IMG/VR virus record: IMGVR_UViG_3300036819_000070
Origin: a virus
Taxonomy: Duplodnaviria > Heunggongvirae > Uroviricota > Caudoviricetes
Length of the DNA: 64,000 nt
Direction: 5' to 3' (one strand)
Part shown: one piece after another, positions 1 to 64,000 of the stretch
Layout: the number at the start of each line of letters is the position of its first letter
Numbering within the stretch: position 1 is the stretch's first letter
The notes under the pieces: generated by a model
What the model saw: only the letters and a program-made list of their open reading frames with translations
What the model was told of the DNA's origin: nothing
Database searches by the model: none
Program-made: the position numbers and the translations under genes

Positions 1-1
1 G

Positions 2-850
2 ACAACAGACCACATTGCGCTGATCGGTGCGGGTGGCCTAGGCAAGACGTACGTAGCGGAAGAGTTTGCCGCGCGGCTAGGTGTGCCGTTCCGTCGGACT
101 AACTCAGCGACAGTGAAGACCATACCGCTGATGAAAAAAGCGTTTCGCAAGCTGGAAGCTAATTGTGTCTGGCTGCTAGATGAGTTTCACCTGATCAACG
201 ATGTCACGCGGGAAGGTTTGTTGTATGACGTCATGTCGGGTGATGATTCGACGGACGGTGATGACGGTGCTGAGCCTATTAAGGTGCCGCCGTTCACGCT
301 GATAGCCGCCACAACGGAGGGTGGCTTTACTCCGTCTATGGCGGATCGTTTCGGCGTGAAGTGCGCGCTAGGGTATTACTCGGTTGCAGAGCTCACCACG
401 ATCATTACGGGCCGCGCGGAGCATGACCTATTTTTGATTGATCCGGATGCGGCGCATATGTTGGCTGTTCGGTCACAAGGGGTGCCACGGGTGGCAGGTA
501 ATCGCCTGGCACGCGCAACCGATCAGGCTGTTAAGGCACGGTCCCGAGAAAAGATCACGATGGCGCACGCGACCGCAGCAATGGACCTAGAAGAAATTGA
601 CGCGCTAGGTCTCGGCACGCGTGACCGGATTGTGCTTACCGTGATCGCTAGTGAAGCAGGCGAACCTATCGGCGTGAAATCGATCAAGGCTGTTTGTGGC
701 TTCAACAACGTTGATCAGGAAATGTCGATTTTGAAGCGGCTAGGTTTGATCGCTAAGGCGCCTGGCACTCGCGGTAGTTGGGCCACGCGCGCCGCGTATG
801 AGTTACTCGACTGGACGGTGCCCCCGACGTGTCCGGGTGGTAAGCCGTGA
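2..850 (+). CDS. RuvB-like AAA+ ATPase (Holliday-junction branch-migration helicase homolog); 5' end cut by window edge
   Basis: Walker A LIGAGGLGKTYVAEEF lies at nt 2-80 in frame with ORF 83..850; Walker B LLDEFH; PFTLIAATTEGG and RSQGVPRVAGNRL blocks resemble RuvB sensor/Arg-finger regions. Confidence 0.75.
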   Translation, partial: TTDHIALIGAGGLGKTYVAEEFAARLGVPFRRTNSATVKTIPLMKKAFRKLEANCVWLLDEFHLINDVTREGLLYDVMSGDDSTDGDDGAEPIKVPPFTLIAATTEGGFTPSMADRFGVKCALGYYSVAELTTIITGRAEHDLFLIDPDAAHMLAVRSQGVPRVAGNRLARATDQAVKARSREKITMAHATAAMDLEEIDALGLGTRDRIVLTVIASEAGEPIGVKSIKAVCGFNNVDQEMSILKRLGLIAKAPGTRGSWATRAAYELLDWTVPPTCPGGKP

Positions 851-1394
851 GCAAGCTACGGGATGCGGCTGGACGTCGTGACCGGCGTCGCGTGTGCGCA
901 GTGTGCAGGGCATCGTTACCGGCTAGTGCTAGGGAAGGTGTGACGTATTGCGCGCGTCCTGCGACGTGTCGCCAGGCAGCGTACCGGGCTCGTAAGCGGG
1001 TTAGGTGATTAGCGGTAAGCAATAGGCCGTCACTGTTTGTAGGTGGCGGCTTTTTTGCTGCCCACCACTACTAGGCTGTTCGGGTGAAAACCGGTCGCAA
1101 TATCGGACATATCGCCTGGTGACAGGGTCAAATCCGGTCACACGCGCGTAGGATTTGGTTTGTAGTCGAAGTACAAAAAAATGGTGAGGCCGAGGACGCT
1201 AGGAAGCGTGCGCGGGAAGTCACCGGGAGATAAGCCGTAAGGCGACTAGCTCGGAGACTCGGACCGCGTACGCGGGTACAGGGTGCGGCTGCCATAACAT
1301 AGATCAAATATTTACGGGAACCGCGTAAGCGGTAAGCCGTGCAGCGTTGCGATGTCGGATGGTCTTGCCCACATTGCCCAGCACGCGCCTACGG

Positions 1395-1454
1395 TTCCCG
1401 AGACGTCCTGAACAATGGCGTGAGGCTGTCGGATCGAATCCGGCCAGGACTACT
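1395..1454. promoter_or_regulatory. Conserved ~55-nt 5'-UTR element, copy 1 (TCCCGAG..ATGGCGTGAGGCT..CGGATCGAATCCGGCC.GGA..ACT)
   Basis: Near-identical copy at 3171-3219; contains 7-bp hairpin GTCGGATCGAATCCGGC; sits ~40 nt upstream of a gene start. Confidence 0.3.
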
Positions 1455-1493
1455 AAGGCAGGTACGACTTGATCAAGAGAGGTGGGGAGCGCT

Positions 1494-1730
1494 ATGCCAG
1501 GCGATGAACTGACAGACGCACAGTACGCGCTGTCTGATGTGATTGGTGACATCTTAGACGCGGAGCCTGCTGAAAGCTGGACGCCGTCAGAGATGGCACG
1601 TAAGGCGCACACCACTACTAGTGAAGCGCGCACCGTCCTGCGATGGCTAGTCGCGCACCATATGGCGCTAGCTAGCGGCAATGATGCTTGGACTAGATAC
1701 AGTCACCGGCCACCACACTCAGGGATTTGA
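1494..1730 (+). CDS. hypothetical protein
   Basis: ORF 1482..1730; ATG at 1494 has GGTGGGGAG RBS 6 nt upstream (1482 is a GTG alternative). Confidence 0.4.
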   Translation: MPGDELTDAQYALSDVIGDILDAEPAESWTPSEMARKAHTTTSEARTVLRWLVAHHMALASGNDAWTRYSHRPPHSGI

Positions 1731-1753
1731 TACCGGTCAGGAATGGAGTCACC

Positions 1754-1942
1754 ATGTTGGATATGATGCTAGATCCGGACGCTGTTTACAGTCGCGAGAC
1801 TGGCGATTTCATCGGTACCGCTGTTTACAGTGATGGCCGTGATCATTACCGCGTGACCCCGTATGGACGTCGGCCATGCACGCGCACGTATTTCACGGAG
1901 GCTGTTGATTACCTTAACGAACTGTACGACGCGACACACTAG
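1754..1942 (+). CDS. hypothetical protein
   Basis: ORF 1727..1942 (TTG start); ATG 1754 preceded by GGAATGGAG RBS. Confidence 0.4.
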   Translation: MLDMMLDPDAVYSRETGDFIGTAVYSDGRDHYRVTPYGRRPCTRTYFTEAVDYLNELYDATH

Positions 1943-1960
1943 GCTTAGGAAGGGGTCGCA

Positions 1961-2242
1961 ATGTGTGGTTACAACTATAAGACGTGCAAGCGCGCTAGCT
2001 CATTCTGGGTTCAGTCCACTGTGATCCCACAAAACATATGCGTTTGCGCTAACCACCTGACCGCAGCGGTTCGTGATATGTCCGCTATGGCTTACGACGC
2101 GGTAACCGAACCGATTACTGCCACAACGATATCGTCGGATCACTCGCGCGTTAAGTATCACCGCACGGACAATCACGCGCTAGTGACCGTGAAAGTAATC
2201 ATGCCTCACCCGACACTTTCGGGCACTCATATTTACCGCTAG
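1961..2242 (+). CDS. Cys-rich hypothetical protein
   Basis: ORF with GGAAGGGG RBS before ATG; multiple Cys (CGYNYKTC..CVC). Confidence 0.5.
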   Translation: MCGYNYKTCKRASSFWVQSTVIPQNICVCANHLTAAVRDMSAMAYDAVTEPITATTISSDHSRVKYHRTDNHALVTVKVIMPHPTLSGTHIYR

Positions 2243-2248
2243 CGCCTG

Positions 2249-2270
2249 GCACCACCCGAACCCTAGCTGA
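2249..2270 (+). promoter_or_regulatory. Start-associated conserved motif GCACCACCCGAACCCTAGCTGA (copy 1)
   Basis: Motif ends 11 nt before ATG 2282; 7 copies in the left arm, all 9-13 nt upstream of start codons. Confidence 0.55.
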
Positions 2271-2281
2271 TCGGATACACC

Positions 2282-2413
2282 ATGTTCCGTCTGTATATTT
2301 ACGGATTCGAGCATTATCTGCCCGTGCGTATCTTGCTTATTGTCCTGAGCGTTTGCGTTCTGTGCTTGCAAGTGCCGATCTGGTATCGCATGTTTTTTTC
2401 GCCAGGCCGTTAA
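2282..2413 (+). CDS. small hydrophobic ORF (43 aa), uncertain
   Basis: ATG 11 nt after start-associated motif; hydrophobic product; below ORF-track size cutoff. Confidence 0.2.
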   Translation: MFRLYIYGFEHYLPVRILLIVLSVCVLCLQVPIWYRMFFSPGR

Positions 2414-2429
2414 TTACTCGCGTCACCCT

Positions 2430-2451
2430 GCACCACCCGAACCCTAGCTGA
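2430..2451 (+). promoter_or_regulatory. Start-associated conserved motif (copy 2)
   Basis: GCACCACCCGAACCCTAGCTGA ending 11 nt before ATG 2463. Confidence 0.55.
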
Positions 2452-2462
2452 TTGGACCTGAC

Positions 2463-3161
2463 ATGACCCTCGCGACCGTAACCGAGTCCAGCGTGACCAC
2501 TACTACTACCGATGCCCCGACGTTTGCGACAGTTGACGCTAAGGCGTTCGCTGGCCTGCTCACTGATGTGGTGCTGTTCGCTAGCAAGATCGAAACACTA
2601 CCGGGATTGTGCGCTGTTCAGTTGCAACGGGGCACGGTGGACGGTAAAGCCGTTATCGTGGCGCGGTCAACGGACCGTTACGCGCTGGCTGAGGGTTGGG
2701 TCCATTGTGACGGTGCCACCGTGTGGCCTGAGGCCACCATCCTCATTCCGACTGACGGGGTAAAACAAATCCTAGGTGTGTTGAAAGGCACCCCTAGGGG
2801 CGGTATGGCGATTGTGACCGTGACTAAGGACGATAAGCGTGGCGTGCTGACGATTAACGTCGACAATTTCAGGGCGCAGGCCACCGTGATATGTTCCGAT
2901 GGTTGCTTCCCTAGCGGCGTCAAGAGTTTGTGGCCGTCCGGTAGTGATGTGGTGCCCGCTGTGCGCGCGTTTGGTCCTACCATCATGGCGCGTCCGGCGG
3001 CTGTTGCTAAGCGCCGTAGCGAACCGTTGCGTATCCACTGGGATGGTAAGCACGCTAACGGTGGTGTCCTGATGAGCACCGGGCAAGATTTCCGGGTGCT
3101 TATTATGACGTACCGGGATGACGCCGTCGGTTACGCGTTCGCTGAGCCGTCTTACAGCTAG
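2463..3161 (+). CDS. DNA polymerase III beta sliding-clamp-like protein
   Basis: Blocks STDRYALAEG...ATILIPTDGVKQILGVLKG resemble DnaN motif TDGHRLA...VIVPRKGV.EL.R.L; shorter than bacterial DnaN. Confidence 0.5.
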   Translation: MTLATVTESSVTTTTTDAPTFATVDAKAFAGLLTDVVLFASKIETLPGLCAVQLQRGTVDGKAVIVARSTDRYALAEGWVHCDGATVWPEATILIPTDGVKQILGVLKGTPRGGMAIVTVTKDDKRGVLTINVDNFRAQATVICSDGCFPSGVKSLWPSGSDVVPAVRAFGPTIMARPAAVAKRRSEPLRIHWDGKHANGGVLMSTGQDFRVLIMTYRDDAVGYAFAEPSYS

Positions 3162-3170
3162 GTCTTAATG

Positions 3171-3219
3171 GTCCCGAGGATGGCGTGAGGCTACCGGATC
3201 GAATCCGGCCGGGATCACT
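3171..3219. promoter_or_regulatory. Conserved 5'-UTR element, copy 2
   Basis: GTCCCGAGGATGGCGTGAGGCTACCGGATCGAATCCGGCCGGGATCACT; matches 1395-1454. Confidence 0.3.
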
Positions 3220-3229
3220 CTTGCATTGT

Positions 3230-3243
3230 CCGAACCCTAGCGA
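3230..3243 (+). promoter_or_regulatory. Start-associated motif (copy 3, 3' half only)
   Basis: CCGAACCCTAGCGA 12 nt upstream of ATG 3256. Confidence 0.4.
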
Positions 3244-3255
3244 TTGGAAATAACC

Positions 3256-3663
3256 ATGTCAGCTACCGATAGCCCTACCGACCGCGCGGTATTCCATATG
3301 ACGCGTAAGCCTGACAGTCTCCGTCGGGAAGGACGCGATGGGCGGACCATTGTTGCCCGTTGGACGTTGTGGGTCAACGATGACCTATCGCAAGAGGTCA
3401 CCGCGCTTTACGTGTCGCATTGGCCTGGTAAGTACCGCGCGTCATTGAACCGCACACAAATGGCGGCGCCCAGTGCAGGCATGTTCACTGTTGAGACGTC
3501 CTCGCCTATGGACGCTATCGAGGTTCTGACGGAACCGTCTAAGCGTTACAGCGCTAAGAATCACCGCGCGTTCGTTGATAAAGCGATTGCGCTGGTCAAC
3601 GATCCCGATAACGCTAGCCGTTTCGCCTATAAGTTTGATCCGACTACGGACCCTAAGGACTGA
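3256..3663 (+). CDS. hypothetical protein
   Basis: ORF 3244..3663 (TTG); ATG 3256 follows start-associated motif. Confidence 0.5.
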   Translation: MSATDSPTDRAVFHMTRKPDSLRREGRDGRTIVARWTLWVNDDLSQEVTALYVSHWPGKYRASLNRTQMAAPSAGMFTVETSSPMDAIEVLTEPSKRYSAKNHRAFVDKAIALVNDPDNASRFAYKFDPTTDPKD

Positions 3664-3670
3664 TCCGAAT

Positions 3671-3898
3671 ATGGATCCCAACGAAACGCTGCGGTTATTC
3701 CGTGAGCGATACGCTAACTATTCGGCATTGTCTGATCGGCGTGAGGCTACGGAAGAGGAAGGCGGACTAGGCGCACGGGAAGATCTCGACCTAGAGATAT
3801 TGGACGAACTAGAATATGCGGCTGGTCACGCTCACGACCTATTCGAGTGGTTAGCGACCGGTGGATATGCCCCGGATTGGACGGTCACTAATGTTTGA
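3671..3898 (+). CDS. acidic hypothetical protein
   Basis: Internal ATG of ORF 3575..3898 just after the upstream stop; acidic C-terminal half. Confidence 0.45.
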   Translation: MDPNETLRLFRERYANYSALSDRREATEEEGGLGAREDLDLEILDELEYAAGHAHDLFEWLATGGYAPDWTVTNV

Positions 3899-4184
3899 GC
3901 AGGTCGACAGTACATCAGAGCATGATGTGATCGTGTGGGAAGTGGTCACGGAGGAAGATCTGACCCTATTGGTGCGGACGAACGGTAACGCAGGATTCGG
4001 GCCGGTCAATATCTGGGATGGCGAACGGTGGCACGCGGTCAAGTACCGCAAACATGCCGCGTGCCGTCAATTCCTGATGTGCGAAAACACTGCGGTTACG
4101 GCATTGCCTCACCCGATATTCGGTGATGTGCCCTCTTGCCAGCGGTGCGCGGACAAATTGGAGGCTATCCGCAATGGCACGTAG
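3891..4184 (+). CDS. Cys-rich hypothetical protein
   Basis: ATG 3891 overlaps the upstream TGA (translational coupling); C..C..CQRC cluster. Confidence 0.45.
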   Translation: MFEQVDSTSEHDVIVWEVVTEEDLTLLVRTNGNAGFGPVNIWDGERWHAVKYRKHAACRQFLMCENTAVTALPHPIFGDVPSCQRCADKLEAIRNGT

Positions 4185-4410
4185 TCGTTTCAAACCTGCT
4201 GAACGCGCGGTTTTCGTAGTAGGTGCCAAGATCGAATGGCGCAACGGTGGACACTGGCACCCTGCCGAGATTATCGAGGGTATCGACGTTGACGGCATCG
4301 GTGTCCAACGCGTGATGATTCGGCACACTGGCCGGACCACTCGCACCGTGAGCACTGGCGAGACTTTCGGCGGCTATCCCGGAAAGATCCGCGTCCCTAC
4401 TACCGCGTGA
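4174..4410 (+). CDS. hypothetical protein (MARSR- N-terminus)
   Basis: ATG inside the 15-nt junction AATGGCACGTAGTCG overlapping the upstream stop; the same junction recurs at 6230. Confidence 0.45.
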   Translation: MARSRFKPAERAVFVVGAKIEWRNGGHWHPAEIIEGIDVDGIGVQRVMIRHTGRTTRTVSTGETFGGYPGKIRVPTTA

Positions 4411-4478
4411 CCCTGCCTGCCCCCGTGCGCCCGTCCAGCTCACTGCTGACGGCCACGGGGCACCGGTAGGCATGCGCT

Positions 4479-4513
4479 GCACCACCCGAACCGAGTAACT
4501 CGAACCCTAGCGA
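4479..4513 (+). promoter_or_regulatory. Start-associated motif (copy 4, internally duplicated)
   Basis: GCACCACCCGAACC-GAGTAACT-CGAACCCTAGCGA upstream of GTG/ATG 4523/4526. Confidence 0.5.
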
Positions 4514-4522
4514 AACGAGCCC

Positions 4523-5470
4523 GTGATGAGCACTGCGACCGCAGTACGTAGCAAGCGACACCGCACCACCCGACCGGCGGCCAGTACCGACCGGCCTAGG
4601 TTCGATCCGTATCAAGAGGTGACCGATCAGATCATCGCGCTGTTGGAGTCCGGTACTGCACCGTGGCACAAGCCGTGGGATGCGGCTAACGGTGGCATGC
4701 CTAGGTCATTGTCTACCGGTAAGCCGTACCGGGGTATTAACCCGTTCCTCTTGCAGATGGCGGCTATTGCGCACGGGTACGCGTCGCCATGGTGGGCGAC
4801 TTACGACAATATCGCGTCGCGTGGTGGGCAAGTACGCAAGGGTGAGAAGGGCACCATGGTTATTTTCTGGAAGCAGTACGTCCGGAAAGCTACAGAAGTC
4901 GGCGAGGACGATAGGCCAGCTTTCGTGGCGCGTGCGTTCAAAGTGTTCAATACCGATCAAGCGGATGGTTTGACGTTGCCACCCATTGCGGAGCGGCCCG
5001 TTGATTCGGTTGATCCTATCGCGGCTTGTGATGCGGCTATCGCGGGTTATCTCGCGACCGGCCCGACGGTGCACCATGGTGGTAATCGCGCCTGCTATTG
5101 GCCAGATGCGGACACTATCAACATGCCAGAGCGGGACACGTTCGACGGTTCCGAAGAGTATTACGGGACGTTGTTTCACGAAAGCGTGCACAGCACGGGG
5201 CACAAAAAGCGTTTAGCGCGGCCCGACTTGCTCAATATGCACGCGTTCGGGGACGTGAGCTATAGCAAGGAAGAATTGGTCGCTGAGTTGGGGTCAGCAT
5301 TCCTGTCCGGTCATACCGGTATCACCGTCGTTACCCTGCCAAACTCAGCGGCGTATCTGGCCTCTTGGATTAAGGTATTGCGCGGTGATCATAAACTGCT
5401 AATCCAAGCGGCAGGGCAAGCACAAAAGGCAGCGGACCTAATCCTCGGCATTACCTACGATACCGAATAG
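4523..5470 (+). CDS. ArdC-like antirestriction protein (ssDNA-binding N-domain + zincin metalloprotease)
   Basis: N-terminal PWHKPW...GINPFLL region resembles ArdC-N/DUF1738; C-terminal HESVHSTGH (HExxHxxGH) zincin motif. Confidence 0.7.
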   Translation: MMSTATAVRSKRHRTTRPAASTDRPRFDPYQEVTDQIIALLESGTAPWHKPWDAANGGMPRSLSTGKPYRGINPFLLQMAAIAHGYASPWWATYDNIASRGGQVRKGEKGTMVIFWKQYVRKATEVGEDDRPAFVARAFKVFNTDQADGLTLPPIAERPVDSVDPIAACDAAIAGYLATGPTVHHGGNRACYWPDADTINMPERDTFDGSEEYYGTLFHESVHSTGHKKRLARPDLLNMHAFGDVSYSKEELVAELGSAFLSGHTGITVVTLPNSAAYLASWIKVLRGDHKLLIQAAGQAQKAADLILGITYDTE

Positions 5471-5477
5471 GTGCATC

Positions 5478-6023
5478 ATGTTCTCACGCACTAACGAATA
5501 CGCATTCCTTGCGAACGTTCCGCATACTATCCACGGTCTGCGGATCTTGCAGGTTTCCAGATACGTGCCTGGTGGTAATGGATGGTATGCCAGTGCGACC
5601 ATTGTCGCGCTACGGACCGATGACGCGACTTATTCGACTCACACGCTTATCGCTCAGGATGATATGGGCGAGACAATCGTTTGGTCTATGGAGCGCGGAC
5701 ACTACGATATCCGAACATTGCAGGACGCCGAACGCGACGCGCTAACGCGAGCTGGACGGATTGGACCACGCATAGAGATAATCGTTTGGCGTGATCCCGA
5801 TTCGAGTAATGAGGTTGCCGTATTTGTGGACGGCGTCGCAATCGACAATGCGGAAATAATCAACATCGACCCCGGTGCAGGTTGTTCCCGCAGCGACTGG
5901 GAAGAAAACGCGGCGAGTGCGGTAGCGGCTGCTACCCCGAAAGCTGCGGTGCTGATTGCTGATTGGTTCGAGCAGGCAGGCGATAGCCCATACATCACCG
6001 ACGACGACGACGACGACGATTAA
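5478..6023 (+). CDS. hypothetical protein with poly-Asp C-terminus
   Basis: 181-aa ORF; (GAC)7 at 6001-6021 encodes DDDDDDD. Confidence 0.5.
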   Translation: MFSRTNEYAFLANVPHTIHGLRILQVSRYVPGGNGWYASATIVALRTDDATYSTHTLIAQDDMGETIVWSMERGHYDIRTLQDAERDALTRAGRIGPRIEIIVWRDPDSSNEVAVFVDGVAIDNAEIINIDPGAGCSRSDWEENAASAVAAATPKAAVLIADWFEQAGDSPYITDDDDDDD

Positions 6024-6029
6024 GGGCAG

Positions 6030-6242
6030 ATGATCATCATGGAACGCACTACGTTTAGCCTGACAATGAACCTCACCGGCGCGACGTTCGATTACGATAA
6101 GGAAGGCGAGACGGCGCGACTGTTGCAAGAGGTCGCTGCGAAAGTGAGGGACGGAGCGGTGTCCGGTCCAATACGTGACGGAAACGGCACCACAATCGGT
6201 AGCTACACATTCGGTACCGACGGTGATAACGATGGCACGTAG
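6030..6242 (+). CDS. hypothetical protein
   Basis: 70-aa ORF directly after upstream stop. Confidence 0.4.
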   Translation: MIIMERTTFSLTMNLTGATFDYDKEGETARLLQEVAAKVRDGAVSGPIRDGNGTTIGSYTFGTDGDNDGT

Positions 6243-6477
6243 TCGGTTGCTCACGGTGGAAGGCGCGCGTGGTGTCGCCAGTTATGACCGGCAAGGATTT
6301 GTCACGGTCACGGTTACGTCCGGCGGTAATTCTACGTCGAACGCGTGGCGCGGCGCCGGACGGTACTACCGTGCGGCGCGTATGGCGCAGGAATGCAAAC
6401 GTGACGCTGCCCGGTATGCGGAAGAGGGTCGATACTTTGAGCGCCTACGTGCCGCTGAAATGACGCTGGACGATTGA
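6232..6477 (+). CDS. hypothetical protein (MARSR- N-terminus)
   Basis: Internal ATG of ORF 6175..6477 within a second copy of AATGGCACGTAGTCG overlapping the upstream stop. Confidence 0.45.
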   Translation: MARSRLLTVEGARGVASYDRQGFVTVTVTSGGNSTSNAWRGAGRYYRAARMAQECKRDAARYAEEGRYFERLRAAEMTLDD

Positions 6478-6530
6478 TCTTTTTTCCCGTGATGCATCGG
6501 AACGCTAACGAGTCTCCAGCCGTTCACACG

Positions 6531-6580
6531 CTCCCCTAGGGGGCCGGACGGTTGGCTTGCCCGTTGGGGCACTGTGCACA
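6531..6580 (+). promoter_or_regulatory. Conserved promoter-like element CTAGGGGGCCGGACGGTTGGCTTGCCCGTTGGGGCAC (copy 1)
   Basis: Second copy at 7351-7403; TTGGCT/TTGGCC -35-like hexamer; each copy lies just upstream of a start-associated motif. Confidence 0.35.
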
Positions 6581-6601
6581 ACCAACCCGAACCCTAGCTG
6601 A
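6576..6601 (+). promoter_or_regulatory. Start-associated motif (copy 5)
   Basis: GCACAACCAACCCGAACCCTAGCTGA then GAGGAG RBS and GTG 6612. Confidence 0.5.
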
Positions 6602-6611
6602 GGAGATCACC

Positions 6612-7100
6612 GTGCTGTTTATGAACGAGTGGGAAATCGATAACGCTTACCGGCGCTACCGGGATCACCCGGTATTAGGGCCAGCGACGATAACGCTCTG
6701 TGCGTTACGGGATGCGACTAACGCTTGCTCGGATGGTTGGGCGTACTGGCCTAAGCCGTGCCGCGCTGCCCGGAAGCTACAGGAATTGATCACGGGCGAC
6801 CCTACGCGTTCATATCACGATGACGAACGGGCGGACGCTACGGCAGCGAAACTACGGGCAGCGTTGGCACCTATCAAGGCGTTGCGCACCCGTGAGAGTG
6901 CCCTGACTTTCGAGATCACGGAAACGTTACCGGTCATTGTTGAGGCCACGCCGGAAGTCGCGGACGCGTATTCGATCACCGTAGACAGTCACCGGGACTG
7001 GCACACGCTCACATCTATGCGGGCCGAATTGTCGGCACTGGCGAACGTACTGGACGCCTTGCCTCCCGGTGAGTCAGTCACGATTAAGCGTCATCGCTAA
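6612..7100 (+). CDS. hypothetical protein
   Basis: GTG 7 nt after GAGGAG RBS, in frame with ORF 6552..7100. Confidence 0.5.
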   Translation: MLFMNEWEIDNAYRRYRDHPVLGPATITLCALRDATNACSDGWAYWPKPCRAARKLQELITGDPTRSYHDDERADATAAKLRAALAPIKALRTRESALTFEITETLPVIVEATPEVADAYSITVDSHRDWHTLTSMRAELSALANVLDALPPGESVTIKRHR

Positions 7101-7124
7101 CGAGCCGAACGGAGAACGATCACA

Positions 7125-7319
7125 ATGGATAGGTCATTAAGCGATGACGCACGGGCGGTTATCGCGGGATTGATAGCAGACGGCAGTGAGCACGACATAA
7201 ACAAGGACGGCATTACGGCAAGCGACGCCGTGTGGTCAGAGATTCGGGAGGCATTCCCTATCGAACTATTTAGGGCCTGGTCGACCGATGACAATTACAA
7301 CCCGGATGCCGGGTACTAG
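7125..7319 (+). CDS. acidic hypothetical protein
   Basis: GGAGAACGATCACA-ATG RBS context. Confidence 0.45.
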   Translation: MDRSLSDDARAVIAGLIADGSEHDINKDGITASDAVWSEIREAFPIELFRAWSTDDNYNPDAGY

Positions 7320-7350
7320 ATCTGAGTGTGTTGTCCAGGCGCCCGACCAC

Positions 7351-7403
7351 CCGACTAGGGGGGGCCGGGCGTTTGGCCTGCCCGCTTAGGGCAACTACCG
7401 CAG
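7351..7403 (+). promoter_or_regulatory. Conserved promoter-like element (copy 2)
   Basis: CCGACTAGGGGGGGCCGGGCGTTTGGCCTGCCCGCTTAGGGCAACT; matches 6531-6580. Confidence 0.35.
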
Positions 7404-7421
7404 CACCGAACCCTAGCTAGG
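7400..7421 (+). promoter_or_regulatory. Start-associated motif (copy 6)
   Basis: GCAGCACCGAACCCTAGCTAGG then GGAAGG RBS and ATG 7435. Confidence 0.5.
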
Positions 7422-7434
7422 AAGGCTGGACACA

Positions 7435-7698
7435 ATGACCGGTAACGATGGCAATACTGACAACACCGAACGGGTGGAAGCTGCGCACGTCGCGCTTAGG
7501 GCGTTCGCTGGACACTGCGGGCCGGATGAATACGGCACCAATCTAGGCGACCCTGATGAGTTTCTCACCATTGCGGGTGACCTGATCGCTAACCTCTTGC
7601 ACGCTGCGGACGCGGTAGACGTTGACGCGGACACATTGCTAGGCCGCGCAATCCTGCACTACTCAGCGGAAAGCACGACGCCGTACGACTTGCCCTGA
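7435..7698 (+). CDS. acidic hypothetical protein
   Basis: 87-aa ORF with motif + GGAAGG RBS upstream. Confidence 0.5.
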   Translation: MTGNDGNTDNTERVEAAHVALRAFAGHCGPDEYGTNLGDPDEFLTIAGDLIANLLHAADAVDVDADTLLGRAILHYSAESTTPYDLP

Positions 7699-7700
7699 AC

Positions 7701-7720
7701 GCACCACCCGGACCCTAGGA
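7701..7720 (+). promoter_or_regulatory. Start-associated motif (copy 7)
   Basis: GCACCACCCGGACCCTAGGA then GGAAGG RBS and ATG 7733. Confidence 0.5.
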
Positions 7721-7732
7721 AGGCTGGACAGT

Positions 7733-8074
7733 ATGGACGCTATCGACTTCCGCGAGGCTGGCCGCCAGGCGTACCTGGCTGGCGAACCGTCCGCGCCGTG
7801 GCTTAGCGCTGCGGTACGCGACGCCGTAGGCGCGTTGCCTGTAGGTGGTGGCGCGGCTGGCATCATGCGCGCCTACTCAGATGGGTGGCACGCGGCGAAC
7901 GCTGCCGCGCCGGTCGTTGGGGTGTGCACCATAGACGGGGTGACCCCGTGCCCTATGCATGCCGGTGCAGTGCACGTGCCGAACGGCGCGACGCTGGCAC
8001 AGTGCCTAGAGATGAGCAAGGCAGCGGCGAGGCAACCGCGCGTGCCGACGTTCACCGGGTGTAACGATGTGTGA
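7733..8074 (+). CDS. hypothetical protein
   Basis: 113-aa ORF; RBS AGGAAGGCTGGACAGT-ATG. Confidence 0.5.
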   Translation: MDAIDFREAGRQAYLAGEPSAPWLSAAVRDAVGALPVGGGAAGIMRAYSDGWHAANAAAPVVGVCTIDGVTPCPMHAGAVHVPNGATLAQCLEMSKAAARQPRVPTFTGCNDV

Positions 8075-8089
8075 GCTTTCCGTGACCGT

Positions 8090-8130
8090 CCCGTTTGCCC
8101 GCGCTATGCGGGCAGCGGGGCGGTTTTTTT
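8090..8130 (+). terminator. Rho-independent terminator (7-bp stem TGCCCGC/GCGGGCA + T7 run)
   Basis: CCCGTTTGCCCGCGCTATGCGGGCAGCGGGGCGGTTTTTTTG directly after stop of 7733..8074. Confidence 0.5.
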
Positions 8131-8132
8131 GT

Positions 8133-8273
8133 CTGTGGGTACCGCCATATGGGTGCGGTATCGCAGGACTGTCGCCCAGCGTTTGGGTACCGCCATCCGG
8201 GTGGTGCTATGGGCTACCACCCGTTTGCTACGAGCTGGGCTGGCCGGCGTTTGGGTACCGCCGAATGGGTGGT
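8133..8273. repeat. Three ~24-28-bp direct repeats GCGTTTGGGTACCGCC(A/G)(T/A)NNGGGTGGTG (iteron-like)
   Basis: Copies at 8133-8154, 8178-8205, 8246-8273, spaced ~45-68 bp, between terminator and next RBS; overlapping ORFs 8067..8285/8095..8328 show repeat-derived peptide periodicity. Confidence 0.5.
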
Positions 8274-8337
8274 GATTATCAGTGATCGTTCGGTCGCTGT
8301 CAGCCACTGCCCGCAATGTCCGTTATAGGAGGTTCGC

Positions 8338-8805
8338 ATGAGCAAATCGGACACACCGGACAGAAGGGACGGACACCCCAGAGGGGACAGAAGGGACGGA
8401 CCGGACCAACGGGACGGAAGGGACGTACCGGGCAAAAGCGGCAAACGCCGCATTTCGCCCGAACCGCTCATTTCGCTCGATTCGTGGTGGCCGGGCGACG
8501 TGATCGGTTTGCCGGCCGAACCGCCGGCCGGGACGGAGCTGGAGGTGCGCGGCGGCGATCATAACGGGCGCCGGATCCAGCGCGGCGACGGCGGCTGGTC
8601 GGCGGGCGACGGTACGTGGTTTGGCGTTTTCCGCACGGTGGGGCCGGGGTCGGTGCCCGGTGTGACGTTCGTGGTGACTAAGGCGCCTACGCGGTGCGCT
8701 GGCTGCGACCGGTGGTTCGTTGGTCCTGCTCAGCAGCATTACCACGATGACAATTGTCGGCGCCGGTCGTCAAGAACACGCCATGGGCAACACCCGAAAA
8801 ACTAA
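8338..8805 (+). CDS. hypothetical protein with N-terminal RRDG-type repeats and Cys/His C-terminus
   Basis: GGAGG RBS before ATG; N-terminus encoded by tandem GGGACAGAAGGGACGGAC repeats (8352-8430); CAGCDRW...HYHDDNC. Confidence 0.5.
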   Translation: MSKSDTPDRRDGHPRGDRRDGPDQRDGRDVPGKSGKRRISPEPLISLDSWWPGDVIGLPAEPPAGTELEVRGGDHNGRRIQRGDGGWSAGDGTWFGVFRTVGPGSVPGVTFVVTKAPTRCAGCDRWFVGPAQQHYHDDNCRRRSSRTRHGQHPKN

Positions 8806-9044
8806 AGCATGCTTATTGTGCGCAGGAAAAGCATGCTTATTGGTACGCAGGAAAAAAAGCATGCTTTATGTTCGCGGTGGCTTGTGCTGGCAATCGCACC
8901 ATGTGTAGCCCCGGCAAAGGTCGTGGGTGTCGGATTCACACGCGTCGCAGACGAAGTTCAGGAAAAGCATGCTTTGTTTACTCCCCTGCCGAAAAGCATG
9001 CTTATTTGGCGCAGCAAAGCATGCTTATTTTGTTTTTTGGGGTG

Positions 9045-9116
9045 CGACTCTGACGGGATTCGAACCCGCGCCTTCCACCTTGACAAGGTGGCGCTCTCCC
9101 GTTGAGCTACAGAGCC
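9045..9116 (-). tRNA. tRNA-Asp (anticodon GTC)
   Basis: Minus-strand cloverleaf: acceptor GGCTCTG/CAGAGTC, D arm GCTC-AACGGGA-GAGC, anticodon stem CCACC/GGTGG loop TTGTCAA, T arm GCGGG-TTCGAAT-CCCGT, discriminator G, no encoded CCA. Confidence 0.75.
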
Positions 9117-9125
9117 AAAGCATGC

Positions 9126-9323
9126 TTATTCGGTGGCGTCTTCTGCTCGGCTGCCTTGCCACGCTGAAAAGTGCCCGGCGATGTTAGCCCACACGGACAT
9201 CAGCACGATCCACTTAATCGACTGGCTCCACCATAGCAGCGACGGAATCAGCAACAGCACCCACATGGTGGTGAGGGTCGCATGGACGTGACGCCACGTC
9301 CTGGCCTTCGGGACACTGAGCAT
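9126..9323 (-). CDS. small membrane protein, uncertain
   Basis: 65-aa ORF with hydrophobic core; its ATG is the centre of palindrome copy at 9319-9327. Confidence 0.25.
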   Translation of the reverse strand: MLSVPKARTWRHVHATLTTMWVLLLIPSLLWWSQSIKWIVLMSVWANIAGHFSAWQGSRAEDATE

Positions 9324-9406
9324 GCTTAGGCCTTTCGCTCAAAGCATGCTTTTGTTTGGCGGGGGAACCTACCGCGCTGGGCAGGTTCCCCCGGTTGCCC
9401 CGCGTC

Positions 9407-9598
9407 TTAGAGGATAGGGCCGGACAGGATGGGGCCGGGCCCGAGGTCGAGAACGGTCGCACAGTTAGCGATGTTCACCGAATGGGGCTGGGAGCAGCCA
9501 CCGTAGGTGTTGTTGTCGGCGAACGCTGCACCACTGCCGGCGAGGAGCAGGCCGGCGGCCAGTGCCGCAGTGCCGAATACCGCTGTGAGCTTGCGCAT
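9407..9598 (-). CDS. small secreted protein (signal peptide)
   Basis: Internal Met MRKLTAVFGTAALAAGLLLAGSGAAFA signal-like N-terminus; ORF 9407..9727. Confidence 0.45.
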   Translation of the reverse strand: MRKLTAVFGTAALAAGLLLAGSGAAFADNNTYGGCSQPHSVNIANCATVLDLGPGPILSGPIL

Positions 9599-9644
9599 CT
9601 GTTGTTCGTTTCCCTTCGTAGGTGGCCTCAGACTGCCGGGTGGG

Positions 9645-9791
9645 TTACTGCACCACCCACAGCACGAAGCCCAAGACCAGGAAGATAACGCCCAGTTCTG
9701 CCACCGCAGGATAGCGGGGCGAGGCAACGGGCATCATCGTGGTAACGGCGGTGAGGAAAACGCCGATGGTCAAACAGATCGTGGCGAGCAT
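9645..9791 (-). CDS. small hydrophobic peptide (48 aa), unlisted ORF
   Basis: MLATICLTIGVFLTAVTTMMP...; ATG 2 nt after stop of upstream small ORF. Confidence 0.3.
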   Translation of the reverse strand: MLATICLTIGVFLTAVTTMMPVASPRYPAVAELGVIFLVLGFVLWVVQ

Positions 9792-9793
9792 CC

Positions 9794-9904
9794 TTAGTGG
9801 ATGAACAGCAGGTAGGCGAGCCCTATGACAAGGTCAGCGGCGATCACGAACGTGAGTGCTGCCAGCGTTGCGATGCCTAACGCCAGGCCTGTGAGTCTCA
9901 CCAT
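9794..9904 (-). CDS. small hydrophobic peptide (36 aa), unlisted ORF
   Basis: MVRLTGLALGIATLAALTFVIAADLVIGLAYLLFIH; single TM helix. Confidence 0.3.
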   Translation of the reverse strand: MVRLTGLALGIATLAALTFVIAADLVIGLAYLLFIH

Positions 9905-9958
9905 GAAACGTAGAACGACCCGCCCCCGACGGTGGTGGTGGTCAGAAGGCGGGCCGTT

Positions 9959-10855
9959 TCACCCAAGGAGCCGGTGTCCAGTGGAGGGGACGGATACCGG
10001 CATCGACTCGGGCAAACTTTTCGGATCTTGCCGCACCGTATCCGGCGGATTCGGTTCCCGCAACTCCGTTACGGGCGCTTTGCTTTGGTGCTGGTAGCGG
10101 TTCCCCAACGCGGTGAGGACGTCACGGATCCGGTACAGGGGTGGGATGGTGTCGGGTACGGGCGCTAATCGGCCGCGCCGGACGTAGCCTCGGATCGTTT
10201 CGTAGGTGCATTTCATGCCGGTGGTTTGGAGGAATCCGGCGATCTCAACGGCGGTTCCGAGGTGGTCTTGGGCGATGTCGTGGAGCCACGCTTGACGCAC
10301 GGCGATGTCGTGTCGGGTACCGCATTGGGGGCAGGTCGCGTGGGTGTTCCACGGGACACCGTAGACCTCGTATCGGCAGTACAGGCCGGGGCTGAGTTCG
10401 GTGGCGCACGGGCCGAGGAACTGTCGGCGGTCGTCGGGCCGGTCGATGGCGTGGCGCGCGGCGTGGATGGCGATGGTGATCTCGTCAACGAGCTGGCCGG
10501 CGTCGGCGTGGACCCGGATCCGGGCGAGGTTGGCGACGAGCCAGCGGGCGACGTCGGCGGTGGGTACCGGCCGCGCGAAGTGGGCAGGGTTGAAGTCGTG
10601 GGCCCAGCTGGTGAGGGTGTGGTGGAGGATCCACGCGACTTCGGGGATGTGGGTTTTGAACGGCAGCGGGTTCTCACCGGAGCCGGGGCCGTTGCTGTAG
10701 GGCTTGCCTAGTTGGTCTTGCCGCGAGTAGGTGATTTCGAGGTTGCGTACCAGCGAGGGGACGTCAACGAGTTCGATGCGCAGGCCGATGGTGCAGTCGT
10801 TGCACAACACGACGATGCCACCGGCGGGCGCGCGGCACTTGACGCAGTACTTCAC
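9959..10855 (-). CDS. Zn-ribbon-containing hypothetical protein (possible DNA-binding)
   Basis: N-terminal CVKC...CNDC and C-terminal CPQC; basic GYVRRGRL segment. Confidence 0.55.
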   Translation of the reverse strand: MKYCVKCRAPAGGIVVLCNDCTIGLRIELVDVPSLVRNLEITYSRQDQLGKPYSNGPGSGENPLPFKTHIPEVAWILHHTLTSWAHDFNPAHFARPVPTADVARWLVANLARIRVHADAGQLVDEITIAIHAARHAIDRPDDRRQFLGPCATELSPGLYCRYEVYGVPWNTHATCPQCGTRHDIAVRQAWLHDIAQDHLGTAVEIAGFLQTTGMKCTYETIRGYVRRGRLAPVPDTIPPLYRIRDVLTALGNRYQHQSKAPVTELREPNPPDTVRQDPKSLPESMPVSVPSTGHRLLG

Positions 10856-11176
10856 GGCGCGTTGCCGCCCAGGTCGTCACCTGCGGGGCCGGCGCTGCGT
10901 TGCTGGTGCCAGCGGCGCAGGATCGCCCAGGCGGACTCAGCGGCGCGCTGGGCCTCAGCGTGGGGGGTTTGGGTGCCTTCGACGCAGAGCACGACGTGGC
11001 CGGGGGCTAGGCAGTGGGGTGGGGGGTCGGCGATGACGCACCAATCGGTGCCGGCTGTGGGGCCGCTCGCGACGTGGTAGGTGGGGGTGATTCCGGTGGT
11101 ACTGCCTGATCGGGGCATACCGGACATACGCCCCAGCGTAGGCCCCTTAGGGGGCGACGCTAAAAGGTGGCAACAA

Positions 11177-11221
11177 AAGCATGCTTTTTGGGCCGGGAAA
11201 GGGGACGGGAAAAGCATGCTT
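11177..11221. promoter_or_regulatory. Two more AAGCATGCTT palindromes (11177-11186, 11212-11221), 35 bp apart
   Basis: Exact 10-mers with AAAA/TTTT flanks in the intergenic gap between minus-strand genes. Confidence 0.5.
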
Positions 11222-11283
11222 GTTGGGTTGGCTACCCAACCGCTAAACCGGTCGGGGGTTGTCGCGGTTGGGTAGCCCGAGCG

Positions 11284-11748
11284 TTACTCTACCGGTTCGT
11301 CGGGTTCCGCACCTTGGAGATCTAGGGCGTGGTAGCGGATGGCCATAGCTGGGTATTCCTCACCGGAGCGGTGCTTCTGTCGGTCTTCTGCGGTGTCGGG
11401 GCACTGCACCAGGAATTGGACTTTGTGTCCGTTGCCGAGGGGTTCGTCGCACCCTAAACAGATCACGTTGTAGGCCGGGTGGTCGGGTTTCAACGGTGGT
11501 TCTACTGGGCCTTCGCGGGGCTGGCCGCGTGACCATAGGACGTAGCCGATGCTGGCCGGCGAGGCTGCGTCTCGGTGCTCTGCGTCCGGTTCGATGGTGA
11601 TCCGGAACCGTCCGGTCGCGAAGGCCGGTTGGACGGTCATCACGCTGGTGGTATTGCCGTGTTCCATTCGGGGGTCGAACCCGGCGGCTTTAAGTGCCGC
11701 CGCGACTTCCCGGGCAACGGTGTTGCTTTCATCGTCAACGTCAGTCAA
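11284..11748 (-). CDS. hypothetical protein
   Basis: 154-aa ORF without obvious antisense partner. Confidence 0.5.
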   Translation of the reverse strand: MTDVDDESNTVAREVAAALKAAGFDPRMEHGNTTSVMTVQPAFATGRFRITIEPDAEHRDAASPASIGYVLWSRGQPREGPVEPPLKPDHPAYNVICLGCDEPLGNGHKVQFLVQCPDTAEDRQKHRSGEEYPAMAIRYHALDLQGAEPDEPVE

Positions 11749-11801
11749 GTCGTACTACTCCCCGTTTCCTTCAATTCCAATATGGGCTGACTGAATCGAA
11801 T

Positions 11802-11892
11802 GGTGGAACGGGCCCATACACCCTGCTTCCACCGCACACGTTCGCCCGGTTTTAGGTCAGTGGAACGGGCCCATAACACCCTGCTTCCACCC
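11802..11892. repeat. Two direct copies of a ~33-bp stem-loop (GGTGGAAC-N17-GTTCCACC)
   Basis: GGTGGAACGGGCCCATACACCCTGCTTCCACC at 11802-11833 and GTGGAACGGGCCCATAACACCCTGCTTCCACCC at 11860-11892. Confidence 0.45.
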
Positions 11893-12055
11893 GCGTGTTT
11901 TCCGTTTTCAGTTGTCGTCCTGGGCGCTATACGTTTCACCTTCGTTCCGGTCGGCGTGGTGACTGCTCATACAGATCGCTAGACCGGTGGGCAGACCGAA
12001 CATGAATCCGAGTGCGAGTCCGGTCCACACGTTCCACATCATCAGCATCGGGCTA

Positions 12056-12295
12056 TTATCGCTCGCCCGAAGCCTCCCGCGCCGCCGCTTCTTCCGATTC
12101 TCTGATGGCGTCTCTGAGCATTTCGGCCAGCTCGCGACCGCTGATACTCATGGAAGCCACCTCAACGAGTCGTGGAGCGTGGACACCGCCAGTGAGTTTG
12201 ACGACTATCGCATCGAACGCTTCCAGTATTTGGCGGTAGTAGTCGTTCATTACCTCTTTCAGCTCGTGTTCCATCCGGGCCACGCGCTGTTCCAT
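12056..12295 (-). CDS. small coiled-coil hypothetical protein
   Basis: 79-aa helical, charged sequence; antisense ORF looks low-complexity. Confidence 0.45.
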   Translation of the reverse strand: MEQRVARMEHELKEVMNDYYRQILEAFDAIVVKLTGGVHAPRLVEVASMSISGRELAEMLRDAIRESEEAAAREASGER

Positions 12296-12462
12296 GGCGG
12301 CGGCGGCGGCCCGCTCAACGGCCTCGGGACCGGTGACTCCTTTGATTTCCCGCAGGACCCCCTAGTAGGTCACCTTGCACCCCTCGGGCTGTTGCGATGA
12401 GGTCCCGTAGTTCCGTTGTCGCTGCGGCGACCATCGCTGACTGGCCGGGTCGTGGTCCGGAT

Positions 12463-13029
12463 TTACCCATGCCCACCACCACCGATGGCGGCGAGCTGGT
12501 AGGCGACGATCGTGCACTGCTCTTGGACGTAATCCAAGGTCTGGTACACCGTGTCGTCGGATTGGACTGGCAGGTTCGCTATCAACCACTCAGGTGAACC
12601 CACTGACCGCAGCATCGCGGCCCGGCCTGGCGCGAAATCACCAGAGCCTTCGTTCCCGCAGTGAAACCCGCACCACCACACGACGTCATCCTCAGGCGCA
12701 GGCTCAGCCGCCACCGCTGCCAGCGCCAGCACGAAGGGCTGAGCGAAGACGCTCAGCCTGGTGAAGGTGATATCGCCATGGACGCGTAGGCGCGGGAAGT
12801 GCTCATCGTCGTGGGTGACCATGAACAGTGGGTGGCCTAGTCGCACACCGACGTAGCCGCACCAGAAACCCAGCTCGGTGTTGCGCAGGGCCAGGCACGG
12901 CAGTCGAGTGGCCACGTCGACCCACCGGATGGCGTCCGGTTCTTCGACCCATGGTCCAGCGCCCCACTCGACTGCCTTGACCTCTGCCGGTATGACTGTC
13001 CACGTTTGTGACGCTTCCAGTGTCATCAC
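12463..13029 (-). CDS. hypothetical protein
   Basis: 188-aa ORF. Confidence 0.5.
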   Translation of the reverse strand: MMTLEASQTWTVIPAEVKAVEWGAGPWVEEPDAIRWVDVATRLPCLALRNTELGFWCGYVGVRLGHPLFMVTHDDEHFPRLRVHGDITFTRLSVFAQPFVLALAAVAAEPAPEDDVVWWCGFHCGNEGSGDFAPGRAAMLRSVGSPEWLIANLPVQSDDTVYQTLDYVQEQCTIVAYQLAAIGGGGHG

Positions 13030-13065
13030 GTCTCGTCTCGTTCCCCGTTTCGCGCTACGTAGGGA

Positions 13066-13569
13066 TTAGACGGCGCTGAACGTTGGCACGTCTACGCGTA
13101 CCTCGCCGCCGTGGTGCTCGTGCTCGTGCTGCTCGTGCTGCGGGGGTTGGTTGGTGCTGCCGTCGGTGGACCCGTTCTGTGAGGCGGTGCTAGAGGTGCT
13201 GGAGCTGGTGGAGCTGGAGCTGCCCTCGTTAGCGTCCTTCCACGCGGCGAGGACGTTGACGGGGATCCGTCCACGGTCGGACACGGGGTAGCCATTTTCT
13301 CGAGCCCACTGCTTGATCCGGCGGTTCTGCTCCCGGTTGGCGGCGAGTTCCGCAGCGTCGGCCTTGCGCGCGGCGCTGCGGGTGGCGGGGGTGTCGATGG
13401 CCTTGCGGGCTGCCGAGACGTACTCGGCCAGCGCTTCATCGAGCTGGCGGGCGTTGTCGTCGGTCAAGTCGATCTCATAGGACACGCCGTCGAGCCCGAA
13501 CTTCTTGAGCTTCGCGCCGGAAGCGCCGCTGAGGTCATCGAGGGTGACGACGGTTTCTTTCCTAGCCAT
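13066..13569 (-). CDS. lsr2: Lsr2-like nucleoid-associated protein
   Basis: Internal Met with GGAGAG RBS; N-terminal dimerisation-like region; C-terminal IKQWARENGYPVSDRGRIPVNVLAAW matches Lsr2 DNA-binding RGR motif. Confidence 0.8.
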   Translation of the reverse strand: MARKETVVTLDDLSGASGAKLKKFGLDGVSYEIDLTDDNARQLDEALAEYVSAARKAIDTPATRSAARKADAAELAANREQNRRIKQWARENGYPVSDRGRIPVNVLAAWKDANEGSSSSTSSSTSSTASQNGSTDGSTNQPPQHEQHEHEHHGGEVRVDVPTFSAV

Positions 13570-13748
13570 GTTGTTGATCTCTCCAAATGTTCCGAGGGGT
13601 TGTATCGCGAATAGACGATCGCACGTTACAGCGCATGTGACAGGAGACAAGTCGGTGACCCAGTGCGTGGGTCACTCGACTTGATCTCGACTTCGCTGCG
13701 CAGTTGCTTATCACCGCTAAGGACGTAAGGGATCATCCTTTCAGGTGA

Positions 13749-14705
13749 TCAGCCCACTGCTCTCCAGTCTTCGGTGATCACCCGGCGGCGGGCGATCCAC
13801 GCACCGGGGATCGCCTCAGCGAGGCGTTCCGCGTCGGCCTGGTCAGGGGCGTCTGCCAGGTGCAATGGCTCTTTGTCGACCTCGCCGACCCGGAACACGG
13901 CCCACTCGAACCACCCGTCACCGACGATCGACGCGTCGACCACACTATTGGTGTCACACACGACGGTGTTACAACCCGGATCGTTATCCGAATTGGGCGC
14001 GTTCACCGGTTCCGCGTCCGCGTCCGGGGTCCACGGTTCGCCGTGGGTGCCCCGTAGGACGGTGACGCCGTCGACCCGAGCCAGGTCGGTGATCGCGTGC
14101 TCCGCTAGCTCGCAGCACGCGATGTCGGTTAAGTACTCGGGGCACGCTTCGATGATGATGTCGAGGAGGAGATCACCATCGATCTGCTGTTCGTTGCGGA
14201 CCGTCGTGGTGACCGACTCCTCGGCCAGCTCGTCACGTTGCTTGCGCGCTGCCCTGGCTGCGGTGAGCCAGTAGTCCCGCTGGGCGCGTAGGTCAGCGAG
14301 CGTCTCGTCCATCGCGCGGCGGGCTTCGATGCGCGCTTCGAACCCACCGGAGACCTTGCTGAGTTCGGTGTGTAGTTCGTCGCGTTGCCGGCGGGCTTCG
14401 GTGAGGTTGGTGCGGGCGGTGTCGAGCTGCCCGCGTAGCGCGGTGGCCACCCGGTGCAGGGCGTGCATACCGGCGTCGGTGTCGTCGCAGCTATCGATCG
14501 TCTGGATGAACGAGCTGAGCTTGTCGGCCAGGGCTTGCGGGTCGGTGTCGGCGGGCAACGTCAGGACGTGTCCGGCGGTGTGCCGGAACGTGACCAGATC
14601 GGACGGGTACGTGGTGGTGATCACTTCGAGCCTTTCCGTAGGCCGGTCAGGACGATCACGGTCAGGGCGACGATCCAGCCGGCTGGCCAGATCGCGAGCG
14701 CCCAC
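13749..14705 (-). CDS. coiled-coil hypothetical protein
   Basis: 318-aa ORF, long Arg/Glu-rich helical segment. Confidence 0.5.
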   Translation of the reverse strand: MGARDLASRLDRRPDRDRPDRPTERLEVITTTYPSDLVTFRHTAGHVLTLPADTDPQALADKLSSFIQTIDSCDDTDAGMHALHRVATALRGQLDTARTNLTEARRQRDELHTELSKVSGGFEARIEARRAMDETLADLRAQRDYWLTAARAARKQRDELAEESVTTTVRNEQQIDGDLLLDIIIEACPEYLTDIACCELAEHAITDLARVDGVTVLRGTHGEPWTPDADAEPVNAPNSDNDPGCNTVVCDTNSVVDASIVGDGWFEWAVFRVGEVDKEPLHLADAPDQADAERLAEAIPGAWIARRRVITEDWRAVG

Positions 14706-14847
14706 CGTTGGTTACCTGGCAGCGCGAGCCACACGACTAGCGCTGCCATCGGTGACGCACCGACCAGCAGGAACGCGACCGCCGATGCGAGTGCTATCGG
14801 TCTGGGTTGTTCCACCTCATCGGGTGGCCATTCCCGGCCGTTGACTC

Positions 14848-15087
14848 TCACTTGTTTTCCATGTTTTCCATGGAGAGCACGCTGAGCATCACGGCACGGT
14901 TTTTGGCATCCCACAGTTCGTTGAGCGCGGTGGTCAGTAGCTGGTCGTCGGGGAGCATCCCGATGAGTGTTTCGGCCAGCGCGGCGAACAGCGCGGACAC
15001 GTGCTGCAACTCCACGGGCAGGTGGTCGTAGCGGAACAAACGCATCGCGGCGATGGTGGCACGGTGACGCCCAGTCAAATCAATCAT
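14848..15087 (-). CDS. hypothetical protein
   Basis: 79-aa ORF in the minus-strand gene run. Confidence 0.35.
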   Translation of the reverse strand: MIDLTGRHRATIAAMRLFRYDHLPVELQHVSALFAALAETLIGMLPDDQLLTTALNELWDAKNRAVMLSVLSMENMENK

Positions 15088-15090
15088 TTG

Positions 15091-15561
15091 CTATTCCTGT
15101 TCGGTTGTGGTGTAGGGACGGCCTTCGAGGATCGCTCTGGCTGTGCCGGGTTTCCAACCGAGACCCAGCTCCATTCGGGAAAGGGTGCGGCTTTCATAAC
15201 GGGTCCGGTGAGCGTTTTCGATTCGCATCATGGTCTGGGTGGATGGCCCTCCCCTTTTCGCGATATCGTGTTGGGCGAGGCCGAGTTGGTTTCGGCGTTC
15301 GCGGACCGCTTCACCGAGGGCGAACCAGTCGGGGTCACCAACGGGATGCCCCTGCCGTGCCGGCGCAGCAGCGGACTGGGCGGTGTCGGGGTCTTCGAGG
15401 TAGCTGGCGAGCAAACGCAGAATGCCCCCCGCTATTCCCATGGTTGCGATGGTGTCACCACGATGGTAAAGCTCATTGGATTCAATTTTGATCGCGTCGT
15501 CTAACCAGTCCACGGCAGACCGGATCACCGACCTCATCTCACGCATACTGACGTTACTCAT
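15091..15561 (-). CDS. HTH (XRE-like) DNA-binding protein
   Basis: C-terminal LGLAQHDIAKRGGPSTQTMMRIEN helix-turn-helix. Confidence 0.5.
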   Translation of the reverse strand: MSNVSMREMRSVIRSAVDWLDDAIKIESNELYHRGDTIATMGIAGGILRLLASYLEDPDTAQSAAAPARQGHPVGDPDWFALGEAVRERRNQLGLAQHDIAKRGGPSTQTMMRIENAHRTRYESRTLSRMELGLGWKPGTARAILEGRPYTTTEQE

Positions 15562-15898
15562 TTTCGCGCGCAGCTCCCCGCAAAACGTTGTTGTAGGCCT
15601 CGGCTCGCATCAGAGCTCTACCTTCGGCTTCTATCCGTTCCATCAGGTTTTCCACGTTGACTTCCTCGACTTTGGGGTCGTGTCGGATTGTCTTTTCGTG
15701 GTCACCCCAGCGGGCCATGAGCCTGATACCGACTTCGGCGAGACCGGCGCCTTTAATGTCGGTGTAGGGCTCCCAGCGTGCGCGCGAGATCGCACGGATC
15801 TCGCGCGCACCCTGGATGCTCGTGGTCACCATCCACACGGTGAACGCGACAATCGCGATCAACGCCAGGCCGGTGAACGGATAGATAAGCCCTTTCAC
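15554..15898 (-). CDS. membrane-anchored hypothetical protein
   Basis: N-terminal TM segment LIAIVAFTVWMV; overlaps the downstream start. Confidence 0.5.
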   Translation of the reverse strand: MKGLIYPFTGLALIAIVAFTVWMVTTSIQGAREIRAISRARWEPYTDIKGAGLAEVGIRLMARWGDHEKTIRHDPKVEEVNVENLMERIEAEGRALMRAEAYNNVLRGAARENE

Positions 15899-16818
15899 TG
15901 CCCCGCTGGGACGCTCACGATCGACCCCTGCGGAACGGGGATGACCTTGACTTTGCCGTCGGCGATTGCTTGGGCGATAGCGGTTTGGATCTTGTACTGG
16001 GCGAGGCCGGCGAGACCACCGGGGAAGTTCAGTGCGGTGGCCTTATCGGTATTCGCGGTGATCGCGCGGAGGTTCGCTGCCTGGTTGTTCTCCAGTTCCG
16101 CTTTCAGGCCGCTGGGCAGGTCAGGCTTACCCAGCTGGACCTGGTTGATCACGAAGTGGCGGGCGCCGGCTTTCTGGTCGACCAGCGTTTGGAGTTGCGC
16201 CGCGACCTGGTTTTCCCAATCGATTTTCGCTGCCGCGTTGTTGTATAGATCTTCCCAGTTGAAGTTCAGCGCGGCGTTGTTCATCGCGATAGTCAACGGA
16301 CCGCCGACGTACAAAGCAACGTCATCATCCCAGCCTTGTGGTTGCGGTTCTCCACCATCGGTGGCGTACGCGTTAGTGTGCCTCCCAATGGTGTCGTGAA
16401 ATCGTTGAAGGAGACCACCGGGCCAGTTGTGAACCAGCACCGCCTTTTTGACGTTGGGATCAATCCGGTATTCCTTGTACGGAGTGCAGTCAGTGTCCAA
16501 CGTGAATGTGACGGAACCACTGACATACAGTTCTGTCTGGTTTTTCGTGGAAATCCGGATCGGTTTCGTTTGTGCGCCGTCGAGGTCGGAAAACGTCCAG
16601 GTCTGCTGACCGACCCGGTAGTAGTCGTGACTGTCGTTGGGGCTGTCCACTTCACGGACACCGGGGTCGATGCAATTCTCGAAGTCCTGTGAGCTGAACG
16701 GCCCACCGGAGTAGTGCAGCGCCTTCTGGCTCGGGTCAGGTGTCGCGACACTGCACGCGGTCACCATGGCGCAGGCCACCAACCCCGCCGCAGTGAGCAG
16801 GGTCCTACGGGTATTCAT
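15895..16818 (-). CDS. secreted lipoprotein
   Basis: Internal Met MNTRRTLLTAAGLVACAMVTACS with lipobox; GGGGGAAG RBS; ATGA overlap with upstream gene. Confidence 0.6.
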   Translation of the reverse strand: MNTRRTLLTAAGLVACAMVTACSVATPDPSQKALHYSGGPFSSQDFENCIDPGVREVDSPNDSHDYYRVGQQTWTFSDLDGAQTKPIRISTKNQTELYVSGSVTFTLDTDCTPYKEYRIDPNVKKAVLVHNWPGGLLQRFHDTIGRHTNAYATDGGEPQPQGWDDDVALYVGGPLTIAMNNAALNFNWEDLYNNAAAKIDWENQVAAQLQTLVDQKAGARHFVINQVQLGKPDLPSGLKAELENNQAANLRAITANTDKATALNFPGGLAGLAQYKIQTAIAQAIADGKVKVIPVPQGSIVSVPAGQ

Positions 16819-17105
16819 GTGCTTACTTCCCCCTCGGTTGCGCCGACTGCGTTTTCGCGTCGGTACTTGTTGGTGAAACGGGTGCGGTGCTTCTCGGCGA
16901 GTGGCCATAACCAGTGGCCTGGTTGCCACCTGTTCCATGTGCCCCCGCAATCAGGGCATGCCCAGAACAGGACACCGTCATAAACACCTTGGATTTCGAC
17001 ACCAATCAGCCGGGACCGCTGGGTTGCTCCCCCAGGCCGCTGGTACTCGGGTGCGATCGGTGCCCACAGGTCGGCACCGCAATGCGAACAGGGCTCAGGT
17101 TTCAT
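16815..17105 (-). CDS. Zn-ribbon hypothetical protein
   Basis: CSHC...CPDC cysteine pairs; stop overlaps lipoprotein start. Confidence 0.45.
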   Translation of the reverse strand: MKPEPCSHCGADLWAPIAPEYQRPGGATQRSRLIGVEIQGVYDGVLFWACPDCGGTWNRWQPGHWLWPLAEKHRTRFTNKYRRENAVGATEGEVST

Positions 17106-17602
17106 TCCTCCGGTGCCACCGGCACTTCCAGGCGCCCAATTGTGTTAGCCCAGGCACCTTCGGCTTCGGCCAACGCTTTGCCCCAACTCACATCCACTGG
17201 TGGGTGTGGTGCGGTACACAGGCCGCATTCGCACTCGTTGACTAATGGCAGCGCGCTATCCTGAACGATTTGCGCGGCGCGGAAAATCTCCACGGCCCGT
17301 TGGTGAATGACATACCGACCGTCGTGACGGAGTTTCCGTGCCAAACCGCACGCGGTGGCGTAGTTGAGGACGTCACCGGACATCGCTTCTAGTGGCACAC
17401 CCAAATGGTGCAGTGCGCACCCCACGATGCATTGTGGTTTCAGTTCACCGTCGATCTCCCAGACGTACACACACGACGTTTGTTTCGGTACCGGTGGTGT
17501 GTACACGTGGGCGGGGCCTTTTTCGGCGACCACGTGCCGCAACGCGTTGATCGCGTCGTCCCCGGTGACCGTCAGGAGCGCTTCGGTCGCGGTGGTCATC
17601 AC
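17102..17602 (-). CDS. hypothetical protein, paralog A
   Basis: Shares ALRHVVAEKGP.HVY.PPV..QTSCVYVWEIDGELKPQCIVGCALH.LGVPLE with 17599..18216. Confidence 0.55.
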   Translation of the reverse strand: MMTTATEALLTVTGDDAINALRHVVAEKGPAHVYTPPVPKQTSCVYVWEIDGELKPQCIVGCALHHLGVPLEAMSGDVLNYATACGLARKLRHDGRYVIHQRAVEIFRAAQIVQDSALPLVNECECGLCTAPHPPVDVSWGKALAEAEGAWANTIGRLEVPVAPEE

Positions 17603-18216
17603 TCACCGGCCGCGTCGGTCGCAGGGGCAGCGTCGGTCGCAGGGGCAGCGTCGGTCGCAGCGTCAGCGTCGGTCGCAGGGGCAGCTGAGTGCGCGGGGTC
17701 AGCTGGTGGTGCCGGCGGCTTGACGGGGTACATCGCGGCCCACTTCTCGGCAGCGAGTAGCGCGACGCCCCACGTGGCTTTGTCGTCACTCGCGTTCGCT
17801 GCGTCGGTGCAGATTGAGCAGGTGCACCCCGTTTTCAGCGCTGAGTCCTGCACGAGCTGAGCGGCCCGGAAGATGTCGACCGCGCGGTTTTCGATGACGT
17901 ACTGCGGTGAGATTTTCGATGCCAACGCCCACGCGTTGATCTCGTTGCAACCTGGCTGTGCCATCACTTCCAGTGGCACACCCAAGTAGTGCAGTGCGCA
18001 GCCCACAATGCACTGCGGCTTGAGTTCACCGTCGATCTCCCAGACGTACACACACGACGTCTGGCCTTTCACTGGCGGCCGGTAAACATGGTCGGGGCCT
18101 TTCTCCGCGACGACGTGACGCAGGGCCTTCAATGCGTCGGAATCGGTGATTGTGAGCACAGGTGTCATGACTTCCTCATTCATTGTCGGAGATACTTTTC
18201 CTTCAGTCCGTGACAA
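17599..18216 (-). CDS. hypothetical protein, paralog B with C-terminal ATDAAP repeats
   Basis: Paralog of 17102..17602; C-terminus encoded by 18-bp tandem repeat. Confidence 0.55.
   Translation of the reverse strand: MSRTEGKVSPTMNEEVMTPVLTITDSDALKALRHVVAEKGPDHVYRPPVKGQTSCVYVWEIDGELKPQCIVGCALHYLGVPLEVMAQPGCNEINAWALASKISPQYVIENRAVDIFRAAQLVQDSALKTGCTCSICTDAANASDDKATWGVALLAAEKWAAMYPVKPPAPPADPAHSAAPATDADAATDAAPATDAAPATDAAGE
17611..17692. repeat. ~4.5 copies of 18-bp tandem repeat GCGTCGGTCGCAGGGGCA
   Basis: Encodes ATDA(A/D)P repeats at the 3' end of gene 17599..18216. Confidence 0.6.
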
Positions 18217-18505
18217 TCAGGTAGTAGTCACGGGGGTCATTGATTCGCGAGCAGGGGGCGCGGTAATAACCCCACCCGACCCGCGCGGCCATGTGGTGCT
18301 CGTGCCGGTCGCCGCAATGGGGGCAGTCCACTACCGCCACCACCCAATGCAATGCGACTTTCGACGGGAATCGCCGATCGGTGATTTGCCCATTGGGATT
18401 AGCCCACCGATAAGGGTCGATTCGGCATTGGACAGTGGGGCAGTCGACGCCCATGTAAGGGTAGGGAATGGTCATGGGCGTAGGACACCCGCTAACGCCG
18501 GCCAT
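18203..18505 (-). CDS. Zn-finger hypothetical protein
   Basis: CPHCGDRHEHH motif; overlaps neighbours at both ends. Confidence 0.4.
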   Translation of the reverse strand: MAGVSGCPTPMTIPYPYMGVDCPTVQCRIDPYRWANPNGQITDRRFPSKVALHWVVAVVDCPHCGDRHEHHMAARVGWGYYRAPCSRINDPRDYYLIVTD

Positions 18506-19083
18506 TTCACGACGGCCATTGGTAGGCCGTGGTGCTTACGCATCGGGACTGGCCAACCCAGGCGCTGCGCGCACATGTGAGCCATCGCCAGGGCCTCGCA
18601 CTCGTGGTGGCGTAGCTCGCTGACGGTGCACCCGATGTTCGGCCACATTTCGTGCATTGCTGCAACGATGTGGCGCTTTTCGACAGGCTTTTTCGCCGAC
18701 CCACCATGGCCGGTGCACCATTTTTTCAGGGTGGTCGGGGCGACCTCCGCGACGGGCGTTTTCAGGCCCAGGATGATGTCAACGACCCACCACCACACAG
18801 CGGAACGATCATGGGAATTGCCGAACTCAGCGGCCAGCGCGGGGGCTTCGATCAGGGCGAGTTCAGCACGCTGCCGAATAATGTCGGCAGCGGATCTACG
18901 CACCAAATCGATGCGCTTATGGCGCTCTGTCAGGGAAACGTCAATGGGCGTGTTGGTGGCAATGACGAAAGTGCGCGCTCGGCAGCCGTCGCCGAGGCGT
19001 TCAATGATCGCGACACCAGTCCGGGAAAGCGCAGAATCCACGCCAATCACGAACGGTGCTAAACGCGATTCAATTGTAGTCAT
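18472..19083 (-). CDS. RuvC-like Holliday junction resolvase
   Basis: Internal Met MTTIESRLAPFVIGVDSALSRTGVAI (catalytic Asp block), KKWCTGHGGSAKKPVEK and HECEALAMA match RuvC motifs; ATGA overlap with upstream gene. Confidence 0.8.
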   Translation of the reverse strand: MTTIESRLAPFVIGVDSALSRTGVAIIERLGDGCRARTFVIATNTPIDVSLTERHKRIDLVRRSAADIIRQRAELALIEAPALAAEFGNSHDRSAVWWWVVDIILGLKTPVAEVAPTTLKKWCTGHGGSAKKPVEKRHIVAAMHEMWPNIGCTVSELRHHECEALAMAHMCAQRLGWPVPMRKHHGLPMAVVKWPALAGVLRP

Positions 19084-19340
19084 TGGGTCGGAACCCAACG
19101 CTGCACTGCCGAATACAAACCGCGACCACGCATCGCTGCACAGCCATGCAAACAATTGACCATCGCAAATGCGATGTCCACATCGGTTGCGTTCCCCGGA
19201 AGCGTAACAGACGCCGAACGGGTCGTTCCGTCGCCCTCGATCAACGACAGCCGAACCTCCATCACCGGAGCCGATTCGGTGTCGACGGCGGTCACCGCTA
19301 ATCCCGGCGGTTCGAGGCTGGTGATTACCGCACTCGTCAT
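19080..19340 (-). CDS. hypothetical protein
   Basis: 86-aa ORF coupled (ATGA) to the RuvC-like gene. Confidence 0.4.
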   Translation of the reverse strand: MTSAVITSLEPPGLAVTAVDTESAPVMEVRLSLIEGDGTTRSASVTLPGNATDVDIAFAMVNCLHGCAAMRGRGLYSAVQRWVPTQ

Positions 19341-19519
19341 TTGCTGACCCCTTCCAAGGTGACGTGCCGAAGCCGAGCGAAATGCGCCGGGACATGCTCT
19401 AGCAATTCCTTGGTCGCTTTGTTAACGCACCGTTCACCAGTCAGCGCGTGGCAATAACCGCACGGCTCAGGCAATGCCATCGCCTCGGCTCGTTGCCGCT
19501 CGAACTCCAGATCCTTCAT
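19337..19519 (-). CDS. small Cys-containing hypothetical protein
   Basis: 60-aa ORF, CGYCHALTGERC. Confidence 0.35.
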   Translation of the reverse strand: MKDLEFERQRAEAMALPEPCGYCHALTGERCVNKATKELLEHVPAHFARLRHVTLEGVSK

Positions 19520-19750
19520 TCCGTCAGTCCTTTTTTTTTGCGCGCGCGCGTTCAGTACTTACTGATTACTTGAGTTCCGAAAAAAACCACGGACTAAAAT
19601 TGATCAGCTCTTTCCGTAGGCAACCCCCTGAGCGCAGCGAAGGGGGGCGGCAGCGGTTTGGGTTGATCTTGAGCAGAACCGAGCGCAGCGAAGGTTCTGT
19701 TTGGGTTCGGGTCGGGGGGCCCGTGAGCCATGGTGCTACTTACGCGTGAG
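19520..19750. promoter_or_regulatory. AT-richer intergenic region with T9, (GC)5, A7 runs and direct repeats GAGCGCAGCGAAGG..GTTTGGGTT x2 (promoter/origin candidate)
   Basis: Directly downstream of the replisome-organizer-like gene; inverted repeat GCGTGA-G-TCACGC spans its stop; 13-bp palindrome GTCACGGCGTGAC at 19772-19784. Confidence 0.35.
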
Positions 19751-20170
19751 TCACGCATCAGTCACACCATTGTCACGGCGTGACGATCCATGTTGACGTG
19801 CGCGGCGCTGGCGGGATGCGGCTCCCGCTCGTTCAATTAGGACGCGTTCCGCAGTTGGATTGTAGGCACTGTAATCATGCATGACCCATCCCCCGTCGCC
19901 CGGTACCCAGAGCCCCGCGCGCTCCAGTCGAACGGCCAAAGATGGTGTTCCATAAAGCGCTGCCAAATCAGCTGGAACGAATCCGTCGGTGAGGTGTTGG
20001 GCGCAGTAGGAACCGCACCTGGTCCACAGTCCGATGGCCGCGTTGCCCGCTTGCAGGGTCTTAGGATGCGAGTGGAAACTGTCGTCGATCTTGAACCATG
20101 TCACCTCGCGATACCTTCCCCCTGAGCCGGCGTCACTGACTCGACATTCAATTGTTTCCATGATCCACAA
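19751..20170 (-). CDS. replisome-organizer N-terminal-domain-like protein
   Basis: TWFKIDDSFHSHPK...AIGLW...DGFVP pattern resembles phage replisome organizer N-domain (WFKl..df..hpK). Confidence 0.45.
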   Translation of the reverse strand: MWIMETIECRVSDAGSGGRYREVTWFKIDDSFHSHPKTLQAGNAAIGLWTRCGSYCAQHLTDGFVPADLAALYGTPSLAVRLERAGLWVPGDGGWVMHDYSAYNPTAERVLIERAGAASRQRRARQHGSSRRDNGVTDA

Positions 20171-20180
20171 CCGTGATCAT

Positions 20181-20423
20181 TTAGGCGTCCCCTTGGTCGT
20201 TCCACGCGAGCAACTGAGACGGGCTGACGTCATCCGGTACCAACCCGGCTAATGTCAACAACAACGCGGTCACCCAGTACGGATGATTACCAGCGGCTTC
20301 GCGAGCGCTCGCGATTGCTTCGGTAATCGCTTTCGAATCACCTTCCCGGACAGCGCCCACTAGCCTTAATGCACTCGGCAAAACGCAATCACCGAGGTCA
20401 TGTCCTGTGCTAGTGGGCGCCAT
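20181..20423 (-). CDS. hypothetical protein
   Basis: 80-aa ORF. Confidence 0.4.
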   Translation of the reverse strand: MAPTSTGHDLGDCVLPSALRLVGAVREGDSKAITEAIASAREAAGNHPYWVTALLLTLAGLVPDDVSPSQLLAWNDQGDA

Positions 20424-20441
20424 ACCGGGCCTTTTCCTAGG

Positions 20442-20861
20442 TCACGCAGCGGCTTCGCGGACCATTTCGGTGAACTCCTCGAACCGCTCGTACCGACGTT
20501 TGAACGCCAACCACTCGCGCCTCATGGCGTTGAGCAGCATCCGTCGTTTGAACGGGTCCTCAGCAATGACGTGAGCCGGTTCGTACACCCAACCGCGTGG
20601 GTTTGGTAGCGCATGGAACGCAGCGACGGACCGCTCATCGCTGTCCTCGTCGGCCTCCTTATAGGAGACTCGCGCGGTGCGGATCAGCTGCCCTGCCTGC
20701 TCTAGTCGCCACGATTGACCAGCAGTGCGGTCATCCCAGTCGAATCGGTGGTGCAATGGGTGGGATTCATCCTGCGCGATCTCGACTACCAGCTTGCGAG
20801 TCAGGATCCCATTGTCATCGTAGATTCCCTGCAAGATTTCGCGGACGTTGTCCGTGTTCAC
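20442..20861 (-). CDS. hypothetical protein
   Basis: 139-aa ORF. Confidence 0.5.
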   Translation of the reverse strand: MNTDNVREILQGIYDDNGILTRKLVVEIAQDESHPLHHRFDWDDRTAGQSWRLEQAGQLIRTARVSYKEADEDSDERSVAAFHALPNPRGWVYEPAHVIAEDPFKRRMLLNAMRREWLAFKRRYERFEEFTEMVREAAA

Positions 20862-20982
20862 GTTTTCCCTCCTTCACCTGTTGTGCCTGCCGCGCCGCAC
20901 CCAACCGGAATCTGCCGGGCCCAGCCCTTCCGTGCCATGACTGCCTTGCCCAGTCGCGCCTACTGCCGCGCACTCAATTGAC

Positions 20983-21596
20983 TTATTTCACGAATTGGAC
21001 GTCGCGGGTCGTATCGATTTGATACGTGCCGAATGCGCCGTCCTTTTCGGGCCGCCATTCACCGACACCGACACCCATTCCGCCGGCCTCGACCAGAGAC
21101 AAAACGGAGTCGCTGGTCAACGCGCTCGTGACGTAGCGGATGGTCAGAGTGGTCGACCATTCCGGGAACTCGGGCCGGTACCGGAGGTCAGCGCCACCGC
21201 GCCCCACGCGCACCACGTCTTCCCGCATCCGTGGCTCGCCTTCGATGCGGGAATAGGCCTGCTCGTCACCGTCGCCGGGCTCACCATGGAAAAACATGTA
21301 TTGCTTGCAAGCGGTCATGGTCAAGCCGGAGTAGAATCGCACACCGCCGACGGTGGCGGCTTTGAATGCGATAGCTGGCATGCCGTAACCCTCACCGCCC
21401 TTGAGGCGGTAGATCGCAGCTCGGTACTCAGCCTCAGGGTCCTTGTTTTCCTTCTGAGATTTCCGGCCCTGCATGTTGTCGAGCATCATCCGCTTCGCTT
21501 TCTCAGAGAAGCGGTTCATGATGAGCGGCGCGGTGCCGATGATGGGTACCATCATCAGCTGGGTACCGATCTTTTCAATGTGGATCTGGTCGCTCA
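20983..21596 (-). CDS. hypothetical protein (204 aa)
   Basis: Real start judged at MSDQIHIEKIG; the upstream 295 codons of ORF 20983..22482 are the pentanucleotide array, open in all six frames. Confidence 0.55.
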
Positions 21597-21664
21597 TTGT
21601 GTGTCCCCTCGTATGTGTGCCTGTTGTCGGAGTTGTGGTGCGCCGGCAAAAATCGCCGGTACAT

Positions 21665-22926
21665 TTGCCGTGCCTGCCTCGCCTTGCCCCGCCATGCCTG
21701 GCGTCGCCGGGCCTGCCGTGCCGTGCAGTGCGATGCCCGGCGTTGCCGTGCCGGGCCTGCCGTGCCGTGCCAGTGCCCTGCCGCGCCGTCATGCCGCTCG
21801 GCGCCTGCCTTGACCTGCCACGCCCTGCCACGCCCCGCCGAGCCACGCCTAGCCGCGACCAGCCCTGCGATGCCTGCCCAGCCGTGCCCGGCCGTGCTGT
21901 GCGTGCCGTGCCTGCCTTGCCGTGCCATGCCCCACCGACCTGAGCCGCGCCGTGGCTGCCAAGCCGTGCCGAGCCGTTCCACGCGTTGCCGAGCTGCGCC
22001 TGCCTTGCCGTGCCGTGCCACGACCAGCCTTTTCGTGCCACGTGTTGCCGCGCCTGCCCCGCCGAGCCGCACCCAGCTGCGACAAACCGCACCCAGCCGC
22101 GCCTGCCACGCCTAGCCGTGCCGAACCCCGCCCCGCCCAGCGGTGCCTGCCCTGCCGGGCCCGGCCGTGCCTTGCCGGGACGCGACGAACCACGCCCGGC
22201 CTGCCGTGCCACACCGAGCCCTGCCGTCCGCGCCATGCCGAACCACGCCTGCCCTGCCGTGCCTAGCCGGGCCCCAGCCCTGCGATGCCCCGCCCAACCT
22301 CGCCGTGCCTGCCTTGCCGAGCCCCGCCCAGCCGCGCCACACCGGGCGCTACCTGGCCGTGCCCTGCCTGCCATGCCGTGCGTTGCCCCACCAGGCCCAG
22401 CCGCGCCGCGCCTGCCACGCCCAGCCGCGCCGCGCCTAGCCACTCGCAACCAGGCCGGTGCCGTGCCTGCCGTGCCATGCATTGCCCAGCCCTGCGACGC
22501 CTGCCAGCCGTGCCACGCCTAGCCGGACCACGCCTGGCCACGGCCACGCCTGCCACGCCACGCCCTGCCGTACGCGCCCAGCTGCGCCTAGCCGCGCCTG
22601 CCCTGCCGAGCCGAACCGTCGAAACCAAGCCGTGCCCTGCCACACCTGCCGGGCCACGCCCTGCCGGGCCATGCCCTCCCATGGCTGGCCTGCCCTGCCG
22701 AGCCGAGCGGGGCCACACCCGGCCGTGCGATGCCTGCCGCGCCGCGTCTCGCCACCGGTGCCATGCCCGTGCCGGACCTGCCGCGCCATGCCGCGCGTTG
22801 CCCTGCCGTGCGATGCCCGGCCGCGCCTGCCGTGCCCCGCCACGCCAAACCCCGCCTCGCCAAACCGCGCCCTGCCGTTCCTGGCCGTGCCTGCCACGCC
22901 ACGCCGTGCCTGGCCACACCTGCCGA
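21665..22926. repeat. 1.26-kb degenerate pentanucleotide array (GCCNN)n on + strand / (GGCAN)n on - strand, ~250 units
   Basis: GCC or TGCC recurs every 5 nt with occasional 1-nt phase slips; all six frames open (ORFs 20983..22482, 22263..22919, 21597..22115 etc. show 5-aa periodic nonsense peptides). Confidence 0.85.
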
Positions 22927-22929
22927 GAA

Positions 22930-23247
22930 TCAGTCGTCGGTTTCGTCGTTTACTGAAAACAAATTGGGGGCGCCTTCGGGCTTAAAAGGACCACCCTGTG
23001 CCGCCACATCTATAACGGTCATTGTTGCGGTGCGTCGCAACTCACCATCTTTCATTCGCTGGACACCGCGGCCTGTGCAAATTGCTTCGACAATGAATGA
23101 CTGACGGTCGTCAATGTTCGGCGGTGCGGTTACCTCATCGAGTGACATCCCAGTGAACTTGATTCGCGCGGCTTCCAAGCCCGCGAGCGGTTCCTGCTGC
23201 TCCATAATCTCAGCGGCGGTATTCATGGGTGATTCTCCTTTGGTCAT
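22930..23247 (-). CDS. hypothetical protein
   Basis: 105-aa ORF immediately right of the array. Confidence 0.5.
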   Translation of the reverse strand: MTKGESPMNTAAEIMEQQEPLAGLEAARIKFTGMSLDEVTAPPNIDDRQSFIVEAICTGRGVQRMKDGELRRTATMTVIDVAAQGGPFKPEGAPNLFSVNDETDD

Positions 23248-23516
23248 TTGGTGGTCGCATTCTCAGAGATCGTGGAAGCGTCGGCGGGGGCTTTCACGGG
23301 GGCGGGGATAGCGTCAGCGAATACCTTCATCAGTTCCCTGACAGCCCCGTCCGAGAAAGACAGTGTGATCAACGCGATGAGCGCTTCGCTGTCCTGTTCG
23401 GTTCGTAACGCCATTGCGGCCTTGACCGCTTCCGCTGCTAGACCTTCCAGTCCTTTGGCGTAGCGTTCACGTTCCCGCGCATTGAGGTCGGTGGTGATGA
23501 GGTGTGGCTTAGCCAT
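23244..23516 (-). CDS. hypothetical protein
   Basis: Internal Met MAKPHLITTDLN; upstream part of ORF 23244..23759 is Arg-rich. Confidence 0.45.
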   Translation of the reverse strand: MAKPHLITTDLNARERERYAKGLEGLAAEAVKAAMALRTEQDSEALIALITLSFSDGAVRELMKVFADAIPAPVKAPADASTISENATTK

Positions 23517-23551
23517 GGCGGTTCCTTCTCTTTCGCGCTGGATGAGGGTGT

Positions 23552-24199
23552 TCATTTGGTCGCGTCGGCGCGCTGCTGGTCGGTGAATACGGCTTCCTGG
23601 CCGGATGCGGCTACGGCGACGTAGGAACTCAGTGAGCTGGTCGCTGAGCGGGTACCGGAATCGGTGGCGGCGTAGGTCATTGTTTGGCCCGACCTGACCC
23701 CTAGGGACGCGCCGACCGCGATGGCGTCTTGGTTGGCGCCGAGGTACACAACCTGCCAACCGAACTCGCGTTCGTGGCGTTGCACCATCGCTTTGATCTC
23801 AGGAAAGGTGTGCTCGTGTGACGCATTTTCTTTCCCGTCCGTCATGATCGCAAGGATCACCGTGCCGGGGCGCTGGTGTTCGGGAAGCGCCGCGAGTTCC
23901 GCACCGAACTCGGCAATGGAACGGCCCATCGCGTCGAGTAGCGCGGTGCTACCGCGTGGGCTCAGCTGAAACGGTGGGATGCTCGCCGGGTCGGTGGACT
24001 CGCACACCGTCTGGTAGCCGTCGTAGTGCGGGTAGGAGTCACTATCGAACTGGGCTATCCGGATGGTGCGCCGGCCGTCGGCGTTCACCTGGTCCTTGAT
24101 GAATCCGTTGATGCCCTCCTCAGCGGCTTCACGGATCAAGTCCATGGAACCGCTACGGTCGATTAACAGCATGATCGCCGCGTAATTCGGGTCTGTCAT
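23552..24199 (-). CDS. von Willebrand factor A (vWA) domain protein
   Basis: MLLIDRSGSMD MIDAS-type motif; GGAGGGAAACAA RBS; ATGA overlap with RecT stop. Confidence 0.65.
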   Translation of the reverse strand: MTDPNYAAIMLLIDRSGSMDLIREAAEEGINGFIKDQVNADGRRTIRIAQFDSDSYPHYDGYQTVCESTDPASIPPFQLSPRGSTALLDAMGRSIAEFGAELAALPEHQRPGTVILAIMTDGKENASHEHTFPEIKAMVQRHEREFGWQVVYLGANQDAIAVGASLGVRSGQTMTYAATDSGTRSATSSLSSYVAVAASGQEAVFTDQQRADATK

Positions 24200-25329
24200 T
24201 TGTTTCCCTCCGTGGAAGCGAGGTCGGCCAGGGTGTGCGTCAAAGTGCCACCGTCTTTGCACCGTTGTAGGAAGTCGTTGATCGTGTCGACGTCGCTCGC
24301 GGTGAGCTGGTCGAATGACGTCACTGGCTCAGCGGGTGGCCGGTTAAGAATCCGGCCGGCTATGCGCAATCGCACCTCACGGTCGGATCCGTTGACTCCA
24401 CCGTCGCGCAGCAATGCGAATAAGCGGTTTGTCTGCGACTTCTCAGGGGCGGCAGGTTCGGCACCGCCGCTCTCATCGACCACGCACGCATTGACCTTGA
24501 CCTGTTCAGCTGAGGCTTTCTCGGTTGCGGCTTTGACGCGTGCGCCAGCCGAGGCGATGCGATCGAGTAGGGGCACGTCGTTGGGCCGCAGGCCCCGCGC
24601 GAGATCCCAAATCTTTTTCAGCTCGGGACGGTCGTTGCGTCCTTCGGCGTCTTTGATCAGCGCATCCCAGTCGGGTTCAGCGGGTCGTTCCCGTTCGGAT
24701 TCGATGATCGTGGGTTGTGGGTTGTTCAGGTGTTCCATTTCGTCGTCTGTGTAAATGTTGGACAGGTCTTGCGGGAACAGCCGGCGGCGAGCGAGGGCCT
24801 CAGCGCATTTCGCGAGCTGCCCGGCGGCTTTCGTCTTCCACATTTTCGTGGGTTCGCCGTCGTATTTGGTTTGGACGTATTCGCGGTAGTGCGCGATGGC
24901 ACGGACGGGGTAGGTGTGGTCTTTGCGTTTGACGGTGAATCGGGCGGCGACGGGTGGGTTGTCGTCATCGGCCCACATTTCTTTCCACACGCCGTCGGGG
25001 CCGCACCATTCAGCGGCGGGGTCGCCTTCCCCGTCGTAGCGCTTATCCCTTTCGCAGAACAGTCTGAATCCGTCGATGCCAGTCTGGATCGTCCATTTTT
25101 TTCCGGTGGGTGAGTCCCGGTCGTTGCGGGCGATGAGGTAAATCTGTCGGGCGAAGGGATCCAAACCGACGCGTTGCGCGACGTGCAAAAAGACTTGCTG
25201 GTCGCCGGGGGGTGCGTCAGCGATTCCGATCTGGTCGAGCGCGGCGCGCTGCGCTGGTGTCCAGTCGATTTGGTCACCGCGCAGCGCCAGGGTGCCGCTG
25301 GAGGTGGTGGCCAGTTCTGTTCCGGTCAC
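24196..25329 (-). CDS. recT: RecT-family ssDNA-annealing protein
   Basis: LHVAQRVGLDPFARQIYLI and following blocks resemble the RecT family; adjacent YqaJ-like exonuclease. Confidence 0.75.
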   Translation of the reverse strand: MTGTELATTSSGTLALRGDQIDWTPAQRAALDQIGIADAPPGDQQVFLHVAQRVGLDPFARQIYLIARNDRDSPTGKKWTIQTGIDGFRLFCERDKRYDGEGDPAAEWCGPDGVWKEMWADDDNPPVAARFTVKRKDHTYPVRAIAHYREYVQTKYDGEPTKMWKTKAAGQLAKCAEALARRRLFPQDLSNIYTDDEMEHLNNPQPTIIESERERPAEPDWDALIKDAEGRNDRPELKKIWDLARGLRPNDVPLLDRIASAGARVKAATEKASAEQVKVNACVVDESGGAEPAAPEKSQTNRLFALLRDGGVNGSDREVRLRIAGRILNRPPAEPVTSFDQLTASDVDTINDFLQRCKDGGTLTHTLADLASTEGNK

Positions 25330-25619
25330 GCGACACGCTCATATGACTGTGCGTGCATGTCGGCGGTCACGGGGTAGGGGTCACCGTCGGCGTCTAACGC
25401 GATGTATCCGTGCCATCCTTCGGGCACTTTGTATTCGCCTTCTTTGGTGGCCACGGTGAACGGGCCACTGACAGGCGCCATGCGGGTGGTGCCGACCTTG
25501 CGGTATTCGGCCCAGCCAACGGGGGGCAGGTTGTCTTTGTCGTAGTCGCTCACGCCTGTTCCCAACCTTTCACGATATGAATCCGGCGTGAGCTGCTGCG
25601 CCGAATGTAGGCATCCCAA
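25326..25619 (-). CDS. hypothetical protein
   Basis: 97-aa ORF between exonuclease and RecT; 5' end overlaps exonuclease 3' end by ~70 nt. Confidence 0.35.
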   Translation of the reverse strand: MGCLHSAQQLTPDSYRERLGTGVSDYDKDNLPPVGWAEYRKVGTTRMAPVSGPFTVATKEGEYKVPEGWHGYIALDADGDPYPVTADMHAQSYERVA

Positions 25620-26563
25620 ATGTCCGGGTGGTCGAACTCCAATGCTTTGTCGACTGCCGGGTTGTTGAGTTGGCTTTTGAACGTGACTACCGGGCGGGGG
25701 CCCAGTAGCAGTGCTTCGTGCTCGCCGGCCATGACCCGGAGGGCTTTGTCGATTTCAGCGGCGCGGTCCTTAGCGGCCTTCTCAGCGGCTTTCAGTTCGG
25801 CGCGTTCGATCAGCATTTGCCGTAGGTACGCGGGCCATTCCGCTTCGACGGCGGTGCCGGGTTGCGCGGTCGGCCACCGCAACGAGATCTCCTCATCGGT
25901 GATGGTGTCCAAATCCACCGGCGGTGGTGTGTCGGTGTCGATGTAGGAGTCCCACCACACGTGGGCGCGTTTCCGCATCCGGTCGATCAATGCGTCGTCG
26001 CGTTCCACCGGTCCACGGATTTGTGGTTCCTGGTCAATGGTGTAGGCCGCGAACCACACGTGGGTGCGGCCAGTGACCATGAGCTGCCATTGACCTTGGA
26101 CGTAGGCGTGGCGGGCGATGCCGCCGTGGCGCCATTCCGCGCCGACTTTCGCCCACGACCCGATGGTTTTCACCTCAAGGCAGCCCCCGTCAGCGGTCAA
26201 TCTGTCGGGGGTGGCCCGGAGGATCGGTGTTTCTTTGTGTTCGACCAGGCCGCAGCGCCGGACCACGAGCTTTGTTTGCTCGGAAAAGAACTCGACTACG
26301 TGCGGTTCCAACCAGTTGCCGCGCCGCATCGCTTCGGTTTGTTCCTGGTGTTCCGCGCGCCCCGTTTTGTCAAGCCATAGCTCGTATTCGCTGCCGTATT
26401 CCGATACCCCCATCAGGAGCGCGACGTCGGACGATCCGATTCCTTTGCGGCGTTCGTCAAGCCACTGATCGCGGGGTGCGTCAGCGCCCAGTACCAGTTG
26501 CCCGGTGGGCATTGACCACGGGTTGACTGGTTTGATTTCCGACCATGGACGGTGACCGGTCAT
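25550..26563 (-). CDS. YqaJ/lambda-Exo-like (PD-(D/E)XK) recombination exonuclease
   Basis: GIGSSDVALLMGVSEYGSEYELWLDKTG...EHKETPILRATPDRL...LEVKT typical of YqaJ viral recombinase exonucleases. Confidence 0.7.
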   Translation of the reverse strand: MTGHRPWSEIKPVNPWSMPTGQLVLGADAPRDQWLDERRKGIGSSDVALLMGVSEYGSEYELWLDKTGRAEHQEQTEAMRRGNWLEPHVVEFFSEQTKLVVRRCGLVEHKETPILRATPDRLTADGGCLEVKTIGSWAKVGAEWRHGGIARHAYVQGQWQLMVTGRTHVWFAAYTIDQEPQIRGPVERDDALIDRMRKRAHVWWDSYIDTDTPPPVDLDTITDEEISLRWPTAQPGTAVEAEWPAYLRQMLIERAELKAAEKAAKDRAAEIDKALRVMAGEHEALLLGPRPVVTFKSQLNNPAVDKALEFDHPDIWDAYIRRSSSRRIHIVKGWEQA

Positions 26564-27012
26564 AGCGCCGGCTCACCTTTGATCATGTTCAGGGTGGTCG
26601 CGACGACTTCCAACATCGCGCACACGCAGTTGGTGAACTCCTCATCGCTGGCGATGGAGTTGACCAGTGCGGAGCATGCGTCTTCGTCGTCGGCGGCGCG
26701 GGCCGCGATGAACCGTCCAGCCCACCGGATCTCGGGCCGGACGTCATCGACGTCGGCGATGTTGCCGACGGCGTCTAACCACAGTGGAACTACGACGGCA
26801 TCGGTGACGCCGGGTGGTGGGCCGCCTTGGTGGATGAGCATCGTGTCGGCCAGGCCGATCAACAGGACTTGGATGCCGGGGCCTTCGAAGCGCCCGGCTA
26901 GTTCCTGCACTTGCGAACCGGCTGCTGGCCAGTTGTCGGCGCGGGCGAAGATCAGTGCCCGCGACGACATTGCAATCGCGTCGATGCGTTCGAGGTCGTT
27001 GAGCGCGTTCAT
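26560..27012 (-). CDS. hypothetical protein
   Basis: 150-aa ORF coupled to neighbours. Confidence 0.45.
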   Translation of the reverse strand: MNALNDLERIDAIAMSSRALIFARADNWPAAGSQVQELAGRFEGPGIQVLLIGLADTMLIHQGGPPPGVTDAVVVPLWLDAVGNIADVDDVRPEIRWAGRFIAARAADDEDACSALVNSIASDEEFTNCVCAMLEVVATTLNMIKGEPAL

Positions 27013-27413
27013 CGGCGTCCACCGCCGAACAGGTCCCGGCCGCCAGCTGGGGTCGCACCAGCGGAGGGGTGTCGGTGTTTGGCCGCTTGCCGGCAGCTCG
27101 CGAAGTGGCTCTTATATAGGAGTTGCCCTGGTTTCGCGGCGACCCTCCCCACCGATTGCGCGGTGGGGAGCAGCTCGTCGGTGAGCAGCAAGTTCCCGTC
27201 GGGTACCGGGTCGACATCGACGGGCATCCGCTTGCCGGTGCTGGTGCGACACCAGATGATCCGGGCGGCGCACGTCGAACACGTCGACACCACGTGCTGG
27301 TGGGGCTGGGTCATCGGTAGAGCACCGCCATCCACCACATGCGGGCCCAGGCCCACACTCGTTTGGCCGCGCGGATGAGAGCGCGTTCCTGGTTGTGCCG
27401 GCCGCGCCGCCAA
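27009..27413 (-). CDS. Cys-containing hypothetical protein
   Basis: 134-aa ORF; CSTCAARIIWC. Confidence 0.45.
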   Translation of the reverse strand: MAARPAQPGTRSHPRGQTSVGLGPHVVDGGALPMTQPHQHVVSTCSTCAARIIWCRTSTGKRMPVDVDPVPDGNLLLTDELLPTAQSVGRVAAKPGQLLYKSHFASCRQAAKHRHPSAGATPAGGRDLFGGGRR

Positions 27414-27477
27414 CCCCGTTTCAGCGGCCCTTTCCGTTCCCGCATGAGGTATTCCTCAACGGGAATGCCATTGACTC

Positions 27478-28344
27478 TCACGCTGATCCGCCCCATTCGG
27501 GAAGCCGGTTCGTGATCCGGCGCTTGTTATGCAAATTGACTAAAATCTCGGCCATTGCGTCTGAGATCCGGCCACCGCGAATGTCACGCAGTTGCTTTGC
27601 CTTGCCGATCAGACCCAGCGGGCCGCCTTCGTGTTTGCCCAGTTCGGTGACGACTTTCGCGACGTCGAGGCGCGGGTATTGACGCAGGAGCACACCTAAA
27701 CCGGAGACGATTTCGGCGCGCAACGCATTACTGTCGTGGCCCCACGCGGCGGTCGCGAGCTTGACCAACGCGTCGCAGGTCGCGAGGTCACGTCCCTCTT
27801 TCGGCGCCCGGTACACCCGCTCTAATGCGCTGACAGCGAAAAACGATCCTTTCGCTTGGGCTTTGCGGATGGTCCAGCCGTGGGATTCGAGCATCGCGGC
27901 CAGTTCGCAGGCAACGGGATCGCCTTCCACAATCCGGACCCGGAATCTATCGAGTATCTGTACTTGGCGGGTGTTGTTCAAACGGCGGAACATCGCCGCT
28001 TCCTCAGCGCGTGTCAGGCCAGTCCACAGGACACAGGCCACGGGAATGTCCCCTCGGCCGATGACGTGAACAGCGGAAATGCGGTGCTGGCCGTCGATGA
28101 TGTGGTGCGTTCCGTCGGGTCGTTCGGAAACGTGGATCACGCCCAACGCCTCACGCTCAAAGTCGGCGGCGATACCAGCGACCCGAACCGAATCGAGGGG
28201 CCGTTGCACGCTTTGGTCGACGGTGAGCAGCGCCGGCTCAATCTGGGTGATGGTGAACGTCGCCCTACTTGACGGTGGTTTCACACCTTCGAGATCGTGG
28301 GTCCGCACCGGCGGCGGGGTTTTAGTGGGGGTTGCGGTAGTCAT
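27478..28344 (-). CDS. ParB-like nuclease-domain protein 1
   Basis: HHIIDGQHRISAV ParB/Srx N-domain motif; 288 aa. Confidence 0.7.
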   Translation of the reverse strand: MTTATPTKTPPPVRTHDLEGVKPPSSRATFTITQIEPALLTVDQSVQRPLDSVRVAGIAADFEREALGVIHVSERPDGTHHIIDGQHRISAVHVIGRGDIPVACVLWTGLTRAEEAAMFRRLNNTRQVQILDRFRVRIVEGDPVACELAAMLESHGWTIRKAQAKGSFFAVSALERVYRAPKEGRDLATCDALVKLATAAWGHDSNALRAEIVSGLGVLLRQYPRLDVAKVVTELGKHEGGPLGLIGKAKQLRDIRGGRISDAMAEILVNLHNKRRITNRLPEWGGSA

Positions 28345-29198
28345 CAGCTAAGCTCCTTGCGTTCCTTCAAGAGGGCCATGAGTTGTCGGAGACTCTTTGC
28401 TCGCCGGGATAGGTCCGCCCTCCACTGGGCGGCCTGTTCTGGTGTTATGGCGGGGTCGAGCCCATCCGCTGAGGCCAGGACCATTGCCAGGCCATCGAGG
28501 CTGTTCCCTAGCAGCCGTAATGCGGGTTCTTGGACGAACCGGTATCGGGCTTCGCGCTTACTAATTGACGCGTCTGGCGCTGGCGGTGAATCGTCACCGC
28601 GCCATCCGGGGCGCGCTATTTGCCGTGGTACACCACCGGCTCTGATTCGTTCGACAAACTTGTCTTGCTGCTCGGTGGACAATCCGGCGACGCGGGCAGC
28701 GGTGGTCAGGGGCACGTCACCGGCGGCGGTGATCGCTCTTAGTCCTGCGGTACCGGTCCGGACAACCCGCTTCGCGCGGCCCATTGAGCCGATGGAGATT
28801 TCGAACGCTCTTTGGATTTGTCGTGCCGTTGGTGGTTTCAGCGCGGGGGGTTGCTCGGCCATCCGGGCGGCGACCATTGACCGCGCGTTGTTGGTGGCCA
28901 ACTTCCAGCCGTGCGCGGTGATCGCGAATAGCCACGGGTCGGCGCTGTAGGCCGCGAATCGGGGTTTCACACCGGCCTCATGGCACGCCCGGTATCGGGT
29001 GCGACCGTCGAGGATCGCGCCGAACGGGGTGCGCACGATGGGCCGTTGCAAACCGTTGGTTTTGATGTCCGCTACCAGCGCCGCGTACTTCGCGCTGGTG
29101 GGCCGCATCAGGGGGAACAGGTCAGCGGCGGGATGCACGCGGTGAGCAATGTCGTCGCCCGACGACGCCGGCACCGGTAGCGCGGTCAGGAGGGTCAT
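28344..29198 (-). CDS. ParB-like nuclease-domain protein 2
   Basis: Internal Met MTLLTAL; GAILDGRTRYRACHEAG ParB-like motif; N-terminal 150 codons of ORF 28344..29648 are Arg-rich and lie over downstream genes; ATGA coupling. Confidence 0.6.
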   Translation of the reverse strand: MTLLTALPVPASSGDDIAHRVHPAADLFPLMRPTSAKYAALVADIKTNGLQRPIVRTPFGAILDGRTRYRACHEAGVKPRFAAYSADPWLFAITAHGWKLATNNARSMVAARMAEQPPALKPPTARQIQRAFEISIGSMGRAKRVVRTGTAGLRAITAAGDVPLTTAARVAGLSTEQQDKFVERIRAGGVPRQIARPGWRGDDSPPAPDASISKREARYRFVQEPALRLLGNSLDGLAMVLASADGLDPAITPEQAAQWRADLSRRAKSLRQLMALLKERKELS

Positions 29199-29479
29199 AT
29201 CGCCCGCACCACCAGGTAGGTAAGTGCGGCCAACGCGACGATCGCGCCGCCACCGATCAGCAGCATCGCCAGGACCACGGTGACGGCACCGATGACTAGG
29301 GCCAGCGCCATGCCCAGGGCGGCGCCCATTCCGACGGTCGCGGCGAGCAACGCGAGCGCGGCGGCGATAGCGGAACCGGGTTCGGTGACCGGCTCGGGTG
29401 GCATCTCTTCCAGCGGACCGATGGTCTTGATCCACTGCTCGAAACGCGGGTCGTCGTCGGGTGCTAGTTGCTTTCCCAT
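29195..29479 (-). CDS. membrane protein
   Basis: Internal Met MGKQLAPDDD; C-terminal half is two hydrophobic helices. Confidence 0.45.
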   Translation of the reverse strand: MGKQLAPDDDPRFEQWIKTIGPLEEMPPEPVTEPGSAIAAALALLAATVGMGAALGMALALVIGAVTVVLAMLLIGGGAIVALAALTYLVVRAI

Positions 29480-29904
29480 CACGCACCCACCCGCGCCAGC
29501 TCGGCGATGGTGCGGAGGTACGCGGCGGTGGTGGTCCACGCGCGTTCCTCGGGAACCGGCGGCGTGCCCAGCGAGGCGAGTAGCGCGGTGCGGGCGGTGT
29601 CGTAACAGCTGCCCTCAACGATGATCTCCAGCGGCGGTGCCGTCGCAAACGCGGTGGCGGTCCCGGACACCGTCAAAAACGTGATCCGCTTGTCTTGGTC
29701 GGGATCAGTGACGTCGATCGTCGCGTCGGTCAGCGCGTCGGCGACGTCAGCTGCGGCGGTCAACGCATCGAATAAGCCGGCTGGGGAACACAACTCAGCG
29801 GAGGAGTCGTCCGCGTAGTGCACGTAGGCGATGGGCAGGTTCGGGTGGCACGTCAGCCAGTTGAGGAGTCGCGCGAGTCCGCTGCGAAAAGTTGTGTCGG
29901 GCAT
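29479..29904 (-). CDS. hypothetical protein
   Basis: 141-aa ORF; stop shares a nucleotide with the downstream ATG. Confidence 0.45.
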   Translation of the reverse strand: MPDTTFRSGLARLLNWLTCHPNLPIAYVHYADDSSAELCSPAGLFDALTAAADVADALTDATIDVTDPDQDKRITFLTVSGTATAFATAPPLEIIVEGSCYDTARTALLASLGTPPVPEERAWTTTAAYLRTIAELARVGA

Positions 29905-29959
29905 CGGAAAGTTGGCCTTGCCTTCTGCTGGTGAATTGGTCGACGGCGGTGCGCGCGGG

Positions 29960-30274
29960 TTAGGCGTCGGTCGACGGGGGGCCGCTGATCACGGCGGCGG
30001 CTAGCCGGCGCGCGTCGTCTTCGCTGAGGTCCGCGATGGGCGGCAGCGGTGGGCGGGGTTGGGCGGCGATGGCTTCGGCGGTGAGCCACGTGTCGCGGTC
30101 GACGTAGATTTCGAAGGTCGACGTGCCGTCGTCGTGCACGCCGTGCGCGGCGGCCACTACGCGCTCCAGCGCTTCGGCGCGTTGGAACAGGTCGATGAAC
30201 GTGTTGCGGACCCAATCCATGTGCGCCTGTAACACGCCGTGTGACATCTCGGGCACGCCAAAGGGGGCGTTCAT
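29960..30274 (-). CDS. hypothetical protein
   Basis: Internal Met MNAPFGVPEMSHG; upstream ORF portion is Arg/Pro-rich. Confidence 0.4.
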   Translation of the reverse strand: MNAPFGVPEMSHGVLQAHMDWVRNTFIDLFQRAEALERVVAAAHGVHDDGTSTFEIYVDRDTWLTAEAIAAQPRPPLPPIADLSEDDARRLAAAVISGPPSTDA

Positions 30275-30513
30275 GACGCGCGGCCCTCCGGTGGGGCGGC
30301 GATCCGGTCTTTCATCCACTGGGCCAGGCCGGCGCGGGAGTACCGGCGGGTGGCGGGTGCGATCTGCAAAAGGGGTGGTCCGGTGCCCTGCCTGGCCCAC
30401 CGCCGCAAGGTTTCGTTGTCCACTTTCAGCATGTCCGCGACCTCCCTGGCGGTGAGCCACTCGTCGTGGAGGAGGTCGGGTTCGTCGTCGTTGTGTAACA
30501 CGTCGTGTGACAT
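30271..30513 (-). CDS. HTH_17 (MerR/excisionase-type) DNA-binding protein; Cro-like candidate
   Basis: WLTAREVADMLKVDNETLRRWARQG; first gene of the long minus-strand run; divergent from 30712 gene. Confidence 0.5.
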   Translation of the reverse strand: MSHDVLHNDDEPDLLHDEWLTAREVADMLKVDNETLRRWARQGTGPPLLQIAPATRRYSRAGLAQWMKDRIAAPPEGRAS

Positions 30514-30711
30514 GACGGAGAGTTCTACACTCGTCACGCTCCGTGTGTCAAGTAAGCTGTGCTGTTCCACGCGATGTAACGGAACGCATGGCGTGGTTGA
30601 TAGACGGGTGGTAGAACTCACGCGCCACGGGCACGGCAGTCGGCCCACCGGTTCCTACGACGCGACTGTCCCGACAGCACCACTACCGCAGGGGGAGGCG
30701 GGCCCGACAAA

Positions 30712-31272
30712 GTGATGAGGATCAGCGACGTGGCACCACCTGATGACGAACTAGACGCTCAGAAGCCAACAGCCTCAGGGACCGGACATCTACGGGCGCT
30801 GCTACGTGACGCCGGGGTCGGCTCCAAATGGAGCACTCGGGAACTCGCCCAAGGTGGGCTAGGGCACATGACGTGGTACCGGCTAATCAAAGACGGGAAG
30901 CTCTACCTGCCCGATTGGGATACCCTCCCAGTCATCGCGCAGACCTTACGCGACCATGGCGCGGTTATCGATGGCACCGCTATCACATTACAGCAGATTC
31001 GGCAAGCCTATCTGCTCGATAAGGGTAAATCTCGCTCAACTGGGTACGACACGTTAAAGTCCGGCGCGGCGCAAGCCGATGTAATGGTTGGTGTGATAGC
31101 GAACCTGCCGCCAGCGAGCCAACTCCAGCTCATGGAAGACCTGGCGCCGTTCCTTCCCCAACCGCTCCAGCTCAAGTTGTTGCACACCCTCGCCGCCCTG
31201 GTGGCGGGGGAGACAGTTGAAAAGCGCGAAGGGAAACGGGATGACGACGACGGACCTGATCTACGTCCGTAA
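30712..31272 (+). CDS. immunity-repressor candidate (HTH)
   Basis: 186 aa; WSTRELAQGGLGHMTWYRLIKDGK HTH-like; divergent from the Cro-like gene across ~200-bp region containing inverted AGTTCTAC/GTAGAACT. Confidence 0.4.
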   Translation: MMRISDVAPPDDELDAQKPTASGTGHLRALLRDAGVGSKWSTRELAQGGLGHMTWYRLIKDGKLYLPDWDTLPVIAQTLRDHGAVIDGTAITLQQIRQAYLLDKGKSRSTGYDTLKSGAAQADVMVGVIANLPPASQLQLMEDLAPFLPQPLQLKLLHTLAALVAGETVEKREGKRDDDDGPDLRP

Positions 31273-31540
31273 GTTGAAGGTCGACGCTCAGGCCATCCGA
31301 ATCGGTGGCGTCACGGTCGTCCACGTACACGAGGGTCTCACTAGGGATGTACGCAACACAGCGGCCCGGCAACTGCTGCGGGTAGTGCACAGCGTCGGCC
31401 AGGAATGCGCGTCAGCTCACCTGCCCGCCGGGGCCGCCATTGAGCTACCAACACAGCGGGGAGCGTGGGTGGTTAAGCGGTCAGCGGGTCGGTCATCAGA
31501 ACCGCGATACGCGCCAGCACCGCAGGATCCTTCACCGTAG
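31241..31540 (+). CDS. hypothetical protein
   Basis: Internal ATG with GAAGGGA RBS overlapping the repressor-candidate 3' end. Confidence 0.3.
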   Translation: MTTTDLIYVRKLKVDAQAIRIGGVTVVHVHEGLTRDVRNTAARQLLRVVHSVGQECASAHLPAGAAIELPTQRGAWVVKRSAGRSSEPRYAPAPQDPSP

Positions 31541-31735
31541 GCGGCAATCCCTGTGCGACTCGGCTGGCGTGCACCCACGCGGTGAAGTCGCATCCGTCGG
31601 CGCACCCCTCGGCCGTGCAGTACTGGCACCACTCCATCTAGCGTCGCCGCTTGAGGTTATCGAAGAACTGCTGGAGTGACGCGGCGCAGAGCGCGATGTA
31701 GATGGCGATGCCGATCAGCCACAGCGTTTTCTCCA

Positions 31736-31990
31736 TCAGCCGGTCCACAGTGCTTTGATCAGCGTCTCGTGTTCGGCCATCACGGCGCCGCGCGTGGCGT
31801 TCTCCGCATTGACCGCCGCGATCTCCGCTCTCACGATCGCGAACACGTCGAACACATCCGGTTCGTCATCGGTCATGCGGGCGCCACCAGTCGGACCCCG
31901 TGTTCTTTTGTCATGTGCTGCCCTATCGACCGCAGCGTCGCGGCTTCGCCTGGGAACGCGGTCGCGTACTCGCACAACCGGCAACTCCAC
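31736..31990 (-). CDS. small acidic hypothetical protein
   Basis: Likely start MTDDEPDVFD; followed by an unlisted 32-aa TM ORF (31639..31737) via ATGA overlap. Confidence 0.35.
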   Translation of the reverse strand: MELPVVRVRDRVPRRSRDAAVDRAAHDKRTRGPTGGARMTDDEPDVFDVFAIVRAEIAAVNAENATRGAVMAEHETLIKALWTG

Positions 31991-32196
31991 AACACGAACC
32001 GTGGGTCTAGGTGGCCGTAGATCACCACCAGTTTCATCACGTCGATCGTGACAAGCATCGTGTCCACCATGGCCCGTTCGATCAGCGGAACATCACCGGT
32101 CACTGGTCGCGTACCTCGTAACCGGTGGCTTCCAAGATGCCAGTGGTTCGACCAGCACGAAACGCTATGACCGACACGGCAACCATCACCGCCCAC
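31873..32196 (-). CDS. Cys-containing hypothetical protein
   Basis: CRLCEY motif; likely internal start MVDTMLV. Confidence 0.35.
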   Translation of the reverse strand: MGGDGCRVGHSVSCWSNHWHLGSHRLRGTRPVTGDVPLIERAMVDTMLVTIDVMKLVVIYGHLDPRFVLWSCRLCEYATAFPGEAATLRSIGQHMTKEHGVRLVAPA

Positions 32197-32342
32197 AGTA
32201 CGGATAGCTCAACTACCGCGTACCCGTTCCCGTCGATCGCCTGAAACGCCACGAACAGCGCCGCCATCAGGGTTTCGCCACCGACCGCGATACGAACGAC
32301 CTCGTTGCCGAACGCCGACACGCACCACTCCTCCAGCATCAC
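32100..32342 (-). CDS. small membrane protein (2 TM)
   Basis: Two hydrophobic helices in 80 aa. Confidence 0.45.
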   Translation of the reverse strand: MMLEEWCVSAFGNEVVRIAVGGETLMAALFVAFQAIDGNGYAVVELSVLWAVMVAVSVIAFRAGRTTGILEATGYEVRDQ

Positions 32343-32662
32343 TCGGGCCGCCGCCTTTCAGTTCCCCGTAGGTCGTTCGTTTCGCGGACGAACCGATCTG
32401 CGGCAGCTTCCGCAGCCGACCCACGTTGCGCTAGGCGCGCTGCCTGAGCGGGGTGTATGCCTACAGGGGCTGTGCCAACCTTACGATCGGCGCAGTCAGC
32501 ACAGATCGCGACGACCTCACGGCGCAGGACGGCCCCGAGCATTGTTCCTGACATCCATATGCCCTGGTCACATATGGGGCAATTTGATTCCGTAGGCACC
32601 GCTGGTGGTGGTTGGTCAAGGGTCCGGCACATCAGGACGTAAATAGGTGGTTCGGTGGTCAT
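32339..32662 (-). CDS. Zn-ribbon hypothetical protein
   Basis: CPICDQG...CADCADRK. Confidence 0.45.
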   Translation of the reverse strand: MTTEPPIYVLMCRTLDQPPPAVPTESNCPICDQGIWMSGTMLGAVLRREVVAICADCADRKVGTAPVGIHPAQAARLAQRGSAAEAAADRFVRETNDLRGTERRRPE

Positions 32663-32916
32663 GCGGGCGCTCCCGTCAAACCGGCCGCTACACGCCCAGC
32701 GGGGAGGATGCTCACTGACTCAATCACCCGCTGCGGAATGCCAGTGCGCGGACGGGTAACGCCGTACTGGCACATCACGTAAGCGCGTCGCTCCAGCGCG
32801 ACCAGAGTGATTACCCGCAGGTACAGGTCATCCGGGACGCTGACACGGCCCTCCTCTTCGTTCCGCGCTATCTCAAGTAGTGCGCGCCTTTGCGGTCCAC
32901 TGAGCGGGGTGGTCAT
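32659..32916 (-). CDS. hypothetical protein
   Basis: Internal Met MTTPLSGPQRRALLEIARNEE. Confidence 0.45.
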   Translation of the reverse strand: MTTPLSGPQRRALLEIARNEEEGRVSVPDDLYLRVITLVALERRAYVMCQYGVTRPRTGIPQRVIESVSILPAGRVAAGLTGAPA

Positions 32917-33143
32917 GCGGGAACCTCCTCCTCTTGACCGTCGACCCTCACACGGTGAATCTCCATAGCCGTCATCCCCCAAGGAAGACCAGTGTCTATC
33001 GCCCGACGAACCCGGTTCCCTGCCTCAACGGCTGCGTCGCCCATATCCGGTGCCATAATGTCGTCGTAGCGGAACTCGATCTGAGCTACGACGCGTGCCG
33101 TGAACCTGTCGTTAACCATTTTCGCCCTCATTCGGGATATCAA
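32913..33143 (-). CDS. hypothetical protein
   Basis: 76-aa ORF, ATGA-coupled. Confidence 0.45.
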   Translation of the reverse strand: MISRMRAKMVNDRFTARVVAQIEFRYDDIMAPDMGDAAVEAGNRVRRAIDTGLPWGMTAMEIHRVRVDGQEEEVPA

Positions 33144-33648
33144 GGGCCTCGATCGGGGTGGCCACCTCGGCAGGTCGGTTCAGCAAATAGAAGTGGTACG
33201 CCGTCTCGACTAGCGCCAGAATCGCGTACACGCTGGTGTCCTCGGGCAGGTGAAGTGCCCGGCACAACAGACGCCGGAACTCATCGCTGAGGAACTTATC
33301 GCTGAGGCCGAGGTCGATGAGTTTGCGGATCGCTGCGTCGTGGGTGATGCCCTCAGCGATAGCAAATCGGGTCACGTCAGGTACCTGGTCGGGACGCAGC
33401 CGAACGACGTCGGGGTCCTCAGAGGTGGTAGCCGGCTCAGGTGCGTTGCCGAACTTTTTGAAACACGTGTCGATGGTCGGCGCCAGGCTGAGGCGATCCA
33501 GTCTCGTGACCTTGCTGCGGGAGTAGCTACCGACCGCGCAGAGCAGGTCCATTCCATCGTTGTATCCGTGGGCTATGGCCATCGCGTCCAGCGCTCGTGC
33601 TTGCCGCTCGGTGACCCCGCCGGTGTACGTACTCCAGTGCCTCGCCAT
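33112..33648 (-). CDS. hypothetical protein
   Basis: Internal Met MARHWSTYTGG; first gene downstream of array B. Confidence 0.5.
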   Translation of the reverse strand: MARHWSTYTGGVTERQARALDAMAIAHGYNDGMDLLCAVGSYSRSKVTRLDRLSLAPTIDTCFKKFGNAPEPATTSEDPDVVRLRPDQVPDVTRFAIAEGITHDAAIRKLIDLGLSDKFLSDEFRRLLCRALHLPEDTSVYAILALVETAYHFYLLNRPAEVATPIEALDIPNEGENG

Positions 33649-33726
33649 TCCGCGCTCCTTCCGGTGTGCACACATCCTACGGTCACCTCACAGTAGTTGT
33701 GACACGTCCGGTATGGTGCGCTCTGC

Positions 33727-33984
33727 ATGGCAGGCAGGGCGTGTTCCGGCGGGGCGAGGCGCGGCTAGGTTGGGCATGGCAGGCACGGTTCGGCACGGGC
33801 ATGGCAGGGCATGGCTCGGCAGGGCAGGCACGGTACGGCGCAGCGCGGAATGGCTAGGTCTGGCCGGGCATGGCGGGGCATGGCAGGTTCGGCGTGGCAC
33901 AGCTGGGTTCGGCTGGGCTCGGCTTGGCAGGGCAGGCCACGCACGGTATCGCTGGGCGGGGCGCGGCTCGGCTAGGCAGGCACC
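33727..33984. repeat. 0.26-kb pentanucleotide array (GGCNN)n, inverted copy of array 21665-22926
   Basis: GGCAG GGCGT...GGCAT GGCAG GGCAT... 5-nt periodic on + strand; lies between integrase terminator and start of gene 33648. Confidence 0.8.
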
Positions 33985-33985
33985 G

Positions 33986-34024
33986 AAAAGGGGCGGCTTT
34001 CGGATAACCGAAGCCGCCCCTTTT
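33986..34024. terminator. Strong bidirectional terminator hairpin (18-bp stem) with flanking A/T runs
   Basis: AAAAGGGGCGGCTTTCGG-ATAA-CCGAAGCCGCCCCTTTT, 12 nt downstream of integrase stop. Confidence 0.7.
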
Positions 34025-34036
34025 GCGCGCTGCTGG

Positions 34037-35239
34037 TCATGCAGTCCGCTTCTTTTTTTGGACACCTCTCTTAGCTGCCGCGAGAGCCACAACATTGTTG
34101 GCGGTGGCGATGGCGGACAACCCGTCAGCGATGGCCTGATCCTGTTGCTGTGCCTTGTGCTGGTAGCGCAGCGCGGCAGCGAACGTGGTGTGCCCGAGCC
34201 GGTTCATCAGATCCTTAAGCGGTGCGCCCATGGACGCGGCCAGCGTGGCGCTGGTGTGCCGTAGATCGTGGAACCGTAGGTCAGGGCGACCGGCCGCCTC
34301 GCGGGCCCGCCACCAGTGCACACGCAGCGACGACTCGCACATGTGCTTGACACCGTCGGCGCCGGGGAACAACAGGCCCTCATCACCGGGGGCGGCGTGC
34401 TCATCGATGTGCGCCACGATCGCGGGAACAACGTGCGGTGGGATCGACACGACCCGGCGGCTGCCGGCCGTTTTCGGTTCCTTGATGACCCGGCCGTCGG
34501 CGCTGCACCACACCACGCTGCGACGGATCCGCAACCAACCGCCCCGGTTGTCTTCGTCAAGCTCGCGTAGGTCAACGTCCTTACGGCGTAGCTCAGCGAG
34601 TTCACCGAACCGGGGTCCGCACCACGCGGCCAGCAACACCGCTAGCTGGTACTTACTGGGCATGGCCTCGACCATGGTCACCAGCTCGTCCACCGTGGCG
34701 GGCTCGGTGTCGATGGCGCGTTTCGCTTGACCAGCACCATGGATCCGGCACGGGTTCACTGCGATCAACTCGTCATCGACGGCAGTGTTGAGGACGGTTC
34801 TCAACAGCGCGTAGGCGTGCGCTTTGGCCGTCTTCCCCGTCTTGAGCCGGGCGTGCCAGGTGCGGACCTTCGCGGCGGTCAACTCGGGCAGCGGGGTGTC
34901 ATCGAAGCTCGGGTAAATGTGGTTGCGCAACAGCGCGGCGTACAGCTCACGGGTCAAGATCCCGAGGTCCCGTTCAGCTAGCCATGCGTCGGCGAACTCG
35001 CGCACCGTCAACGGGGTCGCCGCGTTGGGCTTCCACTTTTCCCGTGTGATCTCTGAGTGCCGCAGCGACAACCACACGTCGCCATCGGTGCGCGTCTCGA
35101 AAGTCAGGGACCGACCGGCGTTGTCCTGAGCTGAGTAGGTGCGCCCGTCAGGGCCGGTGTATCTGGCTTGGAAACGACCGGACGGCAACTTACGGACGTT
35201 GCCGAATGTCCGCTTCTCTTTGGTCGGTTTCCTGGCCAT
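34037..35239 (-). CDS. int: tyrosine integrase (site-specific recombinase)
   Basis: C-terminal HDLRHTSATLAASMGAPLKDLMNRLGHTTFAAALRYQH (R..H..R..Y box); likely start MARKPTKEKRTFGNVRKL; first 93 codons of ORF 34037..35518 are Pro/Thr-rich and overlap gene 35280..35750. Confidence 0.9.
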   Translation of the reverse strand: MARKPTKEKRTFGNVRKLPSGRFQARYTGPDGRTYSAQDNAGRSLTFETRTDGDVWLSLRHSEITREKWKPNAATPLTVREFADAWLAERDLGILTRELYAALLRNHIYPSFDDTPLPELTAAKVRTWHARLKTGKTAKAHAYALLRTVLNTAVDDELIAVNPCRIHGAGQAKRAIDTEPATVDELVTMVEAMPSKYQLAVLLAAWCGPRFGELAELRRKDVDLRELDEDNRGGWLRIRRSVVWCSADGRVIKEPKTAGSRRVVSIPPHVVPAIVAHIDEHAAPGDEGLLFPGADGVKHMCESSLRVHWWRAREAAGRPDLRFHDLRHTSATLAASMGAPLKDLMNRLGHTTFAAALRYQHKAQQQDQAIADGLSAIATANNVVALAAAKRGVQKKKRTA

Positions 35240-35279
35240 CAGCTTGTCGCCTTTCGTTCGGTCACGACGGTCGGGTAGG

Positions 35280-35750
35280 TCACGGGAGCATGCGGTCTGG
35301 GCCTTGGTAGGCCAGTGCCACGGGGTAGGTGATGGTGCGACGGTTGACGGGGTTAAGCCGCCCCGAGTCGATGATGGTGTACCCAGCGGCCCGTAGTTCG
35401 CGGTGCATGTTCGCGTCGGCGGTTGCCGGGTCGTCGTCGGCCGGGTAGCCGATGATCTCGACTTCACCGTCAATTTCCATGGTGCGGATCCGGATGCGGG
35501 CGGTGCCGTGGTCGTCAAGATCCTCAGGGTCGACTTCGGCGTAGAAAGCCGGCGCAGGATGAGTCAGGTCCCCGCTGTGATCCCGGCCGTCGTGCTGGCC
35601 GGCGATGTCCAGCGCGCTGGGCTTACCGGCGGTCTGTTCGTCGGCGCTGCGGGCCGCCACGAACTTTTCGAAGTCGCCGCAGCGGCACTCAAGGTAGAAG
35701 CCCGACGGGTGCGGGAAGACGGTCACCCGGTGCTCGATCGACTCGGTCAT
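35280..35750 (-). CDS. hypothetical protein
   Basis: 156-aa ORF immediately upstream of int in the same operon. Confidence 0.45.
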   Translation of the reverse strand: MTESIEHRVTVFPHPSGFYLECRCGDFEKFVAARSADEQTAGKPSALDIAGQHDGRDHSGDLTHPAPAFYAEVDPEDLDDHGTARIRIRTMEIDGEVEIIGYPADDDPATADANMHRELRAAGYTIIDSGRLNPVNRRTITYPVALAYQGPDRMLP

Positions 35751-36040
35751 GCCCCGTAACCGTCGCCGTCATCGATGAAATCCGGTGACATCTTCTCGTC
35801 AAGTCCTTCGCCGCGCCGGAAGGCGAGGTGCTCTAGGTATTCGTCTATGTCCCTGCCCTGCCCCGCAGCCTGGTCGTAGGCAAGTTCCCGGTAGGTGTAG
35901 GGCCGGTCCGGGCCGTAGCCGGCGTAGTCCGGGCCACTGGTATCGGTCGGCACTGGATCATCCCAACCGTGCTCGATCCCGGTGTGCGGGTCGATGTAGG
36001 TAGGTGGCCAGTCGACACCATCAGATAGCTCTTCGAGCAT
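35747..36040 (-). CDS. acidic hypothetical protein
   Basis: 97-aa ORF, ATGA-coupled to downstream gene. Confidence 0.4.
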   Translation of the reverse strand: MLEELSDGVDWPPTYIDPHTGIEHGWDDPVPTDTSGPDYAGYGPDRPYTYRELAYDQAAGQGRDIDEYLEHLAFRRGEGLDEKMSPDFIDDGDGYGA

Positions 36041-36069
36041 GTCGTAAATCCCGTCACAGTTCGTGTGTT

Positions 36070-36340
36070 AGATCATGATTTCGTGCCAGTTGCGTGCCAG
36101 ACGCGTGCCAGATCAGGCTTACATCCGTGTCTTGGTACGTCAACTTGTGTCAGACCCCCGACGGTCAATCGTCGCACGTCAGCCCCTACGCGCAACGGAT
36201 CTTCGCTGATCAGCACCATGATCATATCACCCCACTACGGCAGTTTCGAATCCTGCCGGGGGCACAAGAGTTACCGCAGGTCAGAGGTGGTATTGTCGCC
36301 GGAAATCGGACGGCCGTGCCAGTATCGTGCCAGACAGCAC
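36070..36340. other. attP-like region: 5 direct CGTGCCAG arm-type repeats flanking a tRNA-3'-end-like core
   Basis: TCGTGCCAG/TGCGTGCCAG/ACGCGTGCCAG at 36081-36111 and CCGTGCCAG, TCGTGCCAGA at 36314-36335; core GGCAGTTTCGAATCCTGCCGGGGGCAC at 36238-36265; ATCATGAT/ATGATCAT palindromes. Confidence 0.35.
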
Positions 36341-36436
36341 CTTGACGGCCCGTAGCCGCTGGTAGAGACCTACATCGCCGCGTCGGTGGACACACGCACC
36401 AGGAAAGGTCTACCCGTTCGGCTCAATGGCCCGCGC

Positions 36437-36730
36437 TCAGCGGCGCCGGGCAGCGCGGGCCTGTGAGGACCGCAGTGCCAGCCGTTGCATGTGGGCCTTG
36501 CGGGCGGCCTCGGCTCGGCGTGCTCGCTCGGCCGGTTCGAGGGTGCCGTCAGGATCAACCTCACGCTGGAAACGGGCCAGCAGCCCAGCTTGACCTCGCG
36601 CGGCGGTCGGTGCGGGATCTTCGCGACTCCAGCGCGTGTTCGCCGCGATTTGAGCACGGAGCTTGCGCTGGGCGCGAGTCAAGGCCACTACTGATACCTC
36701 ATCGCGGCCGGTACCGGTCCGCGCGGGCAT
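36437..36730 (-). CDS. Arg-rich hypothetical protein
   Basis: 97-aa ORF; weak. Confidence 0.3.
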   Translation of the reverse strand: MPARTGTGRDEVSVVALTRAQRKLRAQIAANTRWSREDPAPTAARGQAGLLARFQREVDPDGTLEPAERARRAEAARKAHMQRLALRSSQARAARRR

Positions 36731-37136
36731 CGAAGTCCCCGGCCCATCCGCACAACTCCAGCCCAGCGAGGTACAGGGCTGTGCCGAGGCCCATCGCGAC
36801 CCGGCCTGCCGCGTTCCACAGCTGATACCTCACGGCGTGGTCCTCCTGGCTCAAAGGGATGCGGCGGGGCCATCGGGATCGGCCCCGCCGCATCCGAGCA
36901 ACCTCTCGGCTGAAGAGGGCTAAGCGTACCGCCAGCACACAGTCGTGTGCATCTAGTGGCATACCGTGACACGCGGCTGGTATCGTCGCTCGCGGGGAAG
37001 CGCCGCCAGGCCCTGTAAAACACACGCCGCGCTTGCGTGGTCCGCTTCCCCACCAATCAACCCGTGGCGCCGTGCTCTGACCACCACGGACATCTGAGGG
37101 CGAAGCTCTGCCCTCATGAGTCCGTGAGGATCCACG

Positions 37137-37343
37137 ATGGCCACCGCCACTACCCGCACCGCCACTAGCGCCTACGTCAGCCTCGTTGAGGCTGGTGACG
37201 TCCTCGGTGTGCATTCCCGCACCATCCGCCGGTACATCAGCGAAGGCCGGCTGACCGGCTACCGCATCGGGCCCCGGCTGGTGAAAGTCAAACTGGCCGA
37301 CCTCGACGGGTTGATGCACCGGATTCCGGCGGTGGGGCAGTGA
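37137..37343 (+). CDS. excisionase-like HTH_17 DNA-binding protein
   Basis: VSLVEAGDVLGVHSRTIRRYISEGRLTGYRIGPRLVKVKLADLDGL is a typical Xis/MerR-type winged HTH. Confidence 0.6.
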   Translation: MATATTRTATSAYVSLVEAGDVLGVHSRTIRRYISEGRLTGYRIGPRLVKVKLADLDGLMHRIPAVGQ

Positions 37344-37729
37344 GCCCGCCGAAGGTGGCCACGCGATACCGGCCCAGGCCCATCGGTGACCTCGAAGCGA
37401 TCCACCTAGCGGGCTGCACGCGCTGTGGCCAACCGATCGAAGCGGCATGCGTGTACGTAGCACTGCCCTACGTCAAACTCACCAGCGTCAGCCCAACCAT
37501 CCGCGACCGAGCGGCCAGAGTGGGCCAGAAAAACCCACGCGTACATTTCGAACGACGACGCGACGCGGCCCGCGTATTGCAAGAAGCATGGCAAGATAAA
37601 TCTGCCAAACGGAGATCGCAGGCGGTCACCGATAGCGGGCCAACGCTGGCCGCAATGGCGGAATGGGACCTGCGGGAGTTCCGCGCGCTTCGCAGCTGGT
37701 TGTGTGAACACTGGCGCGTCCTGCTGTGA
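37340..37729 (+). CDS. hypothetical protein
   Basis: 129-aa ORF overlapping the xis-like stop; CTRCGQP. Confidence 0.4.
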   Translation: MSPPKVATRYRPRPIGDLEAIHLAGCTRCGQPIEAACVYVALPYVKLTSVSPTIRDRAARVGQKNPRVHFERRRDAARVLQEAWQDKSAKRRSQAVTDSGPTLAAMAEWDLREFRALRSWLCEHWRVLL

Positions 37730-38130
37730 CGATGAGGCGGCTGTTAGCGCGGTGGCGCTGCCATCGGGACTTGTGGTGTTGCCAGTACGTGGACCGGCCG
37801 ATGTGCAACGGCTGGGATGATCCGCATCGTCTCGCGCGCTGGCGGTACCGGAGACAGCAGCGGCGGTTGCGCTTCGACGCGGACTCGACGTACGTCTTCG
37901 AAGCCACGATCGTCTACGACGCCAGGCGCCGGTGAAGCGCAAGCCCAGCGCGCCGCTGCCGGCCCCGCAGCCGGTGCTGGTGCTGTTCTATCCACTGGAG
38001 CCGTGTACGTCGTGTGCGGCCAGCTGCTGTACCGCGTGCCCTGTCTGTCGAGGCCCGTACTGCCTGGGGCATATCTACGATCACCACCGTGGGCACGAGT
38101 CGTGAATGAGCACACGGCGCGCGATACGGT

Positions 38131-38355
38131 GTGTCGGTGTGGACGCTGGCGTGGATCCGTCGGGTGTGGTCCTCTGAGGAGTACACCGAACCGGAGATGT
38201 TCGCCCGTGCGGCGCTGATCGACCTACCCCTGCTGCTCCTACTGCTGGTGTGGGATTGGCCGCAGTGGTGGCGAGCTGTGATCAGCTGGCTGGTCGCGTC
38301 CTACATCACTTACCGATACAGCCACTGGGTACGCGACGATGAGGACGACGCCTGA
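38131..38355 (+). CDS. small membrane protein
   Basis: LIDLPLLLLLLVWDWPQWWRAVISWLVASYI hydrophobic. Confidence 0.35.
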   Translation: MSVWTLAWIRRVWSSEEYTEPEMFARAALIDLPLLLLLLVWDWPQWWRAVISWLVASYITYRYSHWVRDDEDDA

Positions 38356-38885
38356 TGACTACAGCAGCCGACGATGCGCGGCCTTCCGATCCGTGGTTGT
38401 TCCGGGCCGCGCATTACCAGGTGCCAGTCCTGATCGCATTGGTCGCCGTGCTGGTGGTGGATCATTACGTCCGGTCGGCGCCCACGCTGCTCGCTGTCCT
38501 CGCGTTTTACGCGGCCTACGGGGTTACCGTTCTCGGTACCATCCGGCACCGGCGCGGGATTTGCCTGGCTTGCGGCGATGCTTTCCCGCTGGACGCACCA
38601 GGGCTCGCACAAGGGCAGCGGCGGCGAGCGTTGCGCACGTTCCATCTAGCCAACGATCACCCCGGCCGCCAGCTCGCGCTGATCGCCGCCGTAGTGATCC
38701 TTAACGTGTGGGTGTGGTGGCTCAGCGCCGCGATGTGGGCGTGTTTCGCCGTCAACAGCTGGGCCGCTTACTGGCATCGGTTGCTGGAGCCTTACTGCCC
38801 GTTCTGTCGTCGGGGTGGTCGTGGCAACCCCCAGGAGTTGGTTCCTGTGCCGACGCCGGATCCGGTGGCAGTGGTCCAGCGATAG
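38355..38885 (+). CDS. membrane protein (4 TM)
   Basis: Four hydrophobic segments; ATGA overlap with previous gene. Confidence 0.5.
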   Translation: MTTAADDARPSDPWLFRAAHYQVPVLIALVAVLVVDHYVRSAPTLLAVLAFYAAYGVTVLGTIRHRRGICLACGDAFPLDAPGLAQGQRRRALRTFHLANDHPGRQLALIAAVVILNVWVWWLSAAMWACFAVNSWAAYWHRLLEPYCPFCRRGGRGNPQELVPVPTPDPVAVVQR

Positions 38886-39153
38886 GGTTGGACTCACGGT
38901 GCCTGCGGGTGCTGTCGGCCGGTCCCTTCATGCTCACACCTCGGGGAGCGTGGGCATGAGGGTCCGTGCCTATCGACTTAGCGGTTCCACCGGTAATACC
39001 AGTGACGCTCATCCCAGTCGTAATCCCAGCTTCCGCCGTGGTGACGGTCCTGGTTGTCTCGGTCGTGGTCCCGGCCGTGGCCGTCCCGATCGGTGCTCAC
39101 CATGCTGGTGAAGATGTCTGATACCCGCATGCGTATGGCCCCCTGAGGTTTCG

Positions 39154-39735
39154 ATGATCTTTTTCGTCGGTCATGGTCGCATGGTGGTCACGGGGTGGAC
39201 CCTGGGAAGATTCTGGGAACTCGGCACCGTAGGGCCGCGACACGCAGCCCGTGTGCTATGGCGTGCGGTAGCACAGTGTTACGGTGCGCGCGTGATCAGC
39301 CACCGGGCCAAGACGGTGGTCGTCACCGTCCACGTGATCACGTCGGTGGCCATGCTGGTGGTGACCGCCGCGCTGGTCGCGATCCAACTCCAAGGCTCCA
39401 AACCAGATCAGATTTGGAACCTCGCTACGCGGGTGTTGACACCCACTGCGGGGGTCGCGTTCGCCAGCGGGCTTGTGTTGGCAGTGGGGGGGCCGTGGGG
39501 TTTGTTCCGCTTCCGGTGGGTGATCGCGAAGCTAGAGATCTCGGCGTTGCTGGCCGGCGTTGGGCTGGTCAACCTCGCGGTGCGGTTGGATCCGTTGACG
39601 GTGCTGGTCGCGCGGTCCTGTGCGCTGGTCGCGCTGGTCGCCCTGGTGGCAGTGTCGGTGGCTAAGCCTTGGGGGCGCACTCCCCGGCATCGCATTCATT
39701 GGACACGTCGTAGGGCCGTTAGCTCAATTCGGTAG
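39154..39735 (+). CDS. membrane protein
   Basis: 193 aa with 4-5 hydrophobic helices; 3' end overlaps the tRNA-Lys 5' end. Confidence 0.5.
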   Translation: MIFFVGHGRMVVTGWTLGRFWELGTVGPRHAARVLWRAVAQCYGARVISHRAKTVVVTVHVITSVAMLVVTAALVAIQLQGSKPDQIWNLATRVLTPTAGVAFASGLVLAVGGPWGLFRFRWVIAKLEISALLAGVGLVNLAVRLDPLTVLVARSCALVALVALVAVSVAKPWGRTPRHRIHWTRRRAVSSIR

Positions 39736-39788
39736 AGCAGCAGACTTTTAATCTGCGGGTTCTGGGTTCGATTCCCAGGCGGCCCACC
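39713..39788 (+). tRNA. tRNA-Lys (anticodon TTT)
   Basis: GGGCCGT-TA-GCTC-AATTCGGTA-GAGC-A-GCAGA-CTTTTAA-TCTGC-GGGTT-CTGGG-TTCGATT-CCCAG-GCGGCCC-A-CC. Confidence 0.8.
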
Positions 39789-40174
39789 GTCCAGGTATGC
39801 CCCTAAGAAGTCGGTGCGCTTCGTCGGCGTCGGCGCGAGCTAGGGCGCTGTCAGCGCGAGCTATAACGAGATCCGTTCGTGCGCGACGGAGTTGCGTGCG
39901 GAGTTCACTGATGCCCGTTTCAAGCTCGGCGAGCCGGTTCAGTGTGTTCTCGTCAGTAGTCACCGACGCCACCGCATATTCCGGTGCGTGCGAGGACGGA
40001 GCCGCTCGACGTCGTAGCCGGCCTGGGCCTCCTCGGCTAACTGGTCTATGAGTGGTTCCGTCAGTTCCACGCCGCCCGAGGTGGGGCGCCGGCGAAAGCG
40101 AAGGAGGGCGACTGCCAGCCCCGTGCCCACGAAGAGGCCCGCGACGACCACCACCACCGACGCAAGAATTATCA

Positions 40175-41605
40175 TCACCATGAGGTCAGCTCCTCGAAAT
40201 TGATACGGAATGGCCGGGTGTCCTCGATCGGCCGCCAGTGGCCTTTCCCGCATGGTTCGTACCGCTGTTTCCAGTACGCCGGCCCGCGTTGCACGATTTC
40301 GCGTAGCGCCCAGTCGAGGTCTATGAGTTTCTTGGGGGTCACGTCGAGTCCGAATGAGAGGCGTACCCCGCCGGCTAAGTCACCACCGTCGTGCGCCTGA
40401 CCGATTTGTTTGGCCTGTTGGGGGCTGTAATCCAGCAAATGGGCCACGAGAATGTGGGCGCAGAAACATCCGCCTCGGTTTGCGGTGGCGAAGTGGCCGG
40501 CGAGGACTGCGGATACCAGGCCCCAGTCGAAGCCCTCAATGTTGAAGGTGATCACGCCGACTTTGGGATGGTTCCGATCCCACATGTGGTAAATCTTGAT
40601 GCCGGGAATGTTGTCGATGAGGTTGTAGGCCAGGTCCAGTAAAAGGGATTCCCTGGCAGCGATCCGGTGGGTGTCAGCGCGCCGCAGGGCGGCCATAGCT
40701 ACGGCAGTGGCTAGTGCACCGACCACGTTGGGGCTGCCGGGTTCGTTGAGGGCTTCAACGTCGGTGGTCCATACGATTTCGCGGTCTGCGTAGATGAAGT
40801 CAACGATGCCGCCACCGGTGATCAGCGGCCGGATACCTTCGAGGAATTTGCGGGGGCAGGCGAGGACACCGCAGCTGTATTGGGCGCCGAACTTGTGGCC
40901 CGACGCGACGCCGAACTTGGTGCGGAGCTTGCGCATGCTCACCGGGTGGTGCGCGGCGAGTTGCGCGAAGTCGCCCAGCAGGGGCGTGCCGTGTTTGTCT
41001 TCGGTGATCGCCGCGATGGCCGCGAGGTCGGGCATCTCACCTGTGACGTTGCTGGCGCCGGTGACACCGACCAGATCAGCGGGACACCGGGTGAGTTCCG
41101 CGTCGATCATCGCGAGCAACTCATCGTGGGTTTCGGGTACCGGCAAGATCGTGAGATCGATGTACTCGGCGACCTCGAACGGCACGATCATCGCGTTGTG
41201 TTCCATACCAGTGATCAGGACCCGCGCACGCCGCTTAGCCGCTTTCGCCCGCTCGTTGAGCACGTGGGCGATGATGTTCAGGCCACCGGTGCTGTTGTTG
41301 GTGAACACGATCGCGGTGTCGTCGTCGGCGTCGAGGAACCGGCGGGCAACTCGCCGGGCGTGTGCGTAGTGGGCGGTCGCTTCCCGTGAGTTGGCACCGG
41401 GACCGCGTTTGATAGCACACGCGGTGCGGTTGAAATCGCGGACGAAGTTTTCGACCACCACCAGTGCGGAAGCACTCGCGGCGTGATCGCAGTTGTTTTC
41501 GATCCGCCAACGGCCATCGACGGTGGGTACGACTACGTCTTGACTGGCCAGCTCTAATCCGGGGTTCATGGCGTGACGTGGTGTCCGCTCGGCGGTGGTA
41601 GTCAA
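40175..41605 (-). CDS. class V aminotransferase (cysteine-desulfurase-like PLP enzyme)
   Basis: 476 aa; ASGHKFGAQYSCGVL resembles the SGHK(x)GP.G.G PLP-lysine motif of the IscS/SufS/CsdA family. Confidence 0.75.
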   Translation of the reverse strand: MTTTAERTPRHAMNPGLELASQDVVVPTVDGRWRIENNCDHAASASALVVVENFVRDFNRTACAIKRGPGANSREATAHYAHARRVARRFLDADDDTAIVFTNNSTGGLNIIAHVLNERAKAAKRRARVLITGMEHNAMIVPFEVAEYIDLTILPVPETHDELLAMIDAELTRCPADLVGVTGASNVTGEMPDLAAIAAITEDKHGTPLLGDFAQLAAHHPVSMRKLRTKFGVASGHKFGAQYSCGVLACPRKFLEGIRPLITGGGIVDFIYADREIVWTTDVEALNEPGSPNVVGALATAVAMAALRRADTHRIAARESLLLDLAYNLIDNIPGIKIYHMWDRNHPKVGVITFNIEGFDWGLVSAVLAGHFATANRGGCFCAHILVAHLLDYSPQQAKQIGQAHDGGDLAGGVRLSFGLDVTPKKLIDLDWALREIVQRGPAYWKQRYEPCGKGHWRPIEDTRPFRINFEELTSW

Positions 41606-41747
41606 CGGGTACCCCTCCCGACGGCGATGTCAGCGGATGGCACACCGTAGTGGATCGTGTGCATCTGCGTGACATCGGGTGTGCTAACACGTGTGCTACT
41701 ACAGTGCGGCGGCCGGGCCGGGTGGTCTAAGGTGGCCCAGCACCCGA

Positions 41748-41821
41748 AGCGGGGTGGAGCAGCTCGGTAGCTCGTGAGCCTCATAAGCTCAAGGTCGCGG
41801 GTTCGAATCCCGTCCCCGCCA
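41748..41821 (+). tRNA. tRNA-Met (anticodon CAT) with initiator-like features
   Basis: AGCGGGG-TG-GAGC-AGCTCGGTA-GCTC-G-TGAGC-CTCATAA-GCTCA-AGGTC-GCGGG-TTCGAAT-CCCGT-CCCCGCC-A; A1xC72 mismatch and A11:T24 pair; no CCA. Confidence 0.7.
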
Positions 41822-42310
41822 CGTGACCGCGCGAACGTGGGCTTGGATCGCACGGATCGCGTGGATAGCCGTAGGCATCTACACGATCCACGTCCTATGG
41901 ATCCTCTGGTCTCTCTGGGCGTAGCTGCGGTACGGTGTCCTCGGTGGTGGTCCGCGTCGCGGCATGGTGACGCTGCTCTTCCTTGCTAGGGTTCGGCAGT
42001 CGATCAGCCCACCGGACCACCACCGCCAAATGATCTCTCTGAGATACTCCCGCCATGATCGCCGTTGACTGTTGCGATGCGGGGTATAACTCCACTGACG
42101 TTGTTGACCTATACGTGTGGCATGAGGACGACTGCCCACGCCTGAACGAGCTACTCGGTGATTTCGCAGGAGAGTGGATTCCGGCAGTCAACGATGAACA
42201 ACCGTGAGCTGAGTCGGGGATTCTGGCGGGCCATGCTCGCTGGGTGCGTCGCTGACTTCACCGCCGGTATGGTCGCCGCTCACATCCTCGGGTTGCGGGC
42301 AGCGCTGGTG

Positions 42311-42895
42311 CTACTGGTGGGCATCCTCGCTGGGGCCGTCGCCATGCTGGTCGCCGCGTGGATCTACGACCGGTGCGTGCCCCGCTGGCCACGTAGCTAG
42401 GGCACGCCAGTCCGTTGCCCATTGGAAGGCGATGCCGGCGGCGCGAGCGCACTTCTCGTCTTCGGGTCGGTCACCGACCATCAGGGCCAGCTCGGTCGGG
42501 TAGGTCTCATCGGGAAACCGCAGGGCGAGATCTTCGGTGCCGTTGACAACCAATCCGGGTAGTGGTTTGCGGCACAGGCAGTGCCGCATCGCGGGGTTGG
42601 GTGCGTTGGGGTGATGGGGGCAGACCCGGATGTCATCGAACAGGGCCCAGCTCAGGCCGTTGGTGCGCCGCATCGCGGCGGTGCACGTGCCGGCGTCGAG
42701 GTGCCCGAGCGCGATACCGCCCTGGTTGGACACGCCGATGATCCGGCCCCCGTCAGTTTTCCAGCGACGCATCAGCTGGACCGCTTCGGGGAAGATCACG
42801 ACGTCGTTTGGGCCGTTGACGAAATGTCCGAGTTCGTTTCTGCCGTGGCGTACGGTGCCGTCGATGTCGAGGTAAAGAACGGGAACCATCATCAT
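42311..42895 (-). CDS. HAD-IIIA phosphatase, GmhB/histidinol-phosphatase-like (possible polynucleotide 3'-phosphatase)
   Basis: Start MMMVPVLYLDIDGTV (DxDGT), GVSNQ, and Zn-loop CPHHPNAPNPAMRHCLCRKPLPG; upstream 66 codons of ORF 42311..43093 are basic and low-complexity. Confidence 0.65.
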   Translation of the reverse strand: MMMVPVLYLDIDGTVRHGRNELGHFVNGPNDVVIFPEAVQLMRRWKTDGGRIIGVSNQGGIALGHLDAGTCTAAMRRTNGLSWALFDDIRVCPHHPNAPNPAMRHCLCRKPLPGLVVNGTEDLALRFPDETYPTELALMVGDRPEDEKCARAAGIAFQWATDWRALATWPAGHAPVVDPRGDQHGDGPSEDAHQ

Positions 42896-43440
42896 CGCTG
42901 CGTGATGTTGGCGATGTAGTCGATACCGAGGTAGTAGCCGAAGACCAGCGCGGTGATGAGTGTTAGGGCCAGCGCGATCCCGAGTGTCCAACGCAAGGGT
43001 CAGTCCTTCCGGGGTTTGTAGTTGGGGCATTCGGTGTTGTCGAGTCGGGCGAGGATCTTGCCGCAGCTGGTGCAGTACCGTTCGTGCCGGCAAAGGTATC
43101 GCCAGTCACCGAAGACGCGCCAGGACCAGTCGAGCCATCCGCATACCGGCCGCCAGGGCGGCACTGATGAGCGTGCGCCGGGCTGGTGGCGGGGGTACCG
43201 CTGGAGGCTTTCGACGTAGCTATTGAGCCGGATGGCCGGTTGGTGTTCGACACCGGTTTTGCCTCGGCACCACTTCTTGGTTGACCGTCGGCGGTGGTGG
43301 CGTACGGGTTGTTCGTCGTCGGGCCGGGGGGCGCGTAATTCGCTGACGCGTGGTTCGTCATCCCATCCCCAACTCACGGCCTTATGGTAGCTAATTCGGT
43401 GCCGACCGTTCCGTCTATAGGATTACACACCTAGCGTGCA

Positions 43441-44247
43441 TTGGTGTGGATTCATATGTGCGGATTCAGTCGGCTACAAGGCCCTAATTACTCTCCCGAC
43501 CTTGTGACCCTCCTATGTCAAATCATCGCCGTTGAGCCGACCGTCAAGAGCACTACCTACAGTGCCGTCACGAAGTTGCACCACGACACTCAACGAGCCC
43601 AGAAGGACGGGCCTTTCGCCGGCCTCAGCCGCGTCTACACGCCGTTGGACAACGAAGGTGAGCAGCTCCCCGGTGAGTCAACCCGAGTGCAGTGGCGCAC
43701 CGATGACATCCTGCGGCAGATCGCTAACGCATCCACTCGGTTGTTCGACCTGGTTGCCACGAAAGACCACGCCAACTGCGATGCCAAAGCCGATGTGAAG
43801 GTCGGCGAGCTGGTGCTGTTGAAAAACGTACCGGTGACGTACCTGCTTTTTCTCGAGAAACAACTCAAGGATCTGCGGACCATCATTTCGAAGTTGCCGA
43901 CGTTGGACTTGGCCGAAGAGTGGCATTACGACGCGGCGCGCGGATGCTGGGCCACTGCGCCGGTGGAAACGACGCGCACGAAAAAGAACCCCAAGAACCA
44001 CGTACTAGCACCAGCCACCGACAAACACCCCGCGCAAGTCCACATGTACACCGTGGATGAGGTCGTTGGTACGTGGAAGACGATCAAGTTCTCGGGTGCG
44101 CTGCCGGCGGATCGGGTGGCCGTGCTGCTGGAGCGAGTAGAGACTTTGCAGCGGGCCGTGGCGTTCGCTCGCGAGCAAGCCAACACCCGCAAGGTGGAAG
44201 ACCAACACGTCGGCGATGCCCTGTTCGGGTACCTGCTGGCCGTGTAA
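43441..44247 (+). CDS. hypothetical protein
   Basis: 268-aa ORF, no recognisable motif. Confidence 0.45.
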   Translation: MVWIHMCGFSRLQGPNYSPDLVTLLCQIIAVEPTVKSTTYSAVTKLHHDTQRAQKDGPFAGLSRVYTPLDNEGEQLPGESTRVQWRTDDILRQIANASTRLFDLVATKDHANCDAKADVKVGELVLLKNVPVTYLLFLEKQLKDLRTIISKLPTLDLAEEWHYDAARGCWATAPVETTRTKKNPKNHVLAPATDKHPAQVHMYTVDEVVGTWKTIKFSGALPADRVAVLLERVETLQRAVAFAREQANTRKVEDQHVGDALFGYLLAV

Positions 44248-44253
44248 AAGGAT

Positions 44254-44392
44254 TGCGTCGTAGTCCAGCGGTCTAAGACACCGTGTAGCGAGGGGATCGA
44301 GGCCCCATCTCACCGTTAGCGCTAGCCAAGGTGAGACCCGCAAGGGAATGGCACCCGCCACGGTAACCCCGGTTCGAATCCGGGCGACGCAG
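44254..44392 (+). ncRNA. Aberrant 139-nt tRNA-like element (type-II D arm, intact T arm and acceptor, ~70-nt insert in anticodon arm)
   Basis: Acceptor TGCGTCG/CGACGCA (7/7), TA, D arm GTC-CAGCGGTCTAA-GAC, stem CCGTG...CACGG enclosing insert with GGGG-ATCGAGG-CCCC and CCC-GCAA-GGG hairpins, T arm CCCGG-TTCGAAT-CCGGG, discriminator G. Confidence 0.35.
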
Positions 44393-44694
44393 CGTGCTGA
44401 CCACAACTGACTATCTTCGGGCGATCGAGCTGTGCCGCGCGGCAGTGGACGCGCATTACTCAGACGATGGTGGTGCGACTGTCGCGGGGAGTTTCCTAGG
44501 CCAGCTTCGCGCGCTGCTCACGGAGCCGGGGGGTAGCGGTCCGGAGGGCACTGCCCTGGCCCCCCGGACCTAAATCGACCTGTATGAGATTCACAGTCTC
44601 AGGGTCTAATCCACCCAATTGCGGGTGCCAACGACGTTTAAGGACGCAGTCAGTGTGAAGTGGCTGTGTCTTGCCGCTAGACCACGGGCGCACG

Positions 44695-44722
44695 CGGAGC
44701 GCCCGGCGGGATTCGAACCCGC
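44695..44722 (-). other. Isolated tRNA 3'-half-like element (T arm + acceptor 3' strand), minus strand
   Basis: CGCGGG-TTCGAAT-CCCGC-CGGGCGC-T; no matching 5' acceptor GCGCCCG within 100 nt. Confidence 0.3.
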
Positions 44723-45092
44723 GTTCCCAACCGTTCTTCGCCGCTATCCATTTGATTTGGCACCGGATGGCAATACTCAAACTGGAGCGAGAGTCTCAAG
44801 CGTGATGCGTGTGGGACCGTTGCCTCTACCGGTTGGGCTACTCGGGCTCGTGTGCCCGAGGGAGGGGTCGAACCTCCACTGATGGTCCTACTACTTGAAT
44901 CTGATTCGTCAGTTTCAGTTTGCGCTCCTGCGTTAGCCACCGTACCCGACAGGGCGACACGGTCCACGGGCTGTGGTCATCCCGTGCGGCGAGTGGGGCA
45001 ACCGCAAGCCCCCAAAGCGTGAAGGTGCACAGGAAACATGAATTGACGGGGTACGGTGTTGGGCGGTCCGACGCCTAGGAAGGTCAAACACC

Positions 45093-45494
45093 TTGATCGA
45101 TACCATGCGCAAGATCGAACATCTGGTTACCCCCGACGACCTGACCACTTTCCGGTTCAAAGGCAAAACCACTCACGTCCTGTCCACCGCAGCCCTCGCC
45201 GCGTGGATCGAAGATCTAGCCATGAACACCATCGCTGAAAACAGTGACCTTGATCCACTCGGCGCCCGGCTGATCCTCGACATCAGGCACCGTCGTGCCG
45301 CCGTGCTCGGCGCCACCGTAGAGATCACCGTGACGTGCACCGACGCGGACGGTCTGCGGACCGAGTGGGAAGTTCTAGCCCAAGACGACTTCGGCGATGT
45401 CCTCGTGACGGGCGTCGTACTGTTCGTGGAAGTCGATCCCGAGGACTACTACCACCGATACGTGCTCCCCAAGCTGATCAACCGCTCGCCTTAG
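45093..45494 (+). CDS. hotdog-fold thioesterase-like protein
   Basis: 133 aa; pattern resembles FlK/4HBT-type thioesterases. Confidence 0.45.
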   Translation: MIDTMRKIEHLVTPDDLTTFRFKGKTTHVLSTAALAAWIEDLAMNTIAENSDLDPLGARLILDIRHRRAAVLGATVEITVTCTDADGLRTEWEVLAQDDFGDVLVTGVVLFVEVDPEDYYHRYVLPKLINRSP

Positions 45495-45772
45495 CACGGT
45501 TCGGGAATCACCTCGAATCCGCCCACGGCCTCAACGAGCCGGATCGCGAGGACATCGCGGCGGTGCACGTCGTAGTAGCCACGGCACACCGCCGGCCCCA
45601 CCTCGGGATGCTCACCGTGGGGCAGCGTTTTGTGGCAGGTCAGCGCGGCATCAGCGGCCAGGTTCGCCGCAATCAGATCCTCGAACCGGCCAGGGCGTAG
45701 GTGCATGAGGTTGCCGGGCCGGAACACGCACGTGGTGCATTTCACGGCCAGCAGCTGAGGTCGACGGGTCAT
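45491..45772 (-). CDS. Cys/His-rich hypothetical protein
   Basis: CTTCVF...CHKTLPHGEH...CRGYYDVH. Confidence 0.35.
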   Translation of the reverse strand: MTRRPQLLAVKCTTCVFRPGNLMHLRPGRFEDLIAANLAADAALTCHKTLPHGEHPEVGPAVCRGYYDVHRRDVLAIRLVEAVGGFEVIPEPC

Positions 45773-46482
45773 GGCCGCTCAGGGGGGGAAAGGGTATACA
45801 TTTCTTGACGCCCTCCGAGCATGCGTTGCACTTGGCGGATACCTCGCTGAGTCTCGGTGGTCTTAGATAATTGCGCCGCTTCCACGTCGGTAGGTTCGCG
45901 GAGAATCACGTCACCTGGCATCGGGCCGCTGGCGAACATCGACGGCTTGGAGCAGTTGGTGCAAATCGACACGCTTCTCCCGGAAACCTGCGGCAGCCGG
46001 GTTTTGTCGTCACCGACCGGTGTGTGGGACGCTCCCGAGAAGCCGCAGTAAGGGCAGCGCGGCCTATTCTCCTCTTTAGCGGGGGTGATGAGTTCCGCTA
46101 GACTTGGCTTTCTGTCGGATTCCTTGCTGACGATAAGTTCCTCTAGGCTCGGCTTTCCGTCGTCTTCTTTGCCGAGGAAAAGGGCCTCTAGTCGGGCGAA
46201 CTCAGCGGAGACCTTTTCGACGCTGGCGTTCATAGCCGCTTGGGTGGCTACCTCCATGATCTTTAGCTGCCGGGTGACTTCGGCGGGGACGACCTCAGCG
46301 ACGTGAGCCAGGGTGAACTGCTGCGCTTCGGTGATCAGGGCCCTGAGTTCTGTCCTCATCTCAGCGAGGGCCTGTATCGCTTCGTGGGCTTCCCGCGTCG
46401 CAGCTCGGCACTCCTCGGCAGCTTTCAGCGTCCGGGCGGCCGGGTCGGCGGCCTGCTGCTGTCCTTTACGTCCGGCCATCAC
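45769..46482 (-). CDS. coiled-coil protein with ClpX-type C4 zinc finger
   Basis: RCPYCGFSGASH...SVSICTNC resembles the ClpX N-terminal zinc-binding domain; internal EDDGKPSLEEL/SDRKPSLAEL repeats. Confidence 0.5.
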   Translation of the reverse strand: MMAGRKGQQQAADPAARTLKAAEECRAATREAHEAIQALAEMRTELRALITEAQQFTLAHVAEVVPAEVTRQLKIMEVATQAAMNASVEKVSAEFARLEALFLGKEDDGKPSLEELIVSKESDRKPSLAELITPAKEENRPRCPYCGFSGASHTPVGDDKTRLPQVSGRSVSICTNCSKPSMFASGPMPGDVILREPTDVEAAQLSKTTETQRGIRQVQRMLGGRQEMYTLSPPERP

Positions 46483-46715
46483 TCGCCCCCCGACCTAATC
46501 ACTCGGACCGCCTACCCGAGGGGTCCAGCTGTTCACCCCACCGCATCTAGGGCATGGGCGGCGAATAGCTCGGCCCGTGATCCGGGTTGTGGCGGCGAAA
46601 CCGCCTGAACCGTGGCACCGCTTACATCCCTTTTTTGGCCATCGCATGGCCCGCACTCCCTGCGACACCACCGCCGCGATGATCAGCAAGTCGATGATTG
46701 ACCAGTCGAACACAC

Positions 46716-47852
46716 TCATCGCGGTGAGGGCGACGGTCGCCGGGTGGCGCGGCAATCCCTGCCGGTGGCTATCGACTCGTGAAGGTCCATCGTTTCGGTG
46801 GTCGCTTCCTCCGATTGGCGTGACCATCCGCAGGGTGAGGTGACGACCCATAGGCCGCAGTCGGCTACTTCCTCGACGGTGTCGAACGCCGTCCGGTGTC
46901 GAGCGAGGGATTCATCCCAGGGCCCTACCCCAGCTCGGACGAGCCCGGCCATGGGGCGCACACCGGTCGGGAGTTCGAGGTCTTGCGTCGGCAGGTAGAA
47001 CTTGCGACTAGTCGGTACCGGATTGAGCCGGTCACCGAACGGGAACGTGAACCCGTCGAGGATCTGATCCTTCGGGAAGTGTTCGCTTGCGGCATTGGCC
47101 CCGTGTACCAGCGGGCCGGCGTCACTGAGGCTGACAACGGGTGTGTCATGTTTGTTCCCGCAGCAGAAGTGGATGATCCACCGGCTGCCTTTCGGTGCCT
47201 GTGCGATGAACGCGCATGCCCGACTCATCACCTTGTCCGCGATGCGCGCTTGGAGCCAGCGCGGTGCTTCGGCTATCGCAATGGTTTGCAGTGGCCCTTC
47301 CCAGTGGAAGGTGACATTGCCGCCGGTGAGTTCGTAGATGCGTTCGATCTCAGCGAGCATGGCTTTCGCTTCGAGGTCGTAGGCGCTCCACGGGCGCCAC
47401 GACGAAAACCACGCCATGTTGTCCGGGTCCGGGATGCTTTGCTGGAGTGTGAGGTCGTCCCGTACGTCGATGCTGGGATCGCTGGTGATCTCAGAGAAAA
47501 CTTTCCACGCTTTCGCCGCTTCGTCCGCGTAAGGGAGTTGTAGCATCGCGGGGGTCAGGGTGACACCGGGTGCGGCCCGGTACCGTCCTGGCTCCCACAC
47601 CGGCCACCACAGCCGGGGTAACTGTTTGCCGGCTTTGTCGTTGCGACTCATTCGGGATTTGCGGCTGACGGTGAAGTACGGGTTATTCTCGCGGGCCTCA
47701 AGCGTTTCGATGACCCAGTTCGGGAAGGGGATTTCGCACGTGGGGAGGGTGCGGATCCTGCGCTTGAAACGCCGGGCGAGCCGGTTCATGCCTTGCCTTG
47801 TGTTTTCCGCCCGGACGGTGCCGATGACGTGAATATCTCGTGAGCCTTGCAC
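46716..47852 (-). CDS. hypothetical protein (378 aa)
   Basis: Long ORF, no assignable family; HFCCGNKHD segment. Confidence 0.5.
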   Translation of the reverse strand: MQGSRDIHVIGTVRAENTRQGMNRLARRFKRRIRTLPTCEIPFPNWVIETLEARENNPYFTVSRKSRMSRNDKAGKQLPRLWWPVWEPGRYRAAPGVTLTPAMLQLPYADEAAKAWKVFSEITSDPSIDVRDDLTLQQSIPDPDNMAWFSSWRPWSAYDLEAKAMLAEIERIYELTGGNVTFHWEGPLQTIAIAEAPRWLQARIADKVMSRACAFIAQAPKGSRWIIHFCCGNKHDTPVVSLSDAGPLVHGANAASEHFPKDQILDGFTFPFGDRLNPVPTSRKFYLPTQDLELPTGVRPMAGLVRAGVGPWDESLARHRTAFDTVEEVADCGLWVVTSPCGWSRQSEEATTETMDLHESIATGRDCRATRRPSPSPR

Positions 47853-48178
47853 GGTCGTCTTCTTTCGATTGTGGGCGGATAAAGGCGAGGGAGGGGCCGA
47901 CGCGGTGTGGGGGGAATCGGCCCCTCCCCCTATTTCCGCCGCCCAGTCGATCGGGGACGACCCTGGGCGCGGAAATCTAGGAGGCTTTCGCGAGCCGGCG
48001 CCTTTCGCGACGGCGGGCGTTCCGTGCGGTCATATCGGCTCTGTGGTCTTTCCCGGCCTGTTCGGCCTCTGTGAATGAGTAGAAGACGCGGATCGCGACC
48101 CACCCGCACATTTCGCTCGGGGCGAGGCACCTCACACCGAAAGTCGGTGGTGTGCTGTAAGCGGGAATCACTTCACAG

Positions 48179-48931
48179 TCATGGGGGCCCGTGTAGAACG
48201 GTTTCGGTTCTTGGTCCGCCGCCGACGGTAAGTCGAATGGCGGCGCTTCGTTGCCTCGTCTCATGGACCTTACTTTCTCCGTTCTCGTTGTCCAGTCCAA
48301 TGCCCCAAACGCGCATGTGGTTCAGCGATTGATCGCGGGCTCGGGAAACTAGCCAGTGGGCGCGGATCCATTCATGCCTCTTGCCCATGATCCGCTTGTT
48401 CGCGTGGGGCCCGTCGTTGCCGATGTGAATGTATTCGGCCTGGCTGATGATCGCGGTTTCGTCTACCCCCGCGACGGAGCCTTCCTCGTCTCCTGGTTGC
48501 CACAGCTGCGTGACCCAGGCCCCTATGACGACATCCGGCTGGAAGTGCTTCACCGCTCGGTTGGCGCCGTACTCTTGCACGTCAGGTGGGGGCGTGGTCG
48601 GTTCCTGCCCTAACGACCGGTAGTAGGCAGCCATCTTCGGCTTAGCGAGCATGTAAGAGTCAGTTCTCGGGATCCCAAGTGCCCTGCCGATCGCGCCGTT
48701 ACCAGCGCAAATCTCTATGGCCTTCCGTCCCGCTATTTGCTCGGACAGCCAACCCAGTAGTTCTTCGGTGGGGAACTGATAGACCCCCCTTTTCACGCAC
48801 CATATCTGCAACGTGGCCAACGGCAGCTCTTCGAGCTTCCAGGTAGGTACCACGTTGAGTAGTCCGTCGGGGCCGAGCATTAACTTGTCCACCGGCAAGA
48901 TATCGGCGTCAGGCAGCGTCCACGCTCGCAT
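48179..48931 (-). CDS. SAM-dependent methyltransferase-like protein
   Basis: Rossmann motif IEICAGNGAIGRALG (E.G.G.G); no NPPY/DPPY, so substrate unclear. Confidence 0.45.
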   Translation of the reverse strand: MRAWTLPDADILPVDKLMLGPDGLLNVVPTWKLEELPLATLQIWCVKRGVYQFPTEELLGWLSEQIAGRKAIEICAGNGAIGRALGIPRTDSYMLAKPKMAAYYRSLGQEPTTPPPDVQEYGANRAVKHFQPDVVIGAWVTQLWQPGDEEGSVAGVDETAIISQAEYIHIGNDGPHANKRIMGKRHEWIRAHWLVSRARDQSLNHMRVWGIGLDNENGESKVHETRQRSAAIRLTVGGGPRTETVLHGPP

Positions 48932-48941
48932 GGTCTTCCCC

Positions 48942-49472
48942 TCACTCCGGGCTCATGCCGCCGACAACGGCTCTCGTGAACCGTCGCCATCGGGCGGGAA
49001 CCTCAACGGCAGCGTGGGCGGCGGCCCGCGTGTCGGGTTCCGCGAGCCAGGCACGCATTTCACCTATCAATTCCCACGCCAGCTTGGCGTGCCCAGCAGC
49101 CTCGATCTCAGCCCACTGAACCGGGTGGAACATCACTTGTCGGCCACCGGCGCGGCGGAAACAAACCCAGTCGGCCACCCGGAAACCCTCTATCACGAAA
49201 GCGCCTTTGACGTAGCAGGCGGTACCACACAACTCGCAGGGACGAGCCCATTCCGGTGCATCCGCGTCAGGGTCCGGCCCGTAACCGTCCTCAGCGTCGC
49301 GAGCGTCCTCAGTGCGGTTACACACCACCCACTCAGGTAGGGCCCGCTTGCCGTCTCGTTGCTGTTCGAGCCACTCCGTGAAGTCGAGCGACGCTCGCGG
49401 GACTCGCGTCGGTAACCGCTCAGCGGTGCCGTTCATCAGCCCACAGTCCAATGGAACTGGTCGGGTTTCCAA
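48942..49472 (-). CDS. Cys-containing hypothetical protein
   Basis: 176 aa; CELCGTACY. Confidence 0.4.
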   Translation of the reverse strand: METRPVPLDCGLMNGTAERLPTRVPRASLDFTEWLEQQRDGKRALPEWVVCNRTEDARDAEDGYGPDPDADAPEWARPCELCGTACYVKGAFVIEGFRVADWVCFRRAGGRQVMFHPVQWAEIEAAGHAKLAWELIGEMRAWLAEPDTRAAAHAAVEVPARWRRFTRAVVGGMSPE

Positions 49473-49685
49473 CGCCAGGGGTAGTCAGCGAAAACGTAAT
49501 GGTGTATGACATCCACCATCTTTTCGAAGCCGTTCGAGCATTGCGGTTCGACGGGTTCCGGATCCTCCAAGTGACCGTGACGGCCGTTCATATCCGCCAC
49601 GGTCAATCGAGTTACCTCGGTGATCTTCTTGCCGTCCATGGTTGCCGTCCCTTTCAGTTGGTGCCCTGCCGGGCACGCTGGCCGG

Positions 49686-50057
49686 TCATAGGGGGCCTTT
49701 CCCTTCCGACGCGCGATCGGTGTTGATCGCTTCGAGGGTGGCCAGCGCCTCAGCCCGCAACGACCGAGGCTGCGGCGCGTAGCAGTCACACTGCTCATAG
49801 ACGTGACTCCAGAGGGGCCGAACAGAGCACTCCAAATGGATCGGTCGCCACGTCGCGGTAGCCCGCTGGGTACCGACGTCGAGATCAGTGAAGTGATCAA
49901 CAACGAGCACCACCAGTCCACGGTCAGCGGGTTCGATTGGTTCGTTGCAATCCAAACACAATTCCCCAACCGGGATAGGGACCTCGACGGCCAGTTCGGC
50001 ATCCGGTGAGTTCCATCGGGTGCCGAAGAACCTGCGGGGGACGTCGAGTTCGATCAC
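49686..50057 (-). CDS. hypothetical protein
   Basis: 123 aa; CLDCNEP; overlaps alternative ORF 49436..50002. Confidence 0.35.
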   Translation of the reverse strand: MIELDVPRRFFGTRWNSPDAELAVEVPIPVGELCLDCNEPIEPADRGLVVLVVDHFTDLDVGTQRATATWRPIHLECSVRPLWSHVYEQCDCYAPQPRSLRAEALATLEAINTDRASEGKGPL

Positions 50058-50299
50058 AAGACCTGCCCGTCTTCTGAGCAGATGCGCCGGCCAGCGGTCC
50101 CGTTGATCTCAGCAACGAGCGCCCAATCTGATTCGCCGGCCATGAGGAGCACGACCACGTTGGGCAACCTCGGGTCGATTCTCGCCAGGTCCACTCGGGC
50201 GGGGACGCCTTCATGGAGTAGCTCCGTTTCCCGGCGCGGCATTGCCAGTACCACCATCGGGGCACCGTCGTCCATCGTTTTCACGAACGCCTTGATCAC
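50054..50299 (-). CDS. hypothetical protein
   Basis: 81-aa ORF, first gene of a minus-strand run. Confidence 0.4.
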   Translation of the reverse strand: MIKAFVKTMDDGAPMVVLAMPRRETELLHEGVPARVDLARIDPRLPNVVVLLMAGESDWALVAEINGTAGRRICSEDGQVL

Positions 50300-51088
50300 G
50301 CGTCCGCCTTCCCCCGTCGTTGCTGCACCCGCCGCCTCCCCCGCGTTGTCACACGACCTGTGTTACGACACGCGTTTCTACGTTACGCCATGCTGTGCTG
50401 TCAATTCCAGACGCGCGATTAGGCCCGGCCGGGTCGTGGGGCCACACCTCCGTGTCGGGGGCAGGAGGTGGCTCAACCCACGACCCGAACCGGGGTCAGG
50501 GGGCGATTAACGCCTCGATCGCTGGGCCGGGACGGTGGAAACGGACGCGGATTTGCAACCCCAGCAGGAGCGTTCCCCCGGCTCAACCATGGGCGCGGGG
50601 AGGATGATCGCGCCGCACAGCGCCACGTAATCGGCTGCCGGCGAGAGCCCAGCGGCGTGCGCGTCGGGCGTCAAAAGGTGGATCAGCCTGTCCCGTGCGT
50701 CTACCAGGTCGATGGTGTGCACCCGCCGCCGTCGGCCAGTGGCGGGCGGATCCAGCCGGTGTCTCGCCATATAGGGACCACTCTGCCTTCGGTTTGGACC
50801 GACCGGCCGCCGGTGGAAACGGGTCAAGCGTCCGGCGGCCGGTCGGAGCTAAGCGCCGTCCGGCCCCGGCCCCCAGGGCGGCAGGGCCGGACGACTCGAC
50901 GTCAACCCTGTGTCGACGCCATGCGGCACGTGACTAGAGTCACCCGCCTCGCGCCCAAAGTAGGTTGGGCACGTGTCCTACGTCAAGTGCCGACGCCCAA
51001 GCAGGTGACTGGTCTTGGAGGGCTAGCTGGTGCAAACTGGACGCTAATGGAGGCTCCCGTGGTAGAGGACAACAGTCCGACGGTGCGA

Positions 51089-51928
51089 ATGCGCCAGCTC
51101 GGCATGGAGCTACGCCGCTACCGCGAAGCCGCCAGCAAGAGCCAACGGGACGCCGCCGATTGGCTCGGGTACAGCAGCGGTGGCCACACCCAGATCAGCA
51201 AGATCGAACGCGGCCAGCGACCCGTCAGGGTGGACACCGTCAAAGCGCTCTGCCAGCTGTACGGCGTTACCGATCCAGTCACGACCGAATACCTCGAAGG
51301 GCTCGCCCGTGACTCCCGTCAACACGGCTGGTGGGTGGAATACGGCGACACCGTGCCAGAGTGGTTCGGCAAGCTCCTAGGCATCGAAACTAGCGCCACC
51401 GAAGTGTGGACCTATGAGTCTGAGTACGTCCCCGGCCTACTCCAAGCCGAGGGGTACGTCAGGGCCATCGCTGCCGCAGCCACCCGCAGCGACGCCGACC
51501 GATTCAGTGCCCTGCGAGCGGACCGGCAAAAGCGGCTCACCGACAGCAACCCGCTGATCCTCCGAGCGGTACTCAACGAGGCCGTACTGTGCCGACGGGT
51601 AGGCCTTCCCGACGTGATGCACCAGCAGGTCCGGCACATCATCGACATCGCTGCCCTGCCGAACGTCACCGTTCAGGTGCTGCCGTTCTCAGTCGGAGCC
51701 CATCCAGCGATGAGCGGTCCTTTCTCGGCGTTGCGGTTTCCTGGCACACCGACGATGGACACGGTGTATCTGGAGTTCAAAGGCGGCGCCATCTACAAGG
51801 AAAAACCGGCAGACGTCGAACGCTACACAACGAGCTTCGAGCGCTTGACCGATCTCGCGCTCGATGAAGAGGAAACACTGACTTATCTCGAAAACATGGA
51901 GAGGAGGTATACAGAATGGTATTCATGA
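51089..51928 (+). CDS. XRE-family HTH regulator with DUF5753-type C-terminal domain
   Basis: MRQLGMELRRYREAASKSQRDAADWLGYSSGGHTQISKIERGQR HTH; rest of protein and pairing with DUF397 gene typical of actinomycete loci; alternative ATG 51047. Confidence 0.7.
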   Translation: MRQLGMELRRYREAASKSQRDAADWLGYSSGGHTQISKIERGQRPVRVDTVKALCQLYGVTDPVTTEYLEGLARDSRQHGWWVEYGDTVPEWFGKLLGIETSATEVWTYESEYVPGLLQAEGYVRAIAAAATRSDADRFSALRADRQKRLTDSNPLILRAVLNEAVLCRRVGLPDVMHQQVRHIIDIAALPNVTVQVLPFSVGAHPAMSGPFSALRFPGTPTMDTVYLEFKGGAIYKEKPADVERYTTSFERLTDLALDEEETLTYLENMERRYTEWYS

Positions 51929-52116
51929 TTGGTGGCCTGGCGTTCAGGACGAGCGAATACAGCGGTGATGAGGGGAACTGCGTTGCAGTCGCCGAACCCG
52001 GCAATGGTGACCGTGTCGTGCTGGACTCAAAGGACCTCACGGGACCACAGCTGACGGTCACCGGGCCGGCTTGGGCTGCGTTCACCAGCGGTATCCGTGA
52101 CGGCGAGTTTGACTAG
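51916..52116 (+). CDS. DUF397 domain protein
   Basis: FRTSEYSGDEGNCVAVAE...VLDSKDLTGPQLTVTGPAWAAF matches the DUF397 signature; GAGGAGG RBS; overlaps XRE stop. Confidence 0.7.
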   Translation: MVFMIGGLAFRTSEYSGDEGNCVAVAEPGNGDRVVLDSKDLTGPQLTVTGPAWAAFTSGIRDGEFD

Positions 52117-52370
52117 GACAGCTATGGCGGATGGCTTATACACCTCGGCATTCGAATTGCTAGAAGCCTTCACGAGAAAAGATCCGAAACCGTCAGATCT
52201 GGAGGTGAGACATTTCGCAGCAACCCTGAAACTCGCTTTACCTGCCCCGCGTTGGCCGGCGGACTACGCAGACCTCGCGGAAGCGCGAAGGAGATCGGTG
52301 ATCGCTCAACTGGAAGGGACGTTTTTGCCCTTCGAGCAACCATGTGACGCTCAATGAAGGAGTAGAGCAA

Positions 52371-52532
52371 TGCCGCATATGTCAACTAAGGCCCCGGCCC
52401 CACGCAACAGCATCGACGGTGGGTCCACGCAGGGCGAGGACAGAGTGTCCAAGTTGGTCTACTACCAGATCGAGGACGGGGAGGCCCTACCCGTAGCGGG
52501 TACCCGGCAGCTGGTCACCGCCGCGTCCTAAC
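52371..52532 (+). CDS. small ORF (53 aa), uncertain
   Basis: Strong GAAGGAG RBS; followed by a 15-bp-stem hairpin. Confidence 0.25.
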
Positions 52533-52544
52533 GCGTAACAGCTG

Positions 52545-52581
52545 CGGGGAGTAGCGCTTCGGTAGAGCGCTACTCCCCGCA
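52545..52581 (+). terminator. Perfect 15-bp-stem hairpin (terminator-like, no T run)
   Basis: GCGGGGAGTAGCGCT-TCGGTAG-AGCGCTACTCCCCGC followed by G8 run. Confidence 0.35.
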
Positions 52582-52601
52582 AGTTTGGGGGGGGAGTACC
52601 A

Positions 52602-52868
52602 ATGGTTAACCATCACTGGCGGGACTGTCGCCCTATCCTGCTCGACGTTTCATGCGGGGGTGCTCATGCGGCGCCCCCGTCGCCGGCCGCTGAACGTAAC
52701 GTACGTAGGCGTCAAATGTTGCAGACGCTATGGACTTCCCTGGCTGATAGTGACCGTGAAGCGTTCCACCGTTTTTATTGTCTTAGATCTCGTGATTCCG
52801 CTGATCTCGTTGCCGTTTCACGGCTGTCACAGATTTTGCGGTTGGAGTTAGAGTTGCTGGAGGATTAG
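52602..52868 (+). CDS. hypothetical protein
   Basis: 88-aa ORF with GGGGGGAG RBS. Confidence 0.35.
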   Translation: MVNHHWRDCRPILLDVSCGGAHAAPPSPAAERNVRRRQMLQTLWTSLADSDREAFHRFYCLRSRDSADLVAVSRLSQILRLELELLED

Positions 52869-53151
52869 CGCGGGGTCGACTGTGGAGGCAGTTCCGGCAC
52901 ACCATGCAGGGGCCGTCGGGTTGCCAGCCTTCCAGCCAGTGATGGCAGCCGATCCGACACCAGGTCGCGGCGCCGAGTTTCGGTTTCCATTTGAAATCCC
53001 ACGCGAGGTTTAGGTGGTTTCGCCAGCCGCCTGGTAGCGACCGGCAATAGGCGTTACCGAGCAAGTGATCCAGCGGATGAAAGATCGAGAAGTCTAGTTG
53101 CCTGATTACGGGCGGTCCGTCGTCGCTCACGAGCAGTAATTTTATGGGTGT

Positions 53152-53170
53152 TGTCACACGTCGTGTGACA
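53152..53170. promoter_or_regulatory. 19-bp perfect palindrome TGTCACACGTCGTGTGACA (operator candidate)
   Basis: ~40 bp upstream of HTH gene 53209; second imperfect IR TGTACACACC..GGGTGTACG at 53189-53215; half-site TGTGACACGT recurs at 33700-33709. Confidence 0.5.
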
Positions 53171-53208
53171 CTGCCTCCCGTTCCGGCTGTACACACCCAA
53201 CACACCGG

Positions 53209-53445
53209 GTGTACGGTCTCAACATGACCCCCGCCACCCGCGACAAACTGGCCTCGCTAGGCCAGCAACGGCAACGCGCGCTGGAGACGGTGACCGCCAC
53301 CACAACCGAGCTGAAACCCGTGGTAGCCCAAGCCGCTGAGGAAGGAGCCTCCGAAGCCGCGATCCGCCACCTCACCGGGCTTAATCGTTCGACCATTCGT
53401 GAATGGACCGGTAAGCCCCGCAAACCACGCCAACGCACCACCTGA
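53209..53445 (+). CDS. HTH DNA-binding protein
   Basis: AIRHLTGLNRSTIREWTGK helix-turn-helix; preceded by the 19-bp palindrome. Confidence 0.5.
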   Translation: MYGLNMTPATRDKLASLGQQRQRALETVTATTTELKPVVAQAAEEGASEAAIRHLTGLNRSTIREWTGKPRKPRQRTT

Positions 53446-53510
53446 GCACACCACCGGCCCGGCCAAGTGGATGCCACCAACTAACCGAGCCTAACGAAAG
53501 GAACCCAAAT

Positions 53511-53687
53511 ATGAGGATCGAGATCGAGTTCGACACCGATAGCGAACCGTTTTTCGAGGCGCCATACGGCGAACCGGCGCGCCTAGTGAGTGCGATAGCC
53601 ATTCTAATCAACGTCGGCGAGGCCGCCGGTCGCCTGTCCGACGCGAACGGCAAAGACGTGGGCACGTGGGCGGTGACCGAGCAATGA
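53511..53687 (+). CDS. small hypothetical protein (58 aa), unlisted ORF
   Basis: AAAGGAACCCAAAT-ATG RBS; stop overlaps ligase ATG (ATGA). Confidence 0.4.
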   Translation: MRIEIEFDTDSEPFFEAPYGEPARLVSAIAILINVGEAAGRLSDANGKDVGTWAVTEQ

Positions 53688-54727
53688 ATAAGGCGCACCT
53701 GGCCGAAGGATGCCACCTCGGCCAGGTGCTTGACGGAAGATCCAAAAGGAACCCGAAAGGACCACCGCCCGTGGGCACCGTAGACCACACCCCCAAACCG
53801 ATGCTGGCACAGGCCGGCGACCCGCCCACCGGACCCGGTTGGGCGTTCGAGTTCAAATGGGATGGACGTCGGGTGATCGTGCGGGCCGTACGCGGCGTGG
53901 TGACCCTGTTCAGTCGCCTCGGCAACGACATCACCACCAGCCACCCTGAGGTGGTATCCGCGCTCGCCGCGCTGCTGGGTGAGCGGTCGGTGGTACTCGA
54001 CGGTGAGATCGTGGCATTCAACGCTGACGGCCAACCCGATATCGGGCTGCTCCAGCAACGCATGCACGTCCAGCGGCCGAACCGGTACCTGGTAGCGAAG
54101 GTGCCGACGTACCTTTACCTGTTCGACGTCCTCAGCTTTGAGGGTGGCCCGGTGGTTAAGAGCGCGTACCGACGGCGCCGCCAGCTCCTCGATGAGATGG
54201 CCCTGGGTGGCGTCTCACCGCACGTGGTGGTGCCCCCGAACTTCATTGGTGTTGACGGGGCCACGATCCTCGACGTGGCCCGTGAGCGCGGTGTAGAGGG
54301 CATCGTGGCCAAGCGGTTGGCCTCGACGTACACGGCGGGCCGTTCAGGGCAGTGGGTCAAAACGGTCCTCAGGACCACTCAGGAAGTCGTCATCGGTGGG
54401 TGGCGACGCGGGGCGCACCGGAAACTGGGGGCGCTGATGATGGGCGCCTACGACGACACCGGGCGTTTGGTTTACCTCGGTGACGTGGGCAGCGGTTTCA
54501 CCAGCGCGATGCTGGCCCACCTGCTGGAGTTGCTGACCGCCATGGAAGTGCCGGTGTGCCCGTTCGATCAGCCGGTGTCCACGCACGCCGCGCACTGGGT
54601 GCGTCCGGTGCTGGTCGGTGAAGTGGAGTACCGCACACGGAGCGAGCAAGGCCGGTTGCTTTACCCGACGTGGCGCGGACTACGTGACGACAAAACCCCA
54701 AAGGAAGTGGTGATAGGTAATGGTTGA
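53684..54727 (+). CDS. ATP-dependent DNA ligase
   Basis: Motif I EFKWDGRR (KxDG), LDGEIV, GIVAK and GGWRRG blocks of the ligase nucleotidyltransferase + OB domains; likely start MNKAHLAEG. Confidence 0.8.
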   Translation: MNKAHLAEGCHLGQVLDGRSKRNPKGPPPVGTVDHTPKPMLAQAGDPPTGPGWAFEFKWDGRRVIVRAVRGVVTLFSRLGNDITTSHPEVVSALAALLGERSVVLDGEIVAFNADGQPDIGLLQQRMHVQRPNRYLVAKVPTYLYLFDVLSFEGGPVVKSAYRRRRQLLDEMALGGVSPHVVVPPNFIGVDGATILDVARERGVEGIVAKRLASTYTAGRSGQWVKTVLRTTQEVVIGGWRRGAHRKLGALMMGAYDDTGRLVYLGDVGSGFTSAMLAHLLELLTAMEVPVCPFDQPVSTHAAHWVRPVLVGEVEYRTRSEQGRLLYPTWRGLRDDKTPKEVVIGNG

Positions 54728-54941
54728 ACTTATTGTCCCTGACAAGGCGAAAAACATGGTCACCTACATAATGCCTCCCGCTCGCGAGATGATGGAGGCC
54801 GCAGCGGCGGTGATCCTCCTAGCTGAATTGCAGGAATTGGTGAGGAAATCGGCCACGGTCCCGTATACGCAGCAATCGGATGAATTGGCCATACTCGTAG
54901 CCGAGCGCATCCACAAGTTGGAAAGCGAGATACCGGCATAA
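54720..54941 (+). CDS. hypothetical protein
   Basis: 73-aa ORF overlapping ligase stop. Confidence 0.4.
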   Translation: MVELIVPDKAKNMVTYIMPPAREMMEAAAAVILLAELQELVRKSATVPYTQQSDELAILVAERIHKLESEIPA

Positions 54942-55177
54942 TGGCTGAGCACATCATGGCGTTCGGACCATGCTTCGGCTGCGAAAAACCATTCTGGTTT
55001 GATCCCGACACCGTCCCCAGCGTGCTGGTCGACCGGACCGGTAGGGCACCCGACATGGGCGGGGATCCGCTCACCGCCGTCCGTAAACCCATTTGCGTGC
55101 CCTGCCGGCGACATGCAAACCCGATTCGGGTTGCGGCTGGACTGGAGCCGTGGCCGTTCCCTGAGGAGACGGAATGA
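54941..55177 (+). CDS. Zn-ribbon hypothetical protein
   Basis: CFGC...CVPC. Confidence 0.45.
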   Translation: MAEHIMAFGPCFGCEKPFWFDPDTVPSVLVDRTGRAPDMGGDPLTAVRKPICVPCRRHANPIRVAAGLEPWPFPEETE

Positions 55178-55626
55178 CAACGGGAGAGTTCGTTCGCCGT
55201 CTATGCAAGGCCCTCGGCTTAGAGCACACAGAAGATTGGCAGTTCATTCTGGCGCAAGCCGAGGTCGCCGGTAACGCGCACCTCTTTAATCAACTATCAG
55301 CCCAGGCCGGCGCCGTACTACGAAAGGGGCGAAACGATCTCATCGATGAGGCGCGGGAATGCTGGCTCGCCGGTGGCCTTCCGCTCGATGACAGCAATCC
55401 GAATCTTTCCGACGAACTCACCGAGGGTTTACACCACGCGTTTCCGTTCCTTGACACCTTGCACACGCGGGTAATGGCGAGCTACCGGGTCGACATCGAC
55501 GCCCACCCGGAACTAGATCCACTAGACGTCCACGCATCACCGGAAACCGTGCTGGCGAGCGATGCTTACGTGGCCGCCATGCGCGCCGTCATCCACGGAC
55601 ACAAGCTCGGAAAGGACATCCAATGA
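55174..55626 (+). CDS. hypothetical protein
   Basis: 150-aa ORF, ATGA-coupled. Confidence 0.45.
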   Translation: MTTGEFVRRLCKALGLEHTEDWQFILAQAEVAGNAHLFNQLSAQAGAVLRKGRNDLIDEARECWLAGGLPLDDSNPNLSDELTEGLHHAFPFLDTLHTRVMASYRVDIDAHPELDPLDVHASPETVLASDAYVAAMRAVIHGHKLGKDIQ

Positions 55627-56561
55627 CAACCAGCAGCGGCAGTGAAACGGTCCTCCTCGCGGAGGAGTTACCGGACGGGACGCGGCGGGAATGGTTAATG
55701 GCGAGCCGACGGTTCACGGAGGAACCGGCGCAGCGAGCGGAGATCGTTACCGCGATCGAAGAGATGCACTGGCAGCGGCCCAATCAAGACATGCCAATGT
55801 CGCCGGCCCTGCTGCTCCAAAACCTGATTGCGCAGATGGACCTGAAACGCGTCGGCCAGGTCGGGTACTCGATTCACGAGATCCGGTACCAGGACTGCAA
55901 TTGTAAACACCGCGACGAGAACTGCCACCCGGATCACTGGGCGAGCTATTCAGTGGTGGGTATCAAGGTCCGGCAGGATAGTTGGTGGACCTTGTACTTC
56001 CTCGACATCGGCGTGGGTGCGGTGTGGTTGATCAGCGATATCACTGACGCTCCTATACCTGCGAATGTGAGCGTGAGGTGCGCTCTGGAATGGCACGATG
56101 AATGCCCAGGGACGTTCCCAACGGCTAGTGGTCGGGCGACGTGCGAATGCGCGCATCCGGCTCACGAGCACAGTCATCCCAACGGGGACCGTACGGAGTT
56201 TTTGTCGGACGTGTTATCCACGGCTTTAGAGGGCGGTGTGAATTACTGGTCGGTCGCTTGCGACATTGAAAGGGAGGGCGACTACCCGAAAGGCGATTGG
56301 TACTACACCGGTGTGACGTTGTTCGAAGACGCGGACGGTGACAAGCATTGTTCTCAAAAGGATGAGGAATGCCAGGGTCACCGGGTCGACTTAGATGGCG
56401 TCGCGCGTGCCGTCGCAGCTCTGTCGCATGACCCTAAATGGCGGCATCACAAGTTGCTAGCGGAAGCTAGCCGAGAGAAGGACGCCGGCAACGTCGACTC
56501 TGATGTTGCGGATGATGTTGTGCAATTCGCGGCGCTCGGCGGATCCATCGTGTACGGCTGA
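55623..56561 (+). CDS. Cys/His-rich hypothetical protein (312 aa)
   Basis: CNCKHRDENCHPDHW, CALEWHDECPG, CECAHPAHEHSHP clusters suggest metal binding. Confidence 0.5.
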   Translation: MTTSSGSETVLLAEELPDGTRREWLMASRRFTEEPAQRAEIVTAIEEMHWQRPNQDMPMSPALLLQNLIAQMDLKRVGQVGYSIHEIRYQDCNCKHRDENCHPDHWASYSVVGIKVRQDSWWTLYFLDIGVGAVWLISDITDAPIPANVSVRCALEWHDECPGTFPTASGRATCECAHPAHEHSHPNGDRTEFLSDVLSTALEGGVNYWSVACDIEREGDYPKGDWYYTGVTLFEDADGDKHCSQKDEECQGHRVDLDGVARAVAALSHDPKWRHHKLLAEASREKDAGNVDSDVADDVVQFAALGGSIVYG

Positions 56562-56573
56562 GGGGAGGAGACT

Positions 56574-56828
56574 ATGAAGTTCCCGAAGTTCGCAACGAGG
56601 GTCGATGCTTGGGCAGCTGGGTGGCGAGAGGTGAACCCCGCTGCCGACGAGCCCATATACGACCTGCACGACCATACGGCGCCGACGCTCTCACATTGGG
56701 TGAACCCCGACGGCTACAACACTGAGCCCGTGTTCATCGAAAACGAGCGAAACACAATGGATAGGAAAGGCGCCTACGTGGAGATGTACCCACCCAAAGG
56801 AGGAGAAAACGATGGACATGATTCTTGA
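56574..56828 (+). CDS. hypothetical protein
   Basis: 84-aa ORF with GGGGAGGAG RBS. Confidence 0.45.
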   Translation: MKFPKFATRVDAWAAGWREVNPAADEPIYDLHDHTAPTLSHWVNPDGYNTEPVFIENERNTMDRKGAYVEMYPPKGGENDGHDS

Positions 56829-57492
56829 TCCTGAGCATTTCGGTAAGGTACCGAATGGCACCGAAGTGTTCGTGCGCGGTGCACCGGAACGGTACCGGCA
56901 CATAGCTGATGAGTTCTACGGCACCCACCGTCAGTGCCCCGTTGAAACGCCACCCAATTGTCAGACGGTCTGGATCACCGTGACCAGTGACAAAGACCGC
57001 GAGTTCTTATCGCACCTACACACCAACGGTTTCGCACTCAGCGTCGATGACGGGACCGGAGTCACCTACATGGTCAGCGACTTGTTAACCATGGAAGAAG
57101 GGGACGCGCAGGCGTGTCTCATCGGGTTAGGGCCGCTCCATATCAATCGAGTCTTCGAACTCGTAACCAGCCGGCTCAATACATCGTCCGTCTCGGAGCC
57201 AGTCCGCGCGAGGCTCAGGAAACTTCTCGATTTGATTGTGATCGCAGAGGTTGACCTGGCACTGTCGAATGAGGGGCCCTGCGAGCTGAGCGACAATACG
57301 GGTGAGCGGTCCGAGGTGGATGACTTACTCCAACAGGTACGGGACGCGACCCAAGCCGTCCTCAATGCAATAGACCAGGAGCAGCTACCGACGGTGGTAC
57401 GAGGAGAGGCGAAACGCGCGGCAGTCGCTTTCTTAGGACTCGACTCGCGGATGTCGGCCGGTGAGTGGCCAGTCCCTCAGGCGTGGCAATGA
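56812..57492 (+). CDS. hypothetical protein
   Basis: 226-aa ORF overlapping previous stop. Confidence 0.5.
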   Translation: MDMILDPEHFGKVPNGTEVFVRGAPERYRHIADEFYGTHRQCPVETPPNCQTVWITVTSDKDREFLSHLHTNGFALSVDDGTGVTYMVSDLLTMEEGDAQACLIGLGPLHINRVFELVTSRLNTSSVSEPVRARLRKLLDLIVIAEVDLALSNEGPCELSDNTGERSEVDDLLQQVRDATQAVLNAIDQEQLPTVVRGEAKRAAVAFLGLDSRMSAGEWPVPQAWQ

Positions 57493-57755
57493 GCTACGGG
57501 ATGAACGTGGCGCTGGTCGCGTGCGCCATCGGGGTGTCGTTACTTACCCTCGCGCTGCTAGTCGTTTTCGCCCTTCGCGGTCTCCGCAAGAGTGCCCCGA
57601 ACAGGCGCGCTGTGGACCTCGACATTCTCAGGGCGATGGGGCAGCCGGCGCCAGGGGAACACATCGCCGCCGAGGAACGGAAGCCGCCCCCGGCCGCCGC
57701 CACCGACACCACCACCAGTGAGTCACTGTTCACGCCGAAACCGCAAGAGGAGTAA
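57465..57755 (+). CDS. membrane protein
   Basis: N-terminal TM helix NVALVACAIGVSLLTLALLVVFAL. Confidence 0.45.
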   Translation: MASPSGVAMSYGMNVALVACAIGVSLLTLALLVVFALRGLRKSAPNRRAVDLDILRAMGQPAPGEHIAAEERKPPPAAATDTTTSESLFTPKPQEE

Positions 57756-57768
57756 CCCGCGCACGAAA

Positions 57769-57815
57769 GAAACGCCCCGTTCCAACCCATTGCTGCTGGG
57801 TTGGAACGGGGCGTT
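57769..57815. terminator. Bidirectional terminator hairpin (18-bp perfect stem)
   Basis: AACGCCCCGTTCCAACCC-ATTGCTGCT-GGGTTGGAACGGGGCGTT flanked by A/T runs; separates + ligase operon from - lysis module. Confidence 0.75.
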
Positions 57816-57926
57816 TCGTTTGCTCGTTGCCGGTGTTCGAGCGATAGCGGGGGCTGCTCCCCCGCCCGGCCGTTGTAGCTCAATCAAACAGCTCCGTATG
57901 CGCAGGCGGGCGATAGTATCAGCGGT

Positions 57927-58208
57927 GTGAACGGCTACGTCGAGGGTGTTCCGTTGGAGGACCAATGCTGGTACCACGGGCCGGAACCGAGACCCGCTGA
58001 TGGGTACTACATTCTGTGCGTTGAGTGCGGGCATTGTTACGTCACCGCCGAAGACCTCGAAGCTGCGCATCGGGAAGCCGACGCACGGGCCATGGCCGCG
58101 CCGTGGCACGAGAGTTGGGTAGCCGCCGGGCTTGCCTACGCCGGACCGTGGCCGGAACTCAAAGCTAGCGAGATTTTCGCTTGCCCGTTGTGTGCCCACG
58201 ACTTCTGA
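57927..58208 (+). CDS. Zn-ribbon hypothetical protein
   Basis: CVECGHC...CPLCAH. Confidence 0.4.
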   Translation: MNGYVEGVPLEDQCWYHGPEPRPADGYYILCVECGHCYVTAEDLEAAHREADARAMAAPWHESWVAAGLAYAGPWPELKASEIFACPLCAHDF

Positions 58209-58348
58209 TGCCGTGTGATTACTGCGGTCGCGACTTCGACCCGATCGCGTCACGCTGGTTATGCCCGTGGTGTCACCGAAAAAGTAGCTGCTGTGAGGGT
58301 GCGCCGTTGCCGGCGTGCGACGAACGGTCGGTCGTGTTCTCGAGAAAA

Positions 58349-58507
58349 TTAATCCGGGTGGGTCCGCGAGTAGCGGATAGCGCTGAGCACAGCGGTCACG
58401 ACGAACAGCACCAGGCCGGCGACCGCGAGCCACAGCAACGCTTTGACCACGAACCCGACGACCACGAGCACGATGCACAGGATCAGTAATCCGATCAGAA
58501 GACCCAT
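58349..58507 (-). CDS. small membrane protein (holin-like), 52 aa
   Basis: Internal Met with GGAGG RBS; MGLLIGLLILCIVLVVVGFVVKALLWLAVAGLVLFVVTAVL; last gene before terminator. Confidence 0.45.
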   Translation of the reverse strand: MGLLIGLLILCIVLVVVGFVVKALLWLAVAGLVLFVVTAVLSAIRYSRTHPD

Positions 58508-58523
58508 CGCGTGACCTCCGTTG

Positions 58524-58898
58524 TTACCCGAGCGGACCGAATGTGATGCTGCCACCACTGCTAGTGGTGGTGATCGGCGGGATGGTCATCGGTGCCGGGT
58601 TGAAAACCTGCTGGCCGTCCGGGACGAGCCGCTTGCCGGCGTTGTCCTGCGGGGCCGCCAGGGGGGTCACCAGCGGCGTGGCCGCGTTCACGACGTGGCG
58701 CGCGCCGAGGATCGCGGCGAGCAACGCCAACACACCCGGTAGGAGCCCATACAGGCCGGTGATCAGGTTGCCGGTGTTGAGGCTGATCAACCCACCGGAC
58801 ACCAGGAACGTGCACGCACCCATCACGAAACCCTCAGTGGTCCGGACCTCGACTGCCGCGTCCTGCAACGGCTGGGGCCTGTCGTTGGTGGAGGTCAT
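58524..58898 (-). CDS. membrane protein (holin-like) downstream of endolysin
   Basis: Internal Met overlapping endolysin stop (ATGA); two hydrophobic segments. Confidence 0.45.
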   Translation of the reverse strand: MTSTNDRPQPLQDAAVEVRTTEGFVMGACTFLVSGGLISLNTGNLITGLYGLLPGVLALLAAILGARHVVNAATPLVTPLAAPQDNAGKRLVPDGQQVFNPAPMTIPPITTTSSGGSITFGPLG

Positions 58899-59806
58899 CG
58901 CGACTGGAGCTCTAGACACCAGCCCACGGATCCGGGGCTTTCGGTGTGCACCGTCATCTGGTCGGTCCCGTCTGGCAGTTCCATGAACCATCGCTTGTCT
59001 TTGGATAAGTGCACGGCGCAATCGGAGATACCCCCATTCGTTCCTTGGAGCCACACGTGGCAATTGGGTGCGTCTTCTGAGCTGGCCAATGATAGCCAAC
59101 CTTTCGCGACCAGCGAGCTGACACTCGGCCCAATGGGCATCACCAGTTTGGTGGTCTGCGAACCGGACGCGATAACTCCTGCGGGCATGTCAAAGTCTCC
59201 TAGCGGAGATGAGTAAGGGTGCTGACCGAAGTCGGGTTGGATCCGGGCTTCGTTGACGTCGCATTCGACTCCACCGACGACCGCTGTGCCGATGTGTTGG
59301 TAGATGTGGGCGCGCGGTTCGATTTGGCCCCCGGACCACGCGGCGGCTTGCCACGCCCAGTGCGCTGTCCCGTTGTCCAAACAGCGTTTGACGACGTAAA
59401 ACGAGCCGTACACACCGACCCGTGGTGCGCCGATCACTGATGCCGCGCCGATGAGGTACGCGTCGATGGCGGTCTGTTCGGCAACGGACGCATCCCAGTC
59501 AGCGGAGAAGTAGATGGGGCGGTCAGCGGGGACACCTAGGGCGCTGGTTGTGGCGTGCGCTGTTTGGGCGTCGGCTACTCCAGCGCCGTAGCCGGCTTTC
59601 ATGCGGTCTGAGGCGGTTTCGAAGTTGACGACTACGGCGATACCAGCGGCTTGGAGCGCGGTGAACTCACCGAGGGTCAGTAGCTTTCCCGGTAGCCCGG
59701 CGCCACCGGGGGTGAGGTAACGGCACACGAAGCCGTAGCCGGCGCTGGTGATGGCCGTTGGGTGAGGGACACCGCCTGCGTAGTCGAGCCCTAACAAGGT
59801 GGCCAA
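58895..59806 (-). CDS. endolysin, DUF1906/Rv2525c-like glycoside-hydrolase-fold domain
   Basis: N-terminal GLDYAGGVPHPTAITSAGYGFVCRYL... resembles DUF1906 lysin domains; TTG start; position next to TM proteins. Confidence 0.5.
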   Translation of the reverse strand: MATLLGLDYAGGVPHPTAITSAGYGFVCRYLTPGGAGLPGKLLTLGEFTALQAAGIAVVVNFETASDRMKAGYGAGVADAQTAHATTSALGVPADRPIYFSADWDASVAEQTAIDAYLIGAASVIGAPRVGVYGSFYVVKRCLDNGTAHWAWQAAAWSGGQIEPRAHIYQHIGTAVVGGVECDVNEARIQPDFGQHPYSSPLGDFDMPAGVIASGSQTTKLVMPIGPSVSSLVAKGWLSLASSEDAPNCHVWLQGTNGGISDCAVHLSKDKRWFMELPDGTDQMTVHTESPGSVGWCLELQSR

Positions 59807-59883
59807 AGGTCCCCCTTAAATAGAACAAGGCCGGTGCCCCCGTGGTTGGGGGCACCGGCCTTGTTATGTGCCGGGAACGGGTG

Positions 59884-60063
59884 TCAGGTGCGGGATGCGT
59901 TACCAGAAGCGCTGGCACCTGATCCGGAACCGGTGGAATCGCCCGGCGGTCCGGTGGAACTGGTGCCGGAACTGGAAGGGCTACTGGGCCCGCCGGAAGT
60001 AGTGGACGACTGCTGCCCAGTGTGTTGTTGCTGGTCAGCTGGCGCGGCCTTCGTATCGGCCAT
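59884..60063 (-). CDS. small Ser/Gly/Thr-rich low-complexity protein
   Basis: Internal Met with GGGAGGAACA RBS. Confidence 0.35.
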   Translation of the reverse strand: MADTKAAPADQQQHTGQQSSTTSGGPSSPSSSGTSSTGPPGDSTGSGSGASASGNASRT

Positions 60064-60194
60064 TGTTCCTCCCTTAGGAGCGGGGGGCGTCAAGCCCCGT
60101 TTTTGTTGCCCCAAGAGGATAGACCGCGAAAAGGCGCGAGGCCAGTGTCCCCGGCGCGAAATCGGGAACACTGGCCTTCGCGTTTGTGACGTTA

Positions 60195-60515
60195 TCAGGC
60201 GGTGGGTGCCGCCGTAGAAGTGCCATCAGCCGGGGCCGAAGTGGAACCATCAGTCGGGGCCGAAGTAGAACCATCGCCGGTGGTGGGAGTAGAACCATCG
60301 CCGGTCGGTGCGGTGGTCGGTGCCGGGGGGTTATCCACGGCCGACACAGCGGCGAGAACCGCATCATGCTCGGCATTGAGGGTGCCGATCACAGTGCGAA
60401 CATCCGCACCGGACAGGGAACCAGCGTCAGCCTTACTTGCCAAGTCGTTAAGGGCGACGGTGATCGCGTCCTTGAGGCTTGCGACTGCGGTGTTGACGTC
60501 ATCGATGGCTGCCAT
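60195..60515 (-). CDS. hypothetical protein with C-terminal TGDGSTS repeats
   Basis: Internal Met with GAAGGAGA RBS. Confidence 0.4.
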   Translation of the reverse strand: MAAIDDVNTAVASLKDAITVALNDLASKADAGSLSGADVRTVIGTLNAEHDAVLAAVSAVDNPPAPTTAPTGDGSTPTTGDGSTSAPTDGSTSAPADGTSTAAPTA

Positions 60516-60630
60516 TTGGTCTCCTTCATTGTTGCGGATTTCTTCGAGGATTCGTTCGGATAGTTGCGTGAGGTACACGGCCCACGCGGGGGGTCTTTCG
60601 CCCCACCTGAACCGGGATGGTCTTCCTTGG

Positions 60631-60978
60631 TTAGCCGAGTTTTCGATCGGGCGCCCCTTTCTCGGCTGTGTTGTTGATTCGGGCGGCGGCATCTTGGTTG
60701 GTCCGCAATTCAGCGATCATCGAGTAAGCGACGTTGAGCTGATTGGTGTAGTTGATGCGTTCAGTAGCGAGGTTGCTTTCCAACATCGCTACCTTTTTGG
60801 TGAGGAACTCAACTTGGCCTTGCAAGGTGGTGGCCAGTTCCGTAGCGGAGGTGACCATCGCGGCATCGGTACTGACTTTCAGCTGCCGCAGTTGGGGGCC
60901 CCTAGACAGTAGGTAAACGACCAGCGGGACAACCGCACCACAGAACACCAGAACTAATGTCTGGAGATCGATAGTCAT
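60631..60978 (-). CDS. membrane-anchored coiled-coil protein
   Basis: N-terminal TM helix then helical region. Confidence 0.45.
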   Translation of the reverse strand: MTIDLQTLVLVFCGAVVPLVVYLLSRGPQLRQLKVSTDAAMVTSATELATTLQGQVEFLTKKVAMLESNLATERINYTNQLNVAYSMIAELRTNQDAAARINNTAEKGAPDRKLG

Positions 60979-61409
60979 TCGACACTGACACCTACTATTC
61001 GCAGCTGCTGGTCTTTCCGCGTCGCTTGGATGAGGAAAAAGATGCGGCCCAGCAGTGTGAGGGTTATTCCTGTGTATCCGATACCCGAAACGAGTCCTTG
61101 AGCGTGGAGCCCGAGGATTACGCCGCCACCGTAAATCGCGGCACCCAGCGCGGCCAACGCGAGCCCGAGGACTTCCCGGGCGAAATTGTTTTTCAGGATA
61201 CTGGAAATGATCAGGACACCCCCGACAATCATGAACCCACCCATTAACCTGATGAGGCCACCACCGCCGAGGTTGTCGAACGCCTTCGACGCTCCATCAC
61301 CGAGAACAAGAGAGACGATGCCGACACAAATGAGGGATATGGGCAAGATGACGGGTGTTTGGGTTTTCTGCCACGCCGAGTAAAGGCGCAGGATCCAGCT
61401 TTTCAGCAC
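60975..61409 (-). CDS. integral membrane protein (4 TM)
   Basis: Four hydrophobic helices in 144 aa. Confidence 0.5.
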   Translation of the reverse strand: MLKSWILRLYSAWQKTQTPVILPISLICVGIVSLVLGDGASKAFDNLGGGGLIRLMGGFMIVGGVLIISSILKNNFAREVLGLALAALGAAIYGGGVILGLHAQGLVSGIGYTGITLTLLGRIFFLIQATRKDQQLRIVGVSVE

Positions 61410-61435
61410 GCGAGTTCGACCCCCTTCACGGCCCC

Positions 61436-61963
61436 TCAGTGGCCTTTCGCGGTGATATAGGCCGCTATGACCGTGGCAATGACTAAGAAAATGGGCATCA
61501 GATAACCCCAGCCAGCGGTCAGGCCGGAACCTCTACCTTCCGCACGAGTGACCCGCTCGCCCAGTTCCGAGAGGCGGGTATTCAGCCCATCGAATGCGGT
61601 GATCACTTCTTGTTTAGTTGCGGTGGTATGAAACCGGGCCCCCAACTCTTGGATTCGTTCTGCGTTCCGGCCTATTGCGTTCTCCACCTCGGCGCGCGGA
61701 ACGAAACGCGCTTGCTGATCAGCTAGTGTCGCCCGGAACTCGTTAACGGACTGAAAACGGACTTCCACGGATGCTTCCGCTTTCGTTGTCGCTAAATGTT
61801 GCGCGGCGAGCGCTGCATCGATAGCGGCCCGCTGGGCCATCATTGCGCCTTCGAGGGCTTTCTCCTGCGCCTGAAACCGTTGCTCGACCTGTAACTGGAG
61901 ATCAACGTGGCGGTCTTTCCAATACTCCAACAAAGTGGCGACTGTCCACGGCGATCTTCTCAC
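61436..61963 (-). CDS. coiled-coil protein with C-terminal TM anchor
   Basis: Helical repeats then PIFLVIATVIAAYI. Confidence 0.45.
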   Translation of the reverse strand: MRRSPWTVATLLEYWKDRHVDLQLQVEQRFQAQEKALEGAMMAQRAAIDAALAAQHLATTKAEASVEVRFQSVNEFRATLADQQARFVPRAEVENAIGRNAERIQELGARFHTTATKQEVITAFDGLNTRLSELGERVTRAEGRGSGLTAGWGYLMPIFLVIATVIAAYITAKGH

Positions 61964-62499
61964 TGTTGGGCGATCCGGTCGTACAGGTCAGCGGGACTAA
62001 CGAGGTTGATATCAACACCGGGGTCAATAATGATTCCAGCTTGGGCGTAGCAGTCCGCGACTAACGCGGAACACACCCGCCACTGATCCTGCTTGAAAGT
62101 GGCGTCGAGTTGCGCACCCGTACGGATCTTGAGGATTTCCAGGGCGAACCCCACGTACGCGGGCCAGTCGTAATGCATCCCGACCAGAGCGTGAGCGCGG
62201 GCGGTAATCGTCAACCGCTGATCGCTGGTGAGGGTCTCCCGCGAGTTCCACACCGCATCCGGGTGGCTATCCGCCTGGGAAACGCGCGCCACCGGGGGCG
62301 CCCCTTCCACAATGAGACCGTTGCCGATGTACACGAAAGCGTGCCCAGCCCATGATGCGGTGGCGTGGCGGATAAGTTCACCAGCCAGCCCACTGCCGTG
62401 GCTGACACCGTAATTGCCGGCGTAAATGATGTCACCGTTGCGGGCTTTATACGGGGCCAATTCCGGTAACGAAACTGCTGCGGGCGCGGCGGTAGTCAC
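61960..62499 (-). CDS. Cys/His peptidase-like protein (NlpC/P60- or CHAP-like; lysin/tail-associated hydrolase candidate)
   Basis: Conserved Cys (RVCSALVADCY) and His (AGHAFVYIG) in papain-like hydrolase spacing; weak. Confidence 0.35.
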   Translation of the reverse strand: MTTAAPAAVSLPELAPYKARNGDIIYAGNYGVSHGSGLAGELIRHATASWAGHAFVYIGNGLIVEGAPPVARVSQADSHPDAVWNSRETLTSDQRLTITARAHALVGMHYDWPAYVGFALEILKIRTGAQLDATFKQDQWRVCSALVADCYAQAGIIIDPGVDINLVSPADLYDRIAQQ

Positions 62500-62514
62500 T
62501 GGGAACCCTTTCGA

Positions 62515-64000
62515 TTACGTGATGTCGACGGTCGCTTTCGCGCCGTCAGTGAGTGACGCCGATCCGATCGTGTTGCGGGTTAGCGACGTCGATCCCGTGG
62601 CCCCAACGGTGACCAGCGCCTGCCCTTGGGTGGCGATGGTGACCACCACCACCGCTTCGGCCACACCAGTGACCACGACGAACCCGGCTTCGGGGAGCCA
62701 GCTCAGGACGTCGCCATGGGTACCGGCCAAAGCCAGCACGCACAGGCCGCCGACACCTGTTCGTTTGCCTGGTGAGGCCGCGCCGGTCAGGGCGACGTAG
62801 CTGCTGCCGGTCAGCCGGGCGAGCCGGTGGCCGGTGCCGGCGCTGAACAACCCGAGGGTGCACACGGCGGTGGCCGCCGCGTGTTTGCGCATCAGCCCGC
62901 TGGAAACCAGGCCCACACACGCCGTGCCGGTGCCGCCCGCGAGTTTCGTGACGCTGCCCGCGCCGCCCAACCCGAGGTAGATGGCCGCGACGGGCAGCGC
63001 CCTCTTAGTGGCGGCGCCGGTGGCGGCCACGCCGAGGGCCTGGCGGCCGGTGGTGATGGCGAGCCGAACGTCAATGCCGGTGGCGGTGAACCCAACGGGG
63101 CAGCTGCCCGTGGTCCCGGTGACCTTGCGGCCGGTACCGGTGGTGGTCAGCCCAACCGGGCAGCTGCCCGCCGACCCGACCACCTTGCGTGCGACCACGC
63201 CCGATGTGAGCCCCACGCTGGCCGTGGCGTGCTGGCCCGCGATGACCTTCCCAGCGGTGCTGGTGGCGGTGAACCCGAGCTGGCCGATACCGACCTGGCC
63301 GGCGATGACTTTGCCGCCGGTGCTGGCCGTCGACAAACCCAGCGAGCAAGACCCCGCAACAGCGGCGATCTTCGAGCTGCTGGCCGTGGCGGTGAGACCA
63401 ATGAACGCGGCAGGCGCTGGAGTGGGCTCTTTCTCGACGGCGGCCAGGCCCAGCGCGGCGATACCACCAGCGGGCGCGACCTTGCTCCCGGTGCCGGCGG
63501 TGGCCAGCCCGAGCGCGGTCGTGCCGTCCTGGGGGGCGGCCTTGCTGGCGGTGCTGGCGCCGGCGAGTCCCGCCGCGCTCGTGCCCGTTTCGACCGCGAC
63601 CTTGCGCGCGACCGAAGTGCCGGCGATACCAACGGGCCCGACACCTGTGTTCGGTGCGGCCTTACGCCCGGTGCCGGTGCTGGTGAGCCCGAGCGCGGCC
63701 CGGCCAGTGTCGGGTGCGGTCTTGCCTTGCGTGCCCGAGCTGGCCAACCCGAGCGCCGCCGAGCCACCTTGTGCGGCGGTGCGGTGTTGCGAACCGGTCG
63801 ACGTGACACCGATCGCGCTGGTGCCCTTATGCGCTGCGGTCCGGTGCTCAACACCGGTACCGGTAAGCCCAGCTGGGCTGGTGCCGCGCTGCGGTGCTGC
63901 CTTGCGGCCCACAACCGTGCTGGTGGCGCCCACAGCGCCCGTACCGGCCTGCGGGGTGAGCTTGTGCCCGATGCCCGTGCTGCTGAGCCCGGTGGCGCTG
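62515..64000 (-). CDS. Gly-rich repeat protein (minor tail/tail-fibre-like), 5' end beyond window
   Basis: ~19-aa periodic repeats G.ta.GL...GTg.k.Ap; frame stays open upstream of the GTG at 63933 to the window edge. Confidence 0.5.
   Translation of the reverse strand, partial: SATGLSSTGIGHKLTPQAGTGAVGATSTVVGRKAAPQRGTSPAGLTGTGVEHRTAAHKGTSAIGVTSTGSQHRTAAQGGSAALGLASSGTQGKTAPDTGRAALGLTSTGTGRKAAPNTGVGPVGIAGTSVARKVAVETGTSAAGLAGASTASKAAPQDGTTALGLATAGTGSKVAPAGGIAALGLAAVEKEPTPAPAAFIGLTATASSSKIAAVAGSCSLGLSTASTGGKVIAGQVGIGQLGFTATSTAGKVIAGQHATASVGLTSGVVARKVVGSAGSCPVGLTTTGTGRKVTGTTGSCPVGFTATGIDVRLAITTGRQALGVAATGAATKRALPVAAIYLGLGGAGSVTKLAGGTGTACVGLVSSGLMRKHAAATAVCTLGLFSAGTGHRLARLTGSSYVALTGAASPGKRTGVGGLCVLALAGTHGDVLSWLPEAGFVVVTGVAEAVVVVTIATQGQALVTVGATGSTSLTRNTIGSASLTDGAKATVDIT

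Follow-up and report, generated by a model that had tools for sequence, protein, structure and literature searches.

The 64,000-nucleotide stretch of viral DNA analysed here (hereafter referred to as the window) contains, on the plus strand at positions 44254–44392, a conserved RNA gene with a non-chance structure, in which a tRNA-like body carries a structured insert in place of the anticodon loop. This 139-nt gene (hereafter referred to as the long element) belongs to a new family of tRNA mimics that is absent from Rfam 15. We lean towards the interpretation that it would specify a stable, non-decoding tRNA mimic of a temperate actinophage or prophage, descended from a tRNA of the Glu/Asp type. 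The window resembles a temperate actinophage or prophage, with a GC content of about 62% and genes for RecT (24196–25329), a YqaJ exonuclease (25550–26563), an integrase (34037–35518), an ATP-dependent DNA ligase and an endolysin-like protein, alongside three tRNA genes.

The long element corresponds to tRNA positions 1 to 73. The 5' strand of its acceptor stem, TGCGTCG (44254–44260), pairs at all seven positions with CGACGCA (44385–44391), which is followed by the discriminator G (44392); positions 3:70 are C-G, and CCA is not encoded at the 3' end. U8 and A9 (44261–44262) precede a D arm of the Glu/Asp type, GTCC-AGCGGTCTA-AGAC (44263–44279), with a 3-bp stem and a C13-A22 mismatch. The “anticodon” stem has five base pairs, CCGTG (44281–44285) with CACGG (44359–44363), and leads, through a variable region of four nucleotides, TAAC (44364–44367), to the T arm CCCGG-TTCGAAT-CCGGG (44368–44384). 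The canonical traits of a tRNA body (acceptor, D and T arms, U8, G18 and G19, and a T loop of the form UUCRANN) are all present in this sequence. In place of the 7-nt anticodon loop lies an insert of 73 nt (44286–44358), the counterparts of which are 41 to 77 nt long in relatives. It begins with a 2-nt bulge, TA (44286–44287), and the stem is then extended by three base pairs in the minimum free energy fold, GCG (44288–44290) with CGC (44356–44358). The extension encloses hairpin A, GGGG-ATCGAGG-CCCC, with a T-loop-like loop of seven nucleotides (44292–44306), hairpin B, TCTCACC-(15 nt)-GGTGAGA (44308–44336), hairpin C, CCC-GCAA-GGG, capped by a GNRA loop (44337–44346), and a single-stranded, D-loop-like motif, AATGGCACC (44347–44355). 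The preliminary description, which had reported intact acceptor, D and T arms with an insertion of about 70 nt at the anticodon loop, was confirmed in this respect, and the CCGTG/CACGG stem that it placed around hairpins A and C can be read directly from the sequence. The minimum free energy fold of the single sequence recovered the helices of the element. Its energy was only modestly better than that of shuffled sequences (z = −2.2), and the structural case was therefore built on comparison with relatives.

Standard searches passed over the long element. ARAGORN, run with default settings, called neither a tRNA nor a tmRNA at this position, and no Rfam 15 model matched the element at gathering thresholds. 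With the cutoff relaxed to E ≤ 10, the local region 44150–44500 and the relative L103 still had no match, whether to RF00005, to the YrlA model RF02553, to tmRNA or to introns. When the insert was swapped for any seven nucleotides, ARAGORN called a normal tRNA of 73 nt. A CM built from the relatives (hereafter referred to as R1) matched the element with 133 bits (E ~1e-36), the top score of the family and the single such match within the window. BLAST searches against cultured phages, with the locus and the element as queries, matched nothing and identified no member of the family in a cultured phage, and no paper describing the long tRNA-like element was found in the literature searched.

The 26 relatives, 108 to 147 nt long, lie on viral and metagenomic contigs, among them “viral” contigs of IMG/VR, which may contain prophage flanks. 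They were recruited by three routes. Close relatives of the protein encoded upstream of the element led to near-identical elements in L081/82, L085/86, L098 and L122. Scans of metagenome and viral contigs with a sequence pattern of the D arm yielded more distant members, namely L087, L088, L090, L101–L105, L109, L111, L116, L117 and L119, and the first half of the family was recruited through this pattern. As the D arm is fixed by construction in the second route, separate scans were performed with motifs of the inner insert alone; they recovered several known members and added L211, L214–L218, L220, L221 and L225. Every true match to the inner motifs lay within a tRNA-like body of the tRNA-Glu type bearing the D arm GUCUAGCGGCCCAGGAC, which, in these independently recruited members, we take to be the classic D arm of bacterial tRNA-Glu. 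The insert and the body therefore constitute one unit, and the idea that the insert is a mobile piece landing in assorted tRNAs was rejected on the same grounds.

Comparison of the members provided strong evidence for the conservation of the helices. In the 27-member alignment (A4), which was fitted to R1 and for which the pair counts are consequently flattered, 92.4% of cells paired, compensatory changes occurred in 23 of the 28 pairs, none of 500 shuffles was as good, and slid controls gave values of 35–54%. An independent alignment of 16 members, obtained with MAFFT and RNAalifold, had 90.2% of cells paired and changes on both sides in 21 of 28 pairs (0/500 shuffles as good; slid controls, 37–48%). 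All pairs of the acceptor stem showed compensatory changes within the family, and the five pairs of the “anticodon” stem (97.8% of family cells paired) were each kept through two-sided changes. The T arm paired in 99.3% of cells, with compensatory changes in four of its five pairs and a UUCRAAU loop in 25 of the 27 members. Scores with R1 ranged from 61 to 133 bits in the family, versus at most 70 bits, and mostly less than 55, for ordinary tRNAs; those of ordinary phage tRNA-Glu and tRNA-Asp genes were between 45 and 70 bits. The preservation of helices through compensatory changes indicates selection on RNA structure. The earlier contention that the pairing exceeds what chance would provide is borne out by this covariation and by the R1 score, and the new tRNA-derived non-coding RNA, or tRNA-like structure, that had been listed among several possible identities is the one upheld by the existence of a covarying family that default ARAGORN does not call. 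An acceptor stem of eight base pairs, with an additional −1:73 pair, was considered as a defining trait and dropped, as it was present in about half of the members, a frequency near chance. In the closest relatives, L081, L085 and L122, the acceptor stem consists of six base pairs and a U-U mismatch.

The insert was also found to have a conserved architecture. When the inserts were folded alone, a recurring plan was obtained, consisting of the extension, hairpins A, B and C and a tail, with different sequences in the arms of B and C. The 3-bp extension was weaker than the other helices, with 71% of cells paired and compensatory changes in all three pairs. The stem of hairpin A covaried (GC in 19 members, CG in seven and UA in one, at one pair), and its loop conformed to WUCGARN in all 27 members. 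Hairpins B and C are the variable part of the insert, with zero to two such hairpins per member. The arms of hairpin B, which is missing from the short members, read GAGCTG/CAGCTC, GAGG/CCTC or CCCGG/CCGGG in relatives, and those of hairpin C, which covary, GCC/GGC, GCCC/GGGC or CCGC/GCGG. The tail motif RRNGGCNC was present in nearly all 27 members, most commonly in the form GAAUGGCCC. The T-loop-like hairpin and the D-loop-like strand (A-R-Y-G-G) of the insert plausibly form a second elbow-like knot, as these motifs would suggest. In some members, the CCCC of the tail could alternatively form base pairs with the GGGG on the 5' side of hairpin A. A pseudoknot between the loop of hairpin B and the tail was examined and dropped, because it was present in L081 and the window and not conserved.

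Judged by its sequence, the body of the long element is of the Glu/Asp type and of class I, and is derived from a tRNA gene of this kind. The phage tRNA-Asp(gtc) gene of L110, called by ARAGORN, has a 17-nt D arm identical to that of the element, and the D arm of the phage tRNA-Glu(ttc) of L120/L121 is nearly the same. Among the 278 tRNAs in the examined loci, the closest bodies were those of Asp, Asn, Gln, Arg and Glu tRNAs. These D arms replace the assignment of the D loop to a Ser/Tyr type in the preliminary description. The class I assignment follows from the 4-nt variable region (NRAC, four nucleotides in 27/27 members), which is presumably Glu-like. There is no long variable arm of the kind found in type II tRNAs or tRNA-Sec, the extra RNA being located inside the anticodon stem, and the earlier statement that this is not a normal type II tRNA therefore stands. 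Ordinary phage tRNA-Glu and tRNA-Asp resemble the element in the D arm, the T arm and the style of the anticodon stem, but their anticodon loop has seven nucleotides and both ARAGORN and Rfam recognise them, whereas the element has no such loop and is recognised by neither.

The RNA predicted from the long element almost certainly does not decode. Genes for intron-containing tRNAs (with group I introns in bacteria or BHB introns in archaea) also have extra sequence at the anticodon-loop position, and an interrupted but functional tRNA gene, from which removal of the insert would yield a decoding tRNA, could account for the site of the insert. It could also account for the result obtained with ARAGORN when introns were allowed, which was a tRNA-Ala(agc) with a 68-nt intron at 37/38. 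In this mode, however, ARAGORN reported a tRNA in every member, with an isotype varying between Ala, Arg, Gly, Lys, Ser and Glu and a shifting intron site; the elements of L122 and L085, which are near-identical to that of the window, were both read as Arg(gcg), as against Ala for the window itself. The relatives that were compared had no conserved U33 or anticodon after the 5-bp stem, which is not closed by a 7-nt loop. This incoherence of the anticodons across relatives under the intron reading indicates that the element is not an intron-containing tRNA, and it disposes of an identification as a known intron-containing tRNA by the intron search of ARAGORN.

The known classes of intron are also a poor fit for the insert. 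Group I introns have a P1–P9 catalytic core and are usually more than 200 nt long, whereas the insert has 73 nt (41–77 nt in relatives) and had no Rfam intron match at E ≤ 10, consistent with the earlier remark that it is too short for a group I intron. At the exon–intron junctions of BHB introns, a 4-bp helix lies between two bulges of three nucleotides each. No archaeal-type BHB junction was visible on inspection of the element, in which the only bulge is one of two nucleotides (UA) on the 5' side, the 3' side having none. The insert has, instead, its own conserved motifs, including the T-loop-like hairpin, and its own covarying helices. With the class I Glu/Asp-type body and the shifting isotypes, these features argue against the intron-containing or disrupted tRNA-Ser proposed previously, and we consider an interrupted tRNA gene of any isotype to be highly improbable.

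A different route to decoding, in which hairpin A acts as the anticodon arm of an aberrant tRNA and its loop AUCGAGG reads the Ser codon UCG, would be in keeping with the proposal in the preliminary description of a CGA anticodon at this site. The loop has seven nucleotides with a U at the second position, a central CGA and then a purine in all 27 members, but this conserved sequence (WUCGARN) fits the T-loop consensus UUCRANN at least equally well. The stem leading to the loop is 2 to 4 bp longer than that of a tRNA, is bulged and is accompanied by zero to two extra hairpins, a geometry that would be mismatched to the ribosomal A site; this argument relies on the established geometry of tRNAs. 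SerRS, moreover, needs a long variable arm, which a class I body of the Glu/Asp type does not have. We therefore give very little credence to a decoding function of hairpin A.

The gene preceding the element, on the same strand (43441–44247), encodes a protein of the DUF7873 family (Pfam PF25283, E = 5e-100), and its stop codon ends 6 nt before the element, as expected from the earlier observation that the element directly follows this gene. The family consists of compact proteins of about 245 aa, for which 6149 homologues were found and 2568 clusters were obtained at 50% identity. Members occur in Actinomycetota, in a small number of other phyla and in phages of Gordonia, Arthrobacter, Rhodococcus, cyanobacteria, Ralstonia, Rhizobium, Vibrio and Klebsiella. 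In the three actinophage records examined (Gordonia Phendrix, Gordonia Fryberger and Arthrobacter Racecar), the DUF7873 gene lies in or beside an array of tRNA genes. Searches for a function in NCBIfam, PADLOC and PHROGs gave no match, fold comparison provided no functional clue, and no paper mentioning DUF7873 was found in the literature searched. A profile search of 1.8 billion proteins recovered a single-domain family without informative fusions.

The only conserved neighbour of DUF7873 in 80 genome loci was a non-coding RNA, and no protein neighbour was conserved. This RNA, of about 350 nt, lies directly 3' of DUF7873 on the same strand in these loci and contains two circularly permuted tRNA-like modules, each with the order T arm, closed 7-bp acceptor hairpin, UA and D arm. 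A strict detector found at least one module after DUF7873 in 77 of the 80 genome loci (exactly two in 70) and in 72 of 77 viral loci. The two modules of L004 scored 34.1 and 17.9 bits, below threshold, with the Rfam YrlA model. In the window, a tandem RNA of this YrlA-like type is located at about 44610–44935 (ends approximate) on the minus strand, convergent with the long element, with T arms at 44877–44861 and 44722–44706 and, after each of them, a closed acceptor hairpin of 7 bp and then a D arm; its scores with the YrlA model were 24.0 and 21.2 bits, where the gathering threshold is 69. A GC-rich hairpin, CCGGGGGG...CCCCCCGG (44526–44567), separates the two convergent RNA genes and is possibly a bidirectional terminator, given its sequence and position. 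A consensus scan for promoters and terminators, which required a U tract and is unsuited to actinobacteria, found nothing. The convergent arrangement of element and tandem RNA was also found in L081, L085 and L098, as well as in L083, with a degenerate element, and in L094, with a short form; in L099, the tandem RNA only was found. No TROVE/Ro60 gene was detected near DUF7873 across the 80 genome loci, or among the window ORFs scanned with Pfam, which included every listed ORF of at least 430 aa. The pairing of DUF7873 with a tandem YrlA-like RNA, without Ro60, is unreported in the literature searched.

The association of the long element itself with DUF7873 is restricted to the clade of the window, in which it lies within an island of DUF7873 and tRNA-like RNAs. 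The distance between the stop codon of DUF7873 and the element is 5–6 nt in the window and L094, the latter with the short form. This form, with a 15-nt loop, follows DUF7873 in L094–L097, beginning 5 nt past the stop. One small ORF separates DUF7873 from the element in L081, L085 and L098, and in these loci and L122 the element lies no more than about 0.9 kb downstream. Such proximity, and the fact that a tRNA-like RNA almost always follows DUF7873, would be expected if the element were a dedicated RNA cofactor of DUF7873, namely a third kind of tRNA-like partner in a Ro60-independent, Y-RNA-like particle. Against this, DUF7873 was encoded in the examined DNA of 4 of the 26 long-element loci and lacking from 21 of the 22 remaining distinct contexts; it was absent from the examined flanks, short for some loci, in 21 of the 26 relatives. 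Only 2 of the 13 first-found viral contigs of the element were among the best 80 of the 198 viral contigs encoding DUF7873, and the 1.5 kb around the other viral DUF7873 genes contained no long element. DUF7873 is therefore not an obligatory partner, as most loci lack it nearby, and we regard the dedicated cofactor as unlikely.

The same proximity could be explained by a processing signal acting in cis, in which the tRNA-like structure would recruit RNase P/Z to set and stabilise the 3' end of the DUF7873 mRNA, the RNA thereby released being functionless. The positions of the element in the window and of the short version in L094–L097, immediately past the stop codon, are those anticipated for such a signal. 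Most members, however, stand alone, adjoining neither DUF7873 nor a conserved ORF, and the inner domain, which is conserved, would be unneeded for a mere cleavage signal, so this explanation appears to us quite improbable. No conserved protein neighbour was found across the long-element loci, and many carriers have no ordinary tRNA gene near the element. The lack of DUF7873, of an ordinary tRNA or of a shared protein neighbour in many loci indicates that the element is an autonomous small RNA gene.

It is common for temperate phages to integrate at tRNA genes, and the window encodes an integrase, such that the element might be a feature of the DNA, for instance an attachment site, what is left of an integration event at a tRNA gene, or a tRNA pseudogene in decay. 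A use as an att site or primer mimic had been put forward initially. It has no support, and the compensatory changes, which keep the helices, speak against it, RNA pairing being conserved rather than DNA sequence. The window has no second copy of the 3' part of the element, the integrase is 9 kb distant, and the element lies within a syntenic gene block in several contigs. In light of these findings, a role at the level of the DNA is scarcely credible.

Among the nearest known systems are RNAs in which part of a tRNA is retained for purposes other than decoding. The YrlA, or Y RNA-like, family (RF02553; Chen et al. 2014, PMC4201824) comprises non-decoding RNAs of bacteria and phages with a T arm, an acceptor-like stem and a D arm, and their genes often lie close to those for tRNAs or RNA repair. 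In YrlA, the tRNA-like module is circularly permuted, a loop closes the acceptor, and both termini of the RNA lie in a long, Ro60-binding stem, whereas in the long element it is the acceptor end that is open and the anticodon end that is closed. The YrlA-like tandem RNA about 220 nt from the element has the permuted topology, but the element does not; nor did it match RF02553 at E ≤ 10, and no TROVE/Ro60 gene was found in the window. A second parallel is provided by the tRNA-like domain of tmRNA, which retains the acceptor stem and T arm, has a different RNA domain where the anticodon arm would be, and is matured in the manner of a tRNA; the element is similar in these respects, its processing being proposed. 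Typical tmRNAs have a length of about 350 nt, pseudoknots, a tag ORF, a degenerate D arm and the alanine identity pair G3-U70. The element differs in having 139 nt, an intact D arm and C3-G70, and its family has no conserved ORF and inserts as short as 41 nt.

Phage T4 has two small stable RNAs annotated in its tRNA cluster, rnaC (species 1 RNA, 139 nt) and rnaD. In rnaC, a tRNA-like T arm and 3' end are combined with extra structure replacing the rest of the tRNA, and there is no clear D arm. The score of R1 with the 3' part of rnaC was 21 bits, a level typical of ordinary tRNAs, and we consider rnaC, on sequence grounds, to be an analogue of the element and not a homologue. No function is known to us for rnaC, even after decades, or for rnaD. 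By analogy, the long element would appear to work most like the YrlA-type mimics and the tRNA-like domain of tmRNA, yet it falls outside both classes.

The interpretation that we favour, a stable tRNA mimic, starts from what has been kept. The acceptor, U8, the GG of the D loop, the 4-nt variable region and the T loop would suffice for an L-shape and for entry into tRNA maturation. As the features read by tRNA maturation enzymes are kept and under selection and the decoding end is replaced, it is proposed that the RNA is matured like a tRNA and acts as a protein-binding mimic. It would be transcribed with DUF7873 or just after it, and released by RNase P and 3' processing, with subsequent addition of CCA. 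The mature RNA, which the ribosome could not read, would accumulate as a stable L-shaped molecule with the second elbow-like knot at its anticodon end. Acting in trans, it might then serve as a decoy for a host factor that recognises tRNA-Glu-like bodies or compete with the natural ligands of that factor; alternatively, it might provide a scaffold, as Y RNAs do. Its candidate partners at the window locus are the protein encoded by the DUF7873 gene and the tandem YrlA-like RNA nearby.

The tRNA genes of phages are now viewed as weapons against host defences that cleave tRNAs; non-decoding tRNA look-alikes in phages are, to our knowledge, almost unstudied. The long element displays a clear design of this kind, with a tRNA-Glu body in which a putative second T-loop/GG knot replaces the anticodon. 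We would tentatively entertain the possibility, while holding it to be rather doubtful as a whole, that actinophages and their hosts carry a hidden layer of tRNA mimics with two components. The first would consist of “double-elbow” mimics of tRNA-Glu that titrate or redirect a host factor recognising tRNA bodies, for example an immune or toxin protein directed at tRNAs, GluRS or glutamyl-tRNA reductase. The second would be a very widespread, Ro60-independent particle of DUF7873 and the tandem permuted tRNA-like RNA. The two are physically linked in the phage clade of the window, and might also be linked in function.

The long-element family, which covaries, has at least 27 members and has been overlooked by standard tRNA finders and Rfam, can now be searched for with R1. 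Likewise, the DUF7873 family, with thousands of genes in actinobacteria and phages, is nearly always associated with a tandem YrlA-like RNA and no nearby Ro60, and this pairing makes both the role of tRNA-like Y RNAs without Ro60 and the nature of DUF7873 testable. There is also a practical consequence for annotation: parts of the tRNA-like RNAs were mis-annotated by ARAGORN as odd tRNAs of 86 to 91 nt.

Downstream of the gene of the DUF7873 family, a tandem, circularly permuted tRNA-like RNA resembling YrlA (Rfam RF02553, Y RNA-like) was present in 77 of the 80 genome loci and 72 of the 77 viral loci (among L001-L080, L091, L092 and L129-L208). The window also carries this RNA (44610-44935), on the (-) strand, opposite to the 139-nt tRNA-like element, with which it is convergent. 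Its matches to the Rfam YrlA model were sub-threshold only, and no Ro60/TROVE gene was found near it at the DUF7873 loci or in the window. Between the two convergent RNA genes lies a strong GC hairpin (CCGGGGGG...CCCCCCGG; 44526-44567), a possible bidirectional terminator that lacks a U tract.

The first permuted module was miscalled by ARAGORN as odd tRNAs of 86-91 nt, which it either typed as Leu(gag), Phe(gaa) or Ala(agc) or left untyped. These calls lie about 30-130 nt after DUF7873, at loci L002, L011, L036-L038, L040, L044, L052, L056, L057, L059, L060, L063, L066 and L074. Such miscalls have probably contributed erroneous tRNA annotations to Streptomyces genomes.

A short form of the element was found about 5 nt after DUF7873 at four loci (L094-L097; L094 2847-2928). 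It shares the element's acceptor, D and T arms, but its 5-bp stem carries just a 15-nt loop, CAGCAUGGGGCUUGG; it scored 77 bits with R1, the covariance model built from relatives of the element. A degenerate relative (L083 4802-4952; 43.6 bits) retains the acceptor and T arm, together with hairpin C and the tail of the insert, and has unrelated sequence in place of the D arm. Directly after a long element at L109, ARAGORN called a tRNA (4902-4981) with a 4-base anticodon (ggtg) and assigned it no type; this may be a tRNA of the frameshift type or a further unusual tRNA-like gene. The rnaC gene (species 1 RNA) of phage T4 (NC_000866, 70908-71046) shares the exact 139-nt length of the element. 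Its T arm and 3' end are tRNA-like and it has extra hairpins, but with a score of only 21 bits with R1 it is analogous rather than homologous to the element.

Upstream of DUF7873, the window contains tRNA-Lys(ttt) and tRNA-Met(cat) genes (39713-41822) and a SufS/CsdA-type cysteine desulfurase (40175-41605, (-) strand), followed by a GmhB-like HAD phosphatase ORF (42311-43093, (-) strand). The tRNA and cysteine desulfurase arrangement is syntenic at L081, L085 and L122, and the layout suggests a tRNA-modification or tRNA-biology island.

Several repeats were observed elsewhere in the window. The motif AAAGCATGCTT, with a palindromic GCATGC core, occurs in at least eight copies (8804-11227) surrounding tRNA-Asp (9044-9116), and may constitute an operator or promoter-associated set. 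Two tracts of about 1.25 kb (21666-22924) and 0.2 kb (33758-33954) have a 5-nt period (GCCNN, or GGCNN on the other stretch), unusual for coding DNA because five is not a multiple of three. Finally, an intergenic repeat in two copies, 88% identical (1415-1454 and 3180-3219), includes a T-loop-like hairpin, CCGG-ATCGAAT-CCGG.
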